DNA of 64,000 nt, taken from an uncultured Hyphomicrobiaceae bacterium (GTDB lineage: Bacteria; Pseudomonadota; Alphaproteobacteria; Rhizobiales; Hyphomicrobiaceae). Within the stretch, counting starts at the first letter, position 1. Each line of letters opens with the position of its first letter. Location of the stretch: assembly GCA_937873575.1 (NCBI GenBank), contig CALMPK010000336.1:26624-90623 (forward strand). Reading direction: 5' to 3'. Shown one piece after another: positions 1 through 64,000 of the stretch. A program made the translations under genes and the position numbers. A model generated the notes under the pieces. That model was given only the letters and a program-made list of their open reading frames with translations, was not told the DNA's origin and did not search any database.

Positions 1-145
1 GCTTTCTTCCGGCTGCGGCGGAGGCTTGGGGGCCCGGGCGGTTGCCGGCTCGAGGCCCATTGGCCGCGATATCGCCGGCACGGCGGGCGCAGCTGGCCTT
101 TTTCCAGGCTTTGTCACGACTGCTGTCTTGGCGGTGTCCATCTGC

Positions 146-742
146 TTATCCTTTATTCATGCGGGGCTGCACGGTATCGCGCTCACCCTCGGCCAAAAGC
201 GCAATTGCCTCTTCGAGGATGGCCTCGAGTGGACCACCCTCGCGTTCGGTCATCGGTTCGATCCGAAGCACGTTGCGGAGAATGTCGACGCCGACCAGCA
301 AAGCTACGATCACGGACGTTCTCCGGTTGTCGGAATGCCCGAGCTTGGTGGCAAGCGGATCGATCACCTCCTTGCGGATGAAGTCGCGCAGAACCGGCGC
401 GGCCGCCGGACTCATGAGCGATCGCACAATAACCTCGAACGGAGCGACCTCGTCGGATGTCCGTGGTCCTCGGTTGAACGCGCGCCTGGTCATTGCAGAC
501 GCGAGGTCGACCCGGTTGTCCTGCAGGAATCGGCGTGTCTGGAACAAGGACGTGATCGTCTCTGCGAACAGCCGCTCCTTCGAGCCGTAGCAGCGATGCA
601 CGTATGCGACATCGACGCCAACATCGGCGGCAATATCGCGCAGCCCCACCTCCTCGTATGAGGCCTTTGAGAACCGGAGGATGGCAGCTTGCAGGATCAG
701 CTCCCGCGTCGATGCTTTTGGCTTGCTCGTCTTCTTGCGCAT
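146..742 (-). CDS. TetR/AcrR-family transcriptional regulator
   Basis: TetR_N-type HTH (TRELILQAAILRFSKASYEEVGLRDIAADVGV). Divergent from the efflux operon. The ORF track extends to a TTG at 799, but the ATG at 742 leaves the operator palindromes outside the CDS. Confidence 0.85.
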   Translation of the reverse strand: MRKKTSKPKASTRELILQAAILRFSKASYEEVGLRDIAADVGVDVAYVHRCYGSKERLFAETITSLFQTRRFLQDNRVDLASAMTRRAFNRGPRTSDEVAPFEVIVRSLMSPAAAPVLRDFIRKEVIDPLATKLGHSDNRRTSVIVALLVGVDILRNVLRIEPMTEREGGPLEAILEEAIALLAEGERDTVQPRMNKG

Positions 743-794
743 GGCTCCGTCACAAAGTTCGATGTTCCCATTCGCAACTTCTATGCTACGGCTG

Positions 795-874
795 GTCAAC
801 AGTCGTTGACTTGGATCAAGGCTGTGATAGACGGTAGGGACTCCAAAGTCAACGGCCGTTGACTTAAATCAAGG
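795..874. promoter_or_regulatory. Tandem operator-like palindromes in the tetR/hlyD divergent region
   Basis: GTCAAC-N4-GTTGAC at 795-810 and 848-863, each followed by TTRRATCAAGG (811-821, 864-874). The two copies are 53 bp apart. Confidence 0.55.
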
Positions 875-936
875 CGCGGCGGGAAGGGGCCCCGTAGGAG
901 CGCGCTAGAAGCCCAATTGCCGGAAAAGGACCTGTC

Positions 937-2046
937 ATGGCCAAACCCTTCCAGTCCTCTCTCGAAAGCGCGCGGGCGTTTGCCAAGGGCAAGGAGCGCT
1001 GGCTGCTCGTCGCGCTGGCCGTGGCCCTGGCGGGCGGCGTGCTCGCCTGGCAGCGGCTCGCCAGCAGCGCGCTGCCCGCCGGTATCGCGAGCGGCAACGG
1101 CCGCATCGAAGCCGTCGATATCGACATCGCCACCAAGACGGCGGGACGCCTGAAGGAGATCCTCGTCGGCGAGGGCGAATTCGTTCGTGCCGGCCAGGTG
1201 CTGGCCAGTATGGATATTCTGGTGCTCGAGGCGCAGAAGAGGGAGGCCGAGGCGCAGCTGAAGCGGGCCGTGATCGGGGTTGAGAGCGCCAAGGCCCAGG
1301 TCGTGCAACGCAAGGCCGAGCATCAGGCCGCTGTCGCCGTCGTGGCGCAGCGCAAGGCGGAGCAAGCCGCCAATGTCAGCCGGTTCGCGCGATCGGATGA
1401 GCTTGCCTCGAAGCAGATCACGTCCCAGCAGGTGCTCGATGACAACCGCGCCAAGATGGAGAGCGGCAAGGCTGCGATCCTGGCCGCCGAGGCGCAGGTG
1501 GCGGCTGCACAAGCCGCCATCAGCGCCGCCGAGTCGGCAGTCATCAACGCCGAGGCCGCGATCGAGGCTGCGAAGGCCACCATCGAACGGTTGCAGGCCG
1601 ACATCGACGACAGCACGCTGAAATCCCCACGCGACGGCCGCGTGCAGTATCGGGTCGCGCAGCCTGGCGAGGTGCTGGCCGCGGGGGGACGGGTGCTCAA
1701 TCTCGTCGACCTCGGCGAGGTCCATATGACGTTCTTCCTGCCGACAGCTCAGGCCGGCAGGCTGGCGATCGGCAGCGAGGTCCGGTTGGTGCTCGACGCT
1801 GCTCCTCAACTCATCATTCCCGCCCGCGTCTCCTTTGTCGCGGATGTCGCCCAGTTCACTCCCAAGAGCGTCGAGACGACGGAAGAGCGCCTCAAGCTGA
1901 TGTTCCGGGTCAAGGCCCAGATCCCCCCAGAGCTGCTGCGCAAGCACATCCAGCAGGTGAAGACCGGGTTGCCTGGCATGGCCTACGTCCAGCTGCAACC
2001 TGACGCCACGTGGCCCACTAGCCTCAAGGGGACGCTGGTCCAATGA
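937..2046 (+). CDS. HlyD-family membrane fusion (periplasmic adaptor) protein
   Basis: N-terminal TM segment, long Ala/Gln/Glu coiled-coil hairpin, and C-terminal beta-barrel motifs ([15 protein letters not shown]). ATGA overlap with the next gene. Confidence 0.85.
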
Positions 2047-4838
2047 CGAACCTGCTCGACGACGAGGGCGCGCACGCGCCTATGCGGCCGGTCGCCCGGC
2101 TCGAAGGCGTATCGCTGTCTTATGGCCGCACGCGCGCGCTTGACGCCATCACGCTCGACATTCCGGCGGGCGCAATGGCCGGCTTGATCGGGCCCGATGG
2201 GGTCGGCAAGTCGAGCCTGCTCTCGCTCATCGCGGGCGCCCGCACCATTCAGGCCGGCCGCGTCGAGGCGCTCGGCGGCGACATGGCAGACGCCACCCAC
2301 CGGCGGCTCACCTGCCCGCGCATCGCCTACATGCCGCAAGGTCTCGGCAAGAACCTCTACCCGGTTCTGTCCGTGTTCGAGAACGTCGACTTCTTCGGTC
2401 GACTGTTCGGCCACAACCGGCGCGAACGAGAGCGGCGCATCGGCGCTTTGCTCGAGAGCACGGGGCTTGCGCCGTTCGCTAGCCGTCCGGCCGCCAAGCT
2501 CTCGGGCGGCATGAAGCAGAAGCTAGGCCTGTGCTGTTCGCTAATCCACGATCCCGATTTGCTGATCCTCGACGAGCCGACCACCGGCGTCGACCCCTTG
2601 TCGCGCCGACAGTTCTGGGAGCTCATCGACGAGATCCGCAAGAGTCGGCCGGGCATGAGCGTCATCGTCTCGACGGCCTACATGGAGGAGGCCGCCCGCT
2701 TCGATTGGCTCGCTGCCATGGATGCCGGCCGCGTGCTCGCGACCGGCTCGCCCGAGGCGCTGTTGAGGCAGACCGGGAAAGGGAACCTCGACGACGCCTT
2801 CATTGCGCTGTTGCCCGAAGAAAGACGCAGAGGCCACACCGAGGTCGTCATTCCGCCGCGGGAAGCCGACGGGGATGGCGACGCAGCCATCGAGGCCGAG
2901 AACCTCACGATGCGGTTCGGCGACTTCACGGCAGTCGACAACGTCAGCTTCCGCATCGCCCGTGGCGAGATCTTCGGCTTCCTCGGCTCGAACGGCTGCG
3001 GCAAGACGACGACCATGAAGATGCTGACGGGCCTCCTGCCGGCGAGCGGCGGAACGGCACGCCTGTTCGGCCAAGAGGTCGACCCAAGCGACATGGAGGT
3101 GCGCCGCCGCGTCGGCTACATGTCGCAGGCCTTCTCGCTCTATACCGAGCTGACGGTCCGGCAAAACCTCGAGCTGCATGCCCGCCTGTTCGGGCTCGCT
3201 CCCGGTACTATCCCCGGCCGCATCGTGGAGATGACCCAGCGCTTCGATCTTGGCGGCGTGATCGAAACCTTGCCGGATGCCCTTCCGCTCGGCATCCGCC
3301 AGCGTCTGTCGCTCGCCGTGGCTATGATCCACGCGCCCGAGATCCTGATCCTCGACGAGCCGACGTCCGGCGTCGATCCGGTCGCCCGCGACGGTTTCTG
3401 GCAGATCCTGTCGGACCTCTCGCGCAAGGACAAAGTGACAATCTTCGTCTCCACCCACTTCATGAACGAGGCGGAGCGCTGCGACCGCATCTCGCTAATG
3501 CATGCAGGCAAAGTCCTCGTGAGCGACCATCCGGCGGCGATCATCGAAAATCGACAGGCCCGCTCTCTTGACGAAGCGTTCATCGCCTACCTCGAGGAGG
3601 CTGTCGGGGAGGCGCAGCGGTCGGTGCCGGTCAGCCCGCCAGCAGCCATGCCGCGTGCTGGCGAGTCCCGAACCTCGGCTGAGGCGCCGGCGCCTGCGCC
3701 CGTCGAGCGCCGCTTCGACCTGCGGCGGATGCTGGCCTACACCCAACGCGAGGCCCTCGAGCTGCGTCGCGATCCAATCCGGCTCGCGATCGCCACGATC
3801 GGCACCGTCATCCTCATGTTCGTCGTCGGATACGGCATCAACATGGATGTCCAGAACCTGTCGTTCGCCGTGCTCGACCGTGACGACACGACGATCAGCC
3901 GCGACTATACCCTGCAGATCGCCGGCTCGCGCTACTTCACACAGAAGGCGCCGATCACCGACCACGCCGACTTCGACAGACGCATGCGCAACGGGGAGTT
4001 GAGCTTGGCGATCGAGATTCCTCCGGGGTTCGGGCGCGACCTGGCTCGGGGAAAAAGCGTCGCGATCGGGGCCTGGATCGATGGCGCGATGCCGACACGC
4101 GCCGAGATTGCCCGCGGCTACGTGCAAGGCATGCATGCGGCCTGGCTCACGCGGAAGACGCGTGAGCTTCTCGGCAGCGCGGCCACCGCCGGGTCCTTCC
4201 AGCTCGAGCTGCGCTACCGTTACAATCCCGATAACAAGAGCATTGTCGCCATGGTGCCCGCGGTGATCCCGCTGCTGCTCATAATGATACCTGCCATGCT
4301 CGCTGTGCTCAGCATCGTGCGCGAGAAGGAGCTGGGCTCGATCATCAACTTTTACGTCACGCCCGTTACCCGGCTCGAGTTCCTGATCGGCAAGCAGATC
4401 CCCTACGTCGCGCTCGCCTTCATGAACTTCCTCATGCTGGCGGCATTCGCAGTCTTCATCTTCAACGTTCCGCTGACCGGCAGCTTTCTGGCGCTGTCCG
4501 CCGCGGCTTTGCTCTACGTCATCGCGACGACAGGCATGGGACTGGCCATGTCGACGTTCATGAACAGCCAGATCGCAGCGATCTTCGGTACAGCGCTAAT
4601 CACACTCATCCCTGCCGTGCAGTTTTCGGGCATGACCGATCCGGTGTCCTCCCTGCGCGGCGCGGGTGCCGTCATCGGCAGCGTCTATCCGACGACTTAC
4701 TTCGTGACCATCTCGCGCGGCGTCTTCTCCAAGGCGCTCGGGCTCGGAGACCTGTGGGGCGCGTTCTGGCCGCTCCTGCTCGCCGGGCCAGTCCTGATCG
4801 CACTCAGCGCAGCCCTCCTCAGGAAACAGGCGAACTGA
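2043..4838 (+). CDS. Fused double ABC ATPase plus ABC-2 permease (RbbA/YhiH-like)
   Basis: Two Walker A motifs ([18 protein letters not shown]), two LSGG signatures with Walker B ([16 protein letters not shown]), and a C-terminal multi-TM ABC-2 domain. Confidence 0.9.
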
Positions 4839-4841
4839 CCT

Positions 4842-5954
4842 ATGCGTCTCTCCCACATCCTCCAGCTTGGCATCAAGGAGCTGCGCGGCCTCGCGCGCGA
4901 TCCGATGCTGCTCGCGCTGATCGTCTATTCCTTCACGCTCTCGATCTATACCACCTCGCGCGCCATCCCCGAGACGCTCAACCGCGCGGCCATCGCCGTA
5001 GTCGACGAGGACCAGTCGCCCGTCTCCTCGCGCATGGTCTCGGCATTATATCCGCCTTATTTCATGGTACCCACGCTGATCTCACAGCAGGAGATGGACC
5101 GGCGCATGGATGCGGGGCTCGACACGTTCGCGCTCGACATCCCGCCGAACTTCCAGCGTGATCTCCTGGCTGGCAAGGTGCCGACCATCCAGCTCAACAT
5201 CGACGCCACCCGCATGACGCAGGCCTTCACCGGCGGCGGTTATATCCAGTCGATCGTCTCGAGCGAGGTCACCGAATTTCAGAGCCGCTATCGCAAGACA
5301 GCGAGCCTCCCTGTCGATCTGGAGCTGAGATCGCGATTCAACCAGGCGCTCGACAAGTCCTGGTTCGGCGCTGTCACGCAGGTGATCAACGCGATCACCA
5401 TGCTGTCGATCATCCTGACCGGCGCCGCTCTCATCCGCGAGCGCGAGCACGGCACGATCGAGCACCTCCTGGTCATGCCCGTGACGCCGCTCGAGATCAT
5501 GGTGAGCAAGGTCTGGTCGATGGGGCTCGTCGTGCTGCTCGCCTCCAGCGTGGCGCTGACCTTCGTCGTCCAGGGCCTGCTCGGGGTGCCGATCCAAGGC
5601 TCACTTGCGTTGTTCATGCTGGGTGCGGCGCTGCATCTCTTTGCCACGGCCTCGATGGGCATCTTTCTCGCAACCGTCGCCGGCTCGATGCCGCAGTTTG
5701 GCCTGCTCTTGATGATGGTCCTGATCCCGCTGCAGATCCTGTCTGGGGCCGTGACGCCGCGCGAAAGCATGCCGGGCATCATCCAGGAGATCATGCAGGT
5801 CGCACCCAACACGCACTTCGTCGCGCTGGCGCAGTCGGTGCTGTTCCGCGGCGCAGGCCTCGACGTCGTCTGGCCGCAGCTCGCGGCCCTGCTCGGCATC
5901 GGCGCGGTGCTGTTCATGCTCGCTCTGAGGCGCTTCAGGCAGTTCCTGCAGTAG
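4842..5954 (+). CDS. ABC-2 type transporter permease (YhhJ-like)
   Basis: Same architecture as the C-terminal half of the preceding gene: N-terminal TM, large loop, and five C-terminal TM helices. Starts 4 nt after the upstream stop. Confidence 0.85.
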   Translation: MRLSHILQLGIKELRGLARDPMLLALIVYSFTLSIYTTSRAIPETLNRAAIAVVDEDQSPVSSRMVSALYPPYFMVPTLISQQEMDRRMDAGLDTFALDIPPNFQRDLLAGKVPTIQLNIDATRMTQAFTGGGYIQSIVSSEVTEFQSRYRKTASLPVDLELRSRFNQALDKSWFGAVTQVINAITMLSIILTGAALIREREHGTIEHLLVMPVTPLEIMVSKVWSMGLVVLLASSVALTFVVQGLLGVPIQGSLALFMLGAALHLFATASMGIFLATVAGSMPQFGLLLMMVLIPLQILSGAVTPRESMPGIIQEIMQVAPNTHFVALAQSVLFRGAGLDVVWPQLAALLGIGAVLFMLALRRFRQFLQ

Positions 5955-6096
5955 GCCGGCGGCGAGCGATCGGGACATGGGATTGGGATGGGCGTCACCG
6001 AGGTGTGTCGCCGGACGACGCTGTGCATCGGCGATCAGATGATCCGCTTTCGCCTCGGTCGTCTCATCCCGGCATTGCAACAGGGAGCACGTCGAG

Positions 6097-6660
6097 ATGC
6101 CGCCATTGTTGAAACCGGCCCAAAGCATTTTGCTCTTTCTCGATCCAAGACCCGAGCATCTGGAGCGCCTGGATCCCGCAAGCCGAGCGCCGACAACCCA
6201 CAAACTGGCGACGGCGCACCGCGCCGCTCAGCTGGCCAGCGTGCCGATCCATCTAGCCAGTAACGGCACATTCGGGCCGGCGAAGACCTGGATCGTACTT
6301 GCAGCGCCGTTTGTCGCCGCCAACACGCACGACCTGCCGCCGACATCCGTTCAATGGCGTGAGAGCCCGCTCGGGATGGCTCTCGCCACGTCCGATCGCA
6401 ACAGCCTTGTCCTGTGCGGCTTCTGGCTCGAGTGCACCGCCACCTTCACGGCGCTTGCCGCAAACGCCGAGGGCATCGACGTCGCCGTGCTGATGGACGC
6501 AACACCACACTGGCACGCCGAGACGAAGCAGCCGGCGATCGATCGCCTGATGCAAGCCGGCGTTGTCCCGATGACAACGGCGCAGATGATCATGGAATGG
6601 GCCGAGGATGGGGCGGTCACGACCAAGCGGCAGCTCATGTCACTTCTGTCGGAATTCTGA
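6097..6660 (+). CDS. Isochorismatase-family (cysteine hydrolase-like) protein
   Basis: SILLFLDP beta-strand start and LVLCGFWLECTATFTAL segment with a conserved-position Cys. The C-terminal end (DRLMQAGVVPMTT) is typical of the family. The start codon is uncertain. Confidence 0.55.
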   Translation: MPPLLKPAQSILLFLDPRPEHLERLDPASRAPTTHKLATAHRAAQLASVPIHLASNGTFGPAKTWIVLAAPFVAANTHDLPPTSVQWRESPLGMALATSDRNSLVLCGFWLECTATFTALAANAEGIDVAVLMDATPHWHAETKQPAIDRLMQAGVVPMTTAQMIMEWAEDGAVTTKRQLMSLLSEF

Positions 6661-6975
6661 TCGTGAGAATAACCGGCGAGCGTCATGAAGCGACGACGCA
6701 AAATTTCGACCGCCGATTCACGAATCCATTAATAGGAAAATTGTGCGATGCATCAATAACATAGCCTTCACTCTTATTTTGGTTTTCGCCTGAAAAGTAA
6801 GTCGATTTGATATAATCTTAGAGCATGGAAATCAGCGCCATCAGCCGTTCGCGGCGGCGCCGTTCCAGGCTCCGAACGACGCCCGAGCTCTCGTGGCCGA
6901 GAGATCCGGTCAACGGCGCAGCGTTGCCTGGTCCGCAGACCGCGAGCCTGTCGAGCTCTTCTGCGTGAGCCTGTC

Positions 6976-7275
6976 ATGTCGTGCCGGAGATTCTACGTCG
7001 GACCCATGTGGCCACCCCCGCTCAGCGCCTACGACTACGTCTTGTTGCTCGACGAGCCAGATTGCGCCTGGGAGTTCCTCCGCCGCTGTCCCGCCTACCA
7101 GTGCGCCGCCAGGCTTGACTGGCCTCGACGCGCGCGACCAATCCGACATGCGTCCGGCGTGGTGATGTTCCGGATGCGCGGCCGTTGCCGCCGCGCGGAA
7201 GCCTGGCAGGTGTCGAGCTTTCGTCGCACCTTCAATCCGCGCGCCCCATGCACCCGTGGTCTGGCTCGCCCCTGA
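6976..7275 (+). CDS. FseA-like activator, N-terminal frame (WEFLRR-motif domain, DUF6499-type)
   Basis: Motif DEPDCAWEFLRRCPAYQ. Ends CGC CCC TGA at 7267-7275 and overlaps the next ORF, which lies in the +1 frame. Confidence 0.7.
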   Translation: MSCRRFYVGPMWPPPLSAYDYVLLLDEPDCAWEFLRRCPAYQCAARLDWPRRARPIRHASGVVMFRMRGRCRRAEAWQVSSFRRTFNPRAPCTRGLARP

Positions 7276-7804
7276 CCGGCTCGTCGAGTTGCCGGCGGTA
7301 GCGGACCGCGCCGGCTCCCCGGCCGACGCCGACTTCCGCGTCGATCGATTGCCGGCCAACACGCATCTCTGCATCGACGCCGTCGGCGGTCAGCACTTCA
7401 TCTTCAAGACGGACGCCGAGCGCATCGGCCTGCATTTCGACGGCGCGCTGGCCACGCTCGGACCAGTCCGCCTCACCTTCTCGACGGTCAGCCTGAGTGG
7501 GGTCTCGAAAGCCATCGATGAGTACGCGCTGTTGACCGAGATCCTGTTCCCCGATCCCGGCAAGGCCGCACCAAAGCTCAAGTCGAAACCCGTCACCCGC
7601 ATCGAGCTCCGCGATGCGCTGATCGCGCTGGACGGCAAGTGTTCCGGCGCCACCCGTCGCGAGATCGCTCGCGTCATCTATGGCGACGCGGCCGTTGCGG
7701 CCCAATGGTCGGACCCGACGGCCGGGATGAAGGACCGCATCAAGCGTTCGATCAAGCGGGGCGAGCGCCTGATGAACGGCGGCTATCGGAGACTTCTGCG
7801 CTGA
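7256..7804 (+). CDS. FseA-like activator, C-terminal frame (DUF2285-type domain); probably joined to 6976-7275 by a +1 frameshift
   Basis: The frame is open from 7166. C-terminal HTH-like tail (TRREIARVIYGD...IKRGERLMNGGYRRLL) is typical of DUF2285 proteins. The GTG at 7256 is probably not a real initiation site. Confidence 0.7.
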   Translation: MVWLAPDRLVELPAVADRAGSPADADFRVDRLPANTHLCIDAVGGQHFIFKTDAERIGLHFDGALATLGPVRLTFSTVSLSGVSKAIDEYALLTEILFPDPGKAAPKLKSKPVTRIELRDALIALDGKCSGATRREIARVIYGDAAVAAQWSDPTAGMKDRIKRSIKRGERLMNGGYRRLLR

Positions 7805-7908
7805 AGAATGAAAAGGGGGGCGTTTACAGCGGACGTGTAAACGCCCCTTCTCAGCCAGCGACATCGTCTGCAATTTCGCGGCGTCTTCTGTTCTCGAGAG
7901 GAGCCGTC

Positions 7909-8289
7909 ATGCCCAAGCTCAAGCCCATTCCAACCACCACCTCATCGGCCTCGCCCTACTACAGGCTCGAGGAGGCCGCGCGTTTCCTCCGACTTCGTCC
8001 GCGCACGCTCGATAACATGCGCGGTCGCGGTGTCGGCCCGGTCTATTGCAAGCACGGAGGGCGGATCATCTATCACCACGACGATCTCGTGACCTGGTCG
8101 AAAAGCTCGCGCCGCCATTCGTCGAGCCAGAGGGCGCACGACGAGCCTGCTCGCGACAATGATTCTGGCCGTAATGATGGCCGCCTCCCAAATCGCCCCG
8201 GCACACCGCCATCTCGTCGTCAATCTGACCGCAAGCATGCCGCGCGGGCTCTACCTGCTGTCGCGGGATCGATCCCCGCGCGAACTTGA
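7909..8289 (+). CDS. Excisionase/MerR-type HTH DNA-binding protein (RdfS-like)
   Basis: YYRLEEAARFLRLRPRTLDNMRGRGVGPVYCKHGGRIIYHHDDLVTW is an excisionase-family HTH. The last roughly 45 codons overlap traF and look non-native, so the true 3' end is uncertain. Confidence 0.65.
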   Translation: MPKLKPIPTTTSSASPYYRLEEAARFLRLRPRTLDNMRGRGVGPVYCKHGGRIIYHHDDLVTWSKSSRRHSSSQRAHDEPARDNDSGRNDGRLPNRPGTPPSRRQSDRKHAARALPAVAGSIPART

Positions 8290-8635
8290 CATCGTCGTCG
8301 TCCGGCTGACGCCCGCCGCCAACGCCATTGCGGTCTCGCGGGGGTACCTCGCTGCCTATCATCCTGTGCTGAAACGCGTCGCAGGTGTCGCCGGCGACCG
8401 CATCTGCCGCTTTGGCGGTACCGTTTCGATCAACGGCCGGCCGGCCGCGATCGCGCCCGCGCGTGATCGTGCGGGCCGCGCGCTGCCGCGCTGGCACGGC
8501 TGTCTGCACCTGCGCCCGCGCCAGCTGTTCGTGCTCAGCACCGCAGCCGGCAGCTTCGACAGCCGCTATTTCGGCGTCGTCGAGCAATCTGCCATCGTCG
8601 GCATCGCCTATCCTGTGTGGATCATCCGTCCTTGA
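8159..8635 (+). CDS. traF: Conjugative transfer signal peptidase TraF (S26 family)
   Basis: Signal-anchor followed by NLTASMPRGLY. S26 motifs KRVAGVAGD and SFDSRYFG. Confidence 0.85.
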   Translation: MILAVMMAASQIAPAHRHLVVNLTASMPRGLYLLSRDRSPRELDIVVVRLTPAANAIAVSRGYLAAYHPVLKRVAGVAGDRICRFGGTVSINGRPAAIAPARDRAGRALPRWHGCLHLRPRQLFVLSTAAGSFDSRYFGVVEQSAIVGIAYPVWIIRP

Positions 8636-8792
8636 ACGGTGCTGCACGGCAGCGCCGCTGCGCGCCGCCGTGTCTTGATCGAATTGATCAAGATAAACAG
8701 TGCGCGCAGCGTCAATGCGACCATCGATGCGGACCAGCATGCCTCCGATCCTCGGAATTGCGATCTCTGGACGACTAAGATTATGGGCGGGC

Positions 8793-8820
8793 CCGGCCTC
8801 GGCATGAGGGCCGAGGCCGG
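8793..8820 (+). terminator. GC-rich hairpin downstream of traF
   Basis: CCGGCCTCGGC (8793-8803) pairs with GCCGAGGCCGG (8810-8820) across a 6-nt loop. The following U-tract is weak. Confidence 0.4.
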
Positions 8821-9405
8821 TCGTGCTCTATGGCGCGGCAAAGCCGGCCGCGCCACCGAGCCGCCGTGCGAAGTGCCGGCGTCTCGGCCCATCCGGGTTA
8901 CGATCACTCCCGCGCGCCTCGCCGTGAGCGCATCGCTTCGATGGCGAAGGCGTCGCAGTTGCGACCACGAATGTCAGCTGCATCGTGCATTCGATAAGCC
9001 ACCACGGCTGACGGTTCGATACTCTGCGTCGGCATCGCACTCGAGCCACCACGTCGGCGTTGCGCGCGTAGCTCTCTTCTCGCAACGGCACCACCCGGAA
9101 CTGCCCGCGATCGGTGCCGACGTGCTGCGTCACCTCGGACGGGCACTAACGCACACCAGCTCGCATCCGTTCGCGTACTGGCTGATCCTACCTCGCGCCG
9201 GCTGCTCCCATCGGTGCGTGCGGACGCCACACCCCGCCGATTGATACGCGACGGTGTGGCAGGCGTCGCCTTCGAGACAAGCCGGCGAAGAGCCGGCTCC
9301 TCCACTGCGTTCCGGCCCTGCGGGTGTCTCAGGCTCCAGCCCGCCACGATGGTCGCGTACCGGCGGGGGATGGACCTCCGCCGGATCAACCGAAAGGACC
9401 ACGTC

Positions 9406-9729
9406 ATGGCTACCATCGGATCTGTCACCAAGCGCGACGACGGCCGCTACGAGGGCGAGCTGCGTACCCTCTCCGTCCGGGCCGAGATCATCATCCTGCC
9501 CGTCACCGACAAGTCGGCGGCCACCCAGCCCGATTACCGGGTGCTGAGCCAAGGCATTGAGATCGGGGCGGGCTGGATACGCACCGGCCAGATCTCCGGC
9601 AAGGAGTACGTGGCGCTGTCGATCGCCGCACCCGAGCTCGGGTCGCGGACGCTCTACGCCAACCTCGGCCGGGCTGCCGGGCAGACCGAGCCCAACGTCT
9701 ACGCCCTGATCTGGAACCCGCAGGACTGA
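9406..9729 (+). CDS. DUF736 domain protein
   Basis: MATIGSVTKRDDGRYEGELRTLSV...DYRV...IEIGAGW is the DUF736 pattern common on alphaproteobacterial ICEs and plasmids. A paralogue lies at 35324-35638. Confidence 0.85.
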   Translation: MATIGSVTKRDDGRYEGELRTLSVRAEIIILPVTDKSAATQPDYRVLSQGIEIGAGWIRTGQISGKEYVALSIAAPELGSRTLYANLGRAAGQTEPNVYALIWNPQD

Positions 9730-9739
9730 GGTCCGCGAC

Positions 9740-9765
9740 GCCCCGCGCCGGCGACGGCGCGGGGC
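9740..9765 (+). terminator. Hairpin immediately after the DUF736 gene
   Basis: GCCCCGCGCC (9740-9749) pairs with GGCGCGGGGC (9756-9765) across a 6-nt loop, 11 nt after the stop codon. Followed by ACTTCGCATGTTACTTT. Confidence 0.5.
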
Positions 9766-10199
9766 ACTTCGCATGTTACTTTCCTGCGTGCTTTGCGGCA
9801 GCCGAAAGAGCCCACCCACCCGCCCTGCAGCGGTGGAGTCGATGGCTATCGTCCAGCCTCCGGCACAGTCCTTTTGTGCTGCGACATCGGCATTGGCCCC
9901 TCGCCTCGTCCCGCTTGAAATTTGTCGTCGTCGTGCTCGTCTCCGGCATCGCGAGGCACGCGGTTTGCCTGTAGCGTCGCTGCCGCACATTGTGTTGCGG
10001 TTCTGCCGGGCGTCATCGTCCGCCGGCGAGTTTGTGATGCTGACAACAGCCGGTTTTACGCAGTCGTTCTCTCTGCTTTCTCCGATGGCAATCCGGGCAT
10101 TTTTCATTCAACGTCTTTTCGAATTTCACGTCCCGGCTTCATTCGGACCCGAGATAACGAACGGATGCCCTTGGGCAGTTGAGTGCATTTCCGGGCAGA

Positions 10200-10320
10200 T
10201 TTAAGGGAGGGGGAGGGGATATCAAGATAAAGAACACGTGCTGCGGCTGATTTAATGTATTGATATTATTGTTATATTTTGTGTATGCACGATTCAGTGC
10301 ATACGTCAGGCGACGGTCAA
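10200..10320 (+). other. Candidate oriT (AT-rich tract with inverted repeat upstream of the relaxase gene)
   Basis: This is the most AT-rich stretch of the element. An 8-bp inverted repeat, GTATGCAC (10283-10290) and GTGCATAC (10297-10304), lies about 110 nt upstream of the relaxase start. Confidence 0.45.
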
Positions 10321-10415
10321 GCCATTGAAGCAACTACGCGTTTTCGGTCCCATCTTGCAACTTGGCGATCACTCTACATGTCGATTGCGGCAAACCGCAA
10401 TTGCAGGAGTGCGCC

Positions 10416-12161
10416 ATGTCCAACGACGACTTCAAACCCAGGCTCGGCCGCATTCGCGACGACGGCCGCGCCAAAGGCATCCGCCATTCCACGCGCGTGA
10501 TCGGCGAGGCCGTCCGCAATGCCGCCCGCCCCCTGCGGCGCAACGGCCACATCGACCCGAACGCGCATCGTCGCGGGCTCGCGCACGGCGCGATCTCGGC
10601 GTCGGGTATCTTCACGCCCGGCGCCCGGCGCGTGATCGTCAAGGCGCGCTACAGCCGTTTGACCGGCGGCAACATCGGACCGGCGCAGGCGCACCTGCGC
10701 TACGTCCTGCGCGATGGCACCACGCGCGAGGGGACGCCCGGCCGGCTCTATGACGTGGCCGGCGATGACGCCGACGCGCATGCGTTCCTCGAGCGCTCGG
10801 AGCAGGACCCGCACCAGTTCCGTTTCATCGTCGCGCCCGAGGACGGCGCCCGGCTGACCGACCTCAAGCCGGTCATCCGCGATCTGATGCGGCAGGTGGA
10901 GCAGGATCTAGGGACCACGCTCGATTGGGTCGCGGTCGATCACTTCAACACTGGCCATCCGCACACTCATGTCGTCGTGCGCGGCCGTGACACGCAGGGG
11001 CGGGACCTCGTAATGGCCCGCGACTACATCAGCCACGGCATCCGCGCCCGCGCTCAGGATCTCGTCACCTTGGAGCTAGGTCCGGAAACCGAACTCGAGC
11101 GGCTCGCCAAGCTTGGCAACGAGGTCGGCCAGGAGCGGCTGACGCGGCTCGACCGTTCATTGCTCGTCCGCGCCAAGGACAACGTGCTGGTGCTGACCGG
11201 GCGCGACGAGGCCGACGCTGCGCGCCACACCATGCGGCTCGGACGCTTGCGGACCCTTGAGCGCATGGGGCTTGCCACCGAGAAGCAAGCCGGTGTCTGG
11301 GCGCTCGATCCGGAGATCGAGGTCAAGCTGCGCCGGCTCGGTGAACGCGCCGACAAGATCAAGATGATGCAGCGCGCGCTGGCCGAGGCCGGTGTCGAGC
11401 GCATGCCCGGTAGCTATGCCCTGTTCGATCGTGGTAGCCGCCGGCACCCGCTCACCGGCAAGGTCATCGGCGTCGGCATGATCGACGAGATCACCGATCG
11501 CACCTGGACCGTCGTCGACGGTATCGACGGCCGCGTGCACTACGTCGAACTCGGCCGGCTGACGCCCGACAAGGTGCCGCGAAGGGGCGACGTGGTGCGC
11601 ATCTCGGCCGACCGCCTCGAAGGCAAGCCGCAGGCGGCGCCACGCCTCGCCGTGTTGTCCCGCTCTGCTGGCGAGTCGTTGCCGGGCTACGACGGCCCGA
11701 CCTGGCTCGATCACATCGTCGCCACCGGCGATCCCACCCTGCAGCCGCGCGGCGGATTCGGTGGCGAGGCCGCGCGCGATCTCGAGGCTCGCCGTCAGTG
11801 GCTGATTGCCCAGGATCTCGGCCGCGCAAGCGCCGATGGCCGCTTCGAGCTGCGCCCCTCGGCGCCGGCCCAGCTGCGGCAGCGCGAGCTGCAGCGCATC
11901 GCCGCCGAGATCGGCCGCGCCGGCAACGTCGAGGTCCTGATCAGCCGGCCCGGCGAGCGCGTCACCGGCGTCTACGAGCGCGCGATCGACACGCCGACCG
12001 GCCGACACGCCGTGCTGCGCCGGCAGGATTCGATCACCATCGCGCCCTGGACCGCTGCCCTCAAGCCAATGCGCGGCCGTGCCGTCACCGGCCTCGTGCA
12101 GCCCGCCAAGGTGGCGTGGACGCTCGACCGCGGTCGTGCGCTGCCGGGTCACGTCAGGTGA
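10416..12161 (+). CDS. Conjugative relaxase (relaxase/mobilisation nuclease domain plus DUF3363-type C-terminal region)
   Basis: MSNDDFKPRLGRIR N-terminus and His-cluster HFNTGHPHTHVVVRG, typical of this relaxase family. Confidence 0.85.
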   Translation: MSNDDFKPRLGRIRDDGRAKGIRHSTRVIGEAVRNAARPLRRNGHIDPNAHRRGLAHGAISASGIFTPGARRVIVKARYSRLTGGNIGPAQAHLRYVLRDGTTREGTPGRLYDVAGDDADAHAFLERSEQDPHQFRFIVAPEDGARLTDLKPVIRDLMRQVEQDLGTTLDWVAVDHFNTGHPHTHVVVRGRDTQGRDLVMARDYISHGIRARAQDLVTLELGPETELERLAKLGNEVGQERLTRLDRSLLVRAKDNVLVLTGRDEADAARHTMRLGRLRTLERMGLATEKQAGVWALDPEIEVKLRRLGERADKIKMMQRALAEAGVERMPGSYALFDRGSRRHPLTGKVIGVGMIDEITDRTWTVVDGIDGRVHYVELGRLTPDKVPRRGDVVRISADRLEGKPQAAPRLAVLSRSAGESLPGYDGPTWLDHIVATGDPTLQPRGGFGGEAARDLEARRQWLIAQDLGRASADGRFELRPSAPAQLRQRELQRIAAEIGRAGNVEVLISRPGERVTGVYERAIDTPTGRHAVLRRQDSITIAPWTAALKPMRGRAVTGLVQPAKVAWTLDRGRALPGHVR

Positions 12162-12183
12162 GCGTATGGCGGATGCAGACCGG

Positions 12184-12264
12184 TCTGCACGCGACTGCCC
12201 GCATCTGCACGCGTTTCACCGCAATCCCATCTGCCGCGCACATCGGCGCTCCGGCATCCTGATC
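12184..12264 (+). repeat. Intergenic repeat copy A
   Basis: TCTGCACGCGACTGCCCGCATCTGCACGCGTTTCACCGCAATCCCATCTGC ... CGCTCCGGCATCCTGATC, between the relaxase and ridA. Confidence 0.8.
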
Positions 12265-12363
12265 GCGCGTGTCGGCCCGGCACGCAGGCAACGTCGCCGC
12301 AGGCCTCGACAGAGGTAGAGCGCGACACGCCACACCGCCAACACGTCAGCGAAAGCCATCGCC

Positions 12364-12840
12364 ATGCCGAAACTCGCCACCGTCGCCACAGCTCTCTCGA
12401 TCGCCTTCACCGCGCCCGCCTTCGCTCAGCAGCCGGCGCCTCCCGGCGTGCGGATACTGGCGCCGGCAGGCGCAATCAAGCCGACCGGCACCTGGGGCCT
12501 CGCCAGCCGCGCCGGCGATTTCCTCTATATCGCCGGTATGCGCGGCATCGATCCCAGGACCGATACGCTGGTCGCCGGCGACGAGGCGCGCGTGCGCCAG
12601 GCGTTCCGGAACATGCAGATGATTGCAGAGTCTGAAGGCACGACGTTGAAGGATACTGTCCGCCTCGTCGTCTACGTCATCGACATGTTCCGCTACCGGC
12701 CGATCGTCAACAAGGTCCAGTCCGAGTTGTGGGGCAACGGCCCCTATCCGCCGCGCACCATCGTCGAGGTGCAACGGCTGAACCAGGACGACATCGTCGA
12801 GGTCGAAGGCACGTTCTGGGTCGGCCGGCCGCACGGTTGA
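12364..12840 (+). CDS. RidA/YjgF-family protein with N-terminal signal peptide
   Basis: Signal peptide ending AFA-QQ. RidA core (FLYIAGMRGIDP, RTIVEVQRL, VEVEG). Confidence 0.8.
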   Translation: MPKLATVATALSIAFTAPAFAQQPAPPGVRILAPAGAIKPTGTWGLASRAGDFLYIAGMRGIDPRTDTLVAGDEARVRQAFRNMQMIAESEGTTLKDTVRLVVYVIDMFRYRPIVNKVQSELWGNGPYPPRTIVEVQRLNQDDIVEVEGTFWVGRPHG

Positions 12841-12988
12841 TCCGCCCCCGCGAAGTCCCTCTGCGCGCGCCGCGTCTGCATCCAGGCCGGGCGTAGCGCG
12901 GCGCGCCTGCGCTGATCGCGCAGCCGAAGCGCTGCGTGCGCAGCCAGCGTCAGATCCGTTCCCGCAACAGCCAGAATCGAGGTCACCC

Positions 12989-14317
12989 TTGCCCACCTCT
13001 CGTCAGCTCCATCTCTTCGCCTTCCTGCGCCCGGTCGCCATTCACACCGGCGGCTGGCGCTATCCGGGCGCCTATCCCGACGCCAACTTCAACTTCGCGC
13101 AACTGAAGCGCTTTGCGCAGCGGCTCGAGGCGGCGCGGTTCGACGCCGTCTTCATGGCCGATCACCTCGCGGTGCTCAACATGCCGATGGAGGCGCTGAA
13201 GCGCAGCCACACCGTCACCTCGTTCGAGCCCTTTACGCTGCTGTCCGCGCTCGCCGCCGTCACCGAGCGCATCGGTCTCGTCGCTACCGCCTCGACCACC
13301 TTCGATGCGCCGTTCCACATCGCGCGGCGCTTCGCCTCGCTCGACCATCTGAGCGGCGGCCGCGCCGGCTGGAACATCGTCACGACCGCCAACCCCGACG
13401 CCGCCCTGAACTTCGGTCTCGCGCAGCACATAGCGCATAGCGAGCGCTACGATCGCGCGCGCGAATTCTTCGACGTGGTCACCGGACTCTGGGATTCCTT
13501 CGCCGACGACGCGTTCGTGCGCGACCAGGAGACCGGCATCTACTTCGATCCGGAAATGCTCCACGTCCTCGACCACAAGGGGCCGCGTCTCTCCGTGCGC
13601 GGTCCGCTCAACATCGCCCGTCCCGTGCAGGGGTGGCCGGTGATCGTCCAGGCTGGCGCCTCCGACGATGGACGCCGGTTCGCTGCCGAGACGGCCGAGG
13701 TGGTATTCGCCGCGCACGACACGCTGGCCGCAGGACAGGCATTCTACGCCGACGTGAAGGACCGCGCCGCGCGTGCCGGCCGCGATCCCGATGCCATCAG
13801 GGTCCTGCCGGGTACCTTCATCGTGGTCGGCGACAGCATCGACGAGGCGCGGGAGAAGCGCGCGATGCTCGACAGCCTGGTGCACGCCGACAGCGCGACC
13901 GCCGCGCTGTCGGTCACCCTCGGCCACGATGCGGCGAGCCTCGATCCCGACGCGCCGCTGCCCGAGATCCCGGAGAGCAATGCGAGCAAGGGCAACCGCG
14001 CGTTCGCTGTCGAGCTGGCGCGGCGCGAAGGCCTGACCGTGCGCCAGCTGGCGCAGCGACTCGGCGGCTATGCGGGGCTCGCCTTCGTCGGCACACCGCG
14101 AATGATCGCAGATGAGATCGAGGACTGGCTCGCCGCGCGCGCCTGCGACGGGTTCAATGTCATGTTCCCGTATCTGCCCGCGGGTCTCGACGACGTCATC
14201 GACAAGGTGATTCCGGAGCTGCAGCGGCGCGGCTTGTTCCGCCGAGACTATCCAGGCATGACGCTGCGGGAGACGCTTGGGCTGTCGCGTCCAGGCAACA
14301 GGTTTTTCGCTCAGTGA
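12989..14317 (+). CDS. LLM-class flavin-dependent monooxygenase (NtaA/DszA/SnaA-like)
   Basis: N-terminus QLHLFAFLRPVAIHTGGWRYP and DAVFMADHLAV; roughly 440 aa, typical of the NtaA/DszA subgroup. Confidence 0.85.
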   Translation: MPTSRQLHLFAFLRPVAIHTGGWRYPGAYPDANFNFAQLKRFAQRLEAARFDAVFMADHLAVLNMPMEALKRSHTVTSFEPFTLLSALAAVTERIGLVATASTTFDAPFHIARRFASLDHLSGGRAGWNIVTTANPDAALNFGLAQHIAHSERYDRAREFFDVVTGLWDSFADDAFVRDQETGIYFDPEMLHVLDHKGPRLSVRGPLNIARPVQGWPVIVQAGASDDGRRFAAETAEVVFAAHDTLAAGQAFYADVKDRAARAGRDPDAIRVLPGTFIVVGDSIDEAREKRAMLDSLVHADSATAALSVTLGHDAASLDPDAPLPEIPESNASKGNRAFAVELARREGLTVRQLAQRLGGYAGLAFVGTPRMIADEIEDWLAARACDGFNVMFPYLPAGLDDVIDKVIPELQRRGLFRRDYPGMTLRETLGLSRPGNRFFAQ

Positions 14318-14396
14318 TGCCTCGACGATCGATCCCGGACGGCGGCATCGGACGTGCCCGTCAGGCAACGAGCACTAGCGCTGAGACGGGAGGTGC

Positions 14397-14430
14397 GGGC
14401 AGAGTTAATCCCTGGCAGAAAACTCTGCCC
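14397..14430. terminator. 10-bp perfect inverted repeat between convergent genes
   Basis: GGGCAGAGTT (14397-14406) pairs with AACTCTGCCC (14421-14430). It overlaps the TAA stop of the TIR-WD40 gene. There is no clear U-tract. Confidence 0.35.
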
Positions 14431-17400
14431 CCAACAGCACCCGGCGTTGATCGGGGGTGAGGCGGCGCGGCAGCGACGTGCATGCAAAGGCGGTGATCTC
14501 CGCTGAATTCCGCAACAGCGGCCACACGAAGCTTCGTGTCACCTCGCCGAAAACGAAGCTGGCGGTGATCAGCCGGCGGCCATCTGCCGTCAGCGCCACT
14601 CCGCTCACGCTCTGGTCTTCGCCGGATATCAGTGCCACCGGTTTGCCGGAAGCGGCGTCCCACACGATGACCTTGGCCTCCGAAACTCCGACCTGCTGAT
14701 CGGTATCGACACTGTTCTCGGTGATCACGGCCGAGGTCACGATGCGCTTTCCATCGACCGTGTATTGGGCGCTGCGCACGAAATCCCCATGCCCGGAGAG
14801 CGTCCTCACATGACGCCCGCTGCTCGCCTCCCAAATCTTGGCTGTCCGATCATACGACGCCGTCACCACGTACCGGCCATCGGGCGAGAACCTGGCATCC
14901 TGGAGTGAACCCTGGTGCGCATGAACCGCATAGACTGTCTCTCCCGAGAGTTCGGCCAGATGCCTCCCCGACAGCACATCGTAGGTATGCACCGAGCTCC
15001 CGGTCCGCGTGAGCGCGACGGCGCCCGCCGTGTCGAAACGAAGTGTACCGGCGAATGCCGCTTCGGGTTGCACGAGGCGCGGCTTTTCCTCACCGACGCG
15101 CCAGATCATCAAGCTGTCATTAGACGTTGTAATGAACAACGTACGTCCGTCCGGCGACCATTGCACGTCTCGCACATCCCCCGCATCGAGCTGCAGGCGA
15201 TGGACCGTGGTGGCCGTCGCTGCGTCCCAGATCGCGATCCGCCGCTCGTCGGCGTAGGCAATCTGCTGCGCGTCGGGCCGGATCGTCGCGACCCGGATCG
15301 AACCAAAGTCGTTGGCTGCGGCAATGTCAAACGCTTGTCCAGTCGTGAGGTCGAGAACACGCAAGCCCCCGGTCTGCGCGCCGAAAGCGACGCGAGGCGC
15401 CGAACCAGATGAGAGCGACCAACTTTCGATCGCCGTGCTGACGTCGCCGAGATCAACGAGGTTTCGTTGGTTGACGAGATCCCATAGGACGAGCCGGCCT
15501 TCGCCTGCGATCAGCAAGGCGTTCGTGCCGGCTACGAAAGAAAGCACCGTTGGCTTTCGGCCGAGCTCGAAGTGGGCGACTTCGACACCCGTGCTCAAGA
15601 GCCAGACTCGCGTCGTCCCCGTGTCCGTCGCCGTGGCGACCAGCCGCTCGTCAGGCGATACCGCCACGAAGTCGATCGAAACCTTGGCACCGTGATCGAG
15701 GACACCGGGAGCCAGCACTGCCTCGCGCGACCACAGATGAATGTCGTGCCGGTCCGAAATGACTCCCGACGAGGCGGTTGCGAACCGCTTGCCACCGTCG
15801 TCTGAAATGGCGCGTTCGAGCCGATCGCCGTGTCCCGCAAAAACGAGGGAGGGGTGCCCGTTTGTCGTATTCCAAACGACTGCCTTTCGATCGTCGGATG
15901 CGGAGATCAATTCGCTGGCGTCGGCGGAGAAGCTCAGCATGTTGGGCTGCAAAGGGTAGTCGCCATCGCGCCGGCACGGCGTATTGAGCAGATGGCGCAG
16001 ACGCTGGTGCGTGACATCCCAGAGCTCGACGCAATTGTCCCAGCGGCCGACAGCAACGAGCTCGCTATTCCCGCTGATCGTTGCTCTCAGGATCGAGCTC
16101 CGTCCTCGCGGCAGCGATACGAGCGGGGCTCCGGCGAGACCATACCAGACTTGAACGCCATCTGCGTCAGCTGCGAGCAATCTGCGTCCATCGCCAGAGA
16201 ACGCCAGGCTTCGAATGGATTTCCCCAATTTATAAAAGGGCGCAGGTGCACTGTCATTGTCGCGCCCGACGCGCAGAATCTGTCCATCGACGAGCCCGAT
16301 CATCGCCACCGCCTCAACTGGCGACCACACGAAGGCGCTCGCTTCGATCGGTAACTTGTGATCGAGCACGACGCTCCCCGAACGCACATCCGCCAGGAGC
16401 ACCCGCCATGACGTCCCGCCCGCCTGCTCATCTTTCCCAATCAGCGCTACTCGATCGTCGCCCGTCGACATGTAGGCTGCCTGCCAAGGACCTGCCGGCA
16501 ACGTGGCCGACACCCTCACCACACTGCTGTCGGTGTGGAATTCAACGACCTTGCCGTCGTCGAGTACTGCCATCCCAGGACCGTCGGTCCCGCCCAACCT
16601 CGACACCGCCAGCGGCTTCGCGTCGAGATCGAGCTTGCGAAGCTCTGTCGCTGTCTCGGCATCCCACACCCGGATCGTCTTGTCCCGGCTGGCGCTGATC
16701 ACGCGACGACCGTCCCCGGTGAAGCGCAGCTCGCTGATCGTGCCGTCATGACCGCGCAAGACCCCCCGCTCGCGCAACTCCGTAAGTGACCGGAACAGTG
16801 CGGCCTGCGCCTCGGGGACATCAGGACCGGGCAGCCACGCGGAGCGTTGCGGTAGCGCCTCGAGGGCCACCAGTGCGGCGCTGGCATGGTCTCCGCTGTC
16901 GGACAGACGCTGCGCGGTATTGATGATTGCCAGCGCGCGGGCGAGTTGGGAAAGCTGGCTCTGCTGGTAGGCGACGGCCGCGGCGACGGCCACCCCCGAC
17001 ACGACGAGTCCGATCACCGTCGCGGCAGTCGTCCACAGGCGAGCCCGGCGGCGCGTCTCTTCCCGGGTCAGCTCGGGAATGAGCCAGCGCGGAACTTCGA
17101 ATAGCCGCGCGACGACCTTTAATAACTCAGTCTCCAGCGACTGCACGCGACGAAGACTGAGCCAGCGCCAGGGTGCGGCCTGAAACGCCCGCAGGTCGAC
17201 CCAGTCCCAACGCTCCGATAGTCCGGCGAGACTGGCCGGCAGACGTTGCAGATCGCCACTTGGCGGCAGCACCAGAATGATTCGGCTGGGATCGCCATGG
17301 AGCTCGACAAATGTTCGGATCTCGCGCTCGACCCAGTTCTCGCCGCCATCTGCAAGTCGCTCGAATGCGCCTGCCGAGGCTAGGACGATCAAGTATCGGC

Positions 17401-17695
17401 TCGCACGTAGCGCGGGCTCGATGTTGTTCACCCAGAAGTCCTCGTTCGCAACCTGATAAGCAGTATCGAGAAAGAACTGCCGGGAATGCGCGAACACGTC
17501 CTTTTGCTTCGGGGTGAGGCGGCGCAGCAGTGCTTGAGGCGGCCGATACTGTGTCAGCCGCGACCGGAGCCAAGCCGCGACACCGGCACTGTCCTTGCGT
17601 CGATAGGAGATGAACGCGTCGAACCTGTCGTCTGCGGTGTGCCGCGAAAGCCCGTCCCTCTCTCCATCGATCGTACTATCCAACGCGCTCACCAT
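14405..17695 (-). CDS. TIR domain - single TM helix - WD40 repeat protein
   Basis: TIR motifs FDAFISYRRKD and ENWVEREI (W-x3-E). Arg-rich stop-transfer segment plus TM LWTTAATVIGLVVSGVAVAAAVAY (nt 16967-17038). Then about 850 aa of WD40 repeats (for example LRGHDGTISELRFTGDGRRVISASRDKTIRVWD). Confidence 0.85.
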   Translation of the reverse strand: MVSALDSTIDGERDGLSRHTADDRFDAFISYRRKDSAGVAAWLRSRLTQYRPPQALLRRLTPKQKDVFAHSRQFFLDTAYQVANEDFWVNNIEPALRASRYLIVLASAGAFERLADGGENWVEREIRTFVELHGDPSRIILVLPPSGDLQRLPASLAGLSERWDWVDLRAFQAAPWRWLSLRRVQSLETELLKVVARLFEVPRWLIPELTREETRRRARLWTTAATVIGLVVSGVAVAAAVAYQQSQLSQLARALAIINTAQRLSDSGDHASAALVALEALPQRSAWLPGPDVPEAQAALFRSLTELRERGVLRGHDGTISELRFTGDGRRVISASRDKTIRVWDAETATELRKLDLDAKPLAVSRLGGTDGPGMAVLDDGKVVEFHTDSSVVRVSATLPAGPWQAAYMSTGDDRVALIGKDEQAGGTSWRVLLADVRSGSVVLDHKLPIEASAFVWSPVEAVAMIGLVDGQILRVGRDNDSAPAPFYKLGKSIRSLAFSGDGRRLLAADADGVQVWYGLAGAPLVSLPRGRSSILRATISGNSELVAVGRWDNCVELWDVTHQRLRHLLNTPCRRDGDYPLQPNMLSFSADASELISASDDRKAVVWNTTNGHPSLVFAGHGDRLERAISDDGGKRFATASSGVISDRHDIHLWSREAVLAPGVLDHGAKVSIDFVAVSPDERLVATATDTGTTRVWLLSTGVEVAHFELGRKPTVLSFVAGTNALLIAGEGRLVLWDLVNQRNLVDLGDVSTAIESWSLSSGSAPRVAFGAQTGGLRVLDLTTGQAFDIAAANDFGSIRVATIRPDAQQIAYADERRIAIWDAATATTVHRLQLDAGDVRDVQWSPDGRTLFITTSNDSLMIWRVGEEKPRLVQPEAAFAGTLRFDTAGAVALTRTGSSVHTYDVLSGRHLAELSGETVYAVHAHQGSLQDARFSPDGRYVVTASYDRTAKIWEASSGRHVRTLSGHGDFVRSAQYTVDGKRIVTSAVITENSVDTDQQVGVSEAKVIVWDAASGKPVALISGEDQSVSGVALTADGRRLITASFVFGEVTRSFVWPLLRNSAEITAFACTSLPRRLTPDQRRVLLGAEFSARD

Positions 17696-18394
17696 GTGAA
17701 TCGCACTTCTTCAGATCCGGACAATTCAAGTGAACCTGACCCATCCAGCACCGGTCAACATGATAAGCCTGGCTCAGGCAGCACAGGTGGATCGGGACAG
17801 GACGTCGGTGCCGTGCAGACACCCTCGCCAATATCGGTCGCGAGACTGATATGATGCTTCTGTCGGAAGATCTCGGCGCCCCGCGGCCCAAGTGGGCCGC
17901 GGCCGGGCTCTAGTCCGCGGCGCCTGCGATAACACGGAATGGCTGACGATGACTGAGGCCGCGGACCCGAGCCCCGCGTGCCGCGGGTCTCGGCCCATTC
18001 GGGTAACGATCCCATGGCGCGGACCACGATGACAACGACGGCCACGGCAAGCACGCGACCGTGACGACCATGCGCTACTGCCGGACTCACCACGAGGCAG
18101 GCCCGCGTGCCTCCCTCGCGGAGCCGTCCCCCCTGACGGGGCCGGAGGCAAGGGACGGCTCCGCGAGGCAGGCACACGGCAACGCGCTAGACCCTTCCAA
18201 GGGAAGGGCCTTGGACTTTTTGTGGGTCGATTTCGATGCCGGGATTTCGATATCGATTGCAACATTATGTGATTGAAAATGCCGCAGAAAACCGATGAAA
18301 ATGATAGAACAAAAGAAGAACTTGTGGTAGTGTTTTGAGACTGAGATCAGCGCTGAATTTCTCAGGTTTGGTTCCACGTTTTGGAGTGTGCGTC

Positions 18395-19354
18395 ATGACC
18401 CAAGTCATGGAAAGCAGCAGCGCGAAATCACGATCCAACATCTACGAGACGATCACCACGAAAATCCTCGCGGCCATCGAATCCAATCCCGGCGATCCGG
18501 TACTGCCCTGGCAGCGCGGCGGCTTCAATCCGACGTTACCCATCAATGCCACCACGCAGGCCGCCTATCGCGGGATCAATATTCTGTCGTTGTGGGTGTC
18601 GGCGCTGGAGCGCGGTTACGAGTCCGGCGAGTGGGCGACGCTGAAACAGTGGAACGCCATCGGCGCGAACGTGCGCAAGGGCGAGCACGCGAGTCCCATT
18701 GTCTTCTATCGCGAGTTCGAGGTGCGAAGTGATGCATCGCAACCGCGCGACAGCAGCGCGGGCGACAGCAGCGACAGCGATACCGAGCTTCGCCGCATGG
18801 CGCGCGGCTATTGGGTGTTCGCCGCGGAGCAGGTCGACGGATACACGCCCGCGACCGCGCTGCCGCCGAACCCGATCCAGCGCATCACAGCGGCCGAGGC
18901 CTATTTCGACGCGACCGGCGCGAAGGTGATCGTCGGCGGCACACAGGCCTGCTATCGCCCATCGACCGACACCATCCACATGCCCGACGAGGCGCGGTTC
19001 CTCGGCAAGGATGGACGCACCCGTACCGATGCATGGTATCGCGTGCTCAGCCACGAGACGGCGCATTACACGTCAGCACCGCAGCGCTGCAACCGCCAGC
19101 TCGGCAAGCGGTTCGGTGATGATCAGTATGCGATGGAAGAATGCATTGCCGAGACGGCTGCATGTTTCATCTGTGCCCGTCTCGGCATCAGCGGTGAGCC
19201 ACATCCCGATCATGCCCGCTATATTCACCACTGGATCAAGGTGATGAAGGCCGACGCCCGGGCGATCTTCGCTGCCGCCGCCAAGGCGCAGGAGGCCGTG
19301 GCCTACCTCGACAGCTTGCAGCGAAGCGCGGCCGCGCAGCAGCGCGCCGCCTGA
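18395..19354 (+). CDS. ardC: ArdC-like antirestriction protein (ssDNA-binding N-domain plus zincin metalloprotease domain)
   Basis: NIYETITTKILAAIE...PW N-domain. HETAH (HExxH) metalloprotease motif and C-terminal YIHHWIKVMK. Confidence 0.85.
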   Translation: MTQVMESSSAKSRSNIYETITTKILAAIESNPGDPVLPWQRGGFNPTLPINATTQAAYRGINILSLWVSALERGYESGEWATLKQWNAIGANVRKGEHASPIVFYREFEVRSDASQPRDSSAGDSSDSDTELRRMARGYWVFAAEQVDGYTPATALPPNPIQRITAAEAYFDATGAKVIVGGTQACYRPSTDTIHMPDEARFLGKDGRTRTDAWYRVLSHETAHYTSAPQRCNRQLGKRFGDDQYAMEECIAETAACFICARLGISGEPHPDHARYIHHWIKVMKADARAIFAAAAKAQEAVAYLDSLQRSAAAQQRAA

Positions 19355-19445
19355 TCACGACACATCGCAAGCCATGCCGACCGGCGCGCCCCCGTGCGCC
19401 GGAACGGCCGACCACGTTCCATCCGCCACAGAACGGAGTGTGACG

Positions 19446-19640
19446 ATGCCGAGTCTGTTCACAGTCGCCAAGCCGTGCCGATGCGGTTCCGGTGAGCCGC
19501 GCCGCGAGCTTCGCGATGCGCACAACATCTTCTGCGCGTTCGTCTGCGACGCCTGCGAGGCCCAGAAGCGTGCCGAGTTCGATCCCCGCATCTTCACCGC
19601 CAATCCCTATCCGGCCGACGAGCCGATCGAGGAGGACTGA
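19446..19640 (+). CDS. Small Cys-rich hypothetical protein
   Basis: 64 aa with CRC...C..C..C spacing. GGAG lies 8 nt upstream of the ATG. The ORF track allows a longer form starting at 19374. Confidence 0.45.
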   Translation: MPSLFTVAKPCRCGSGEPRRELRDAHNIFCAFVCDACEAQKRAEFDPRIFTANPYPADEPIEED

Positions 19641-19643
19641 GCC

Positions 19644-20018
19644 ATGACGCAGCAAGCCCCGACATCCGCAACGGCAAGTGCCAGCGTCGATGCAGCCCGC
19701 GCGGCCAAGATCGCCGCGCGCAACGATGCCCTGCGACGCGACCGGCTCGGCGGACACGTCGTGATGACCGCCGCCGTCGCCGCCTTGCCGCCCGATACCC
19801 TGGCCGCCGCGATCCTCGCACTGCGCCGGTTCGACGACTTCACGCCTGACAATGATCCCTATGGGGAGCACGACTTCGGCGCGTTCGAGCACGCGGGCGA
19901 GCGCTTCTTCTTCAAGATCGATACTTATGCCGATGCCACGCTGACATTCGGTGCAGAAGACCCGCTCGCATCGGGAGTCGTCCGCGTCCTGACGCTGATG
20001 CTCGCCAACGACTACTGA
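19644..20018 (+). CDS. DUF3768 domain protein
   Basis: FTPDNDPYGEHDFGAFEHAGERFFFKIDTY is the DUF3768 signature. Confidence 0.8.
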   Translation: MTQQAPTSATASASVDAARAAKIAARNDALRRDRLGGHVVMTAAVAALPPDTLAAAILALRRFDDFTPDNDPYGEHDFGAFEHAGERFFFKIDTYADATLTFGAEDPLASGVVRVLTLMLANDY

Positions 20019-20069
20019 CTAACCGCCCGCACCATTGTTCAACCTCTCCCAAATGGAAGGAGACCCGTC

Positions 20070-21788
20070 ATGCCGCATTCCCTGACCCATCTTCCGCTAG
20101 GCGACCTTCACACCTCCGCGTTGAACGTGCGCAAGCACGGCTCCAAGGCCATCGACAGCCTCGCCGCATCGATCCGCTCAATTGGCCTGTTGCAACCGCT
20201 GATCGTGCGCAGGAACACGGACGGCTTCGAGGTGATTGGCGGCAAACGCCGCCTCAAGGCGCTGGAGAAGATCGCGCACGACGCCGAGCCCGATACCGAT
20301 GTGCCGGACAGCGTGCCCTGCATCGTAATCGAGACGGACGACGACGCCACGGCCATAGAGGCGAGCTTGGCCGAGAACGTCGAGCGCCTGCCGATGGACG
20401 AGCTCGACCAGTACACCGCCTTCGCCGCGCTGCTCGCGAAGGGCCGCACCGAGGACGAGATTGCGGACGCCTTCGGCATCACCACCGTCGTCGTGCGCCG
20501 CCGCTTGGCGCTGGCCCGCCTGATCCCCGATATCCATCGGCTCTATCGCGCGGGCGAGATCGACGGCGAGACCTTGAAGCTGCTGACACTCGCGACGAAG
20601 GAGCGACAGAAGGCCTATGTCGCGCTGCTGCGTGATCCGGACGCCGCACCGCCGCCGCGCTGGCAGTTGAAGGCATGGCTGCTGGGCGGCGCGGAGATCG
20701 CCACGTCGGCCGCGCTGTTCGACGAGGCCGAGTATCGCGGCGACATCAAGGGCGATCTGTTCGGTGACGAGCGCTTCTTCTCCGATACCGAGCAGTTCTG
20801 GCGCTTGCAGAACGCCGCGATTGCCAAGCTGCGCGACGAGTTGACCGAGAAGGGCTGGCAGACCGTGCATGTAGTCGGCCCCGCCGAGCGCTTCCAGGCG
20901 TGGGGCCATGAGCCCGTGCCCAAGGCCAAGGGCGGCGCGGCCTTCATCGAGGTGGAGCCCAATGGCCGCGTCACGGTGCACAAGGGACTGCTGCCGAGCG
21001 CGGAGGCGCGGAAGGCGTTGCGCACGGCCGACGACGAGACGAGCGGCGAGTGCGCCGACGAGGCCGCGCGCCCCGAGCGGCCGGAATTGAGTGCGCCGCT
21101 TGCCAACTACGTCGATCTCGTCCGCCACAGCGCCGTGCGGCTCGCCGTGGCCAACGCGCCCAAGATCGCGCTGCGGCTGATGCTGGCGCACGTGATCGCG
21201 GGCGCATCACGCTGGCGGATCGAGCCCGAGCGCCAGCAGGCGGCCAGCGAAGCAATTGCCACGGCCTTGTCCGCGCTGCCGAGCCAGACCGCGTTCACGG
21301 CCGAGCGCGAAGCCGCGCGGCAATTGCTTGGTTGGAATGAGCCGGACGGCCCGCTGATCGCGTACGACAACAGCGTCGCGCGCACCGCCGACGTGCTCGC
21401 CCAGCTGATCGCGCTGACCGACAAGGAGGTCATGCGCGTTCTCGCCTTGGTGATGGCCGAAGCACTGGCCAGCGGCACGGCGCTGATCGACACGCTGGGC
21501 GAGACGCTGGCCGTCGATGTCGCCAAGCACTGGCAGCCGGACGATACGTTCTTCGAGCTGGCCCGTGACCGCGAGGCTGTCGGCGCAATGCTGGGCGAGG
21601 TCATCGGCGCACAGGCGGCAGCGGGCTATCTCACCGACACCGGCACTAAGAAGAAGGCGATCATTCGCAAGGCGCTGGCCGGTGACGGCCGGACCAAGGT
21701 CGACGGCTGGACACCACGCTACATGCGCTTCCCGCAGGGCGGCTACACCGGCCGCGCGCTGCTGGCGCGGGAGCGCGCGGTAGCGTGA
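20070..21788 (+). CDS. ParB/Srx N-terminal-domain nuclease-like protein
   Basis: LQPLIVRRNTDGFEVIGGKRRLKAL (ParB GxRR box) followed by an HTH (EDEIADAFGITTVVVRRRLAL). Long C-terminal extension typical of ICE and plasmid ParB-like proteins. Confidence 0.85.
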   Translation: MPHSLTHLPLGDLHTSALNVRKHGSKAIDSLAASIRSIGLLQPLIVRRNTDGFEVIGGKRRLKALEKIAHDAEPDTDVPDSVPCIVIETDDDATAIEASLAENVERLPMDELDQYTAFAALLAKGRTEDEIADAFGITTVVVRRRLALARLIPDIHRLYRAGEIDGETLKLLTLATKERQKAYVALLRDPDAAPPPRWQLKAWLLGGAEIATSAALFDEAEYRGDIKGDLFGDERFFSDTEQFWRLQNAAIAKLRDELTEKGWQTVHVVGPAERFQAWGHEPVPKAKGGAAFIEVEPNGRVTVHKGLLPSAEARKALRTADDETSGECADEAARPERPELSAPLANYVDLVRHSAVRLAVANAPKIALRLMLAHVIAGASRWRIEPERQQAASEAIATALSALPSQTAFTAEREAARQLLGWNEPDGPLIAYDNSVARTADVLAQLIALTDKEVMRVLALVMAEALASGTALIDTLGETLAVDVAKHWQPDDTFFELARDREAVGAMLGEVIGAQAAAGYLTDTGTKKKAIIRKALAGDGRTKVDGWTPRYMRFPQGGYTGRALLARERAVA

Positions 21789-21840
21789 GCACAATAACGG
21801 CCAAGCGCTGCGACGGCAGGTCCGTTGCAGCATTTGGCCG

Positions 21841-21920
21841 TCTGCACGCGACTACCCGCAACTGCACGCGTATCACCGGGATTCCATCTGCACCGGTTGC
21901 TTCCGCTTCGCCATCCTGAG
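21841..21920 (+). repeat. Intergenic repeat copy B
   Basis: TCTGCACGCGACTACCCGCAACTGCACGCGTATCACCGGGATTCCATCTGC ... CGCTTCGCCATCCTGAG, between parB and doxX. Confidence 0.8.
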
Positions 21921-21965
21921 CCCGCGCCGCGCGTCCGCGCGCGCCGTGGAGCAGGAGCACCGGGA

Positions 21966-22421
21966 ATGGACAGCATGTGTGAGCCCGCAACGTGGCCGTA
22001 CGCGGCGCTGGTACTGAGGGTCACCCTGGGCCTACTGTTCATCGTGCATCTGTACTGGAAGTTCAGGATTCACGACGGCGGCTTCGTCAAGTGGTGGTCG
22101 AATTTCGCCACCAACGGCTATCCCTGGTTCGTGCCGTACTATGTTGTGTCCGCCGAGGTCTTGGGTGCGCTGCTGCTGATCCCCGGCATCCAGACACGGT
22201 TGGTCAGCCTCTACGCCGTCCCCATGATGCTGGGCGCCGCGCACTTCTGGTCCGTCCGCAAGGGGTTCTTCTTCACGGCGGGAGGCAGCGAGTTGACGCT
22301 TGTGTGGGCAGTGATGCTGCTGGTGCAGGCGATGCTTGGGGATGGGGCGTTCGCGGTCCGGTTGGCGGGCTTGGGCACCGAGTTGCTGGGTTCGGCTACA
22401 TCGAAGGCCACATTTGGCTAG
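21966..22421 (+). CDS. DoxX-family membrane protein
   Basis: Four TM helices with LRVTLGLLFIVHLYWKF and GYPWFVPYYVVSAEVLGALLLIPG. The start is taken at MDSMCE. Confidence 0.75.
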   Translation: MDSMCEPATWPYAALVLRVTLGLLFIVHLYWKFRIHDGGFVKWWSNFATNGYPWFVPYYVVSAEVLGALLLIPGIQTRLVSLYAVPMMLGAAHFWSVRKGFFFTAGGSELTLVWAVMLLVQAMLGDGAFAVRLAGLGTELLGSATSKATFG

Positions 22422-22486
22422 CGCTGGCTAAGCACCGGCCTAATCGACTAGAGAGGCACGAGCTTGATCGCCGCTCGGACTTCCAT

Positions 22487-22945
22487 CTACTTCCGCCTAT
22501 CTCGTCGAACGAAGTACGATTTGCCATCGAGACTGATGCCCTTGTTCGGAAAAGTCTGACGCGTGACGCCGTCGCTGCGATATCCGATCCAATCCTCTTT
22601 GTGCTCGATGATGCGCTTCTTCCAGATCTGACCGAAGAATAGGGCGGCTCGCCTGTCGTCCCGTCCGCTGCGCACCCATATCGCGTGATATGGCGTTCCC
22701 GTCCAATCGCCGCGCTTGCCATTAAACGGGTTGACCCGACCGCCTTCGATGGAGGTGTTCGTAATCGATCCCCACCTCGCGTCGGGCGTGGCGACCAGTT
22801 CATCAAGTCGAGCATTAATTTCCGCATTGATGGCCGCCTGTTCGTCAGGCGTGTACTGCCTCCACTTCGCGTTAAAGTCTTCAACGTACTCGAGTTCCAA
22901 AACTGTTCTCAGGCCGCCAGTCTCAGTCATATCCTCTAACGCCAT
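22487..22945 (-). CDS. Hypothetical protein (orphan, visibly lower GC than its surroundings)
   Basis: 152-aa ORF with normal amino-acid composition and no motif I recognise. It is the only minus-strand gene in this part of the element. Confidence 0.55.
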   Translation of the reverse strand: MALEDMTETGGLRTVLELEYVEDFNAKWRQYTPDEQAAINAEINARLDELVATPDARWGSITNTSIEGGRVNPFNGKRGDWTGTPYHAIWVRSGRDDRRAALFFGQIWKKRIIEHKEDWIGYRSDGVTRQTFPNKGISLDGKSYFVRRDRRK

Positions 22946-23088
22946 GACTCACCCCTTACCGTTTGAAGAATGTCACGGCGCCTTTCGGGAAGCGCGGTGG
23001 TGACAGTCCGTGGCACGATTTAACAGCGCGCGACGATCGACATCACTGGAGTGATGGCCGGCAAAGACGAGCGCTCTTCGCCACCATT

Positions 23089-23168
23089 CTGCCCGCAAAT
23101 ACCCGGAACTGCACGCGTTTCACCGCGATCTCATCTGCACTGGCCGCGCCCGCTCCGGCATCCTGATC
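23089..23168 (+). repeat. Intergenic repeat copy C
   Basis: CTGCCCGCA-(10 nt)-ACTGCACGCGTTTCACCGCGATCTCATCTGCAC ... CGCTCCGGCATCCTGATC, ending 35 nt upstream of traG. Confidence 0.8.
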
Positions 23169-23202
23169 CCAGCTCGCCACCACTTGCGACCGGGGATCTC
23201 CG

Positions 23203-25158
23203 ATGCCGAACGCCCGCATCATCGCCTTTCAACTCAGCATCTCCGTCGCACTCATCGTCGGCGCCATGTGGGGCGCCACGCAATGGGCCGCCGCCTCGCT
23301 CGGGTTTCAGGCGGCGCTCGGCGCGCCGTGGATCAGCCTCGCAGGCTTGCCGATCTACGCACCATGGAAGCTGTTCCCGTGGTGGTTGGCATTCGACGCG
23401 CAAGCGCCGGGCGTATTCAACAAGGCCGGCGCGCTCGCAGCAATCGGGGGCGTAGCCGCCGGCCTCGTCGCAATAGAGGGAGCCGCCTGGCGCGGTCGAG
23501 TCGGGTCGACCGTCACGACCTACGGCTCGGCCCGCTGGGCGGACTGGTCCGACATCGAAGCCGCCGGTCTGGTGGCGGGGCGCGGCGTGCTGCTCGGCCT
23601 CTATGACGACGCCTATTTGCGTCACGTCGGCCCCGAGCACGTTCTCGCGGTCGCACCGACGCGGTCCGGCAAGGGCGTCGGTCTCGTCGTGCCGACGCTG
23701 CTGACCTGGGGGCAGTCGGCGGTGATCCACGACATCAAGGGTGAGAACTGGGAGCTGACCGCCGGCTGGCGATCGGGCTTCTCCGATTGCGTGCTGTTCG
23801 ATCCGACGGATATGCAATCCGCCTGCTTCAATCCGCTGTTGGAGGTGCGCAAGGGTCCGTCCGAGGTGCGGGATGTGCACAACATCGCGGATATCCTGGT
23901 GGACCCTGACGGCACGCGCCCCCGCGATCATTGGGACAAGACCTCGCATGCGCTGCTGACCGGGGCCATCCTGCACGTGCTCTATGCCGAGGAGGATAAG
24001 ACGCTGGCCCGCGTCGCGACGCTCCTCGCCGATCCCGCCCGCTCGATCGAGCGCACGCTGCGGGTCATGCTGACGACCAACCATCTCGGCAGCGAGGACG
24101 CGCCGGTCGTTCACCCGGCCGTCGCCTCGATCGCGCGTGAGGTGCTGAACAAGACCGACAACGAGCGCTCGGGCGTCGTGTCCACAGCCATGGGCCTGCT
24201 CGGGCTCTACCGCGATCCCGTGATCGCGGCGGCGACCTCGCGCTCCGACTGGTGCGTCGCCGATCTGGTGTCCGGCGCACGGCCGATGTCGCTCTATCTG
24301 GTGGTGCCGCCGTCCGATATCTCGCGCACCCGGCCGCTGGTGCGGCTGATCCTCAATCAGATCGCGCGACGGCTGACCGAGCGGCTGCCCAAGACGGCTG
24401 ATCTCGCCTCGCGGCAACGCGTGCTGCTGATGCTCGACGAGTTCCCGGCGCTCGGTCGCCTCGATTTCTTCGAGACCAGTCTGGCCTTTCTCGCCGGCTA
24501 CGGCGTGCGCTGCTTCCTGATCGCGCAATCGCTCAACCAGCTCGACAAGGCCTACGGCACCAACAACGCCATCCTCGACAACTGTCACGTGCGTGTGGCG
24601 TTCGCGCCCAACGACGAGCGCACCGCTAAACGGCTGTCCGACGCGCTCGGCACAACGACGGAATTGCGGTCACAGCGGAACCTCGCCGGCCATCGTCTGT
24701 CGCCGTGGCTGTCGCACCTGGCCGTCGCCGAGCAGGAGACGCCGCGGGCGCTGATGACGCCGGGCGAGATCCTGCAGCTACCCGCCAACGAGGAGCTGGT
24801 GCTGGTGTCCGGCACACCGCCGATCCGCGCGCGCAAGCTCAAGTACTACGCCGACGAGAACTTCGCTCCGCGCCAGCTGCCACCGCCATCGGCCTCGATG
24901 CCGGAGCATCGATTGAGAAACCGGTCTCGGCAACAAGGTGATTGGAGCGGGCCGCTGCGCACCTCAGACGAGCGTCTCGATCAGCCGTGGTCCGATCTCG
25001 TCTCGACCACCGGACGCGAGCCCGAGCGCGCACACGAGCTGCAGCTGCTGCCAGGGACTGAGAACCACGGCTCCGACGACCCGGCGCAACTGCGCGAGGA
25101 CGACAACGAGTTCGAATTCGATTCCGACCAGCCCGCGCGCGGTCGAACGCTGAACTGA
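23203..25158 (+). CDS. traG: Type IV coupling protein TraG (VirD4 family)
   Basis: Two N-terminal TM helices. Walker A APTRSGKGVGLVVP and Walker B LLMLDEFPALG. Confidence 0.9.
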   Translation: MPNARIIAFQLSISVALIVGAMWGATQWAAASLGFQAALGAPWISLAGLPIYAPWKLFPWWLAFDAQAPGVFNKAGALAAIGGVAAGLVAIEGAAWRGRVGSTVTTYGSARWADWSDIEAAGLVAGRGVLLGLYDDAYLRHVGPEHVLAVAPTRSGKGVGLVVPTLLTWGQSAVIHDIKGENWELTAGWRSGFSDCVLFDPTDMQSACFNPLLEVRKGPSEVRDVHNIADILVDPDGTRPRDHWDKTSHALLTGAILHVLYAEEDKTLARVATLLADPARSIERTLRVMLTTNHLGSEDAPVVHPAVASIAREVLNKTDNERSGVVSTAMGLLGLYRDPVIAAATSRSDWCVADLVSGARPMSLYLVVPPSDISRTRPLVRLILNQIARRLTERLPKTADLASRQRVLLMLDEFPALGRLDFFETSLAFLAGYGVRCFLIAQSLNQLDKAYGTNNAILDNCHVRVAFAPNDERTAKRLSDALGTTTELRSQRNLAGHRLSPWLSHLAVAEQETPRALMTPGEILQLPANEELVLVSGTPPIRARKLKYYADENFAPRQLPPPSASMPEHRLRNRSRQQGDWSGPLRTSDERLDQPWSDLVSTTGREPERAHELQLLPGTENHGSDDPAQLREDDNEFEFDSDQPARGRTLN

Positions 25159-25202
25159 GCAGCCCGCAATGCCGAGCCCACTCCGTCGAAGGACACGTCC
25201 CA

Positions 25203-25742
25203 ATGAAGCAGCGAACGACTCTCTACATGACCCCCGAGGCCGTCGATCGGCTGGCGCTGGTCGCCAACTATCGCAAGGGCGCCAAGTCCGCCATCGTCGA
25301 GGAAGCGCTGGACCGCTACCTCAACCCCGAGCGCAATCGCCTGCTCGACGATGCCGTGCTGCGCCGCATCGACACGTTGTCGAAAAGCGTCTCGCACGTT
25401 GCCCGCGATGTGGCCATCGCGACCGAGACGCTGTCGTTGTTCGTCCGCTTCTTCCTGACCATCACGCCGCCGCTGCCGCAGGCGGAGCAGGACGCCGCCC
25501 GCGCGCATGGACGGCAGCGGTTCGAGACGTTCGTCGCCCAGGTCGGCCGGCGCTTGGTGTCGGACCATCGGCTGGTGTCCGAGGTGCTGGAATCGATCGC
25601 CGCCACCAATCCCGATCTGTTCGCGACGGCGCCGGATGATCCGACGCTCAAGACGGCGCCGGCGAACGGGGCAGCCGAACCGTCGCCCGCGAAGGGCGCC
25701 AACACCGATCCCTCACCGTGGCAGGACGAAGTCCATGGGTGA
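25203..25742 (+). CDS. Ribbon-helix-helix (CopG-like) protein preceding trbB
   Basis: N-terminal RHH pattern TTLYMTPEAVDRLALVANYRKGAKSAIVEEALDRYL. Overlaps the trbB start. Confidence 0.7.
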   Translation: MKQRTTLYMTPEAVDRLALVANYRKGAKSAIVEEALDRYLNPERNRLLDDAVLRRIDTLSKSVSHVARDVAIATETLSLFVRFFLTITPPLPQAEQDAARAHGRQRFETFVAQVGRRLVSDHRLVSEVLESIAATNPDLFATAPDDPTLKTAPANGAAEPSPAKGANTDPSPWQDEVHG

Positions 25743-26721
25743 TCTGTTCTCGCTCGCCGCTATGGAGGCCGAGGGACGCCGGCGGCAGATGCTGCGCACG
25801 GCGTTCGGCCCGGCGATTGCCGCAGCGCTTGCCGATCCTTGCGTCATCGAGGTGATGGTCAATCCCGATGGTCGGCTGTGGCTCGACAAGGCCGGCAGCG
25901 GACGTGTCGATACCGGCGCGCAACTCGGTGCGGCCGAAGCCGAGCGGATCATCCGGCTGGTCGCCGCGCACGTGCACCGCGAGGTACACGACGGCGCACC
26001 GATCGTTTCGGCCGAACTGCCTGAGACGGGTGAGCGCTTCGAGGGATTGATACCGCCGCTCGCAACGGCGCCGTGTTTCTCGATCCGCAAGCCGGCCGGC
26101 GTGATCTATTCGCTGGCCGACTATGTCGCGGCGGGGATCGCATCGCCGCGCCAAGCCGACACGCTGCGCGCCGCGATCGGAGACCGCAAGTCCATCGTCG
26201 TGGTCGGCGGCACGTCATCCGGCAAAACCACCCTGGTCAACGCGCTGCTTGCCGAGATCGCCGGGCTCGATGAGCGCGTAATCATCCTGGAGGACACGCG
26301 CGAGCTCAATTGCGCGGCCAAGGATTGCGTCGCGCTGCTCACCAGGCCGGGTGTCGCGTCGCTCGCCGATCTCGTTCGCTCGACACTTCGGCTGCGGCCC
26401 GACCGCATCATCGTCGGCGAGGTGCGCGGGCGCGAGGCGCTCGACATGCTGAAGGCCTGGAACACCGGCCATCCCGGCGGCATCACCACCATTCACGCCA
26501 ACTCGGCGCTATCCGCGCTCTACCGACTGGAGCAGCTGGTGCAGGAGGCCGTGATCACGGTGCCCCGCGATCTGATCGTCGAGGCCATCGATCTCGTCGT
26601 GTTCCTCAGCGGCCGCGGTGCCAAACGCAGGATCGAGACCGTGGCCGAGGTCGTCGATCTCGATCACCACGGCGACTACGTCCTGAAGCCGCTGGGTCCG
26701 CCCGCCCTACACGCCGTCTGA
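25735..26721 (+). CDS. trbB: Conjugal transfer ATPase TrbB (VirB11 family)
   Basis: Walker [31 protein letters not shown] and WNTGHPG motifs. Confidence 0.9.
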
Positions 26722-26735
26722 GGATGGAGGCCAAC

Positions 26736-27077
26736 ATGTTCTACCGCACCAAGATCACTATCGATCGCACCACCATCGCGGCCTGGATCGCAGCTTTCAC
26801 GTGCAAGGTCCTGCTCGCCAGCGCGGCGCAGGCGGCCGGCTCCGGCATGCCATGGGAGGCGCCGCTGCAGCGCATCCTTGAATCGATCGAGGGGCCGGTC
26901 GCCAAGATCATGGCCGTCATCATCATCATCGGCACCGGCCTGACTCTAGCGTTCGGCGACATGGGCGGCGGCTTCCGGCGGCTGATTCAGATCGTATTCG
27001 GCCTGTCGATCGCGTTCGCCGCGACCTCGTTCTTCCTGTCGTTCTTCTCGTTCGCCGGTGGCGCACTCGTCGAGTGA
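26736..27077 (+). CDS. trbC: TrbC (VirB2-like pilin precursor)
   Basis: Long signal peptide ending AQA, then two hydrophobic helices. GGAGG lies 5 nt upstream of the ATG. Confidence 0.8.
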   Translation: MFYRTKITIDRTTIAAWIAAFTCKVLLASAAQAAGSGMPWEAPLQRILESIEGPVAKIMAVIIIIGTGLTLAFGDMGGGFRRLIQIVFGLSIAFAATSFFLSFFSFAGGALVE

Positions 27078-27105
27078 ACAGTCATCGACCGAAGGAGCAG
27101 CAATC

Positions 27106-27378
27106 ATGCAGGGACAGCCATCCGCAATGCCCGGGTACGAGGTGCCATTGCACCGCTCGCTGACCGAGCCGGTTCTGCTCGCCGGGGCGCCGCGCAGCTT
27201 CGCCATCCTCAACGGCACGCTCGCCGCCGCGATCGGTCTCGGACTGAGGGTGTGGATCGCCGGATTGCTGATTTGGCTCGCCGGCCATGCGCTCGCCGTG
27301 TGGGTGACTCGGCGAGACCCCGAGTTCCTGACCGTTCTATCGCGCCACGCCCGTCACAGGAGCACGCTTCGATGCTGA
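27106..27378 (+). CDS. trbD: TrbD (VirB3-like)
   Basis: HRSLTEPVLLAGAPR motif plus one TM hairpin. GAAGGAG RBS. Overlaps the trbE start. Confidence 0.8.
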   Translation: MQGQPSAMPGYEVPLHRSLTEPVLLAGAPRSFAILNGTLAAAIGLGLRVWIAGLLIWLAGHALAVWVTRRDPEFLTVLSRHARHRSTLRC

Positions 27379-29987
27379 ACCTCGCCGAATACCGCCGCAA
27401 GGAGACGCGGCTCGCCGACTATCTGCCATGGGCCTGCCTCGTCGCGCCCGGTGTCGTGCTCAACAAGGACGGCAGCTTCCAGCGCACCTTTCGCTATCGG
27501 GGACCGGATCTCGACAGCGCCACGGCGGCCGAGCTGGTCGCGGTCAGCGCCCGGCTCAACAATGTCGTCAAGCGGTTCGGCGACGGCTGGGCACTGTTCT
27601 TCGAGGCGGAGCGCGTGCCCGCGCAGGGCTATCCGCCCGGCCGCTTCGCCGATCCGGCGTCGTGGCTCGTCGACGAGGAGCGGCGCGCGGCGTTCGAGGC
27701 CGTAGGGGCACACTTCTAGAGCCGCTACTACCTGACCCTGCTGTTCCTGCCGCCGCCCGACGCCGCCAATACGGCCGAGCGGGTGTTCACCGAACGCGCC
27801 GAGCCGCACAGCATCGCCACCGATATCCGCACCCAGCTCGCGGCCTTCGTGACCGAGACCGACCGGGCGCTGGAGATGCTGTCGTCGCTGCTCCCTGAAG
27901 TACAGGCGCTCGGTGATGCGCAGACATTGACCTATCTGCACGGAACCATCTCCGACAAGCATCACGCGATCACGGTGCCGCAGACGCCGGCCTATCTCGA
28001 TGCCGTCCTGTGCGACACCGCGCTCGTCGGCGGCCTCGAGCCGATGCTCGGATCCGAGCACCTGCGCATTCTGACGTTGTGCGGCTTTCCCAATGTCACG
28101 ACGCCAGGCGTGCTCGATGCGCTCAACGATCTGGGCTTCGCCTATCGCTGGATGACCCGATGGATCGCACTCGACAAGACCGAGGCAACGCGGCAGCTGA
28201 CCAAGCTGCGCCGTCACTGGTTCGCCAAGCGCAAGTCGGTGTCCACCGTGCTGCGCGAGGTGATGTTCAATCGCGAGACTGCGCTCGTTGACCCTGACGC
28301 CGATGCCAAGGCGGCCGACGCCGACACAGCCTTGGAAGAGCTCGGCTCCGACGACGTCGCCTTCGGCCACGTCACCACGGCCATCGTCATCTCCGACTCG
28401 GACGCCACCCGCGCCGACGACAGGCTGCTCGCGATCGAGCGCATCATCAACGGCCGCGGCTTCGCGACGATCCGCGAGAGCCTCAACGCGGTCGAGGCCT
28501 GGCTGGGAACACTGCCGGGCAACCCGTACGCCAACGTCCGCCAGCCGATCGTGCACACGCTCAACCTCGTCCACCTGATGCCGGTGTCGGCGGTCTGGGC
28601 CGGCCCGGAAGGCAACGTTCACCTGCGGGCGCCACCGCTGATGCTGGCGCAGACGCGCGGGGCGACCCCGTTCCGGCTCGATCTCCACGTCGGCGATGTC
28701 GGGCATACTCTCATCGTCGGTCCGACCGGCTCGGGCAAGTCGGTGCTGCTGGCGACGCTGGCCCTGCAGTTCCGCCGCTTCGTCGGCGCACAGGTCGTGC
28801 TGTTCGACAAGGGCCGCTCGGCCCGCGCCGCCGTGCTCGCCATGAACGGCACCGCGCTCGATCTGGCGCTCGACGGAGATCTGGCGTTCCAGCCGCTGGC
28901 CCAGATCGATCAGCCCGGTGAGATGGCGATTGCACTGGAATGGGTGATCGGCCTGCTCACCAACGAGAAGGTCGCCGTGACGCCCGAGGTCAAGGATACC
29001 GTTTGGACGGCCCTGCAGAGCTTGGCATCTGCGCCTCGCGCCGAGCGGACGTTGACGGGCCTCGCCGTCCTGATCCAGTCGGCCAAGCTCAGTCAGGCGC
29101 TGGCACCATATACCCTGGAAGGTCCCTACGGCCGGTTGTTGGATGGCGAGGTCGAGAAGCTCGCGCTGGCCGATGTCATGCATTTCGAGATGGACGGGCT
29201 GATGCACCACAAGCAACTGGTGCTGCCGGTCCTCACCTACCTGTTCCACCGGTTGGAAGCGCGGTTCGACGGCCGCCCGATGCTACTGGTTCTCGACGAG
29301 GCGTGGGTGTTCCTCGACGATCCGCTGTTCTCCGCCCGCATCCGCGAATGGCTGAAGACGCTGCGCAAGAAGAACGTGGCCGTGGTCTTTGCCACGCAAT
29401 CACTCGCCGACATCGAGCGCTCCTCGATCGCGCCAGCCATTTTGGAAAGCTGCCCGACCCGCATCTTCCTGCCGAACGACCGGGCGATCGAGCCGCAGGC
29501 GCGCATCGTCTACGAGCGCTTCGGTCTCAATGCGCGGCAGATCGAGATCCTCGCCCGCGCCATTCCGAAGCGCGACTACTACGCCCAGACCGCGCGCGGC
29601 AATCGCCAGTTCGAGCTGGGCCTCGGTCCGATCACGCTGGCATTCGCCGGCGCATCGAGCCCGGACGATCAGCGGCTGATCGATCAGTGTCTAGCCCAGT
29701 CCGGCCCCGCCGGCTTTGCGGCGGCATTTCTCAGAGCCAAAGGCCTGACGTGGGCGGCCGATCTGATCGAGAACATGCAGCCCGTAACCTCGCCGACACC
29801 GCCACCGATTCCTGTTTCGCAACCGCCTCCACCGCTGCCCCGGTCGGCCCACAAGCTGCCGTCCGAGCTGCTGTCGTCGACATCGGTGCAGGCGGTGCTG
29901 GCGCAATCCGCCCACGAGGCAAGCATCGCCGAGCGGCTGTCTCCGTTTCGGGCGCCGCCAGCCAAACCCAAGAGGAGCCGATCATGA
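27372..29987 (+). pseudogene. trbE: TrbE (VirB4-family ATPase) interrupted by an in-frame TAG at 27717-27719
   Basis: ORFs 27252-27719 and 27783-29987 are in the same frame. Translation reads ...AVGAHF*SRYYLTLLFLPPP... straight through the stop. Walker A GPTGSGKS and Walker B LLVLDEAW lie downstream. Confidence 0.8.
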
Positions 29988-30709
29988 TCCGACATCGCCA
30001 TAGACGACAGCTGCTCGGTGTCGGATTGGCACTGGCCATCGGGCTCTCTGCGTCGGCGCCACACGCGCTGACCGTGTTCGATCCGCTCAACTACGAGCAG
30101 AACCTGCTCTCCGCCATTCGCGCGCTCGACACCGTCGAGAACCAGATCCGACAGCTGCAGAACCAGGCGCAGGCGCTGACCCGCATGGACCGCAATCTGT
30201 TGCCACAGTCGGGCAGCATCGGGCCGCAGTTGCAGAGCACCTTGTCGAGCCTCAGAGCGCAGGTCGCCCAGGGCGAGGCGCTCGCGCTCACTGTCCGTGA
30301 GACCGAAGCGGGCTATCAGCGCCTGTTTCCGACGGCGTATTCCGACGCCGTGACAGGCAATGTCGCGATCGGTGCGGCCAAGTCCCGCTGGGACGAGGCC
30401 TACGCCAGCTTCAAGCGCGCGGCCTTGCTGCAAGGACAGGTCGCGGATGCGGTTGGCAGCGATGGACGGTTGCTCGACGACATCCTCGGCCGCTCGCAGT
30501 CATCGCTTGGCGCATTGCAGGCCAGCCAGGCTGGCAACGAGCTCACCGCTCTCGGCGTCAAGCAGGCGCTGCAACTGCAGACCCTGATCGCCGCGCAATA
30601 CCGCGCCGAGACGACCGACCGTGCCCGCAGTATCGTCGCCCAGGAGGAGGCGCGCCAGCGCTTCCAGCAATTCCTCGGCGACAGCCGCGCCTACACGCCA
30701 ATCCGATGA
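29984..30709 (+). CDS. trbJ: TrbJ (VirB5-like)
   Basis: Signal peptide, FDPLNYEQNLLSAIRALDTVENQIRQLQNQ coiled coil, and ATGA overlap with trbE. Confidence 0.85.
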   Translation: MIRHRHRRQLLGVGLALAIGLSASAPHALTVFDPLNYEQNLLSAIRALDTVENQIRQLQNQAQALTRMDRNLLPQSGSIGPQLQSTLSSLRAQVAQGEALALTVRETEAGYQRLFPTAYSDAVTGNVAIGAAKSRWDEAYASFKRAALLQGQVADAVGSDGRLLDDILGRSQSSLGALQASQAGNELTALGVKQALQLQTLIAAQYRAETTDRARSIVAQEEARQRFQQFLGDSRAYTPIR

Positions 30710-31054
30710 GGACCATCATGAGAGACCGGATCGGCTACTCCGCAAGAGTTGTGCAGCTGGTGCTTCGCACCTGGAGCCGTGGTCGATTGCCATGTGCAGA
30801 GCGTTGGAAGCGATACTTCCGTCGCGAGAGCCGCCCGCCGACTTCGCCGACACAGACTAGCGTTCGCGCGACCGATCGACCGACATGGGTGCCGAGACTG
30901 GTCGATGACGAGTGGCCGCCGTGGCCGCGATCGGGCAACGACGCACAGTCCGAGCAACGACGACACTGAAACCCGTCTGACGCGCTCACTGAATCATCCC
31001 GCCACCCATCGCTCCCGGCGCCGGCCTTGTCGGCGCCGACGGGAAGGCTTTGCC

Positions 31055-32347
31055 ATGGACGATCTCAACATCATCGACCGCTTCACCGAGACCTTCAGCC
31101 GGTACATCGATTCCGGCTTCGGTCTCCTCTCGGGCGATGTCGCTTTCCTGACCACCATCATGGTCAGCCTCGATATCATTTTGGCAGGCCTGTTCTGGGC
31201 GTTGCGCGGCGAGGACAACGTCATCGCGGCGTTGATCCGCAAGGTCCTGTACGTCGGCTTTTTCGCGCTGCTGCTCAACAACTTCAAGTCGCTCGCCGAC
31301 ATCGTGTTTCGCTCGTTCGCCGGGCTCGGCTTGAAGGCGAGCGCCACGACGCTGACGGCCAACGACCTGATGCGGCCGGGGTTCGTGGCGGATACTGGCT
31401 TCACGGCCTCGCGCCCACTGCTCGACAAGGCGGGCGAGCTGATCGGCTTCACGACGTTCTTCGAGAATTTCGTGACCATCATGGTGCTGATGCTGGCGTG
31501 GCTGATCGTGCTGCTCGCGTTCTTCGTGCTCGCCGTCCAGCTGTTCATCACCATCCTCGAGTTCAAGCTGACGACGCTGGCCGGTTTCGTCTTGGTGCCG
31601 TTCGCCCTGTTCGGACAGACCGCGTTCCTGGCCGAGCGCGTGCTCGGTAGCGTGATCACCGCGGGCATCAAGCTGATGGTGCTGTCCATCGTCGTTGGCA
31701 TCGGCTCGACGATCTTCGGAACGCTGGTGCCGCCGGCCGGCAGCGCGATCGCGTTGAAACAGGCCGCATCGATCATCCTCGCCGCCATCGCCGTGTTCGG
31801 ATTGGCGATCTTCGTGCCGGGCATCGCGGCAGGTCTCGTCACTGGAGCCCCGCAACTCGGTGCCGGAGCCGTTTTCGGTACGGCAGCAGGTTTGGTCGCC
31901 ACCGGCGTCGCCGCCGGTTCCCTCGCATCGGGCAGCGCACGCCTTGCCGGACGTACCGGTGGTGGTGCGGTGCGTTCGGCCGCGTCGCTCACTGGCAACG
32001 TCTCCGCCGCCTACCAATCCGGCGGCATCGGTGGTGTGGCCCGGGCGACCGTCTCGCAACCCATCGCTGATCTCGGCTTGGCCATGACTACGCCCGTTCG
32101 CGATGCCTACCGGCAGGGTGCCGCCTACGGCTATCGCGCCACGGCGCCGGCCACGCCGGGTGGCGGACCAGGTCCCGGAGGACCGGCCGGCGGTGCGCCC
32201 CCGCCGCCGAACGATCCGCCCGATTGGGCGCAGCGACTGCAGCGCCGGCAGCGGATGCGGGATGCCACCTTCGTCGCGACCCAGGCTGTGCGCGAGGGCG
32301 ACCGGCCGATGGGCAGCGCCGCGCCGGATCTCAAAGACAAGAGCTGA
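31055..32347 (+). CDS. trbL: TrbL (VirB6-like)
   Basis: MDDLNIIDRFTETF start, six or more TM helices, and a Gly/Pro-rich C-terminal tail. Confidence 0.85.
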   Translation: MDDLNIIDRFTETFSRYIDSGFGLLSGDVAFLTTIMVSLDIILAGLFWALRGEDNVIAALIRKVLYVGFFALLLNNFKSLADIVFRSFAGLGLKASATTLTANDLMRPGFVADTGFTASRPLLDKAGELIGFTTFFENFVTIMVLMLAWLIVLLAFFVLAVQLFITILEFKLTTLAGFVLVPFALFGQTAFLAERVLGSVITAGIKLMVLSIVVGIGSTIFGTLVPPAGSAIALKQAASIILAAIAVFGLAIFVPGIAAGLVTGAPQLGAGAVFGTAAGLVATGVAAGSLASGSARLAGRTGGGAVRSAASLTGNVSAAYQSGGIGGVARATVSQPIADLGLAMTTPVRDAYRQGAAYGYRATAPATPGGGPGPGGPAGGAPPPPNDPPDWAQRLQRRQRMRDATFVATQAVREGDRPMGSAAPDLKDKS

Positions 32348-32355
32348 GGGCGGAC

Positions 32356-33054
32356 ATGCGCTTCAAGCGACCGACATTGCGTTACGGCGAGACGCCCCAG
32401 CCCACAACGCCGTACCAGAAGGCCGCGCAGGTCTGGGACGAGCGGATCGGCAGCGCCCGCTCGCAAGCGCGCAACTGGCGGCTGATGGCGCTCGGCTGTC
32501 TCGGCATCGCGCTACTGCTGGCCGTCGGCCTCGTCTGGCTCGATCGCGCCAGCACGGCCGTACCGTTCGTGGTCGAGGTCGAGCGCACTGGCGCTGTCCG
32601 CGCCGTGGGCCCGGCCACTGCCGCCTACAATCCGAGCGATGCGCAGATCGCCTACAGCCTCGCCCGCTTCATCGAGAACGTGCGCTCGCTGTCGATCGAT
32701 CCCGTCATTGTCCGCCAGAATTGGCTGCGGGCCTACGACTTCGCCACCAACCGCGCGGCGGTGACCCTCAACGGCTTCGCGCGCGACAACGACCCGTTCG
32801 CCAGCGTCGGCCGGCTGAGCGTCTCGGTCGAGATTCAGAGTGTGGTCCGCGCCTCCGACAGCTCGTTCCAGATCCGCTGGATCGAGCGCTCGTTCGAGAA
32901 CGGCGCAGCCAAGGACACCAAGCGCTGGAGCGGCGTGCTGTCGATCGTGGTGATTCCGCCGCGCTCGCCCGAGCTGATCGCGAAGAACCCGCTCGGCATT
33001 TACGTGCACACCCTCAACTGGTCGCAGGACCTCGCGCCGGGAGACAGCAAATGA
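32356..33054 (+). CDS. trbF: TrbF (VirB8-like)
   Basis: PYQKAAQVWDERIGSA, a single TM helix, and a VirB8-like periplasmic domain. Confidence 0.85.
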   Translation: MRFKRPTLRYGETPQPTTPYQKAAQVWDERIGSARSQARNWRLMALGCLGIALLLAVGLVWLDRASTAVPFVVEVERTGAVRAVGPATAAYNPSDAQIAYSLARFIENVRSLSIDPVIVRQNWLRAYDFATNRAAVTLNGFARDNDPFASVGRLSVSVEIQSVVRASDSSFQIRWIERSFENGAAKDTKRWSGVLSIVVIPPRSPELIAKNPLGIYVHTLNWSQDLAPGDSK

Positions 33055-34040
33055 TCAGAGCTATACCGATACCGCTGTTGGCGCTGCTGGTCGCGACCGG
33101 CTGCACACAGACTGTGACCGCGCCGGAGATCCGGCTCGACAATCGTCCACCGAAGCGCGCCGAGCCGACTACCGAGGTGACGCCGCCCGTGCGGATCGTC
33201 GAAGTACCGAAACCGTTGCCGTTGCCGGGCCAGCTCAAGCCGTTGCCGAAGCGGGACATCGTCACGCCCGAGGTGACCACACCCGGCGCCCGTATCGCGG
33301 CGGCCAACGCCGCGGCCCGGCAGGAGCCGACGCGGGCCGGCTACATCAATGCGATCCAGGTCTATCCCTACACCAAGGGCGCGCTGTATCAGGTCTATGC
33401 CGCGGTCAACCAGGTCAGCGACATCGCACTGGAAGCCGGCGAGAAGCTGGTTTCGGTCTCGGCCGGCGACACGGTCCGCTGGGTCGTCGGCGACACCACC
33501 AGCGGTGAGGGCGGCTCGAGCCAGGTCCACATCCTGGTCAAGCCGATCGCGCCTGATATCACGACCAACCTTGTCATCACCACCGATCGCCGCAGCTACT
33601 ATCTCGAGCTGCATGCGACCGCCGAGACCTACATGGCGTCGGTCTCGTGGACCTATCCGCAGACAGCCCTTACCGCGCTCAAGGGCCAGGCCGACCTCCG
33701 CGACCGCGTGGAGCCGGCGGCCGGGATCGGCCTCGATGTCGAGGCGATGCAGTTCCGCTACCGCATCGAGGGCGAGGCACCGTGGAAACCGGTTCGCGTA
33801 TTCGACGACGGCGCCAAGGTCTTCATCCAGTTTCCGTCGGGACTGAAGCAAGGCGAGGCGCCGCCCCTGTTCGTGATTGGCGCCGACGGCAAGCCCGCCC
33901 TCGTCAACTACCGGGTGAAGGGCGCGCTCTATATCGTCGACAGGCTGTTCGCCGCTGCCGAGCTGCGGCTCGGCACCGCGCCGCAGCAGGTCGTGCGCAT
34001 CGTGCGGACCGATGCGGTCTGGAAGGAGCGTCGGGAATGA
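33051..34040 (+). CDS. trbG: TrbG (VirB9-like)
   Basis: Lipoprotein-type signal (LLVATGC). YPYTKGALYQVYAAVNQVSDIAL and TDRRSYYLEL motifs. Confidence 0.85.
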   Translation: MIRAIPIPLLALLVATGCTQTVTAPEIRLDNRPPKRAEPTTEVTPPVRIVEVPKPLPLPGQLKPLPKRDIVTPEVTTPGARIAAANAAARQEPTRAGYINAIQVYPYTKGALYQVYAAVNQVSDIALEAGEKLVSVSAGDTVRWVVGDTTSGEGGSSQVHILVKPIAPDITTNLVITTDRRSYYLELHATAETYMASVSWTYPQTALTALKGQADLRDRVEPAAGIGLDVEAMQFRYRIEGEAPWKPVRVFDDGAKVFIQFPSGLKQGEAPPLFVIGADGKPALVNYRVKGALYIVDRLFAAAELRLGTAPQQVVRIVRTDAVWKERRE

Positions 34041-35299
34041 GCGACGCGACCAACCAACCGGGCCCAGAGCCACCGACTGGGCCGCGGACGACACCGCCGG
34101 AGCCGCTGGAGTTGCGCACCAGGCCGCGGCGTGTCACGCGCATCAACAGGCGCGTTCTGATCGCCGTCGCCGGCATCGGCTTAGCGCTGCTCGCAGGCCT
34201 GATCCTCGTCGCGCTCGATCCGCCGAACTGGCGCAAGACCGCTGTCGGCCCCGAGCTGATCACCGTCGATCGCAAGGCGACGCCCGACGGGCTCGAACGC
34301 TTGCCGTCGAGCTATAACGGCGTATCCGGCGAGCGGCCAACTGGGAATGCCTCGAAGTCAGGTTTGGCGCCGGGCGTTCCGGTGCTGAAAGAGCCCGATC
34401 CCGTCAACGAGCTCGAACGGGCCGAGAAGGTCCGCCTCGCACGGCTCGCGGCCCAAGCGCGGGATTCGGCGCCCATGTTTCGCCTGCAGCAGAAGGGCGC
34501 CCCGACCGAGCCGCTGCGCAATCCTTCCAGTGCATCGGCTTTGCCCTCTGGACGCACCGACGTCGACCAAGCGGCGATAGCAGCCGCCACGTCTGCCGCG
34601 CGTCTGCGTGCCCAGATCGACGGCACCACGCCCGGCACTTACGCCACCGACCAGACCCGCAAGCTCGCCTTCATGAAGGCCGATCCCGACAAGGAAATCT
34701 ACAATCCGCATGGGCTGCAGAGGCCGGTGTCGCCCTATCAGTTGATGGCCGGCACCATCATCGCCGCGAGCCTGGTCACCGGGCTCAACGCCGACCTGCC
34801 CGGGTTCGTCATCGCGCAGGTGACGGAGCACGTCTACGACAGCGTCAGCGGGCGCTTCCTGCTGATCCCGCAGGGCTCGCGGCTCGTCGGCCGCTACGAC
34901 AGCGTCGTCGCCCATGGACAACAGCGCGCGCTGCTTGTCTGGCAGCGCATCATCCGCCCCGACGGCTCCTCGCTCCAGATCGACAACCTTCCTGCCACCG
35001 ACACCGCCGGCTACGCCGGGCTTCAGGACGGCGTTGATTTGCACACCTGGCAGCTGTTGAAAGGCATCGGGCTCGCCACTGTGCTCGGCGTCGGCTCGAG
35101 CCTGGCGTTCGGCTCCGGCAGCGGCGACAGCGACATCATCCGGGCTTTGCGGGAATCGACCGGCCAGACCACCAACCGCGCCGGCCAGCGCCTGATCGAG
35201 CGCGAGCTCAACGTGCAGCCGACGCTGACCGTGCGTCCCGGCTGGCCGCTGCGCGTCATCGTGCACAAGGACCTGATCCTCACTCCCTATCGCGACTGA
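34037..35299 (+). CDS. trbI: TrbI (VirB10-like)
   Basis: TM anchor, Pro-rich linker, and C-terminal VirB10 core (GTIIAASLVTGLNADLPG ... QPTLTVRPGWPLRVIV). Confidence 0.9.
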   Translation: MSDATNQPGPEPPTGPRTTPPEPLELRTRPRRVTRINRRVLIAVAGIGLALLAGLILVALDPPNWRKTAVGPELITVDRKATPDGLERLPSSYNGVSGERPTGNASKSGLAPGVPVLKEPDPVNELERAEKVRLARLAAQARDSAPMFRLQQKGAPTEPLRNPSSASALPSGRTDVDQAAIAAATSAARLRAQIDGTTPGTYATDQTRKLAFMKADPDKEIYNPHGLQRPVSPYQLMAGTIIAASLVTGLNADLPGFVIAQVTEHVYDSVSGRFLLIPQGSRLVGRYDSVVAHGQQRALLVWQRIIRPDGSSLQIDNLPATDTAGYAGLQDGVDLHTWQLLKGIGLATVLGVGSSLAFGSGSGDSDIIRALRESTGQTTNRAGQRLIERELNVQPTLTVRPGWPLRVIVHKDLILTPYRD

Positions 35300-35323
35300 A
35301 GCCGACCGAAGAAAGGAAATGCC

Positions 35324-35638
35324 ATGCCCGTGATTGGAACATTCAAGGCGGACAAGGACGGCTATTTCGGCACCATTCGCACCCTGGCCCTCAACGCCAA
35401 GGTCCGGATCGTCGCCAACGACCAGAAGCAATCGCAGGGCGCACCGGATTTCCGCGTGCTGGTCGGGACGACGGAGATAGGTGCGGCATGGCGGAAGACG
35501 TCCGAGGATCATGGTTCGTCCCTGAGCATCCGCCTCGATGATCCCTCGTTCGCCGAGCCGATCCGCGCCGCGCTCATGGAAAACAGCGACGATGGCGCGC
35601 TCCCGATGCTGTGGCGTCGGGAGAAGCGGGAGTCATGA
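35324..35638 (+). CDS. DUF736 domain protein (second copy)
   Basis: MPVIGTFKADKDGYFGTIRTLALNAKV...DFRV...TEIGAAW, a paralogue of 9406-9729. Confidence 0.85.
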   Translation: MPVIGTFKADKDGYFGTIRTLALNAKVRIVANDQKQSQGAPDFRVLVGTTEIGAAWRKTSEDHGSSLSIRLDDPSFAEPIRAALMENSDDGALPMLWRREKRES

Positions 35639-37137
35639 CGCCGTCCGATGGCTCGTTCCGATGGCGGGTCGCGGTCGTGTTGCTGCCGTTCGCCGCCGGT
35701 TTCTATCTGGCGTACCTGTTTCGCACCATCAACGCCGTCATCGCCGAACAGCTGGCGCGTGACCTCGGGCTCGACTCCACCCAGCTCGGGCTGCTGACGT
35801 CGGCATACTTTCTGAGCATGGCGGCAGCGCAGCTGCCCGTCGGCGTGCTGCTCGACCGCCACGGTCCCCGCCGCGTCCAGAGCGCGTGCTTTGTCGTCGC
35901 CGCCACAGGTGCCGCGGTATTCGCGATGTCCAGCGGCATGCTCAGCTCGATGATCGGCCGCGCGCTGATCGGCCTCGGCGTCGGCACCGCGCTGATGTCC
36001 GGCATCAAGGCCATCTCGATTTGGTTCCCGCGCGAGCGGCAGGCGACAATGAACGGCTGGCTGCTGATGCTCGGCGCTCTCGGCGCCGTCACGGCGACCG
36101 CGCCAGCCCAGGCACTCGCCGACGGCATCGGCTGGCGCTACCTGCTCGGGCTCCTCTCCATCGTGACAGTGGTGCTCGCCGCAATGATGGCGCTGATCGT
36201 GCCTGAGCCGGAGGCATCGCGACAAAGACAGGCGCATCCAACCGCGACACTGCGGATCATGCTCGATCCCCGGTTTCTGCGTCTCGCGCCGCTGTCCGCG
36301 TTGTGCATCGGCGCAGCATGGTCGATGCAGAGCTTGTGGGCGGCTGCGTGGCTCGCACGGGTCGATGGCTTGTCGCGCATGGCTGTCGTGCAGCATCTGC
36401 TGGTGATGGCGCTTGCGCTCGCTGTCGGCGGACTCTTGTTCGGGTGGAGCGCCGACAGGTTCCGCCGATCGGGTCATTCCGTCGAGGCGCTGTTCGGCGT
36501 CGTGGCGCTGCTCTCGATCGCGTGCCAGCTAGCGCTCGTCGCCGGCATCGATCTGCCGTCTTATCTGACATGGTCCGTCATTGGTGCGATCGGCTCGGCC
36601 ACTGTGCTGAGCTACGCGATCCTGTCCGGCTACTTTCCAAAGGAGATCTCGGGCCAGGCCAATGGCGCGCTCAACCTGCTGCATGTCGGCGCGGCCTTCG
36701 GGCTGCAGGCGGCGACGGGCTTCATCATCGACCTATGGCCGCCCGAACCGACAGGATCGCCCGGCGAGGCGTATCGCGTGGCATTCGCGGTTGCCGCCGG
36801 CTTGCAGTTGGCGGCGCTCGTCTGGTTCATCGTTTCAGCGCCATTGACGCGACCGACCACATACATTGCAGGAAGGTCCGTCGGGCATCGCCCGGTTCTT
36901 GGCGCAAGCCGAAAGCCGGCCTATGCACGAGCACAGCTGGTCTACGCACGACACGTCGCATCGGCGCGCGGGCAGGCACACAGCTGGAGATTGGTGGCAC
37001 TCGGCTCGGCGACGTTGTGCGCCGTCCTCGCGGTGGAAGTCGTCATTGGTGTCGCGACCACCCCGGGCGTTCCGCACGTGATCGAAGTCGACGCGCCGGC
37101 GCATACCACGACGCGCCTCTCGTTCAGTGCGCCATGA
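35635..37137 (+). CDS. MFS transporter
   Basis: 12 or more TM helices and MFS motif A-like LPVGVLLDRHGPRRV. ATGA overlap with the DUF736 gene. Confidence 0.8.
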   Translation: MTPSDGSFRWRVAVVLLPFAAGFYLAYLFRTINAVIAEQLARDLGLDSTQLGLLTSAYFLSMAAAQLPVGVLLDRHGPRRVQSACFVVAATGAAVFAMSSGMLSSMIGRALIGLGVGTALMSGIKAISIWFPRERQATMNGWLLMLGALGAVTATAPAQALADGIGWRYLLGLLSIVTVVLAAMMALIVPEPEASRQRQAHPTATLRIMLDPRFLRLAPLSALCIGAAWSMQSLWAAAWLARVDGLSRMAVVQHLLVMALALAVGGLLFGWSADRFRRSGHSVEALFGVVALLSIACQLALVAGIDLPSYLTWSVIGAIGSATVLSYAILSGYFPKEISGQANGALNLLHVGAAFGLQAATGFIIDLWPPEPTGSPGEAYRVAFAVAAGLQLAALVWFIVSAPLTRPTTYIAGRSVGHRPVLGASRKPAYARAQLVYARHVASARGQAHSWRLVALGSATLCAVLAVEVVIGVATTPGVPHVIEVDAPAHTTTRLSFSAP

Positions 37138-37143
37138 CGCCAC

Positions 37144-37542
37144 TCAGGTGCGCGGGTCATGCCGGTCGCGCTCTTGCCGGGCGAGAGCCAAAGACTGCTC
37201 CAGTGCCGTCACGAGCGGTGCGAGCTCATGGACGGCGTCCTCGGGCTCGATCTGTGCGAGCGCCTCCGCGACGAGCCGCACCAGGGGGACCGAGGCCAGG
37301 GTTCCCAGATCGATTGCATCGGCGTAGACCGCCACCGATCCATCCGGGCGCAGTTCCAAGGTCAGCTCCGCCGCATCGAGCACGATCCGATCAACTATCG
37401 AGCGAGGCATGCGGATGGCCACGACCGGTGCGGCACCACCCGCTTCGGTCAGCGCGGCAATGTAGCCCTCGCGGCTCGCATCCAGTCGGAATTCCGGCTG
37501 GACCTGCACAGTCTCGGTCAGCTCGCTCATCCCGTTGGCCAT
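37144..37542 (-). CDS. Acidic hypothetical protein divergent from the XRE regulator (possible QseM-like anti-activator; speculative)
   Basis: 132-aa ORF with normal composition. It shares a 65-bp divergent promoter region with the XRE gene. I recognise no motif. Confidence 0.55.
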   Translation of the reverse strand: MANGMSELTETVQVQPEFRLDASREGYIAALTEAGGAAPVVAIRMPRSIVDRIVLDAAELTLELRPDGSVAVYADAIDLGTLASVPLVRLVAEALAQIEPEDAVHELAPLVTALEQSLALARQERDRHDPRT

Positions 37543-37558
37543 TCGCTCATCCGATTCA

Positions 37559-37570
37559 CTAGTATACTAG
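37559..37570. promoter_or_regulatory. Perfect 12-bp AT-rich palindrome CTAGTATACTAG in the divergent promoter
   Basis: It lies within the 65-bp spacer (37543-37607), in an otherwise GC-rich context. Confidence 0.55.
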
Positions 37571-37607
37571 GTGGAGCGGCGGATGGCGATGGGCTGCGCT
37601 GCCGGCC

Positions 37608-37820
37608 ATGGAACTCCGGCGGATCGTGGCTCAGAACCTGAGACGGCTGCGGCAGGACCGCGGGCTCTCTCAGGAGGAGCTTGCCGGTCAGGCCGAGCTC
37701 AATCGCAACTACGTCGGCATGATCGAGCGTGAGGAGAATGCACCGACAGTCGACACCCTGGAAGTGCTGGCCAAGGTTCTGAAGGTCGAACCGGAAGAGC
37801 TATTGAAACGGCAGACTTGA
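37608..37820 (+). CDS. XRE-family HTH regulator (controller/QseC-like size)
   Basis: 70 aa. LRRLRQDRGLSQEELAGQAELNRNYVGMIEREENAPTVDTLEVLAKVL is a classic Cro/C1 HTH. Confidence 0.85.
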   Translation: MELRRIVAQNLRRLRQDRGLSQEELAGQAELNRNYVGMIEREENAPTVDTLEVLAKVLKVEPEELLKRQT

Positions 37821-37862
37821 GCGGACGCCGAGCGCATCACGGCGGACAGACGGCAACTCAAT

Positions 37863-37900
37863 CTGCCCGAAACTGCACGCGTTTCACCGCGAATCCACGT
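37863..37900 (+). repeat. Intergenic repeat copy D (5' core only)
   Basis: CTGCCCGAAACTGCACGCGTTTCACCGCGAATCCA. It lacks the 3' CGCTCCGGCATCCTGATC box. Confidence 0.7.
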
Positions 37901-38125
37901 TCCTGGCGTTCTGCGGCGATGGCATTCTGCTGGCAGAAAACCATGCGGCACCGAGTTCCAGGACCTTCCACGATGCCCGTCAGCTCCAAGAGCAAATTAA
38001 AGACCAAACGCAAGTTGTCGGTAGCCTCGTCAGCCCCTTGTTCCGCTGGCCGGAATTCTAACACTGTGAGTGCGACACGATCATCGATCCCGCATCATCC
38101 CACTGAGGGCTTGGCCCCGCGGACG

Positions 38126-38323
38126 ATGTCATGTCGGTTGATCACCAGGGCGGAGCTCAGTCAAATTGTGCCCTACACCGGCCAGCACATCTTGCGGCTG
38201 GAGAAGTCCGGCAAGTTCCCGCGCCGCGTCAGGGTCGGGGCCAATCGCGTGGCATGGCTTCTCTCCGAGGTCGAGGCGTGGGTGGCTGCACGCGTGTCGG
38301 AGCGAGATGTCTCGTTTCGTTGA
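38126..38323 (+). CDS. AlpA-family transcriptional regulator / excisionase-like HTH
   Basis: LITRAELSQIVPYTGQHILRLEKSGKFPRRVRVGANRVAWLLSEVEAWV is the AlpA (Phage_AlpA) pattern. Confidence 0.8.
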   Translation: MSCRLITRAELSQIVPYTGQHILRLEKSGKFPRRVRVGANRVAWLLSEVEAWVAARVSERDVSFR

Positions 38324-38355
38324 GTATTGCAGCTGTCTTAGAATGCGCATCCGTA

Positions 38356-38541
38356 TTAGGCGCTGAAAGCGAGAGCCGAGACGAAGCAGACAACGCCTTT
38401 TGGTACGAACTTTGATGCGGGCGCGAGCTCGTGGTGGGCTTGGAGCTGCGCGTCGGTGAGGTGGTAAGGCCCGCGCGCAAGGCGGACAACCTCACCGCTC
38501 TCGACCATTAGGTCGAGCGCGGCCGGCCGCCCATTCAGCAA
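38356..38541 (-). pseudogene. Remnant of an AbiEi-family antitoxin (N-terminal domain only)
   Basis: LDLMVESGEVVRLARGPYHLTD...HHELAPASKFVPKGVVCFVSALAF resembles the AbiEi N-terminal winged-helix region. Only 61 codons remain and no AbiEii partner is present. Confidence 0.5.
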
Positions 38542-38609
38542 TGAAGCCGGTGCTTGATGCTGTCATTAGTGGCCATACGTCACCATCCATCCGGATACAG
38601 AGCCTTACT

Positions 38610-41600
38610 TTATGCTAGCGGCAATGTTGTATCGAGTTGCCGCACCAGGTGTACCGCGGAGTCAATTTCCATCACGTCCACATCTTCGCCTAGGCCCTCC
38701 TGCGCGAGATCAACTACATGTCTGTGGTGCGTGAATAGGATCGGCTGCACGTCCTGCGAAAGACCCGCCAGCGCAACGAGGCCGTTCATCGTGCGGGCAT
38801 CGTCAAAGGTCATGAACAAGTCGTCGCCGAGGAACGGGATCGGTTCGGACCGCCTGGCGTAGTCTTCCAGATAGGCCAGCCGCAGAGCCAGGTAGAGCTG
38901 GTCGCGGGCGCCCTCGCTCATACCCTCCACGTGCACATCCTCGCCACCGGGGCGCCGTCCGATAAGACGCAGCACGTCGTTGTCGTCGAGCTCCTGGCCG
39001 AGGCCCGCGAAAGCGCCACCGGTGATGGTCGCGAACAGTTGTCCCGCCCGAAGCATCAAGGGATCCTGTTGACTGGTTCTTTGTCGTTCGATTGCCGCGC
39101 CCAACAGCATACTGCCAAGCTTCAGGATGCTCCATTCGCGTGCCGACGCGACCAGTTCCGCCTCAGCGCTGCGCTTCTGAAGCGCAGCAAGTTCCGCGCC
39201 GCTCCCCTGCTCGAGAGTTCGCCGCTCCGCCACGGCCTCCTTGTGTGCGGCAAATGCCTCGTTCGCGCTGCGATCCAATTGCTCGTTCTCAAGCTCCAGG
39301 TTCGTGAGCTTGCCCGTCGCGAGGTCCGGATCGAAAATCGCGAGCTGCGACCGCAGCTCGTCTTCCGGTAATCCGTCGGCCTGCGCCAATAGCTGGCCGC
39401 GGAGTTTTGCGAGTGATTGGACAAGACTGTTGCGGGACTTTAAGCGCCGACAGAGCTCCTGCAGATCCGCATCTCTGGGCAAACGTTTCACCAGCTGAGC
39501 GAGAGCGGATTCCGCCTCAGAGAGTGCAAGAACGGCTTGTTCCTTTCTGCGCATGGCCTCCGATAGATGCTTCTCGACCTCGCCGTGCCGAGTGCTCGCT
39601 TTCGTAGCCTCCGCCAGACGCCCGTTGAGCTGCCTCATTGCAGTCTCTGGTGCCAGAACCATAAGGTCCGGTGCGACAGCGGCCACGACAACGGCGATCT
39701 TCTTCGCGAAGGCCGCCATATCGGTTTGCATTCCGGCGATCCGCCCCGCTCTGTCGTCACGGGCGCTGGTGGCTGCGGGCACTGCCTGCCACACCTCCAG
39801 TGCCGCCTGCGCTTGTTCGATTGTGGGGCCGTATGCGCTTATGGCCGCCACCGCCGGCTCCCACCGCGCCTGCCACACCCCGCGCTTCTCTTCCAATTGC
39901 TTCTTCTGACGCTCGAGCTTTGCGACGCGATCGTGGGCGGCACGCATGCTCGTCTCGAAATCGCGGCGTCGGTTCCAGTCTTCGGTCATCTTTCGCAGCT
40001 GAACCTCGATCCTTTGCGCAAGCGCTGTCGGCTCGAGCCCCGCGAAACCATCGAGTCCGACTGCGCTCGCCAGCCGGGACAACTCGGGCGCTATGGCTTC
40101 TATGGCAGTGTCGACAGCATCCAGCCTGCCTTTGGCGTCCCGGACTTCCTCCCGCTTCTCCAGAAGCTTGCCGACCCCGTCGAGCCAGACGAGCATCTCT
40201 GCGGGCGGGAGCGGACGGGAGATGCCGCACTGCGACCATTCTTCTTCATATGCCGCCCATTCCTCGCGCCGGCGTCGGTCGAGGTCAGCGAGATGCGCCA
40301 GTAGATCGGTATGCGTGCGTCGCGCCTCCGACAATTGCCGCTCGGTCGCCGCAAACTCCGCCACGTGGGACGCATCGATTAGAGCGTCGTCAGACAGCCT
40401 GTCCGCATCGGCTGCATTGCGCTCGAACTCTCGCACGCTATCCGGCACGGCTACCGCCGGAAGGTGATCCGCCTCACCAAGCAATGTGGACCGCAATCCC
40501 TGCCAGATGAGGTCCCGGCGGCCCCGCTGCTCTGCTATGGCCTCGCGAGTTGGAACGGGCCGCTCAGACCCGAAGGCCATCAAGTGCTGCTCGAGCTTAC
40601 GAATGTTAGCTTCGATTTCGGAGCGGCGATCCGCCGAGCGGTCTCTCTCCTTGTCGATCCCGTCCAGGGTCTTGCGAAATCGCGCGAGCGTCTCGCTCGA
40701 CGGCAGCTTCGAGGTCGCAATGACATCGATGGACACGGGCAATGCCGGCTTGAGGCGGTTGCCGCCCTCTGCCAGCTGACGGTTCAACTTCGCGAAACTG
40801 GAAGCGAGCTCGCTGTGACGATCGATCTGGCGCAGAACCGGGGCATGCGCCGCCAGGCGGTCGGAGAATGGCTTGGGATCGATGGCTTGTCCGAGCGGCT
40901 CCGCTTCATTCCGGAGCTGTTCGAGCTTTCCCTGCTCCTCCACAAGTTCCGCTTCATTGGTCGAGATCGATGATTGCAATTTGCCGCCCTCCCCAATGAG
41001 GGTCCGGGCCAGCGCCAATGCCGCATCGCTAGGCCTTGCTCTCTCCATGGCCGGTGCATCCGGTAAGCCAAGTCGCCGCGCATACTCCTCGAGCTGCCCG
41101 GAATAGAGGCGCACTTCGCGCTCGACGGCCGGGATATCCGCCTGGGCTTTCGTGTAGGCACCGAGTTCGCCGAAGAGGCGGACGATTTCCGCTGCACGAG
41201 CCAGCGGCGCCGGATCGAACGTGATGGCCGCCAGATTTGTTCTGGCTTGATGCTCGTCCCGATCGGTCCGGTCCCGAGTCTGGAGTGCTGCATCCCTCGC
41301 TGCGATGCCCGCCTCGAGTTGCTCAGCGAAGCCGGCCTCGACATCGGGCAGGCCACCTAGAGCGGCCAGCGTGCCGACCTCGGCATCGATCTGAGCGATC
41401 AGCGGACCGACGCGCCTCAGGCGCGATAATCGGGCGTGCTCGGCGCCATTGTCCTGACGCTTCTGCTTGATGCTTTCGAGCTCGGCCGCCAGCTGGTCAA
41501 TCTTCTCGTTCAGGTCCTTCCAATAGCCGGCTTTGAGCTCGCGGTCCCGTATGGCGCGACTGGCGGTAGTGAAGCGCTCCAGAGACTGATAGAACGCGCG

Positions 41601-42140
41601 CTCCCTGGAGGCGCGAGGTGCGAAGATGGCGCTGGCCTCCAAATCGAGCTTCTGGCGCAGATCCGTAAGGCCGCGGAGGCCCGATGCGGCCGCAAACAGG
41701 CTTGCACCGACCTCGCCCTCGCTCTTCAGCATCTCTTCCGCCCCGGATCTCAGCGTCTGCGCATTGAGACCGAATGCATTGCAGAACACGTCGCGGGTGA
41801 TTGAGCCCAGGAATCCCACAAGAGCATCGTCGGGCAAGGCGGAATCGGTGTCGAAGTCGCGAAGCGTTCTCTTGTTGCCTTTGCGCCGCCGGAAGCTCAG
41901 CGTTTGCCCGGTGCGGTCGGCGATCGTCGCAGCGATGCGAAGCTCTCGCTGGTCGTGTAGAAAATCGTATCTGGTCTGCCGCTCGATCCCGAACAGAAGA
42001 TCCGTCACGGCCGCCAGTGCACAGCTCTTGCCGGCTTCGTTTCGGCCATAGACGACATGAAGTCTGGCATTCGGGCGGAAGGTCAGCGATTGGCCGACAA
42101 AGGGTCCGAAACGTTCGAGTTCGAGCTTTGCTAATCGCAT
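38610..42140 (-). CDS. Rad50/SbcC/YhaN-like AAA ATPase with long coiled coil
   Basis: MRLAKLELERFGPF plus Walker A GRNEAGKS at the N-terminus. About 900 aa of coiled coil. C-terminal signature MSEGARDQLYLALRLA and Walker B IPFLGDDLF. No CxxC zinc hook seen. The start is taken at 42140, 1 nt after the upstream stop. Confidence 0.85.
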   Translation of the reverse strand: MRLAKLELERFGPFVGQSLTFRPNARLHVVYGRNEAGKSCALAAVTDLLFGIERQTRYDFLHDQRELRIAATIADRTGQTLSFRRRKGNKRTLRDFDTDSALPDDALVGFLGSITRDVFCNAFGLNAQTLRSGAEEMLKSEGEVGASLFAAASGLRGLTDLRQKLDLEASAIFAPRASRERAFYQSLERFTTASRAIRDRELKAGYWKDLNEKIDQLAAELESIKQKRQDNGAEHARLSRLRRVGPLIAQIDAEVGTLAALGGLPDVEAGFAEQLEAGIAARDAALQTRDRTDRDEHQARTNLAAITFDPAPLARAAEIVRLFGELGAYTKAQADIPAVEREVRLYSGQLEEYARRLGLPDAPAMERARPSDAALALARTLIGEGGKLQSSISTNEAELVEEQGKLEQLRNEAEPLGQAIDPKPFSDRLAAHAPVLRQIDRHSELASSFAKLNRQLAEGGNRLKPALPVSIDVIATSKLPSSETLARFRKTLDGIDKERDRSADRRSEIEANIRKLEQHLMAFGSERPVPTREAIAEQRGRRDLIWQGLRSTLLGEADHLPAVAVPDSVREFERNAADADRLSDDALIDASHVAEFAATERQLSEARRTHTDLLAHLADLDRRRREEWAAYEEEWSQCGISRPLPPAEMLVWLDGVGKLLEKREEVRDAKGRLDAVDTAIEAIAPELSRLASAVGLDGFAGLEPTALAQRIEVQLRKMTEDWNRRRDFETSMRAAHDRVAKLERQKKQLEEKRGVWQARWEPAVAAISAYGPTIEQAQAALEVWQAVPAATSARDDRAGRIAGMQTDMAAFAKKIAVVVAAVAPDLMVLAPETAMRQLNGRLAEATKASTRHGEVEKHLSEAMRRKEQAVLALSEAESALAQLVKRLPRDADLQELCRRLKSRNSLVQSLAKLRGQLLAQADGLPEDELRSQLAIFDPDLATGKLTNLELENEQLDRSANEAFAAHKEAVAERRTLEQGSGAELAALQKRSAEAELVASAREWSILKLGSMLLGAAIERQRTSQQDPLMLRAGQLFATITGGAFAGLGQELDDNDVLRLIGRRPGGEDVHVEGMSEGARDQLYLALRLAYLEDYARRSEPIPFLGDDLFMTFDDARTMNGLVALAGLSQDVQPILFTHHRHVVDLAQEGLGEDVDVMEIDSAVHLVRQLDTTLPLA

Positions 42141-42141
42141 C

Positions 42142-43431
42142 TCACCCCCCCGTTGTATCGGCGGCGACACGGCTCACAACGAGCAGCCGAGCCTCTTCCA
42201 GCAGGGCCGCGAGGTCGCCTTCCGCCGCTGCCGCCTGGGCGAGGCCCTCGGGCAATTTGCTCCTGACTTCGGCTGCGATCCCCTCCGCCGCCCCGAGCAC
42301 GTCTGGCCTGCTCGCCAGCTCTGCGAGGATGGCAGGGAGATTGAAGGACGAGGCGCTGGCCGACACCGAGAGCTCGTTCGCATCGCGTGTACTTATGCGC
42401 AGCCTCTCGATCCAGATATCGTCACTGACGTGGTGGGCGACGGCCTGGACCTCGTCAGCCAGACGACGCGCGGAACTCTTGAGATGCTGATGCAGAGACG
42501 TGGCACCCGCAAGCGTGACGCGCATGGCGAGAAGTTTGTCGGCAGCCTTTTCAGCGTGCGGCGCCATCGCCTGCTTTACCGCCTCCAGGACGTCTCGCTC
42601 GTTCTCAAGCCCGGCCAACGGGACCTCGACCGACACCCAGCGTGCCGCATCGACGATAAGGCGGCGGACGTGGGCGACCTCTCCGTCGGTCACCTCGACG
42701 AGGACCGCGCCCTTGGGGCCGCACTCGCGTACACTGCGGCCTTGTAGATTGCCCGGGTAGATGACCCATGGGTCGCGCGACAGCTCCTCGTATTCGTGTA
42801 CGTGGCCGAGGGCCCAGTAATGATAGCCCCGCGATGCGAGGTCTGCGACCGTGCATGGCGCGTACGACGCGTGGCCGGGGCGGCCTGTGCACGACGTATG
42901 CAAAACACCAATGTTGAACCACCCAGGCACCGGCGCGGGATATTCGAGCGCATAATTCTCGGTTGCGGCCCGCTCCGCAAAGCTCCGACCGTGCAAGACG
43001 ACCTTCAGATGGTCGATCCGAAAGCTGCGCGCCTTGCCGGGCGGGAATTGATAGACGCTCTCCGGCAGAGTAATGGTTCTGGTGATAATGCTCTCAGCGT
43101 CGTGATTGCCCTTTAGCAAGAACAGCCCAATTCCCGCGCGATGCAGCCTTGCAATCTCTCGGTTGAAATAGAGGCCGATCGTATTGTCTTTCCAGTCGCC
43201 GTCGTACACGTCCCCCGCAATGACCACGAAGGATACCGCCAAATCGATAGCGCAAGTGATCAGTTGAGAGAACGCCTGTCGACTGGCTTCCGAGAAGCGC
43301 CGCGCGATCTCTTCGTCCTTGATGGTAAGACCCACTAGCGGGCTACCAAGGTGAAGATCGGCCGCGTGAATGAAAGTGAATGATGTAGTCGTGCTGGACA
43401 TGTTGGAATCGCCTCCACTCCCGGATGCCAC
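42142..43431 (-). CDS. Mre11/SbcD/YhaO-like metallophosphoesterase
   Basis: FIHAADLHLG, VVIAGDVYDG, LLKGNHD and ALGHVH phosphoesterase motifs. An alternative ATG start at 43401 has a GGAGG upstream. Confidence 0.85.
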   Translation of the reverse strand: MASGSGGDSNMSSTTTSFTFIHAADLHLGSPLVGLTIKDEEIARRFSEASRQAFSQLITCAIDLAVSFVVIAGDVYDGDWKDNTIGLYFNREIARLHRAGIGLFLLKGNHDAESIITRTITLPESVYQFPPGKARSFRIDHLKVVLHGRSFAERAATENYALEYPAPVPGWFNIGVLHTSCTGRPGHASYAPCTVADLASRGYHYWALGHVHEYEELSRDPWVIYPGNLQGRSVRECGPKGAVLVEVTDGEVAHVRRLIVDAARWVSVEVPLAGLENERDVLEAVKQAMAPHAEKAADKLLAMRVTLAGATSLHQHLKSSARRLADEVQAVAHHVSDDIWIERLRISTRDANELSVSASASSFNLPAILAELASRPDVLGAAEGIAAEVRSKLPEGLAQAAAAEGDLAALLEEARLLVVSRVAADTTGG

Positions 43432-43461
43432 GCGCTAACCAGGTTGCTTCGAGCTCCGGCT

Positions 43462-46400
43462 TCAATCTGTTCTTCGGTCCCCTGAGCAGACGCCGGGTCC
43501 GGTGGCTCGCTGCCCCTCCGCTAAGCCGGCATCCTGCCCGTATACTGCCACCGCGCACAGGGCGTTTACGAGCCGCATCTGCTCGACGGTCTGGCAGGGG
43601 ACATCGAGCAGGCGCGGACTTGCGATCACGATCGAGAGCGCCTGGGCGCGGCTGATCGCGACGTTGAGGCGGTTCACAGAGAAGAGGAACTCGATGTTGC
43701 GTGGCAATTCCGCAGCGCTTGAGGTGGCCATCGAGACGATACAGATCGGCGCTTCCTGGCCCTGGAACTTGTCGACCGTGCCAACGCGGGCGCCGTCCGG
43801 CAGCGTACGTGCGAGCAGATTCACCTGCGCATTGTAGGGTGTCACGACAAGGATGTCCGCAGCGGTGATCTTGCGCACCTTGCCGTCGCGATCGCGGAAC
43901 GACTGGCCGTGCAGCGCGACGAACGCCTTGCGAACCGCCGCTGCCTCCTCTTCGCTAGATTGGCTGTTGCCCTCGTGGGCGACGGTCTGGAACAGCAGCC
44001 CCGCGGCCGGGAACATCTTCGCGCGGCGTTCGTCGAGGATGAGCGCTTGGCGCGCCGCGCCGCTATCGCTCATCAGGCGGCCGCCGTAGACAACTTCGGA
44101 GATGTACTTGCAGATCGCAGGATGCATACGGCGCGACACGGGGAGGAAGATGCCGCGCTCCGACGGCACCGTCGTTGCGTCGGCTAGCACGTGCGACAGC
44201 GCTGAGGCATCCGAGCCCGCGGGATGTACGCCCTGCACTGGCTGGGCAAGCTGCATAGGATCGCCGACCAGCACGATGTTCTTCGCGCACGAGCCCGCCG
44301 CTACGAGATCGGCTAGCGACAGCTGGCCGGCCTCGTCGACGAAGAGATAGTCGAACGTGCTGTCGTGTTCTTTCGCCGAGAACAACCAAGCGGTGCCGCC
44401 GACGAGCGGGTAACGCGACAGTCGCGCGTCCTTCGGGGAATTGGTTACGTCTATGCCAACGTCTTTCAGCGCATCGCCGTCGTCGGCCTTCTTCACGGCC
44501 TTGAGCTCGTAACCGTCCTCCGCCGCGCGCTCGGCGACAGCAAGCATCAGGTTGTCAATCGCCTTGTGCGAGTTTGAAGTCACAGCCACGCGCTTGCCCG
44601 ACTGCAAGAGCGCGACGATCGCTCGCGACGCGACGTAGGTCTTGCCCGTGCCCGGCGGTCCCTGGATCGGCAGATAGCTGTCGCGAAGACGATTGATCAC
44701 ATCGACAGTGGCGCTGACCAGCTCGGCATCTGCTGCGATGATGGGCTTGCCGGCCTTGATGCCTCTTATACTGGGCAGCGCGCCCATCAGAATCGCCTCG
44801 ATTGCGGGATAGCTGCAGCCATTATCGAACACGTCTTCGGCGACGCGCGCGACGGCCTCGCGCTTGACAAGGTTGTCGATCGGCCCCGCGGGAATCAGAT
44901 CGAGTGTCTTCGGCGGCTTTCCTACGCTCGGGCCGAACTTCACCACTACCTCTCTCGTGTCGGCGTCGAGACTGAGCAGCGACACCGTCGGAATGTCATC
45001 CAGCTTGGCGCGCACTCGCGATTTCTCGTTGAGCTTCGTCTCCTGCTCGGGGAAGCGGTAGGTGCGCGCCAACGACTGTTTTTCCGGCCGAGCCGGGCCG
45101 ATCGCCTCGAGGCCGGCCAGACTTTCGAGGTCGTCGATGAGGTCGTCGGTCTCGCGTTGCGCGCGATCGAACACGCCCCACCACTGCGGCTTGTCCTCGC
45201 GCTTGTGATACCACATCAGCTCGAACAGCAGCTCGGCCGGCGGGCCGGCGAGGGGCCCAGTTACACGCGAAAGCAGCGTGCGGATCTTCTCGCGCTCGGT
45301 CTCCTCGGCGTTCGCACGCTCATCGGCGCCGGGCTTGCCGTCTTTGACCTCCTTGAGATCTGCCCACGGCATCTGCTTTGGCCGCGCCTCCTTGATGAGC
45401 CAGTCGCGCAATCCCTTGGTCGATTTGCAGTCGAACTCGTTGTAGGCGCGGATGCCCGCGAGCAGTGCGTCATCGCGGCTCTCGCGCCACCTCTCGTAGA
45501 CGACGATGCTGTCGCCGGCACTCGTCACGTCCTCGTTGCGCTTCTCCGAATAGAACACCTCGAGGTCCTTGATCGAGTAGCCGGCCTCGGACGCGATGAT
45601 GCCTTGCTGCACGACGCGATAAAGATCGACGAAGCGCTGCTCGCGCAGCAGGCGGTCGAGCTTGGCCTCGCCCACGCCGTGCTTGGCGACGAGCCGCTTC
45701 AGCGCCGTCACCTCGTAGTGGTTGTAGTGATAGATGTAGGCGTCAGGGTGCTTGCGCAGGTGCGCGTCGAAGAACGCGAGCACGGCGCGCGTCGCCTCGC
45801 GCTCTTCCTCCGGGGTGTGCGCCCAGAATGCCTTGAACTGGCCGCTACCCTTGACCTCGTACCAGACGCCGAACAGGTACTCGAGACCGCCCTCGATCAG
45901 CGGATCGCCCTCCATGTCGAAGAAGAGATCGCCGGCATTCGGCTTCAGCATGCGCGCGAGCCCCATGCCCGGCTCGGCGTTCTCACGCAGCTTGAAGGCC
46001 GGAGGGCCGCCCTGGCGGCGCTTGTGCTGCAGTGCGGCCTGCTCGCGCAGCTTGGCGTGCGTGTCCGCCTTGAGATCGGGCACCGGCGTCTTGCACTGAG
46101 CAAGCTGACCGAGCGTCGCGACGCCGGCGGTCTCGAGCTTCAAGCGCTGGTCCTTGCGAATGCCGGCGACGAGCACGAGGCTGTCCGTCTCGTCCCACTC
46201 GGTCTTGCAGTGCTCGCGCCAGCGGCACAGGCTGCACGCCGAGCACGGTTCGGGCCGCGTCGGCTCCGGCCCGGCGATGAAAGCCTCGAGCCGGCGACGC
46301 AGGTGCCGGGCGTAGTGCATGTAGTCGGCGAGCCGCAGCGTCGCGAGCTTGCCGGTGCCGAGCTTCACGTGGATGTGCTCCGGCAGAACGCCCTGGATCT

Positions 46401-46905
46401 CGGCCACGAGGTCCGAGTAGAGCGCGAGCTGCAGCACATGGCTCGGCGCTTCCTTGCGCTTGAGCTTTGTGTCCTCGACCTCGTAAGAGGACGCGCCGAG
46501 CTTCGAGGGACGCTCGACGCGCCGCAGGAAGTCGGCATAGCCGCCCCAGCCGTCCCCGAAGAGAGCTGCCTGAAAGATGACCGGTTTGCCGGCCTTCATC
46601 GCCGCGATCGTCATCGCGCGCTGGTCGTCGAGACCGGCGAGCTTGGTCTCGATCATGGCGACGTCGGTGCCTGCCGATTTGAACTCGGCCAGATACGCGC
46701 GCTCGTGCGCGTCGCCCTTCTTCTGCAGCAGAGCAGCGGTCTCTGTGTCCTCGATGGGCACGAGCTTGCCACCGGGCTTGCCTGCTCCTCCACGGTTGCC
46801 GCGCGCGCCGAGATACTCGAGATCGAGCGCCGTCGCGTGCATGCAGCCCTGAAACCGCATCAGGTCCGATGCGGACAGTATGATCTTGCCGTTCTCACGT
46901 TTCAT
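43462..46905 (-). CDS. Cas4/RecB-like PD-(D/E)xK nuclease (TM0106-type) fused to an SF1 (Upf1/Dna2-like) helicase
   Basis: N-terminal Cys (FQGCMHA) plus a CSACSLCRWREHC cluster typical of Cas4-like Fe-S nucleases. Helicase motifs GPPGTGKTY, LFVDEAGQ, LVGDPMQL, VVTPYNAQ, KFQGQEA and LNVAISRAQ. Confidence 0.85.
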   Translation of the reverse strand: MKRENGKIILSASDLMRFQGCMHATALDLEYLGARGNRGGAGKPGGKLVPIEDTETAALLQKKGDAHERAYLAEFKSAGTDVAMIETKLAGLDDQRAMTIAAMKAGKPVIFQAALFGDGWGGYADFLRRVERPSKLGASSYEVEDTKLKRKEAPSHVLQLALYSDLVAEIQGVLPEHIHVKLGTGKLATLRLADYMHYARHLRRRLEAFIAGPEPTRPEPCSACSLCRWREHCKTEWDETDSLVLVAGIRKDQRLKLETAGVATLGQLAQCKTPVPDLKADTHAKLREQAALQHKRRQGGPPAFKLRENAEPGMGLARMLKPNAGDLFFDMEGDPLIEGGLEYLFGVWYEVKGSGQFKAFWAHTPEEEREATRAVLAFFDAHLRKHPDAYIYHYNHYEVTALKRLVAKHGVGEAKLDRLLREQRFVDLYRVVQQGIIASEAGYSIKDLEVFYSEKRNEDVTSAGDSIVVYERWRESRDDALLAGIRAYNEFDCKSTKGLRDWLIKEARPKQMPWADLKEVKDGKPGADERANAEETEREKIRTLLSRVTGPLAGPPAELLFELMWYHKREDKPQWWGVFDRAQRETDDLIDDLESLAGLEAIGPARPEKQSLARTYRFPEQETKLNEKSRVRAKLDDIPTVSLLSLDADTREVVVKFGPSVGKPPKTLDLIPAGPIDNLVKREAVARVAEDVFDNGCSYPAIEAILMGALPSIRGIKAGKPIIAADAELVSATVDVINRLRDSYLPIQGPPGTGKTYVASRAIVALLQSGKRVAVTSNSHKAIDNLMLAVAERAAEDGYELKAVKKADDGDALKDVGIDVTNSPKDARLSRYPLVGGTAWLFSAKEHDSTFDYLFVDEAGQLSLADLVAAGSCAKNIVLVGDPMQLAQPVQGVHPAGSDASALSHVLADATTVPSERGIFLPVSRRMHPAICKYISEVVYGGRLMSDSGAARQALILDERRAKMFPAAGLLFQTVAHEGNSQSSEEEAAAVRKAFVALHGQSFRDRDGKVRKITAADILVVTPYNAQVNLLARTLPDGARVGTVDKFQGQEAPICIVSMATSSAAELPRNIEFLFSVNRLNVAISRAQALSIVIASPRLLDVPCQTVEQMRLVNALCAVAVYGQDAGLAEGQRATGPGVCSGDRRTD

Positions 46906-46951
46906 TCCTGCGCCCCTCCGTGAGCGTGAGGATGCTCATACAAGGGCGGGG

Positions 46952-46970
46952 TGACAAGAAGTGTCATGCG
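46952..46970. promoter_or_regulatory. Inverted repeat TGACA-N5-TGTCA followed by TGCG, upstream of the nuclease-helicase operon
   Basis: It lies 47-65 nt upstream of the start at 46905. TGTCATGCG (46962-46970) is the reverse complement of CGCATGACA at 48206-48214. Confidence 0.4.
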
Positions 46971-47178
46971 CAACTCGGCGGCTACGGGCGGCCCCGGATC
47001 AACCGCAAGCTGATCGCGCAATGATCGCCGAACGTCTGCCTGGACACGCGGCGGTCCTGGTCCGAGGGCAGCGCGGGCGCATGGATCTGTAGATCGTCAC
47101 CCTTCCCCGGCACTCCACCTATCGAGAGATTCTGTACTAGGATAGCGGTATCCGACGTCACGGCAATCGATCTGATCC

Positions 47179-48174
47179 ATGACCTTCCGCAAAGCCGAGC
47201 AGCTGATCGAGTTGGCGACGATGGTGGCCGCACGTCACAGCGGCGTCACGCTCGACGATGTGGTCGAGCGGTTCGAGGTGTCGGGGCGAACGGCGCAGCG
47301 GTATCTGCACGCGCTGGAGGTTCAGTTTCCCGACACGCACACGTCGATCGACGACGTGGGCCGCAAGCGCTGGCGGCTGCCGTCGGCGCCGCTGCGAGAT
47401 CTGATGACGCTGTCGGCTGAGGAGCTGGCCGCGCTCGATCTTGCGGTCGAGACGCTGCGTCACAATGGACTCGGTGTCGAGGCCGACGATCTGCTTGCGC
47501 TGCGCGAGAAGATGCTAGCGCTGGTCCCGCGCGCTAAGGCTGCGCGGCTCGAGACCGACCACGAGGTGCTGCTCGAGGCGCAGGGGCTCGCCGCGCGTCC
47601 TGGACCCCGCCAACGCATCGACCGTCACGTCGCCCAAGCGATCGCCGAGGCGATCAAGTCGTGCCGCATTTTGGAGGTAAGCTACCGGGCACGTGACGAG
47701 GTCCAAGCACGGCCACGTCGCCTCGCACCCTATGGCCTGCTCACCGGCATCCGCCGCTATCTCGTGGCACGGCCGGAGGAGGAGCCGGACGCAGCGCCAC
47801 GCCTCTACGTAGTCGAGAGCATCCGCGGAGCGCGAGTCACCGACGAGGCCTCTACTCGCGATCCAGCGTTCAATTTGCAGGCGTTTGCTCGACGTTCCTT
47901 CGGCGTGTTCCAGAACCCGGAGGAATATGGCGAGGTTGTCTGGCGCTTCTCGCCCCGAGCGGCCGCTCACGCTCGCGGCTTCGAGTTCCACGCGAGCCAA
48001 ACGATGGAGGACCAGCCCGACGGTTCGTTGATCGTGCGCTTCTGGGCGTCCGGCCAACTCGAGATGGCATGGCACCTCTACATGTGGGGCGACGACGTCG
48101 AAGTGCTTGCGCCGCCCTCACTAAGCGAAATGGTCCACAACTTTCGGCGCAGGGACTTTCCGTCTCTTCCGTGA
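47179..48174 (+). CDS. WYL-domain transcriptional regulator (HTH-WYL-WCX architecture, BrxR/CapW class)
   Basis: N-terminal wHTH (VTLDDVVERFEVSGRTAQRYLHAL). Central segment ILEVSYRARDEVQARPRRLAPYGLL resembles a WYL domain. About 330 aa. Confidence 0.8.
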   Translation: MTFRKAEQLIELATMVAARHSGVTLDDVVERFEVSGRTAQRYLHALEVQFPDTHTSIDDVGRKRWRLPSAPLRDLMTLSAEELAALDLAVETLRHNGLGVEADDLLALREKMLALVPRAKAARLETDHEVLLEAQGLAARPGPRQRIDRHVAQAIAEAIKSCRILEVSYRARDEVQARPRRLAPYGLLTGIRRYLVARPEEEPDAAPRLYVVESIRGARVTDEASTRDPAFNLQAFARRSFGVFQNPEEYGEVVWRFSPRAAAHARGFEFHASQTMEDQPDGSLIVRFWASGQLEMAWHLYMWGDDVEVLAPPSLSEMVHNFRRRDFPSLP

Positions 48175-48205
48175 TGACACCACGATGACGCACTTCATTC
48201 GTGGA

Positions 48206-48225
48206 CGCATGACAGTTTCTGTCAT
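48206..48225. promoter_or_regulatory. Inverted repeat ATGACAG-TTT-CTGTCAT downstream of the WYL gene and upstream of the Clp-like operon
   Basis: 17-nt palindrome at 48209-48225. It shares the CGCATGACA / TGTCATGCG half-site with 46962-46970. Confidence 0.4.
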
Positions 48226-48475
48226 ACGCGTAGCCCATACACTTCGGCCAAGACGCGAAGCGGCTCACGGCGATGCTGATGTATAGCAAAGGCGGTCGAT
48301 AAGCAGCCGCGACCACGGCGGCTCGAGAAGGCGTTAGCACTGCATTCGGCGAGCGGGAGAAGATCTCTCACCTCTCGTGCGAATCAGCGACAGTCCGGCA
48401 TTGCTCGGGAATGTTGCGATGATTTCGGCGCCGGCAGCGCGCGGCCGTGGACGCGATTCTTTTTGGGGGGCCACA

Positions 48476-50323
48476 ATGTCTTCGATGCCGGATTTCGAGA
48501 AGCCGCGATGGCTGCGCGATCTCGTTCGCTTCCTGCCGCTGAAGAGTCAGTTCGTACTCTCCGGCAATGTGCGAGACCTGCAGATCTCATGCAACGCAAC
48601 CGGCGCAACCGCGCCCGTGCCGTTGGAGCACGCACTGCATGTCGAGCTGGCTGCGCAGGGATATGCCGCGACCGTCGTCTACGATCTCGTGTCGGGGTTC
48701 CGCGCGTTCGGTACCAGCGAGGCCGAGATCTCAGCCAGCCGCCAAGTGCTGCAGAGGCTCAACCTGACGCTCGATTCAGCCGGCAACGCGCCCGCAGGCG
48801 CAGCGCTGCTGATGGAGACGCTGGGCCGCTTCATCGCGCTCGACGGCCCGCCGGTGGCGCTCGTCATAGACTTCGCCTCGCGGCTCTTGGTGCGCAACGA
48901 TCTGCCAAGCGAGGCGGAGCAGCGGCTGTTCACGCACGCGCTGGTGCACGCTCACCGCGCCAGCGCCCGGCCCGCAGGGCCCAATCGCACGCCGGCCTTC
49001 AACACCATTCTGTGGGTCGTCGAGCGCGAGGGGAACCTGCCGGACTGGCTGACCATCGACAATCCGCGCGTGCGTTCGATCTCGATCCCGAAGCCCGACC
49101 GCAACGCGCGCGCCGTGCTCGCGCCGTCGCTACTCCGTCACATGCCGCAGGGTTCGGAGCTGGCGCCCGAGGTACTCGCCAAGATCGAGCGCGAGCTCGT
49201 CGACAACACCGAAGGTCTCTTGCTGCTCGACATGACCGCGATCTCGCAGCTCGCGCGCCGCGAGGGCATCGCGGTGATGAAGGTCGCCGACGCCGTGCGC
49301 CACTACAAGATTGGCGTCACCGAGGACCCGTGGGCCAAGATCCCGCGCGACAAGATTCGCGACGGTCACGCGACGATCACCAAGCGGGTGAAGGGTCAGG
49401 ACCACGCCGTGGTGCACCTGCTCGACATCATCAAGCGCGCGGTTACAGGCGTCGGCGGCCAGCGGCGCGGCGGCCGCCCCCGCGGCGTGGCGTTCCTTGC
49501 GGGTCCGACCGGCGTCGGCAAGACCGAGCTCGCCAAGACAGTGACGAGCCTCCTGTTCAACGACGAGACCGCCTACATCCGCTTCGACATGTCTGAGTTC
49601 AGCGCGGAACATGCCGACCAGCGCCTGATCGGCGCGCCCCCGGGCTACATCGGCTACGATGCGGGCGGCGAGCTGACCAATGCGATCCGCGAGCGCCCAT
49701 TCAGCGTCGTGCTGTTCGACGAGATCGAGAAGGCGCACCCGCGCATCCTCGACAAGTTCCTGCAGGTGCTTGACGACGGCGTGCTCACGTCGGGCCGGGG
49801 TGAGCGCGTATACTTCTCCGAGGCACTGATCCTGTTCACGTCCAACCTCGGCATCTACAAGAACGGCGCGGACGGCGAGCGCGTCGCCAACGTGACGGCG
49901 ACCGACGACTACGAGACGGTGCGCGCGAAGGTTCGCACCGAGATCGACCGCCACTTCAAGCAGGTGATCAACCGGCCCGAGTTGCTGAACCGCATGGGCG
50001 AGAACATCATCGTATTCGACTTCATCCGCGAGAATATTGCGCGCGATATCCTCGACGGCATGATCACCGATACGCTGGCGGATCTCGCCCGCGCCGACAT
50101 CGCCGTGACGCTCGAGCCGCAGGCGAGGCAAACGTTGAATGAGCTGTGCCTTGCGGATCTGTCGAATGGCGGACGCGGCATCCGCAATCGCGTCGAGGCG
50201 CATCTCGTCAATCCACTGGCGCGGCTGTTGTTCGAGAGCGGCGCTGGTGCCGGCAGCCGTCTCGCCATCTCGGGCGTCGAGGCCGACAAGGTCACGCGGC
50301 TCGTTGCACGGAGCGCGGCATGA
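48476..50323 (+). CDS. ClpA/ClpB-type AAA+ ATPase (single D2-like module) with uncharacterised ~330-aa N-terminal region
   Basis: Walker A GPTGVGKTELAK, IGAPPGYIGY, Walker B VVLFDEIEKA, sensor FTSN, and a D2-small-like tail (RPELLNRMGENIIVFDF). Confidence 0.8.
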   Translation: MSSMPDFEKPRWLRDLVRFLPLKSQFVLSGNVRDLQISCNATGATAPVPLEHALHVELAAQGYAATVVYDLVSGFRAFGTSEAEISASRQVLQRLNLTLDSAGNAPAGAALLMETLGRFIALDGPPVALVIDFASRLLVRNDLPSEAEQRLFTHALVHAHRASARPAGPNRTPAFNTILWVVEREGNLPDWLTIDNPRVRSISIPKPDRNARAVLAPSLLRHMPQGSELAPEVLAKIERELVDNTEGLLLLDMTAISQLARREGIAVMKVADAVRHYKIGVTEDPWAKIPRDKIRDGHATITKRVKGQDHAVVHLLDIIKRAVTGVGGQRRGGRPRGVAFLAGPTGVGKTELAKTVTSLLFNDETAYIRFDMSEFSAEHADQRLIGAPPGYIGYDAGGELTNAIRERPFSVVLFDEIEKAHPRILDKFLQVLDDGVLTSGRGERVYFSEALILFTSNLGIYKNGADGERVANVTATDDYETVRAKVRTEIDRHFKQVINRPELLNRMGENIIVFDFIRENIARDILDGMITDTLADLARADIAVTLEPQARQTLNELCLADLSNGGRGIRNRVEAHLVNPLARLLFESGAGAGSRLAISGVEADKVTRLVARSAA

Positions 50324-50982
50324 CGAGCATCGCCATCTCGCGTGTCCATTTCCCGGTCACGACGCTGGGGCCGCGCCGACGGCTGGGAATCTGGATGCAG
50401 GGCTGCTCGATCCGCTGCCCGGGCTGCATCTCTGCCGACACGTGGGCGACAGGCCGCGGCGTCGTCGCGCTGCCGCAGCTGTTGTGCCAGATCGCGCCAT
50501 GGCTCGACGAGGCCGAGGGCATCACCATCTCGGGTGGCGAGCCGTTCGACCAGCTGGATGCGCTTGGTGCGTTGCTCACGCAGCTCCGCTCGCGGACGGT
50601 TGCCGACATCCTGGTCTACAGCGGCCATCCCTTTGAGATGATTGCAACTCAGGTTGCGCAAATGGACGGCCAGATAGATGCGCTGATCACGGATCCTTAT
50701 CTCAACGACGCGCCGCAAACGCTGGCACTCCGCGGCAGCGACAATCAACGCCTGCACTGCCTGACAGCATTAGGCGAGGCGCGTTTTGGTGCGCTGCGTA
50801 ATGCGCCAGCGGAGAAGGCAGCACTCGACGTCATGTTCGACGACGACGGCAGCGTCTGGTTCGCCGGCATTCCCGCACGCGACGACTGGGAGCAGCTGCA
50901 GCACCGCCTCGCAAGTTTTAGCACCAAAGTCACGACGAGCATGGATGCCTCCCCGCGAGCCGGGAGGGCGATGGAATCATGA
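50320..50982 (+). CDS. NrdG/PflA-like radical-SAM (4Fe-4S single-cluster) protein
   Basis: GCSIRCPGC (CxxxCxxC, nt 50404-50427) and ITISGGEPF. 220 aa. ATGA overlaps on both sides. Confidence 0.7.
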   Translation: MTSIAISRVHFPVTTLGPRRRLGIWMQGCSIRCPGCISADTWATGRGVVALPQLLCQIAPWLDEAEGITISGGEPFDQLDALGALLTQLRSRTVADILVYSGHPFEMIATQVAQMDGQIDALITDPYLNDAPQTLALRGSDNQRLHCLTALGEARFGALRNAPAEKAALDVMFDDDGSVWFAGIPARDDWEQLQHRLASFSTKVTTSMDASPRAGRAMES

Positions 50983-53900
50983 GCGAGAAACTCTGCCCGA
51001 GCTGTGGCCAGCGACGTCCCGCGAGCGAGGTGTTCTGCGCCAACGACGGCTGGGACCTGACGAGCGTCCCGATTGAGATCGCCGCGACCATTGCCGCACA
51101 GCCAGCGCCTCTGACAGAGGCGCCGCCCGCTGAGCAAAAATGCGTCAACGGGCACGCCGTGCGGCTGGGCGACTTCATGTGCCCGGAATGCGGCGCGGAT
51201 ATTGCGCCGCCGCCCGCTAACGGATTCGGAGAGAGCGAGCAGGCACCCTACGACGCAGGCGAAACAGTTGACGAGAATGCTGCCGGCCCCGCGCCTGCGC
51301 AACAGCCAGAGCCCGAGCTGCCCCGGATTGGCACATGGAGGCTTGCGGCGCGCATCGGCCCGGAGCAGGGCGCAACGGCGACGTGGCAGGTGCATCGCGG
51401 TGACGGCGACGAGCGAACGACGGCGGTGCTGGTTCATTACCCCCGCGGACTGCGACCCGATCCAGCGGTCGCCGCGGCAGCACAAGCACTGGCACCTCGC
51501 GTTTCTAATGTGATCGAGCGCGGCGAGCACGACGACCGCCCGTTTGAGGTCTATGAGACCGCCGGCCGCCGCACACTCCGTGAAGCGATGCAGCAGGACA
51601 TTGCGGCAGATCGCCTCCGCGCGCAGGTTACCTCCATCGCCGCCCTACTCGGCGAGATGGCTCGCGTCGGTTTGCGGCATCGAGACCTCCGGCCCGAAGC
51701 CATTCTCGTCGATGACAGCGAAAGCGCCAGCGTAAGTATCTGCCGGCTCGCTGTTGCCCGCCTGTCGACGCACGATCTCGATACGGCGCCGCTGCCGGAG
51801 ATCACGCGCTATACGGCGCCGGAGATGCTGGCCGGCGCGGTAACGCCGGCATCGGACTGGTGGAGCCTCGGCATCATCGTACTCGAGATCGCCACGCGCG
51901 GCGCGGCGTTCGAGGGCATCGACGACCAAGCGTTCCTGATGCACGTCGTCGCGCGCGGCGTCGAGATCCCCGAGGGCGTGCCCACCGACATCAAGCCGCT
52001 ATTGCAGGGCCTGCTCGCCAAAGATCGCGACGAACGCTGGCAGGCAGACGAGGTCGAGGCGTGGCTCGCAGGCAAGCCCGTCGCACTCCCGCAAGTCCCA
52101 GTGAGCAGCACTGCGACGGCGGATGCACTCGATGCACTCACTCTCTCGGGCCGTGCCTATCGCAGCGTGTCGGCCTATGCGCTCGCTGCCGCGCGCAAGG
52201 ACAGCTGGCAGGAGGCACGCGAGCAGCTGATCAGCGGGCGCTTGCCGCTGTGGCTCGAAGGCTTTTCGACGGGCGAGCGCATGCGTGCGGGCGTTCGCAA
52301 CGTCGTTCGCCGCGACGAGCTCGACGACGACACCAAGCTCGGTCTCGCGCTGAAGCAGCTCAATCCGGACATGCCGCTGGTGCGCGCCGGCGAGATCGTA
52401 ACGGCGGCTTGGCTGCTGCAGCATCCGGAGGAAGGCCATGCGCTAATTACCGGCCCGGCGCCGGAGCTCCTGCAGCACGGCGCCGAGGGCTGGCTCGTCC
52501 GTCTGAAGCAGCGTGCCGCCGAGGTGCGTCGACGACTAAAGGCGCAGGAGATCGAAGTTGACGATGCGAGCCTGCGCATCAATCTGCTCTCGACCTCAAC
52601 GCGCCAACTCGCCCAGATGTGGGACGAACAGCGCCGCATGCTGCCCGACAGCGAGCATCGCGGCTTAGCAGCGCTGATGGAGCGCGGCACACTGCGCGAG
52701 GAAGAGCTGATCATCCTGCTGTCGGCGGCGAAAGGCCAGTTCGTGCCGCTGACCGAGGCTGTCGCGGTTGCCTCGCAACTGGCGCGCCGCGAGGGGATCA
52801 CGACGTTCGATGAAGGCTCGGCTAGCGAACTGCTGCAGTTGCCACGGCGCGAGATCCTGGAGCGCGTTAACGCTTGCGTCGAGGGCTTTGCGCGCTCAGG
52901 CCACGAGCGCATCGACCAGTGGATCGACCAGTACCGGCTCGAGCGCCGCATCCCGCTCTCCCGCGCGGTCGTAGTGCTGTCACTGCCCGCGAGTGCGTGG
53001 ACCAAGCCGCCGCGCCAGGACTACGTGGCGCGCCTGCTCTGCCATTTCGAGAAGAGGATCGGCACGTCCGTCTCGCGCGGTGCGCTCGCCCGCATGACGA
53101 TCACCAAGAGCAGCGCGCGCATCGACCTGAGCGAGCTCGGCACGCGGCGCAATCGCGCCACGGCGCTGCTCGATCACATTCTCGAGCGTACCGATGCCCC
53201 CGTCGACGTCGACCCGGCAGCGTTTGACGCCACGCCGCAACTCGAGCAGCGTCTGCGCCGGCTCGTACGCGATGCCGACCTGCAACGGCGTGAGACCGGC
53301 ATCAATGGCCTCTACCTCGGCTTCCCGTTCGTGCTGATGCGGCCACGCGGTGAGGAGACCAAGCCACGCATCGCGCCAGTGCTGTTGTGGCCGGTCTCGA
53401 TCCACGCCGAGGTCGGCCAACGCGCCCGCTTTCGCCTCGCGTTCGATCGCGACCGCGAGGAGGTTCGGCTCAATCCCGCGCTGCAAAACATGCTCGCGCC
53501 TGACGCGCTTGAGAAGTGGGACGCGGCGCGCGATCAGGTGCTGGCCGGCACCGCGACGGGAACAGCCGTGATGGACGAGCTGCGCATGCTCGCAGACAAG
53601 GTGCGCGTGGCTAGCTTGTGCCCGCTGCCGGGTGCGGACACAAAAGTGGCCTCGGATAAGATCGAGCTGACGTCGGCGGCCGTGCTGTTCCACGTCACGT
53701 TCGTGGGCCAAGCGATCGTCAACGATATCCATCAGCTGCAATCGATCCCGCCGGCCGGTTCCGGCCTGGAGACCCTGATGCGCAGCGGCGCGGAGCAGAA
53801 CAGGCTCTCCGCAGATGACACATCGTCGGCGACCGAGGTCGACCGCTACGTCACCGCCGACAGCGATCCGGCGCAGGACCGCGCCGTTGCGCGTGCACGT

Positions 53901-55304
53901 CTCGGCCCCGGGCTCGTGATCGAGGGGCCGCCCGGAACCGGTAAGAGCCAGACCATCGTCAATCTCGTCGCCGACGCGATCGGGCGCAAGTCGAGCCTGC
54001 TGATCGTGTGCCAGAAGCAGGCGGCACTCGACGTCGTGTACAAGCGCCTCGAGCGCGAAGGGCTCGGCGAGCGCATCGCGATGGTGACGGACCCGACCAA
54101 GGACCGTCGCGCGTTGCTGGAGCAAATCCGCAACCAGCTCGACCACTTGCGGGCGAACGGACGTAACGGGCCGACATGGCAGCGTCAGCGTGCCGCGGTC
54201 GTCGAGCGCATCTCCCGCCTTGAGGCGCAGCTCAACGCGCGTCACGACGCGCAACGCCGTCGCGACGATGCCTCGGGCCGCACCTATCGCGAGACGCTGT
54301 CCGAGCTGATCGAGATCGAGGCAGACGGCGCGCTTTCAGATTTTGTGGCACTGCGCAGCCTGCTCGCCTCGACAAGTGCCGAGGAGGCCGATGCGGTCGC
54401 CGAGCAGTGCGGCGCACTCGCGTCGCTGTGGCACTCCGCCCGCTACGAGAACAACGCACTGCATGCGCTGAAGCCCTTCGGCATCGAGCCGGGCACGGTC
54501 GAGCGCTGCTTACGCGACATTGAGGCGTTCGTCGTGGCAGAGCGGCGTCGCATCGAGGTGATCGACAAGCGCAGCCTGAGCATCGAGGTCCCCGATGCAG
54601 CCGCGCTGGGGTTGTGGGCCACACAGAATGCGCCGAGCCTCGCCAAGCTCAGCAAGGCCGAATGCGACGAGCTTGGGCGCTTCGTCGCTGCTTTCGAGCA
54701 GACAGGGGGCAGAAGCACCATCGACACACTGGCCGGCATCCGCAGCGAGTTGGCCGAGGTGCGCGAGCCGCGAATCGATCCGCGAATGGCCACGTTACTG
54801 ATCGATCAAGGCGATCTCGAGCTCGACGGCTGGATCGCGCTCGCGGCCGACGCATTGAAGCCGCGCGGATGGCTTGCGCGCCTTCTGGGTGGCGGCAAGA
54901 CGGCACGCCGCAAGCTGGAAGCGCTGCTCGCGCCGATCAGCCCCGTCGTCGGCGATCCGGTGATGCAAGCGTTTCTCGACGCGGCGAGCCACGAGCGCGT
55001 GCTGCGAGGCTACAAGGCACGGCTTGACGATGCGCGGCGGTCGGTCGGCGGGGACAGTGGCGGGGGGGGGGGGGCCCCCCCAGAGGTGTTCGGGGGCGGG
55101 CTTTTTTCCGGGGACGGAACCCCCGCCGCGGCGCCGGGGGGGGGGGGGGGGGCTGCATGCGACGTTTGCGTGGGCGCCCTGCCGCAGGCAAGCGATGGCC
55201 GCGGCATTGAAGGGAACGCCCGATGCGCTGGCGACGCTTTTCGACGCGATCACGCGGGCGCTGGCACACGACAGCGCGCAACGTGCGAGCCTCGGCGCGC
55301 TTGA
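50979..55304 (+). CDS. Giant protein, part 1: double Zn-ribbon, kinase-like domain, DUF4011-like region and SF1 helicase motif I; frame lost in the homopolymer segment near 55.06-55.15 kb
   Basis: CPSCG...FCAND and KCVNGH...CPECG ribbons. HRDLRPE (51678), YTAPE, DWWSLG. GLYLGFPFVLMRP...APVLLWPV. GPPGTGKSQT. The last roughly 80 codons of this ORF are Gly-rich read-out of G/C runs and are not credible protein. Confidence 0.75.
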   Translation: MSEKLCPSCGQRRPASEVFCANDGWDLTSVPIEIAATIAAQPAPLTEAPPAEQKCVNGHAVRLGDFMCPECGADIAPPPANGFGESEQAPYDAGETVDENAAGPAPAQQPEPELPRIGTWRLAARIGPEQGATATWQVHRGDGDERTTAVLVHYPRGLRPDPAVAAAAQALAPRVSNVIERGEHDDRPFEVYETAGRRTLREAMQQDIAADRLRAQVTSIAALLGEMARVGLRHRDLRPEAILVDDSESASVSICRLAVARLSTHDLDTAPLPEITRYTAPEMLAGAVTPASDWWSLGIIVLEIATRGAAFEGIDDQAFLMHVVARGVEIPEGVPTDIKPLLQGLLAKDRDERWQADEVEAWLAGKPVALPQVPVSSTATADALDALTLSGRAYRSVSAYALAAARKDSWQEAREQLISGRLPLWLEGFSTGERMRAGVRNVVRRDELDDDTKLGLALKQLNPDMPLVRAGEIVTAAWLLQHPEEGHALITGPAPELLQHGAEGWLVRLKQRAAEVRRRLKAQEIEVDDASLRINLLSTSTRQLAQMWDEQRRMLPDSEHRGLAALMERGTLREEELIILLSAAKGQFVPLTEAVAVASQLARREGITTFDEGSASELLQLPRREILERVNACVEGFARSGHERIDQWIDQYRLERRIPLSRAVVVLSLPASAWTKPPRQDYVARLLCHFEKRIGTSVSRGALARMTITKSSARIDLSELGTRRNRATALLDHILERTDAPVDVDPAAFDATPQLEQRLRRLVRDADLQRRETGINGLYLGFPFVLMRPRGEETKPRIAPVLLWPVSIHAEVGQRARFRLAFDRDREEVRLNPALQNMLAPDALEKWDAARDQVLAGTATGTAVMDELRMLADKVRVASLCPLPGADTKVASDKIELTSAAVLFHVTFVGQAIVNDIHQLQSIPPAGSGLETLMRSGAEQNRLSADDTSSATEVDRYVTADSDPAQDRAVARARLGPGLVIEGPPGTGKSQTIVNLVADAIGRKSSLLIVCQKQAALDVVYKRLEREGLGERIAMVTDPTKDRRALLEQIRNQLDHLRANGRNGPTWQRQRAAVVERISRLEAQLNARHDAQRRRDDASGRTYRETLSELIEIEADGALSDFVALRSLLASTSAEEADAVAEQCGALASLWHSARYENNALHALKPFGIEPGTVERCLRDIEAFVVAERRRIEVIDKRSLSIEVPDAAALGLWATQNAPSLAKLSKAECDELGRFVAAFEQTGGRSTIDTLAGIRSELAEVREPRIDPRMATLLIDQGDLELDGWIALAADALKPRGWLARLLGGGKTARRKLEALLAPISPVVGDPVMQAFLDAASHERVLRGYKARLDDARRSVGGDSGGGGGAPPEVFGGGLFSGDGTPAAAPGGGGGAACDVCVGALPQASDGRGIEGNARCAGDAFRRDHAGAGTRQRATCEPRRA

Positions 55305-57264
55305 TCAAATCGTGGCGTGGCTCGAGCCCAAGTGGATCGATCGTGCACGCGACCGCATTACCGCCGCGCAGTCGAATGCCGATGCACTGGAACGCCTCGT
55401 CGACTGCCTGCCCGCAATCGAGCCCTTCCAGCGTTTTCGTGCACGGGCGCAGCAGTTGCCGTCGCTCGCGCTGCAGGCATTCGCCGCTCTGCGACCCAAT
55501 GCTGACGAGTTGGACCTCTCGCTAACCACGGACGGCATCAACTTCGTCACACGAATCATCCGGCGCGAGGCACGGCTGGGCTGGAAGCAACGGCTGGAGG
55601 TGGCCGAGCCGATGCTAACCGCCGAGGAAGCCGAGATCTCGTCGTTGGTTCGTTCACTGGCGGAAGCCGAGGAGGAGTTGAAGCGCATCAACCGCGAGGC
55701 GCTTGCCGGCAACATCGAGCCGTCGCGTCTCGGCGACCGCGCGAGTTGGGACGACATCACCCGCTTCACCGGTCCGCGCTCGCGCCGCCTGCGCGAGTTT
55801 CTGCAAATGGGTGCGGAGATCGGCCTGATGGAGCTGAGACCCGTGTGGCTGATGGGCCCTGATGTCGCGAGCCGACTGCTGCCGCTGACGAAGGGGCTGT
55901 TCGAGACGATCGTCTACGACGAGGCATCACAGATGCCGGTAGAGTATGCCCTGCCGACGCTCTATCGCGCACGCACGGTGATCGTCAGCGGTGACGAGAA
56001 GCAGCTGCCTCCTTCGTCGTTCTTCGCCACGCGGACGGCGCGCGAGGACGATGTCGATGAGACGGAAGGCGCGCCGGACGATCTCGACGACGAGCAGCGG
56101 CAGGTAGCCGAGGAGGCATGGAACCGGCGCGAGATCCAGGACTGTCCCAATCTCTTGGAGCTCTCGAAGGGCGTGCTGCCGTCCGAGCAGCTGCAGGTGC
56201 ATTACCGTTCGCAATTCCGCGAGCTGATAACGTTCTCCAACGCCGGCTTTTACGCCGGTACGCTCAACGTTCCCGTGCGCCATCCCGTGGCCGAGGTCGA
56301 TCGGCATCGCCCCCTCGATTTCGTGCATGTCGGTGGCGTCTACGAGAGCCGGACCAATCCATCCGAGGCGGCTCGCGTGGTCGCACTGCTCGAGCAACTC
56401 TGGCTGGCGGATGGTGGCGCGCCGCCGACGACAGGCGTCGTCACCTTCAACCGCGATCAGGCCGACCTGATCGAGCAGCGCCTGGAGCGCCGCGCTGAGG
56501 AGAGCGACGCGTTCCGCCGCGCTCTGATCCGCGAGACGGAGCGGCAGATTAACGGCGAGGACATGGGCTTTTTCGTCAAGAATGTCGAAAATGTGCAGGG
56601 CGACGAGCGCGACCACATCCTGTTCTCGACGACGTTCGGCCGCAACGCCGCCGGCACGTTCCGCCGCAACTTCGGTGTGCTCGGCCAAAGCGGCGGCGAG
56701 CGCCGGCTCAACGTGGCGATCACACGCGCACGCCAGCGCATCACGATCTTCACCTCGATGCCGATCGGCGAGATCGCAGAAGTGTTGGGCAGCGGCGCAC
56801 GCCCCTCGCAGCCGCGCGACTACCTGCAGCTTTATCTGGCCTATGCCGATGCTGTCTCGAAGGGCGAGCACGAGCACGCCGCGAAGCTTCTCGTGCAGCT
56901 CGGGCGCCGCGGCGGCGAGCGCACACGGGCGAGGACCGAGGTCGCTGGCGACGCGTTCGTCCACTCGGTAGCGGCTGCCATCAAGGACCTCGGCTGGTCT
57001 CCAGTACACGCCGGCGACGACAGCGCGTTCGGCATCGATCTCGCCGTTCCGCACCCCGAGCACGGCGGCTTCGGCATCGGCATCGAGTGTGATGCAGCCG
57101 AGCATCCGCTGCTGGGCCGTGCCTACGCACGAGAGGTTTGGCGGCCGGGCGTTATGCGGCGCTCGCTGCCGGCCATCCACCGTATATCGAGCCGCAACTG
57201 GTATCACCGGCGATCCGACGAGATCGGGCGTCTACGCAAAGCCGTCGAAGCGGCGATGCGGTAG
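55024..57264 (+). CDS. Giant protein, part 2: SF1 helicase motifs II-VI plus C-terminal REase-fold (DUF559/Vsr-like) domain
   Basis: VYDEASQM, SGDEKQLPP, HYRSQ, VVTFNRDQ, VQGDERD, LNVAITRAR, then FGIDLAV...GIGIECD...W. Credible coding begins only after about 55155. Confidence 0.75.
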   Translation: MTMRGGRSAGTVAGGGGPPQRCSGAGFFPGTEPPPRRRGGGGGLHATFAWAPCRRQAMAAALKGTPDALATLFDAITRALAHDSAQRASLGALDQIVAWLEPKWIDRARDRITAAQSNADALERLVDCLPAIEPFQRFRARAQQLPSLALQAFAALRPNADELDLSLTTDGINFVTRIIRREARLGWKQRLEVAEPMLTAEEAEISSLVRSLAEAEEELKRINREALAGNIEPSRLGDRASWDDITRFTGPRSRRLREFLQMGAEIGLMELRPVWLMGPDVASRLLPLTKGLFETIVYDEASQMPVEYALPTLYRARTVIVSGDEKQLPPSSFFATRTAREDDVDETEGAPDDLDDEQRQVAEEAWNRREIQDCPNLLELSKGVLPSEQLQVHYRSQFRELITFSNAGFYAGTLNVPVRHPVAEVDRHRPLDFVHVGGVYESRTNPSEAARVVALLEQLWLADGGAPPTTGVVTFNRDQADLIEQRLERRAEESDAFRRALIRETERQINGEDMGFFVKNVENVQGDERDHILFSTTFGRNAAGTFRRNFGVLGQSGGERRLNVAITRARQRITIFTSMPIGEIAEVLGSGARPSQPRDYLQLYLAYADAVSKGEHEHAAKLLVQLGRRGGERTRARTEVAGDAFVHSVAAAIKDLGWSPVHAGDDSAFGIDLAVPHPEHGGFGIGIECDAAEHPLLGRAYAREVWRPGVMRRSLPAIHRISSRNWYHRRSDEIGRLRKAVEAAMR
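55062..55152 (+). repeat. Homopolymer-dense segment: G13 C7 ... G5 ... T6 ... G4 ... C5 ... G17
   Basis: G run 55062-55074, C run 55075-55081, T6 at 55102-55107, G17 at 55136-55152. It coincides with the frame change between the two halves of the giant gene. Confidence 0.9.
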
Positions 57265-57313
57265 GTGTACGGCACATAGCACAACGCGCGGAGAACGGAG
57301 AAAGGGCCCAGAC

Positions 57314-58681
57314 ATGAGCGGACCCAAGGTTGTCAGGATCGTCACAATTGAGGAGGTGCTGGAGATCTGCCGCGGCCACCTCGCGCGCCTCGATGAGGCG
57401 ATCAAGCGGTGGGAGCGGATCGGCCGTCGCAACGATGCGGTGACCGACGAGGACATCCGCGCGATGCGAGCCCGACAGACCGAGATCGCGGCTCTGGTAT
57501 CGAAGGAGCGCTATCCGGATCTGCAGAAGCGCGCGCCCGAGGAGATCCAGTACATCGAGGCCGACATCGAGCGGCGGTTGTCTGATGCGGCACGTCGTGC
57601 AGCCGAGGCTCGGGCGCGCGACCGGCGGCGCGCCTCACTGGCAACGCAACTTTTGAAGAGCGGAGCGGTGAAGGCCGAGTTGCGGGCCACGCTTGAAACG
57701 ATCGCGCGTGGCGAGGCTACAGACGCCGTCCGGGCGGAGGCCGCGCTCGGCGAGGTGCTACGGAGCGCGCCTGTTGTCGCCGACAGCAATGTTATCGTGC
57801 CCGCGGTGCGAGCTTTGGCTGAGCGGCACGCCCGGGGTCTCCAGGGGGAGTCATTCGACCAATGGCTTGCCGCCAACCAGCCTGCAGACGAAGCTGAAGT
57901 CGTGGCCGACAAGATCGATGCCGCGATTGCGGGGCTGGCTGTCGCCGGCGCCGCGCAGGAGGCCGAGGCGTTGTCGGCAAGATACAAGGTCGTGCTGGCA
58001 GAGCCCTCCGCGGCTCAGCGCAAGATGCGATCCGATACGCTCCTCATCGAAATTGGCAAAACGGCAGTCGCCAGCCGGGAGCGGCGGCGCTCGCTGGAAG
58101 AACTTGCGTCGACGACGGCCGAGGCTCGCACCGCGCTAGGGGCCACGCACTCGGCCTTTCTGGCGGAAGCTGCCGCTGCGGTCGAGCGCGAGGACGCAGC
58201 AGGCGCATCATCACTAACCGCCAAGCTGCGACAGGCGATGGTTGAGCACCGCAAAACCGCAGCGGCGGCGGCCCGCAGGGAGGCCGTGCTGTCCGCGCTG
58301 GCTGAGGTCGGCTACGAGGCGCGCGAAGGGCTCTCAACCGCGCAACCAACCGCCGGCCGCATGGTCTTGCGCCGCGCCGCCAACCCGGAGGTGGGCCTCG
58401 AGGTCTCCGGCGGCACGGCGAACGAGCGCGTGCAGCTGCGCCCAGTGCGCTTCGCCTCGCCCGGTACGACAGGGGATGCCTCCCGCGACCGAGACATTGA
58501 AACCATCTGGTGCGGCGACTTCGACCGCCTGCGCGAAAGCCTCGCCAAGCTCGACGCCGACGTTGCTATCGAGAAGGCGATGGCGATCGGCGCCACGCCG
58601 GTGATGGTCGTCGAGCAGGCAATACTGGACGCTGAAAGAGGTCCGGTTCAATTGCCCATCGATCGAACGCGCAGTGCGTAA
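57314..58681 (+). CDS. Coiled-coil hypothetical protein (Ala/Glu/Arg-rich)
   Basis: 455-aa ORF, 49 nt after the giant gene and on the same strand. Heptad-like Ala/Glu/Arg composition. No catalytic motif recognised. Confidence 0.6.
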   Translation: MSGPKVVRIVTIEEVLEICRGHLARLDEAIKRWERIGRRNDAVTDEDIRAMRARQTEIAALVSKERYPDLQKRAPEEIQYIEADIERRLSDAARRAAEARARDRRRASLATQLLKSGAVKAELRATLETIARGEATDAVRAEAALGEVLRSAPVVADSNVIVPAVRALAERHARGLQGESFDQWLAANQPADEAEVVADKIDAAIAGLAVAGAAQEAEALSARYKVVLAEPSAAQRKMRSDTLLIEIGKTAVASRERRRSLEELASTTAEARTALGATHSAFLAEAAAAVEREDAAGASSLTAKLRQAMVEHRKTAAAAARREAVLSALAEVGYEAREGLSTAQPTAGRMVLRRAANPEVGLEVSGGTANERVQLRPVRFASPGTTGDASRDRDIETIWCGDFDRLRESLAKLDADVAIEKAMAIGATPVMVVEQAILDAERGPVQLPIDRTRSA

Positions 58682-58826
58682 TGGCCCTTGCCCACGCTGC
58701 ACCGTCGCTGTGTACTGCCGCATTGCGCAACGCTGACGAACCTGCGTGCCCCGACCTGCTGCGTGAACCCAGCGTGAACGGCGATTTTTGCGGAGAGGTG
58801 GTTTTGAACTAAGTATTTGATTTCAT

Positions 58827-58902
58827 TGGTGGAGCCGAGGGGAATCGAACCCCTGACCTCTGCAGTGCGATTGCAGCGCTCTCCCATCTGAGCTACAGCC
58901 CC
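58827..58902 (-). tRNA. tRNA-Ala (anticodon CGC)
   Basis: The reverse complement folds as a 76-nt cloverleaf: GGGGCUG acceptor with G3:U70, anticodon stem CUGCA/UGCAG, loop AUCGCAC, GGTTCGATTCC T-arm, and an encoded CCA. Confidence 0.93.
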
Positions 58903-59176
58903 ATTGGCCCGGCAGTTCGAGGTGATGGGCACCTCCGGGCGCGCACTCCTAACGGAGTGTCGGCCGCCTTCTGGCTTGCGGCTTGTCTAGCGGCGTTGAC
59001 GGCAAAAGGCAAGCCGGCTCCGATCCCCTGGGGTTTGTCAGGAAAGTGCAGCTCGTTCGCGCTGCGGCGGGTTCATTTCAACAATCCTGAAGTGCTGCGG
59101 CGCTCGGGGTACGGCGGGCCGATCGCGTCGAAGATTACCGGCCGCACGAGGGGCGAACCGAACTTGTTGTGCCGAG

Positions 59177-60586
59177 TTACGAGCGTTCGGCGGGTTGCCA
59201 GCCGGCGGACCGCGCCTCCTCCTCCGAGCAGAACCAGCGGCCGCCGCGCTCCTTGCGCACCGAGGCGCGATCGTAGCCGGCCGACCAGGGCATGAAGTAG
59301 GTACGGCTGCGGCCGGAGACCTGCGCCTTGATGGGGCAACCGTCTGGCGCGGATTTCTTCGCCGCCTCCCAACGCTCGGAACGGTAGTCCGCGGGGCGCT
59401 GCGGTGTCGCGCTGGCCCAGATTCCGCGTGTGGCGCCTCGCGCCTCGTCCTGCTGGTTCGAGTAGCTGGCGAAAAATCCGGTGTCGGCGAAAGCGTGACC
59501 GCCGCGGACCATTTCCGCGCCGACGTCGGTGCCGGTGGCGGTGCGGCAGGTGGCGATCGCGGGGGCATCGCCACGCGACTTGGTGATTTCGCAGGAAAGC
59601 GAGTCGCGGCGCGTGAAGCGCTCGAGTGCGCGCTGCGCGGCCTCGCCGCACCGCCAACGTGTGCCGCTGCCGCGCGTGCAGGTCTGGTCGCGGTCGGGCG
59701 CCTCGATCTCGGCGAGTTGCAGCACGCGGCCCCTGATGCGCAGCGTATCTCCTGAAAGAGCCGTCGCGTGGCCTTCGAGCCGGCCGTCGCTGGCCAGGCT
59801 GCCGGTGGTGAGCGACTTGGAGGGGCCGCGCGAGGCGACCTCCGATCCGCCGCCGCCCGTGCCTGCGGAAAGCAGCGGGCCGAGCACGAAGATGGCGAGC
59901 GCCGCGACACCGCCCCAGGCCGCCATGGCTACGCCCTGTCGCAGCGGGGGAGCGGCCTCTCCATCATCGTCAGCGGGCGGGGACATGGCGAGGAGTGCGG
60001 CCGTCGCCAGGAGAACCACGGCCACAGCGACCAGAAGAAGCAGGTTCAAGTCCGCAGGTTGCTCACTCCCGCGCTTGGCGGCGGCGATGGCGAGCGCCAC
60101 GCCGGCGGCACCGATGGGTACGCTTCGCTGGCGACCGATCCTGCCAGCGGCGTAACCGGAAAGGCCCGCGATGGCTTCGCCGATCTGGCCGCGTTCGCCT
60201 CGCGAGCCGAGGGAGTGGGACGCACTCGCCTTCAATCCCGCGGCGGCGTTGCCGAGGCCGGCCGCCGCCCGTTTCCCCGCGCCGGCAGCAGCGCACGCGG
60301 CGGCGGCGAAACCACCGGCCACGCCCCCTGCGACAGAGGAAAGCCCCGCGCCGCTCGCGGACAATCCCTTCTCCCCCGCTTCACGCAGGCCCGACGCGGC
60401 TTTTGCTTTGGCCTCGTCGATTCCGGCGGCGGCGGCACGGCCCGCCTTTTTCAGACCGTCGATCGCGGCCTGCTGCACGGCGTCGACCTTGCGGCGGCGG
60501 TTCACGCGCCGGAGCAGGATCGTGGTGCGCACATACTCGTGCCACTCGAAGCCGTCGCGCTTCTTTCGCCATCCGAACATCGCCAC
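59177..60586 (-). CDS. Membrane-anchored thermonuclease (SNase-like) family protein
   Basis: C-terminal SNase-like region (GDTLRIRGRVLQLAEIEAPDRDQTC...GEAAQRALERF...RGGHAF...EARGATRGIWA) plus a CPIKAQVSGR...YFMPWS tail. Gly/Ala-rich and TM segments lie upstream. Confidence 0.7.
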   Translation of the reverse strand: MAMFGWRKKRDGFEWHEYVRTTILLRRVNRRRKVDAVQQAAIDGLKKAGRAAAAGIDEAKAKAASGLREAGEKGLSASGAGLSSVAGGVAGGFAAAACAAAGAGKRAAAGLGNAAAGLKASASHSLGSRGERGQIGEAIAGLSGYAAGRIGRQRSVPIGAAGVALAIAAAKRGSEQPADLNLLLLVAVAVVLLATAALLAMSPPADDDGEAAPPLRQGVAMAAWGGVAALAIFVLGPLLSAGTGGGGSEVASRGPSKSLTTGSLASDGRLEGHATALSGDTLRIRGRVLQLAEIEAPDRDQTCTRGSGTRWRCGEAAQRALERFTRRDSLSCEITKSRGDAPAIATCRTATGTDVGAEMVRGGHAFADTGFFASYSNQQDEARGATRGIWASATPQRPADYRSERWEAAKKSAPDGCPIKAQVSGRSRTYFMPWSAGYDRASVRKERGGRWFCSEEEARSAGWQPAERS

Positions 60587-60861
60587 CCCGCTATCGTTCG
60601 AAACGCTCCGCGACGAACCCCATCCTCCGCCCGAGCAAGCATGAAATCACCGGAAACCCTGCCATGAGCCATCAACGCGGCAAGAGTTGGCCCGCACGCA
60701 ATATCGCCGGGGCCGCTTCCGAGGCGCGCATCCTGTGATAAGTTGCGCGCCGTTGCCAGGGTCGGACGGACTTCGACAACAGAAATCTGCCCGCGGCATG
60801 CGCCCTTTGCGTGGGCACGCCGGGCGAACAGGGCCAACAAGAACAACACGGGGCAAACGCC

Positions 60862-61470
60862 ATGATCGATCACCACGCGGCAGCCAACATCAACCGTTCG
60901 CGGAGCGTTAGCCCAAGTTCGACGTCACGCGGCCGTCGCAAGAACGCGCTGAGCGCCGTAGCGCGTATCGCCGGCGTTTCGGTCGCGGCGCTCGCCCTCG
61001 TCGTCACCCATGCCTCGGCCGGCAAGGAAGCTGCTCCAGGCGGTGCCTGCGATAGGCTCGACAAGGCGTCTGCGGCGTGGACGGCCTGCGCCAATGAGCA
61101 TGCCGCGCTGAGCGACGCCGAGCTGTTCTATGCCGGCTACTGGATGGCGCAGACCGGCCGCTACGACGAGGCCATCGGTTACTTGAAGCAGGCACGCTCG
61201 CCGGACGCGCGTACACTTACGTATCTCGGCTTTGCCACGCGCAAGTCGGGTGATGTGGATACGGCGCTCGGGTACTATCGTCAGGCGTTGGCGATGGCTC
61301 CCGACTACGTGGTCGCACGAGCATATCTTGGCGAAGCGCACATCGCGCGAGGCGACCTGGCCAGCGCTCGCTCCGAGCTGGGCGAAATCGCGCGGCGGTG
61401 TGGTTTGAACTGTGCCGCGTACGACGAGCTGGCGCGCCACGTCGCCAAGGCTGCGCCCGTCAACGGTTGA
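60862..61470 (+). CDS. TPR-repeat protein with signal peptide
   Basis: Signal peptide ending HASA. TPR-like helices (YYRQALAMAPDYVVARAYLGEAHIARGDLASA). Confidence 0.7.
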   Translation: MIDHHAAANINRSRSVSPSSTSRGRRKNALSAVARIAGVSVAALALVVTHASAGKEAAPGGACDRLDKASAAWTACANEHAALSDAELFYAGYWMAQTGRYDEAIGYLKQARSPDARTLTYLGFATRKSGDVDTALGYYRQALAMAPDYVVARAYLGEAHIARGDLASARSELGEIARRCGLNCAAYDELARHVAKAAPVNG

Positions 61471-61540
61471 CGCGCCCGGATAGGGTTCGATCGGTTGGAA
61501 GGACGTGCTCGGCGCTTCCTTCGAAAGCGTCGGTCGAACC

Positions 61541-64000
61541 CTAATCTTCGCTGGCGGTCTGTCGCGCCGGCATGTCCCACAGGCGGATGGTGCCGTCGGC
61601 GCCGCCGGATGCGATGCGCAACCCATCGGGCGTGAACGCGACCGTCTCGACCTTGCCGCGATGACCGGCGAAAGCACGAACGCTGCGGCGGCGGTCGAGA
61701 TCCCATAGCCGCACCGTGCCGTCCTCACCACCCGTGACGAGGAATGTCCCGTCGGGTGAGAAGGCAATGCTCGAAACGCCGCCGCCGTGGCCCGTGTAGC
61801 GCCGCTTCAGTCGCGACGACGACGTGCTCCATACGCGGATGGAGCCGTCCAGACTCGCCGCGGCGACGTTCTTGCCGTCGGCCGAAATGGCGACCGCTGT
61901 GATGAAGTCGCTCGCTCCGCGATAGGAGCGCAGCATCTCGAGCGTGTTGAGGCTCCAAAGGCGGACGGTCTTGTCGGCGCTGCCCGAGGCGAGCAGAGAG
62001 CCCGCTGGAGCGAAGGCGAGCGCCTGTACGGCGTTGTTGTGCCCTTCGAACATGTGCAGCGGCGTCGTCGCCGAAGTGCCGTCCCAAAGGGCGATCTTCC
62101 AGTCGTGCGCGGCCGTCGCGAAGCGTGCGCCATCGCCGGTCGGGGCGATCGCCCAGATGGCCGCCTCGTTGCGCTGGAACGTGCCGCGCTTGCGGGACGT
62201 CGAAAGGTCCCAGGCCGATACGACGCCGTCAGCATGGCCCACCAGCGCTTCTTCGCCACGGATGGCGAGTGCGGTCGGCGCGCCGCCGTCGAGCGGAACG
62301 ATACGCGAAAGCGTGCGGCTCCCCGTCGACCAGAGCTTGATGGTCTGATCGTTGCCCGTGCTGACGATGCGGTCGCCGTTGGCGGTGAAGGCGATCTGCT
62401 TGACGCCGCCCGCATGAGCGTCGATCGGCGGAAGAGGTGCCGGGGTGGGGGGCGGCGTCTGCAACGCCGAGGTCGTCACAGGCGCGCGTGCCGAGACGGT
62501 GGTGACCGGCGGCCGCGCCGACGCCGAGCGTTGCGGCGTCTCGACGGCGGCCTTTTCGGGCAGCTTCAAATCGGGAAGGCGGTTCTGGATGAACACTGCA
62601 ACGGTGGCAATGGCCGCACCGATTGCCAGTTTCACCAGGATCGGCCGCAGGTGGCGCCGGGCGCTGGACTTGATCGGTTTCGGCCGTTCGGCGCGCGCGA
62701 GCGCCTTCGACGGCACGGCTGCTGCTGCCTGCTGCCGCGACTTCGCGGGGGCCGCAGCGGCCTTGGCGGCCTGTTGCGCCTTCGCCTCGTTTTTCTGGGG
62801 CTGTTTCGGCGGCGCGGGTTCGCGCTTGCCGCCGGCCGGTGTCTCGGCCGCGGCGCCAGGGCGTGTCTTCACGGCGGAGTCGGCCGCGGCACCCGCGCCT
62901 GCCCGCGCCGTTGCTGGCCTCGGCGCGCCGTCCGCGATGGGCGGAACCCCGGCTGATCCGCCGCCACCTTTGAGCCGCTCCATGAAATCGAGTAGGCCTC
63001 CGCTGCCGCCCGGTACGTCGGGTGGCGGCGGCACCGTGACCGGTGCGTGCGGGGGCACGTCGCGACTGCCGAGACCATCGGCAGGTGCGGGCGGAAGCTT
63101 AGGTTCGGCCGCGCGCTTTTTCTCGCCACGCGGCAGCCAGCCCTGACGGGCCGGCTCGGGCGCCAGCAGCTCGCCGCGCCAGATCGGGATCGACTGCGGG
63201 CGATCCTTGATGTCGAGCGACAGAGCGCGATCGATGGCCTTCAGGAATCCTGCGCGGTAGGCGCTGATCGCCGCCTCGCGCGCCGGCACGATCTCGTCGT
63301 GCACCATACGCGATGGGGCATCCGGCGGCCGCTTGCCCGTGACCGCGTGATAGAGCGTGGCGCCGAGCGCATAGATGTCGGTCCACGGCCCTTGCTGGCG
63401 GCTCGTCTCGGCGTACTGCTCATACGGGCTGTAGCCGGGCTTCACCAGCGCGGAGACCGTCTTGGAATGGGCTGCGATCTCGCCGCGCGCCGAGCCGAAA
63501 TCGATCAGAACGGGTGCGCCGTTCTTGCGGATGATGATGTTGTCCGGAGCGATGTCGCGATGCAGGTAGTCGGCCTTGTGCACGAACTCCAGCGCGTCGA
63601 GGAGCGGCGCGACGAGCACGTCGAGCTCCTTCTGGCGCGGGGCGCGACCAAGCCCCTTGAGCCACGCCTTCAGGCTCTGCCCCTCCTCGAAGTGCAGCAC
63701 CATGTAGCCGGTGTTGTTGGCGCGGAAATAGCGATAGACGCGGACGATGTTGGGGTGATCGAAGCGCGCCAGCGTCTGCGCTTCCTCGATGAAGCGGTCG
63801 AGGCCCCAACGGTAGTCGCTCGAGCAGTCCTGCGAGCGCGGCATCGCCTCATGGCTGGCGACGCGGGCGGCGAAGTCGCTCGGGAAGTATTCTTTGATCG
63901 TCACGGGCCGCGCGAGGGCCAGCTCGTCGGCGAGATAAGTGATGCCGAACCCGCCAGCGCCGAGTACGCGGTCGATCCGGTAATCGCCGACGAGCTCGGT
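61541..64000 (-). CDS. Ser/Thr protein kinase - TM - WD40 repeat protein (5' end beyond the window)
   Basis: GAGGFG, HRDIAPDNIII, LIDFGSAR and PGYSPYEQY. Pro/Ala-rich linker, TM ILVKLAIGAAIATVAVFI, then about 330 aa of WD40 repeats. The reading frame stays open to nt 64000. Confidence 0.85.
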   Translation of the reverse strand, partial: TELVGDYRIDRVLGAGGFGITYLADELALARPVTIKEYFPSDFAARVASHEAMPRSQDCSSDYRWGLDRFIEEAQTLARFDHPNIVRVYRYFRANNTGYMVLHFEEGQSLKAWLKGLGRAPRQKELDVLVAPLLDALEFVHKADYLHRDIAPDNIIIRKNGAPVLIDFGSARGEIAAHSKTVSALVKPGYSPYEQYAETSRQQGPWTDIYALGATLYHAVTGKRPPDAPSRMVHDEIVPAREAAISAYRAGFLKAIDRALSLDIKDRPQSIPIWRGELLAPEPARQGWLPRGEKKRAAEPKLPPAPADGLGSRDVPPHAPVTVPPPPDVPGGSGGLLDFMERLKGGGGSAGVPPIADGAPRPATARAGAGAAADSAVKTRPGAAAETPAGGKREPAPPKQPQKNEAKAQQAAKAAAAPAKSRQQAAAAVPSKALARAERPKPIKSSARRHLRPILVKLAIGAAIATVAVFIQNRLPDLKLPEKAAVETPQRSASARPPVTTVSARAPVTTSALQTPPPTPAPLPPIDAHAGGVKQIAFTANGDRIVSTGNDQTIKLWSTGSRTLSRIVPLDGGAPTALAIRGEEALVGHADGVVSAWDLSTSRKRGTFQRNEAAIWAIAPTGDGARFATAAHDWKIALWDGTSATTPLHMFEGHNNAVQALAFAPAGSLLASGSADKTVRLWSLNTLEMLRSYRGASDFITAVAISADGKNVAAASLDGSIRVWSTSSSRLKRRYTGHGGGVSSIAFSPDGTFLVTGGEDGTVRLWDLDRRRSVRAFAGHRGKVETVAFTPDGLRIASGGADGTIRLWDMPARQTASED

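Follow-up and report, generated by a model that had tools for sequence, protein, structure and literature searches.

Gene organization of the locus

Within the window, the whole 64,000-nucleotide stretch of DNA analysed here, three minus-strand genes (gA, gB and gC) are divergent from a WYL regulator gene that is accompanied by two short palindromic operators, as listed here together with the operon past the second operator.

43462..46905, minus strand: gA, 1147 aa, predicted Dna2/Bad-like nuclease-helicase of the TM0106 family
42142..43401, minus strand: gB, 419 aa with an ATG start, Mre11/SbcD-type metallophosphoesterase (YhaO/SbcF-like)
38610..42140, minus strand: gC, 1176 aa with an ATG start, YhaN/SbcE-type Rad50/SbcC-like ABC ATPase
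46952..46966, no strand: operator 1, TGACAAGAAGTGTCA, DriD-type box
47179..48174, plus strand: DriD-like wHTH-WYL-WCX regulator, divergent from gA
48210..48224, no strand: operator 2, TGACAGTTTCTGTCA, reverse complement TGACAGAAACTGTCA
48476..57264, plus strand: neighbouring operon past operator 2, context outside the trio, with the following three genes
48476-50323, plus strand: ClpB-like AAA_2 ATPase
50320-50982, plus strand: Fer4_12 radical-SAM-activase-like protein
50979-57264, plus strand: kinase-DUF4011-SF1 helicase-MTES_1575 REase, 2094 aa, with its reading frame split here where sequence quality is low (55064-55172)

The three tightly packed minus-strand genes described in a first-pass annotation were borne out by the ORF calls, as was the 1-nt gap between gB and gC, while the 30-nt gap it gave between gA and gB applies only to a GTG start of gB (42142..43431, 429 aa) and becomes 60 nt with the ATG at 43401, the start used by gene callers on identical contigs. 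The gC ORF reaches further 5', to a GTG at 42170. Neither an intrinsic terminator nor a strong promoter consensus was found between gA, gB and gC; the genes are probably co-transcribed, and the catalytic motifs of all three products are intact. The same annotation had named a 1,147-aa TM0106/Cas4-like nuclease fused to an SF1 helicase, a phosphoesterase with the full Mre11/SbcD motif set and a 1,176-aa Rad50/SbcC/YhaN-like protein with no CxxC, and these assignments were upheld by matches to TIGR03491 and AAA_11/AAA_12, by motifs that are all readable and by PF13514, respectively. The adjoining WYL regulator and the nearby ICE were likewise found, the latter as Trb-type T4SS/ICE genes at 20-35 kb of the window. 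The RNase-H-like domain of gA had gone unmentioned, and a reported AbiEi remnant had no such Pfam match among the genes called between 33.4 and 57 kb.

A Dna2-like nuclease-helicase

The TM0106 RecB-like nuclease model TIGR03491 matched residues 60-503 of gA with 262.2 bits (cutoff 97.45), and this stretch includes an RNase_H_2 domain (PF13482, residues 327-503) and is followed by a helical stalk and beta-barrel (approximately 527-672) and an AAA_11/AAA_12 SF1 helicase (residues 745-1096). The N-terminal domain is an Fe-S 'iron-staple' RecB/Cas4-like nuclease in which four cysteines (C21, C224, C227 and C233) and the RecB motif residues D125, E142, D145, K147, Q159 and Y163 were invariant among 49 homologues. 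Also invariant in this set were the acidic residues D330 and E332 of the RNase-H-like domain, which is probably an exonuclease domain, and the SF1B helicase motifs GPPGTGKT (749-756) and DEAGQ (857-861). The top Foldseek match for the AF2 model (pLDDT 87.9) and its closest fold was eukaryotic Dna2 (5EAN), with both full chains aligned (E 1.2e-28), and sequence matches in the PDB included Ighmbp2, Upf1 and Dna2. Sequence and modelled fold together place gA among Dna2/Bad-like enzymes, with an Fe-S nuclease preceding a 5'-3' SF1B motor, both with predicted activities. Unlike Dna2, a core enzyme of replication and repair, gA belongs to the accessory, mobile gene pool.

The Bad protein of Geobacillus stearothermophilus contains an Fe-S cluster, is an ssDNA endonuclease and a 5'-3' helicase, and was suspected by its authors of a role in restriction (PMC7430649). 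Compared with gA by architecture and residue positions alone, not by sequence, it has the same N-terminal four-Cys Fe-S RecB-type nuclease followed by a C-terminal SF1B helicase, an extra conserved central region, and the motif III Asp and Walker A Lys at similar positions (D150 and K815 in Bad, D145 and K755 in gA). Restriction-type genes adjoin Bad (PMC7430649), as they do gA. The two differ in that the central region of gA is a recognisable PF13482 RNase-H-like domain with invariant acidic residues and in that gA is accompanied by a DriD-type regulator and often by McrBC or Mre11/Rad50-like partners, none of which was reported for Bad (PMC7430649).

A YhaN/YhaO-type Mre11/Rad50-like pair

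A Metallophos domain was detected in gB (E 9e-9), which carries all five phosphoesterase motifs (D15/H17, D64, N99-H100, H168 and H200/H202 in the 419-aa numbering) and scored under the cutoff of the SbcD model TIGR00619 (48.3 bits, cutoff 77.65) and far under those of the Mre11 and SbcD equivalog models. The YhaN-type head PF13514 (AAA_27) was matched by gC over all profile positions, 1-206 of 206, at E 2.6e-68, and Walker A, signature, Walker B and H-loop motifs were present. The AF2 model brings residues 1-180 and 1040-1160 together as the head, with a helical arm of approximately 860 aa between them. The gC sequence was without a CxxC hook, and a sequence search against the PDB matched no Rad50 or SbcC chain. 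A PLPPAEMxxWL motif at 643-652, in which P643, P646, M649 and W652 are invariant, coincides with a helix break at 637-645 and marks the probable apex of the arm. NCBI gives gC homologues the name 'YhaN family protein'. In relatives gB was always accompanied by gC, and the pair was kept in 12 of 14 gC loci.

The PF13514 head, the adjoining phosphoesterase gene, the lack of CxxC and the central element identify gB-gC, at the level of sequence, as an SbcE/SbcF (YhaN/YhaO)-type pair. In B. subtilis this pair functions in DSB repair and competence (PMC2811018). It shares with gB-gC an SbcD-like phosphoesterase gene directly 5' of a long SMC-like ATPase with a PF13514 head, the missing CxxC hook and a conserved proline-containing central element (PMC2811018). 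The window pair differs in being alphaproteobacterial, on an ICE and in a defence island, in being fused 3' of a Dna2-like gene that has a DriD-type promoter, and in having no yhaM-like exoribonuclease gene beside it. With SbcCD/Mre11-Rad50 it has in common the Mre11 motifs, an ABC head interrupted by an extended coiled coil and the nuclease-then-ATPase order, but there is no zinc hook, gB falls under the SbcD cutoff (48 vs 78 bits) and gC is without a Rad50 or SbcC sequence match in the PDB.

A DriD-type regulator and its operators

The regulator of the window consists of WYL and WCX domains and matched C. crescentus DriD (8tp8/9pfq) over its full length (residues 3-320, E 3.6e-52), while at E<0.01 neither BrxR nor CapW was among the matched structures. 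Among the residues that contact ssDNA in DriD, Y192, R204, Y168 and R178 are kept, W206 is replaced by Y and K202 is not kept. In Caulobacter crescentus, DriD is a WYL protein that ssDNA turns into a transcription activator and that drives a damage response independent of SOS (PMC9186387, PMC13004042).

Operator 1 is a perfect palindrome approximately 45 nt 5' of the gA start codon that overlaps a -35-like TTGTCA hexamer, and operator 2 is a perfect palindrome located past the WYL stop codon and ahead of the AAA_2 gene. The consensus of the 15-bp boxes is TGWCA-N5-TGWCA; both window boxes fit it perfectly, where approximately one match allowing up to one mismatch would be expected by chance. 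In related loci the motif occurred 34 times in 2.05 Mb, with about three-quarters of the matches within approximately 100 nt of WYL gene ends or just 5' of gA. Both boxes were kept in gA loci 69-89% identical to that of the window, with identical placement of operator 1 in related loci, and were missing from loci lacking the WYL gene. An additional box lies immediately 5' of gB-gC in pOM4 and pANY103c, and TIR, ubiquitin-like and kinase-helicase-REase genes also have such boxes in front of them. The reverse complement of operator 2 (TGACAGAAACTGTCA) is very similar to CGACAGAAACGGTCG, the DriD box in the driD/CCNA_03891 promoter of Caulobacter (PMC13004042), and the DriD site established by experiment lies across the -35 (PMC13004042, PMC9186387).

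DriD and the window regulator are alike in the full-length wHTH-WYL-WCX architecture, key ssDNA-contact residues, a very similar box over the -35 and a divergent promoter. They differ in that the window regulator is on mobile elements and its activation of transcription is predicted, and in their targets, which are didA, recA, recJ and bapE for DriD, while window-type boxes are found in front of genes for nuclease-helicase, Mre11/Rad50-like, kinase-helicase-REase, TIR and ubiquitin-like proteins. The repressors BrxR and CapW are, like it, WYL proteins bordering defence genes, plausibly ssDNA-responsive and possibly acting over several adjacent systems (PMC9122601, PMC11662680), but the window regulator groups by sequence with the activator DriD and not with these repressors, and we infer that it would activate rather than repress.

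Two independently mobile modules

The trio is a fusion of two independently mobile modules, WYL+gA and gB-gC. The conserved core is gA with its divergent DriD-type WYL regulator, which, and not gB-gC, is the constant partner of gA. Relatives of gA approximately 70% identical were found without gB-gC and relatives of gC 63-75% identical without gA. The trio, read as one module in the first-pass annotation, does not form a single conserved unit. Similarity to gA-less loci begins approximately 20 nt before the gB ATG, and the fusion point of the operon is the gB ribosome-binding site. The nearest gB-gC relatives share this island, and there the WYL+gA slot is occupied by an OLD nuclease, while more distant pairs stand alone among metabolic genes or beside a UmuC-like gene and look housekeeping.

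Among 80 species loci, 5 had gA joined to an Mre11/Rad50-like pair, and the same was true of 5 of the 12 plasmid loci with annotation. Approximately 65 of 70 informative species loci had a gA homologue without such a neighbour, which indicates that gB-gC is not required for gA. Where the linkage exists it takes three gene orders and involves two SbcC-like subfamilies: gA-gB-gC in the window, L118, pSF1, pMSHV and L004/5/14/25; gB-gC-gA in L052; and gC<-gB<-WYL / gA in pOM4, pANY103c and pAA03. McrBC is the commoner partner in species loci (approximately 15 of 80 against 5 of 80), being found within about 3 kb 3' of gA in 13 of 80 loci, where in several it abuts or overlaps gA, and nearby in two more.

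These patterns bear on whether the modules act together. That they are unrelated cassettes in a recombination-prone island, acting independently and only incidentally co-transcribed, would agree with the conservation of each module without the other, with visibly shuffled slots such as OLD versus WYL+gA and with the extreme diversity of genes 3' of gA; the persistence of gB-gC without gA and the approximately 70% identical gA loci without gB-gC also weigh against the explanation favoured below. We nevertheless consider it unlikely, as the pairing recurs in the three orders and two subfamilies, gB-gC of pOM4 and pANY103c has its own copy of the operator, and the frequencies among species loci (5 of approximately 70) and plasmid loci (5 of 12) would, by a rough estimate that is inflated by clustering within defence islands, be well above chance for a pair present once or twice per genome.

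A defence module sensing and degrading DNA ends, akin to archaeal HerA-NurA-Mre11-Rad50, was the reading of the first-pass annotation, taken here as a dedicated, obligate three-component system. Tight packing, probable co-transcription, the defence-island context and an 89% identical relative that retains the whole trio speak for it. The archaeal operon, too, has an Mre11/Rad50-type pair in genetic linkage with a helicase and a nuclease that serve end resection. It appears very improbable given that the trio is not conserved as a unit across loci, that the WYL regulator is the constant partner of gA and that neither a HerA (FtsK-type hexameric ATPase) nor a NurA domain was found in the locus, so that the proposed HerA-NurA logic lacks its components. 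In the window helicase and nuclease are one Dna2-like polypeptide and the linkage is facultative, and Mre11-Rad50 plus Dna2 is the closer analogy.

Mobility and defence-island context

The identical element was found in 43 assembly blocks and full-length gA homologues on 60 plasmids, while no phage record had a full-length gA and the best GTDB species match was only approximately 50% identical, in agreement with the accessory and mobile nature previously suggested. An AlpA-like ORF is also present in the window context. The proposed defence island was substantiated by the giant kinase-helicase-REase, which is PDC-S37/PD-T4-6-like, and by OLD, McrBC, dGTPase, TIR, HEPN, RM methyltransferase and Z1 genes in related loci. 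No element for self/non-self discrimination was evident at the locus.

The earlier failure to match a named system was repeated in profile searches, in which no PADLOC or NCBIfam defence family covered gA, gB or gC full-length. Nhi, Hhe, Mokosh, Lamassu and Gabija/OLD share with the trio the logic of a helicase-nuclease fusion or an ABC ATPase with a nuclease as well as the island context, but the window has no PLD, Vsr, LmuA or TOPRIM effector, and the partial HMM matches to MkoA/MkoC, Hhe (helicase core) and LmuB concern generic helicase/ATPase parts only. For Mokosh, the MkoA/MkoC matches were limited to the helicase part of gA (best stretches 848-1109) and there was no PLD domain. For Lamassu, the LmuB match was weak and partial (E 2e-10) and LmuA and LmuC were absent. 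Nhi, a model of which is presumably contained in PADLOC-DB v2, was unmatched at E<=0.01, and Hhe matched approximately 60 residues.

Proposed mode of action

The explanation we favour, at about an even chance of being right, is an operon that is induced by ssDNA, processes DNA ends and travels as cargo in the defence island of a conjugative element, having been fused from two modules. Its most likely role would be to degrade broken or invading DNA upon sensing ssDNA, and a module of this kind is probably defensive. Briefly, ssDNA arising from DNA damage or from an infecting or transferring element would be bound by the WYL domain, and the ssDNA-bound regulator would, by homology with DriD, act at the 15-bp boxes over the -35 to activate gA-gB-gC and, from operator 2, also the adjacent AAA_2/rSAM-like/kinase-helicase-REase operon. 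The Mre11-Rad50-like complex would recognise and open DNA ends, including hairpin or protein-blocked ends, and gA would load on the resulting 5' ssDNA and move 5'-3' while cutting. Linear or broken DNA would in this way be processively destroyed, the likeliest target being invading phage or plasmid DNA. This scheme presumes that gA cooperates, physically or functionally, with gB-gC, and its DNA substrates and defensive purpose are putative.

The foremost alternative, itself rather doubtful, is a mobile, non-immune repair cassette in which a DriD-like activator induces two-step end resection and the host or the ICE survives double-strand breaks. As part of that alternative, the Mre11-Rad50-like pair would perform short-range clipping and the Dna2-like enzyme long-range resection, a division that recalls eukaryotic MRN and DNA2, an established resection pair. 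The regulator and boxes are of the type of DriD, an SOS-independent damage response activator (PMC9186387, PMC13004042), B. subtilis employs YhaN/YhaO (SbcE/SbcF) for competence and for repairing DSBs (PMC2811018), and the distant gB-gC pairs are found alone among metabolic genes or beside a UmuC-like polymerase. However, gA has a patchy distribution on plasmids or ICEs, shows recurrent fusion to McrBC and lies amid defence genes, an OLD nuclease can take its slot, and the same boxes stand before TIR, ubiquitin-like and kinase-helicase-REase genes. The first-pass choice of defence over core repair stood as far as the island, mobility and patchy gA are concerned and was weakened by the distant pairs, which look housekeeping.

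Also counting against the favoured explanation are that DriD and SbcE/SbcF are DNA-damage/repair factors where studied (PMC9186387, PMC2811018), that the distant gB-gC pairs occur in the settings given above and that the locus shows no evident element for self/non-self discrimination. Overlooked at first were the DriD-type regulator with its operators as a fourth member of the locus and McrBC as the commoner gA partner in species loci.

Gene content and layout of the locus

The three minus-strand open reading frames claimed in the first-pass annotation all exist, and they lie beside a divergent regulator gene, two operator-like palindromes and a plus-strand operon.

38610-42140, minus strand, gC, YhaN/SbcE-type Rad50-like ATPase, 1176 aa
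42142-43401, minus strand, gB, Mre11/SbcD-type phosphoesterase, 419 aa from ATG
43462-46905, minus strand, gA, Dna2/Bad-like nuclease-helicase, 1147 aa
46952-46966, box 1, DriD-type palindrome
47179-48174, plus strand, DriD-like wHTH-WYL-WCX regulator (WYL)
48210-48224, box 2, DriD-type palindrome
48476-57264, plus strand, operon coding a ClpB-like AAA_2 ATPase (615 aa), a Fer4_12 radical-SAM-activase-like protein (220 aa) and a 2094-aa giant protein

The start of gB had been placed at a GTG at position 43431; the reading frame stood, although gene callers on identical contigs take the ATG at 43401. The gap between gA and gB is 60 nt (30 nt from the GTG) and that between gB and gC is 1 nt. In a simple promoter/terminator scan nothing resembling a terminator appeared in the gaps of the trio, and the sole promoter-like match fell within gA. 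Their G+C content (0.62-0.64) was slightly below that of the flanks (0.65-0.69).

None of gA, gB or gC was covered by an antiphage model of PADLOC v2 or NCBIfam, and the PADLOC scan proposed earlier, run on the three proteins, gave only partial generic matches, in agreement with the initial view that the locus could not be matched to a named system. Membership of MkoA/MkoC, DpdJ, Hhe, LmuB and PtuA was rejected, as the matches (PADLOC, NCBIfam) were partial and confined to generic helicase/ATPase parts. A literature search found no paper naming the three-gene combination or a named WYL/nuclease-helicase system, and nothing relevant on TM0106. The parts are of known kinds (Dna2/Bad-like, SbcE/SbcF-like and DriD-like), while the combination, the DriD-type boxes across defence genes on mobile elements and the recurrent pairing of gA with McrBC and Mre11/Rad50-like proteins are new.

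Our leading reading, held at roughly even confidence and with its defensive role resting on association, is of an operon that belongs to a mobile defence island and that single-stranded DNA would induce. The Dna2-like gA would be its core effector, and the SbcE/SbcF-type Mre11-Rad50-like complex would assist gA as an accessory by opening or recognising DNA ends.

The nuclease-helicase gA

The gA protein scored 262 bits against TIGR03491 (TM0106 RecB-like nuclease, cutoff 97); its residues 327-503 match PF13482 RNase_H_2, and residues 745-1096 form an SF1 helicase (AAA_11/AAA_12). In the gA alignment with 49 homologues the "iron-staple" cysteines (C21, C224, C227, C233), the RecB motifs (D125, E142, D145, K147, Q159, Y163), the RNase-H-like acidic residues (D330, E332) and all SF1B helicase motifs were invariant. 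The top PDB match of the AlphaFold model (pLDDT 87.9, pTM 0.82) was the Dna2 nuclease-helicase 5EAN (E 1.2e-28), spanning both full chains, with the Ighmbp2 and Upf1 helicase cores ranking after it. The sole characterised bacterial enzyme found with this architecture was Bad of Geobacillus, likened to gA by architecture. In Bad an Fe-S nuclease and an SF1B helicase accompany a conserved but unexplained central domain, and the enzyme is an ssDNA endonuclease with 5'-3' polarity (PMC7430649). The neighbours of Bad are of restriction type, and its authors suspected a new restriction enzyme (PMC7430649).

The Mre11-like and Rad50-like proteins

The full set of Mre11/SbcD phosphoesterase motifs is present in gB, which scored below the curated SbcD and Mre11 cutoffs. 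The head of gC is of YhaN type (PF13514, E 2.6e-68) and its homologues carry the source name "YhaN family protein". An AF2 model of gC has a split ABC head and a helical arm of ~860 residues, with a single central helix break (637-645) that coincides with an invariant PLPPAEMxxWL motif (break and motif together residues 637-652, window about 40185-40232), a candidate dimerisation apex in place of the Rad50 zinc hook. The arm, the central motif and the absence of CxxC from gC fit what has been published on SbcE (YhaN) of B. subtilis and its partner SbcF (YhaO), for which the lack of a zinc hook and a unique central element containing a conserved proline are described (PMC2811018). Those two proteins act in double-strand break repair and competence (PMC2811018), and a damage-inducible repair cassette would be in keeping with them; we regard it as a rather unlikely alternative to the defence reading.

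Partners of gA in genomes and on plasmids

Homologues of gA were found at no fewer than 598 loci in GTDB species genomes (closest match ~50% identical) and in at least 5,797 protein clusters, and the neighbourhoods of the best 80 of the at least 598 species loci were inspected. McrB (AAA_5) and McrC (PF10117) were the commonest partner in species loci, lying within ~3 kb downstream of gA in thirteen of these 80 (L003, L009, L011, L012, L020, L026, L031, L035, L039, L043, L045, L049, L051), abutting or overlapping in several, and nearby in two more. At some gA-McrBC junctions the reading frames overlap. The same genes follow gA in three further loci (L123, L124 and L125, the last being plasmid pAA03). 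No published description of this pairing was found, nor does the CoCoNuT/McrBC census paper contain one of gA. An Mre11/Rad50-like pair adjoined gA in five of the best 80 loci (L004, L005, L014, L025, L052), and the remaining downstream genes were greatly diverse.

That the trio forms one unit, as first proposed, held in part. The pairing recurs and a metagenome contig with an 89% identical gA retains gB-gC beside it, but contigs with 69-70% identical gA are without gB-gC, yet keep WYL and the AAA_2/Fer4_12/kinase-helicase operon, and gB-gC occur without gA. Among fourteen loci of gC relatives, gB was present in twelve and gA within 8 kb in none. The nearest relatives, 75% and 63% identical, belong to the same island and have the same AAA_2/Fer4_12/kinase-helicase neighbours, and in them an OLD-family nuclease (PADLOC Old, E 7e-85) fills the WYL+gA slot in either orientation (L104 4330-6435; L107 4259-6346), which is cassette swapping inside one island. 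More distant gB-gC pairs (42-44% identical; Methylobacterium, Inquilinus) stand alone amid metabolic genes, and others adjoin genes for cofactor F420, for a UmuC-like polymerase or for an SNF2 or Hhe-like helicase. The window becomes homologous to gA-less loci only ~20 nt before the gB start codon, so the gA/gB junction is a fusion at the ribosome-binding site. An obligate three-gene system, which the 89% relative would fit, is improbable given that either half occurs without the other. Adjacency without cooperation between the modules, to which the swapped cassettes and lone gB-gC pairs lend themselves, is unlikely beside the recurrence of the pairing.

Thirteen plasmid gA loci were inspected, of which twelve are annotated. 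WYL was the divergent neighbour of gA in all of them (split in pAA03), and five of the twelve carried a phosphoesterase and SMC-like ATPase pair. Its layout was gA-exo-ATPase in pSF1 and pMSHV, where the SbcC-like protein is shorter, and gC<-gB<-WYL | gA in pOM4, pANY103c and pAA03. In pAA03 a HEPN gene separates gB from WYL and McrBC also follows gA, while a third order, gB-gC-gA, occurs in species locus L052. WYL and gA are therefore the core, and McrBC and the Mre11/Rad50-like pairs (two subfamilies) are facultative. The WYL gene of pAA03 lies in two reading frames (L125 4912-5894) with box, gA, McrBC, HEPN and gB-gC intact, and may be a natural regulator knockout.

The regulator and its boxes

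Over its full length the WYL protein is homologous to Caulobacter DriD (E 3.6e-52), most of whose ssDNA-contact residues it keeps, and it matched neither a BrxR nor a CapW chain. DriD has sites that overlap the -35 position and activates once it has bound ssDNA (PMC13004042, PMC9186387). From this homology we infer ssDNA-triggered activation by WYL; the alternative is a repressor such as CapW/BrxR (PMC11662680).

Alignment of WYL-gA intergenic regions identified a 15-bp motif, TGWCA-N5-TGWCA, with two perfect copies in the window. Box 1 lies ~45 nt upstream of gA and overlaps a -35-like TTGTCA, and box 2 follows the WYL stop codon and precedes the AAA_2 gene. Reversed, box 2 (TGACAGAAACTGTCA) is closely like the site that DriD has in the driD/CCNA_03891 promoter (CGACAGAAACGGTCG). 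The fetched loci, 2.05 Mb in all, contained 34 boxes, about three quarters of them within ~100 nt of WYL gene ends or just upstream of gA. Both boxes are kept in three related loci (L118-L120) and missing from WYL-less loci. In pOM4 and pANY103c the second copy precedes gB-gC, and elsewhere boxes lie in front of a multiubiquitin-ThiF-DUF6527 operon and of a TIR gene (boxes upstream of these or of gB-gC: L123 position 4820; L112 position 9297; L122 position 9324; L101 position 5857; L113 position 4857). This suggests that several distinct defence modules lying close together are under the control of a single WYL regulator.

More tentatively, and well short of even confidence, the regulator may be a DriD-type ssDNA-activated master switch of a mobile island whose Dna2-like core works with interchangeable DNA-breaking or end-opening partners (Mre11-Rad50-like here, McrBC elsewhere), a bacterial immune counterpart of eukaryotic MRN-plus-DNA2 two-step resection. 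If so, Bad, an orphan enzyme, would gain a biological role, and a function could be assigned to a very large family that has no name (at least 5,800 clusters whose sole annotation is "TM0106 family RecB-like putative nuclease") and, by extension, to Bad/Dna2-like enzymes, which are characterised biochemically and biologically orphan. DriD-type activators, known only from the chromosomal damage response, would also drive plasmid and ICE defence islands through recognisable 15-bp boxes, and an Mre11-Rad50-type complex would join the repair machines recruited for immunity. The boxes offer a simple handle on co-regulated, possibly new, defence genes.

The surrounding island

Trb-type conjugation genes occupy 20-35 kb of the window, and DUF736, an MFS transporter, an HTH_3 gene and an AlpA-like reading frame lie between TrbI and gC. 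An AbiEi remnant reported in the first-pass annotation was not found among the neighbourhood genes. The identical gA protein occurs in 43 assembly blocks, with DNA 99.85-99.98% identical over 16-23 kb, and phage records held no full-length gA.

The giant protein joins a kinase, DUF4011, an SF1 helicase and an MTES_1575 REase; in PADLOC it matches the candidate PDC-S37 and the kinase of PD-T4-6. The AAA_2/Fer4_12/kinase-helicase set, which has a DriD-type box upstream, looks like a separate candidate defence system; the block is kept in five related loci (L095, L104, L107, L119, L120) whatever its neighbours. A poly-C/poly-G-rich patch of ~110 bp (55064-55172), with 32 mismatches and three indels relative to L095, splits the giant gene into two reading frames. 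A biological frameshift was rejected, as this low-quality patch is not in L095, a 99.85% identical contig, and the patch is probably an assembly or sequencing artefact.

A tRNA-Ala(CGC) gene lies at 58827-58902 (minus strand), where neither an att repeat of the tRNA nor an adjacent integrase was found. Between it and the giant gene is a 455-aa alanine-rich, largely helical-looking reading frame (57314-58681, plus strand) with no Pfam or PADLOC match. The ICE part holds four copies of a 52-nt repeat (12183-12234, 21840-21891, 23087-23138 and 37851-37902; 62-100% identical), three of them between long reading frames treated as genes and the last between the HTH_3 gene and the AlpA-like reading frame just downstream of gC; the repeat may be a regulatory site of the ICE. 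Two very large WD40-repeat proteins (14405-17695 and 61541-63904, both minus strand) flank the mobile region, the latter with an N-terminal protein kinase domain.

Follow-up and report, generated by a model that had tools for sequence, protein, structure and literature searches.

The described proteins closest to the largest product of the locus analysed here are PDC-S37 (a PADLOC candidate), ProA (NCBIfam NF058533) and Hhe (NCBIfam NF042953), giant proteins annotated as single genes in PADLOC and NCBIfam, in which DUF4011 is joined to an SF1 helicase of the Upf1 type, carrying a long insert, and to a C-terminal Vsr-like restriction endonuclease (REase) domain (MTES_1575). Hhe was reportedly described by Gao et al. 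in 2020, and our literature search traced no paper describing ProA. In Mokosh, an Upf1-like/COG1112 helicase, MkoA, is paired with the PLD nuclease MkoB, MkoC being a fusion. Radical-SAM proteins have been linked to AAA+ conflict loci in the FtsH-ternary systems, for which such an enzyme was suggested to modify a peptide whose gene lies in its own locus (Kaur et al., 2020, eLife; PMC7159879). The AAA+ proteins of those systems are of the FtsH/classic clade and their partners include vWA/MoxR and other proteins with no helicase–nuclease effector, whereas the cassette considered here encodes a Clp D2-type protein next to a helicase–nuclease. As the preliminary description of this DNA had supposed, no name for a system of this composition was found in PADLOC 2.0, NCBIfam 20 (June 2026), Pfam or the searchable literature.

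In the 64,000-nt stretch of DNA that was analysed (the window), the cassette consists of four plus-strand genes: gene 1 (48476–50323; 615 aa counted from the ATG), gene 2 (50320–50982; 220 aa), gene 3 (50979–57264; 2094 aa when intact) and gene 4 (57314–58681; 455 aa). The starts of genes 2 and 3 overlap the stop codons of the preceding genes as ATGA (50320–50323 and 50979–50982) and 49 nt separate genes 3 and 4, an arrangement on which the ORFs, a direct reading of the sequence and the preliminary description all agree. An alternative GTG start of gene 1 is present in open frame at 48377. The cassette adjoins an ICE gene (CagX) and a tRNA-Ala(cgc) gene (58827–58902, minus strand). A Pfam search confirmed the domains described for genes 1–3 and returned no match for gene 4.

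A relative of gene 2 is encoded in at least 526 species genomes. In 83 loci from other genomes, distributed across phyla, gene order and strand were identical throughout: the N-terminal and C-terminal parts of gene 1 were found in 81 and 82 loci, respectively, gene 2 in all 83, the parts of gene 3 in 80–83 and gene 4 in 78. The missing genes are attributable to contig ends and to a single rearranged locus (L010), which carries an insertion and has no gene-1 match. Coupled starts, with overlapping or near-abutting frames, are found in the window and in other loci. Because the four genes keep their order and strand in essentially all 83 loci, the cassette is, judging from these alignments, a real conserved operon-like unit, far beyond chance; such co-occurrence in other genomes was what the preliminary description had named as a test of its proposal.

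Gene 3 matches the Pfam families Pkinase, DUF4011, AAA_11, AAA_12 and REase MTES_1575. Its layout comprises Cys clusters, a Pkinase-like domain, a conserved region (residues ∼ 400–750) for which no fold could be assigned, DUF4011, the helicase and the C-terminal REase. The helicase is of the Upf1-like SF1 type with a long insert and the REase is Vsr-like (MTES_1575); helicase motifs I, II, III, V and VI and the REase residues D2020/E2036/D2038 are conserved in 72–76 of 76 orthologues, in line with the earlier assignment of all three core domains. Two zinc ribbons had also been proposed; of the two Zn-ribbon-like clusters, the second consists of C55, H59, C68 and C71, whereas the first has just three conserved Cys residues (C6, C9 and C20). 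The kinase-like domain is likewise recognizable by its Pkinase match, but since the beta3 Lys (T in 69/76 orthologues) and the DFG Asp (G in 68/76) are lost, it is probably a pseudokinase, and the conserved catalytic-loop Asn is absent too. In PADLOC, gene 3 matched PDC-S37 with 153.6 and 336.8 bits and Hhe more weakly; the NCBIfam models for ProA and Hhe gave 165 and 330 bits (cut-off 1500) and 95 and 223 bits (cut-off 2000), respectively. The gene-3 core thus belongs to the PDC-S37/ProA/Hhe antiphage helicase–nuclease family, PDC-S37 being so far a candidate defence protein, and its helicase and nuclease motifs are intact. In contrast to these single-gene proteins, gene 3 always comes with three partner genes, carries ∼ 750 additional N-terminal residues (Zn ribbons, pseudokinase and the unassigned region) and shows no DUF3320. 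One PADLOC MkoA model also spans its kinase-like region (88.8 bits), but the cassette lacks a PLD nuclease, and neither an AAA+ unfoldase nor a radical-SAM enzyme nor a gene-4-like protein belongs to Mokosh as it has been described.

In the window assembly, gene 3 is split into two ORFs (50979–55304 and 55024–57264), the break falling in a G/C-homopolymer stretch at 55062–55150. A metagenome contig (L084; ENA ERZ794919 NODE_93) that is 99.65% identical to the window over 13.3 kb encodes gene 3 as a single 2094-aa ORF. As most of the differences between the two sequences, including three of the four gaps, lie within this stretch, and gene-3 orthologues are colinear across it, the frameshift can be assigned to an assembly or sequencing artefact, and the segment at 55.06–55.15 kb does need the correction suggested earlier.

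Gene 2 is predicted to be a radical-SAM protein of the NrdG/PflA (glycyl-radical-enzyme activase) type, as had been proposed from its CxxxCxxC and SGGEP motifs. It matches Pfam Fer4_12 (75.8 bits), residues 17–146 align with positions 13–151 of the 154 in the NCBIfam NrdG profile (69.9 bits, below the cut-off of 126) and the closest solved structure is the PFL-activating enzyme (PFL-AE) 3c8f (E 7e-12). QueE is a weak match (E 7e-5 in NCBIfam and 9e-4 among solved structures) and no pVip match was found in PADLOC or NCBIfam. The protein is not unusually short at 220 aa, contrary to the original impression: it covers the whole NrdG model and continues into a conserved C-terminal extension of ∼ 70 aa that NrdG and PflA do not have. 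The cysteines C29/C33/C36, SGGEPF and G17-P18...R21 are conserved in 73/73 orthologues, so that the CxxxCxxC, GGE and GxGxR motifs of NrdG and PflA are all kept; residue 19, within the otherwise near-invariant GxGxR loop, is R in the window copy and G in 72/73, a point against the reading proposed below. In PFL-AE, this loop touches the substrate peptide. Unlike NrdG and PflA, gene 2 is accompanied by an unfoldase and a helicase–nuclease instead of a glycyl-radical enzyme, and neither Pfam nor a motif search found a Gly_radical domain or an RVxG[FWY] motif in any cassette protein. Glycyl radicals are oxygen-labile, and most hosts of the cassette are aerobes, which counts against a glycyl-radical step.

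The gene 1 product is predicted from its modelled structure to be a two-ring AAA+ protein of the Hsp100/Clp type with an active-looking D2 ring. It matches Pfam AAA_2 (156 bits) and ClpB_D2-small and scores 250 bits against NCBIfam ClpB (cut-off 1232). Its AF2 model (pLDDT 81) aligned in Foldseek over ∼ 650 columns with the two-ring proteins ClpC1, ClpC, ClpB and ClpA (E 1e-28), and the two stacked AAA+ modules of this predicted structure, the D2 Walker A and B motifs, the GYVG-type pore loop and the D2-small domain are shared with the class-I Hsp100/Clp proteins (ClpB, ClpC, ClpA and ClpV). In D2, Walker A, Walker B and the GYxGY pore loop show no variation among the orthologues (80/80). The D2-type module had been recognized correctly, whereas the ∼ 330 preceding residues, in which no motif had been seen, correspond in the Foldseek alignment to a degenerate D1 AAA+ ring: the orthologue alignment shows a conserved SQFVLSGNVRDLQ and no GK[ST]. 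Gene 1 thus differs from class-I proteins in a D1 without nucleotide-binding motifs, and neither an N-domain nor an M-domain was detected. Because no ClpP-docking tripeptide was seen in the sequence, read by eye without a dedicated tool, gene 1 probably remodels its substrates rather than feeding them to degradation.

Gene 4 had no family match in Pfam, NCBIfam, PADLOC or PHROGs, and Foldseek, run with its AF2 model (pLDDT 82.9, pTM 0.74), matched nothing in PDB or BFVD (best E 0.97 and 0.54, respectively); on this model it is predicted to be a new fold. An invariant N-terminal strand (MSGPKVVRIVT) leads into a long helical bundle (residues 12–332), followed by a loop in which G333-Y334 is invariant; the C-terminal domain is alpha/beta and contains ETIWCGDF. 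The previous reading of gene 4 as a coiled coil therefore captured the bundle and missed the C-terminal domain and the invariant motifs, namely S2, G3, P4, K5, G333, Y334, E396 and C400, each found in 67/67 orthologues. The family comprises 1396 clusters at 50% identity, all of ∼ 430–465 aa.

Orthologues of genes 1 and 2 also occur in other company. On an Aristaeella plasmid they stand with a PDC-S37 protein that scores in full against its model (1308 bits) and with FHA, PP2C and an active kinase, and the gene-4 position is occupied by a 430-aa protein with an MSGPK start (hhalign to gene 4, E 0.048). On a Moellerella conjugative plasmid they are found with an MkoA-like helicase (340 bits), a further point of likeness to Mokosh, and with a PIN protein, ArdA and an R-M S subunit being encoded alongside; here the gene-4 position is taken by a 381-aa protein (hhalign E 0.1). 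We conclude from these neighbourhoods that genes 1 and 2 form a module that recurs beside other nuclease/helicase effectors; the 381- and 430-aa plasmid proteins are probable, if unproven, relatives of gene 4. Gene 2 is always found with a protein unfoldase to which it is translationally coupled, and coupling of radical-SAM and AAA+ genes recurs in an unrelated cassette, the classic-clade AAA / DUF2997 / HhH / radical-SAM cassette of Rhodococcus and Bacillus plasmids.

The flanks of the cassette are mostly unshared within genera (4/91 upstream in Bradyrhizobium, 1/36 in Pseudomonas). It is found on Rhizobium plasmids and, in Novosphingobium, in an island with ParB, ArdC, AlpA and HEPN genes, and is predicted on these grounds to be mobile and self-contained. 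In P. aeruginosa the cassette genes border the core defence hotspot cDHS1 (PMC10250203). In a raw count, taken without a control set, over 131 ORFs flanking 31 cassette loci, PADLOC recognized HamA (3e-128), Upx (3e-76), PD-Lambda-4_B (2e-85), a type II REase (5e-56), AbiO and Nhi.

The antiphage relatives of gene 3, the mobility and the swapping of effectors make a conflict or defence role the best reading, as originally suggested, and the cassette most probably represents a multi-protein defence system that has not been described before. Since the gene-3 core is akin to the antiphage proteins PDC-S37, ProA and Hhe, the system would be a new version, built of several genes, of an effector family already known, and is not wholly unprecedented. 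That gene 3 is the effector, with genes 1, 2 and 4 as its control module, we hold at a probability of roughly 0.5. Such a cassette would target nucleic acids in anti-phage or anti-mobile-element conflict: gene 3 would move along foreign nucleic acid and cut it, its Zn ribbons, pseudokinase and central region serving as a sensing or regulatory part. Gene 1 would act as a hexameric Clp/Hsp100-type threading motor, with the D2 ring as sole driver and an intact Tyr pore loop, and would remodel a protein partner so that the effector is switched on or off. Gene 4 would be the best candidate for this partner, as its invariant MSGPK N-terminal tail could be a pore-entry tag. Gene 2, with its [4Fe-4S] cluster and SAM, would take a hydrogen atom from a partner polypeptide, not from a nucleotide. 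The candidate sites are the gene-4 loop with G333-Y334 or a stretch that gene 1 has unfolded, and the outcome would be a licensing modification or a radical. The links of genes 1 and 2 with gene 4 are drawn from conserved motifs and gene order only, and the particular functions suggested here for these three genes are tentative, being in our estimate somewhat unlikely to be right.

Core presence and housekeeping surroundings are unusual for defence systems, and Upf1-like helicases also work in RNA surveillance. The cassette could instead be a housekeeping or stress module for chromosomal nucleic-acid quality control or repair that would, for example, clear stalled or damaged RNA/DNA–protein complexes, with the unfoldase pulling off the proteins and the helicase–nuclease processing the nucleic acid. 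Consistent with this, the genes belong to the core genome of every P. aeruginosa isolate (PMC10250203), some loci lie amid housekeeping or metabolic genes (Bordetella recO/MFS; P. protegens), host-restricted bacteria, among them Chlamydiae, Legionella and Gilliamella, have kept the cassette, and a search of 2.9 million viral contigs yielded no orthologue. We nevertheless consider a role outside immunity unlikely, given the patchy distribution, the non-syntenic flanks within genera, the plasmid and island locations, the defence genes in several flanks and the antiphage proteins as nearest named relatives of gene 3; an accessory module that swaps effectors (PIN, MkoA-like and PDC-S37) on mobile elements is, moreover, typical of defence systems.

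Within a conflict role, gene 2 might act on a small molecule or nucleotide, yielding a modified nucleotide, chain terminator or signal in the manner of viperins or QueE-type enzymes, and the AAA+ protein would then work independently. Known defence radical-SAM enzymes, such as the pVips and OpnA of the Ophion system (bioRxiv 10.1101/2025.09.30.679545), do act on nucleotides, a distant Moellerella homologue has a weak pVip match (5.6e-6), and the QueE matches and the absence of a canonical glycyl-radical motif or domain point the same way. However, the full NrdG model and PFL-AE match gene 2 far better than QueE does, the GxGxR loop is kept, no nucleotide-handling partner (such as a kinase or PRTase) is encoded and the coupled unfoldase is always alongside, even in the unrelated cassette, so that we regard this version as quite unlikely. 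That gene 3 acts alone, like its single-gene relatives, with genes 1, 2 and 4 as unrelated neighbours or dispensable accessories, is in our judgement improbable: all four genes recur in 78–83 of the 83 loci with overlapping or near-abutting frames, gene 3 falls far short of the cut-offs for ProA and Hhe, and genes 1 and 2 are found together beside different effectors. The catalytic motifs in genes 1 and 2 do not vary, nor do the gene-4 motifs, which indicates purifying selection on function.

The preliminary description had called the operon WYL-linked, after the WYL/WCX transcription regulator gene (47179–48174, plus strand; Pfam WYL and WCX) upstream of gene 1. This gene adjoins the cassette in the window lineage only, with no homologue at any of the 83 other loci (0/83), and was rejected as a cassette member. 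It is flanked by the only two copies in 64 kb of a TGACA-N5-TGTCA palindrome, against 0.05 expected for this pattern, which was picked post hoc: a candidate operator, TGACAGTTTCTGTCA, at 48210–48224 between the WYL gene and gene 1, and TGACAAGAAGTGTCA at 46952–46966 between a divergent nuclease–helicase gene and the WYL gene. Among 130 loci, the palindrome is present in L084 only. Because in this genome, and only here, the WYL gene has a copy on either flank, local control by the regulator is possible.

With each species represented by a single genome, a scan found relatives of gene 2 encoded in at least 526 genomes. Analysis of 83 loci, comprising the best 80 of these at least 526 and three from an exact look-up, revealed gene 2 in all 83, the N-terminal part of gene 1 in 81 and its C-terminal part in 82, the four gene-3 parts in 80–83 and gene 4 in 78, with gene order and strand identical throughout. 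The conserved co-occurrence put up for testing in the preliminary description, which had proposed a WYL-linked four-gene conflict system, holds for the four genes themselves. The gaps are found at contig ends, the only exception being a locus (L010) with an insertion, ∼ 2.6 kb lying between genes 2 and 3, and no gene-1 match upstream. Hosts of the cassette are found among Alpha-, Beta- and Gammaproteobacteria, Chlamydiae, Verrucomicrobia and Acidobacteria, and include Legionella and the bee-gut Gilliamella. Its flanks mostly differ, even inside one genus; Rhizobium plasmids carry it, as does a Novosphingobium island. PADLOC analysis of 131 flanking ORFs from 31 genomes, with no control set for comparison, identified Hachiman HamA, Upx, PD-Lambda-4_B, a type II restriction endonuclease, AbiO and Nhi. 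A phage origin was rejected, as the 2.9 million viral contigs searched carried only ordinary NrdG-like genes (25–38% identity, residues 17–145) and no cassette.

Direct reading of the sequence confirmed the layout first described for the window, in which gene 1 (48476–50323), coding for a Clp-type AAA+ protein, gene 2 (50320–50982), coding for a radical-SAM enzyme, gene 3 (50979–57264), coding for a giant helicase-nuclease, and gene 4 (57314–58681) all lie on the plus strand. The starts of genes 2 and 3 overlap the preceding stop codons in ATGA sequences at 50320 and 50979, respectively, and gene 4 follows gene 3 after a 49-nt gap. The WYL gene (47179–48174) is upstream of gene 1 on the same strand, and a tRNA-Ala gene is located 146 nt downstream of gene 4 on the opposite strand. 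Upstream of the WYL gene, a minus-strand operon at 38610–46905 encodes an AAA_27/SMC-like ATPase (a weak LmuB match), a metallophosphoesterase and a 1147-aa nuclease-helicase, and the ICE gene CagX lies beyond it. This 1147-aa protein combines an RNase_H_2 (RecB-like) nuclease with an SF1 helicase, whose MkoA-like core scores 172 bits. Of the 83 cassette loci, 13 have tblastn matches to this protein in their flanks, some of them partial or of low identity, and at one locus (L026) a relative adjoins gene 1 in divergent orientation, as in the window. Scans of the 46.8–59 kb region for promoter-like sites (none found) and terminator-like sites (no more numerous than expected from shuffled sequence) were uninformative. 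A few kb past the tRNA gene, a 787-aa protein (61541–63904, minus strand) carries an N-terminal Ser/Thr kinase domain, similar to PD-T4-6 (129 bits), and C-terminal WD40 repeats.

The assembly splits gene 3 into two ORFs, with the frame switching within G/C homopolymers (13 G, then 8 C and later 15 G) at 55062–55150, where ∼ 90 nt are corrupted. The metagenome contig L084 (ENA ERZ794919 NODE_93), which is 99.65% identical to the window over 13.3 kb, encodes a single 2094-aa gene-3 protein; its equivalent of 55062–55150 is also noisy, with the frame kept, and most of the differences between the two sequences, including three of the four gaps, fall within this segment. Because L084 encodes one protein and the gene-3 orthologues are colinear across this region, the disruption is taken to be an artefact, apparently arising from sequencing or assembly at low coverage.

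The proposed link to the WYL regulator was not borne out as a feature of the system. No WYL homologue was found in any of the 83 cassette loci, such a gene being seen only in the window and in L084, and we therefore reject it as a general cassette component. This distinguishes the cassette from the WYL-regulated defence operons of the BrxR/CapW type, where the adjoining WYL gene is conserved. The palindrome TGACA-N5-TGTCA, a pattern chosen post hoc, occurs exactly twice in the 64 kb (0.05 copies expected), in the gaps that separate the WYL gene from its neighbours: at 46952–46966, towards the divergent nuclease-helicase gene, and at 48210–48224, towards gene 1; among 130 fetched loci, only L084 has it. 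The two copies represent a candidate shared operator and, since they bracket the WYL gene, the WYL protein may regulate both flanking operons in this lineage.

In gene 1, Pfam recognizes an AAA_2 module together with a D2-small domain of the ClpB type. Its first 330 residues, in which no motif had been recognized, indeed show no family match; however, the AlphaFold model (pLDDT 81) aligns with two-ring ClpC1, ClpC, ClpB and ClpA over ∼ 650 columns (Foldseek E 1e-28), and on the basis of this structural alignment they are predicted to form the D1 ring. Walker A, Walker B and the GYxGY pore loop of D2 are present in all 80 orthologues, whereas D1 has SQFVLSGNVRD in place of Walker A, kept in 75–80 of the 80. 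Gene 1 thus differs from the Hsp100/Clp class-I unfoldases, in which both AAA+ rings carry nucleotide-binding motifs, in combining a two-ring fold with a D1 that lacks Walker A.

Residues 17–146 of gene 2 span positions 13–151 of the 154-position NrdG model, that is, the whole model, with a score of 69.9 bits, below the NCBIfam equivalog cut-off of 126.1 bits. Its best solved relative is the pyruvate formate-lyase-activating enzyme, PFL-AE (E 7e-12), with QueE far weaker. Like the NrdG/PflA activases, gene 2 has the CxxxCxxC, GGE and GxGxR motifs: C29, C33, C36, SGGEPF, G17, P18 and R21 are found in all 73 orthologues, the GxGxR loop aligns with DGPGIR of PFL-AE, and the further 70 C-terminal residues are also conserved. 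Codon 19 of the window copy (50374–50376) specifies Arg within this loop, as against Gly in 72 of the 73 orthologues; L084 is identical to the window here, and R19 might be either a genuine change, perhaps one that impairs the enzyme, or a sequencing error common to both. Unlike the NrdG/PflA activases, each with a cognate glycyl-radical enzyme or domain, the cassette encodes no detectable partner of this type: genes 1, 3 and 4 have no Pfam match to the Gly_radical domain and the cassette proteins no conserved RVxG[FWY] motif. The conserved glycine-aromatic sites are found in gene 1 (G62, G74 and the pore loop), gene 3 (G486 and G781) and gene 4 (G333-Y334). Gene 2 also differs from the prokaryotic viperins (pVip), whose PADLOC models gave no match at E values up to 0.01.

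In gene 3, a pair of Cys clusters and a Pkinase domain precede a conserved stretch of ∼ 350 residues, of unknown fold, after which come DUF4011, an Upf1-like helicase and an MTES_1575 restriction endonuclease (REase) domain. Pfam matches to DUF4011, AAA_11, AAA_12 and MTES_1575 support the combination of DUF4011, Upf1-like helicase and Vsr-like nuclease noted initially, and helicase motifs I, II, III, V and VI and the acidic residues of the REase are kept in 72–76 of 76 orthologues. Insertions are seen in L011 and L045 as gaps of ∼ 1–2.3 kb within the helicase insert region. The kinase-like domain (residues 183–359) does have the Pkinase fold, scoring 56.9 bits against a gathering score of 31.7, and keeps the HRD His and Asp, APE and DxWSxG, but three residues of active enzymes are not conserved. 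Position 152 (the beta3 Lys of VAIK) is Thr in 69 of 76 orthologues, position 241 (the catalytic-loop Asn) is Thr in 32, Asn in 16, Val in 13, Ser in eight and Ala in seven, and position 256 (the DFG Asp) is Gly in 68 of 76, giving GFG. This domain is probably a pseudokinase, whereas a stand-alone homologue from Aristaeella retains the beta3 Lys, the catalytic-loop Asn and the DFG Asp.

Like members of the Hhe/ProA/PDC-S37 class, gene 3 has DUF4011, an Upf1-like SF1 helicase and a C-terminal Vsr-like REase in one polypeptide. This core matches PADLOC PDC-S37 and, more weakly, Hhe, as well as NCBIfam Hhe and ProA, the latter a name whose origin was not traceable in the literature searched. All these matches are partial: the N- and C-terminal parts of gene 3 score only 95.5 and 222.9 bits with Hhe (NF042953, cut-off 2000 bits), its two halves 165.1 and 330.4 bits with ProA (NF058533, cut-off 1500 bits; positions 454–887 and 1087–1707 of 1903), and 153.6 and 336.8 bits with the PDC-S37 model PDLC05009 (positions 100–496 and 899–1342 of 1550), as compared with 1308 bits for the Aristaeella DUF4011 protein. 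PDC-S37 is a single-gene PADLOC candidate with no PADLOC cut-off. In contrast to Mokosh type I, which consists of the helicase MkoA and the PLD-family nuclease MkoB, gene 3 has only partial MkoA matches (88.8 and 64.5 bits) and no cassette gene matches a PLD domain or MkoB in Pfam or PADLOC. Genes 1, 2 and 4 match no defence models except for generic AAA similarity, and the cassette is distinct from Ophion and from the FtsH-ternary radical-SAM systems.

Gene 4 has no match in any family library searched. Its model (pLDDT 83, pTM 0.74) includes the long helical bundle that had been read as a coiled coil, as well as a predicted N-terminal strand and C-terminal alpha/beta domain that this reading had missed. 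No similar fold was found in PDB or BFVD, and PDB sequences searched with a profile likewise gave nothing. The family comprises ∼ 1400 clusters at 50% identity, every one of ∼ 430–465 aa, and the MSGPK N-terminus, the G333-Y334 loop, a candidate glycyl-radical site, and the ETIWC motif are invariant among orthologues.

Two plasmids carry distant relatives of the cassette. The Aristaeella lactis plasmid NZ_CP069422 has a related operon (15062–32924) encoding a full PDC-S37 DUF4011 protein, a predicted active Ser/Thr kinase, a 430-aa protein, an FHA protein, a radical-SAM enzyme, a gene-1 orthologue with a likewise degenerate D1, a PP2C phosphatase and, additionally, DUF6273 and a further kinase. 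Here the kinase is a protein of its own with its catalytic residues intact, and it is accompanied by phospho-signalling parts; 7.5 kb upstream there is a WYL gene. The five-gene operon of the conjugative Moellerella wisconsensis plasmid NZ_CP093250 (178826–188779) encodes an MkoA-like helicase (1318 aa, 340 bits), an 800-aa PIN protein, a gene-1 orthologue and a radical-SAM enzyme, with a 381-aa protein taking the place of gene 4, and adjoins ArdA, a restriction-modification S subunit and a PD-(D/E)XK nuclease. Statistical support from hhalign for homology of the 381-aa and 430-aa proteins with gene 4 is weak (E 0.05–0.1); we provisionally consider them homologous because of the MSGPK start of the Aristaeella protein, which also has GY and FCxDYD motifs in common with gene 4, the aligned G[YF] motif and the gene position. 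Since genes 1 and 2 stand beside different effectors in these cassettes, they appear, together with a gene-4-like protein, to constitute a portable module used across nuclease/helicase effectors.

Gene-1 and gene-2 homologues were also recovered from Pseudomonas aeruginosa and P. paraeruginosa; in P. aeruginosa, confirmation extends to the DUF4011 marker PA14_RS11765 and to fragments labelled 'putative chaperone', and PA2725–PA2728 are presumably the PAO1 locus tags of its cassette genes. These genes have been treated as core genes flanking the defence hotspot cDHS1 (Johnson et al., PMC10250203), and this was the only relevant match in the full-text literature searched, where nothing describing the cassette came up. 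The earlier statement that no named system has this composition therefore stands for the family libraries and literature searched, and the cassette is a multi-gene variant on a known effector family with an apparently undescribed accessory module.

Most likely, the cassette is a four-protein anti-phage or anti-mobile-element system. The original conflict-system interpretation thus survives in part, having lost the WYL link and the novelty of the effector family. Gene 3 would be the effector and genes 1, 2 and 4 would control it: the D2-driven unfoldase could remodel gene 4, with its invariant N-terminal tail as the entry tag, and the activase-type radical-SAM enzyme would act on a polypeptide partner. 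One main rival to this reading is a housekeeping nucleic-acid surveillance module, favoured by the core status of the genes in P. aeruginosa and by the housekeeping neighbourhoods of certain loci; the pairing of one module with differing nuclease/helicase effectors is a pattern typical of defence systems.

With regard to control, we give roughly one chance in four to an immune module in which the unfoldase presents a polypeptide to the radical-SAM enzyme, and the resulting protein radical or modification licenses or fires the helicase-nuclease. The lack of a canonical glycyl-radical motif in the cassette and the aerobic lifestyle of most hosts argue against such a radical step. Gene 2 might instead modify nucleotides, another main rival. 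As a third, gene 3 might be a stand-alone effector with dispensable neighbours, although it never stands alone among the 83 loci.

The cassette is of interest because it occurs so broadly, because P. aeruginosa carries it and because its radical-SAM chemistry is unexplained. If it is a defence system, it is widespread in Proteobacteria, Chlamydiae, Verrucomicrobia and Acidobacteria, and in a model pathogen its genes have served merely as the cDHS1 'core flank'. Roles would then be assigned to three families: the previously uncharacterized Clp-like ATPases with a dead D1 ring, the uncharacterized NrdG-like radical-SAM proteins without a ribonucleotide reductase partner and the ∼ 1400 gene-4 clusters without detectable fold relatives. 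The control module proposed here, if real, would be the first case of activase-type protein-radical chemistry in immunity; the cassette also poses the biochemical question of what change a radical-SAM enzyme of the activase type makes to a protein when most of the bacteria that carry it are aerobic. The association of genes 1 and 2 with different nucleases also provides a handle for finding more systems.

Separate radical-SAM cassettes were seen on other plasmids. Those of Rhodococcus aetherivorans (4252–7989) and Bacillus cereus (10992–14801) encode an NrdG-like radical-SAM protein, a classic-clade AAA protein (PF00004, IetA-like), a 141–151-aa protein, DUF2997 and an HhH_3 protein; this conserved AAA+/radical-SAM cassette has no name in PADLOC and may be related to what Kaur et al. 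(2020) described as FtsH-ternary radical-SAM systems. In plasmid pGM01 of Geminocystis sp. NIES-3708 (6986–13651), an NrdG-like radical-SAM gene is followed by five hypothetical genes and adjoins genes for an anti-phage dCTP deaminase and a dGTPase and fragmented UvrD-like genes, in what looks like a defence island.
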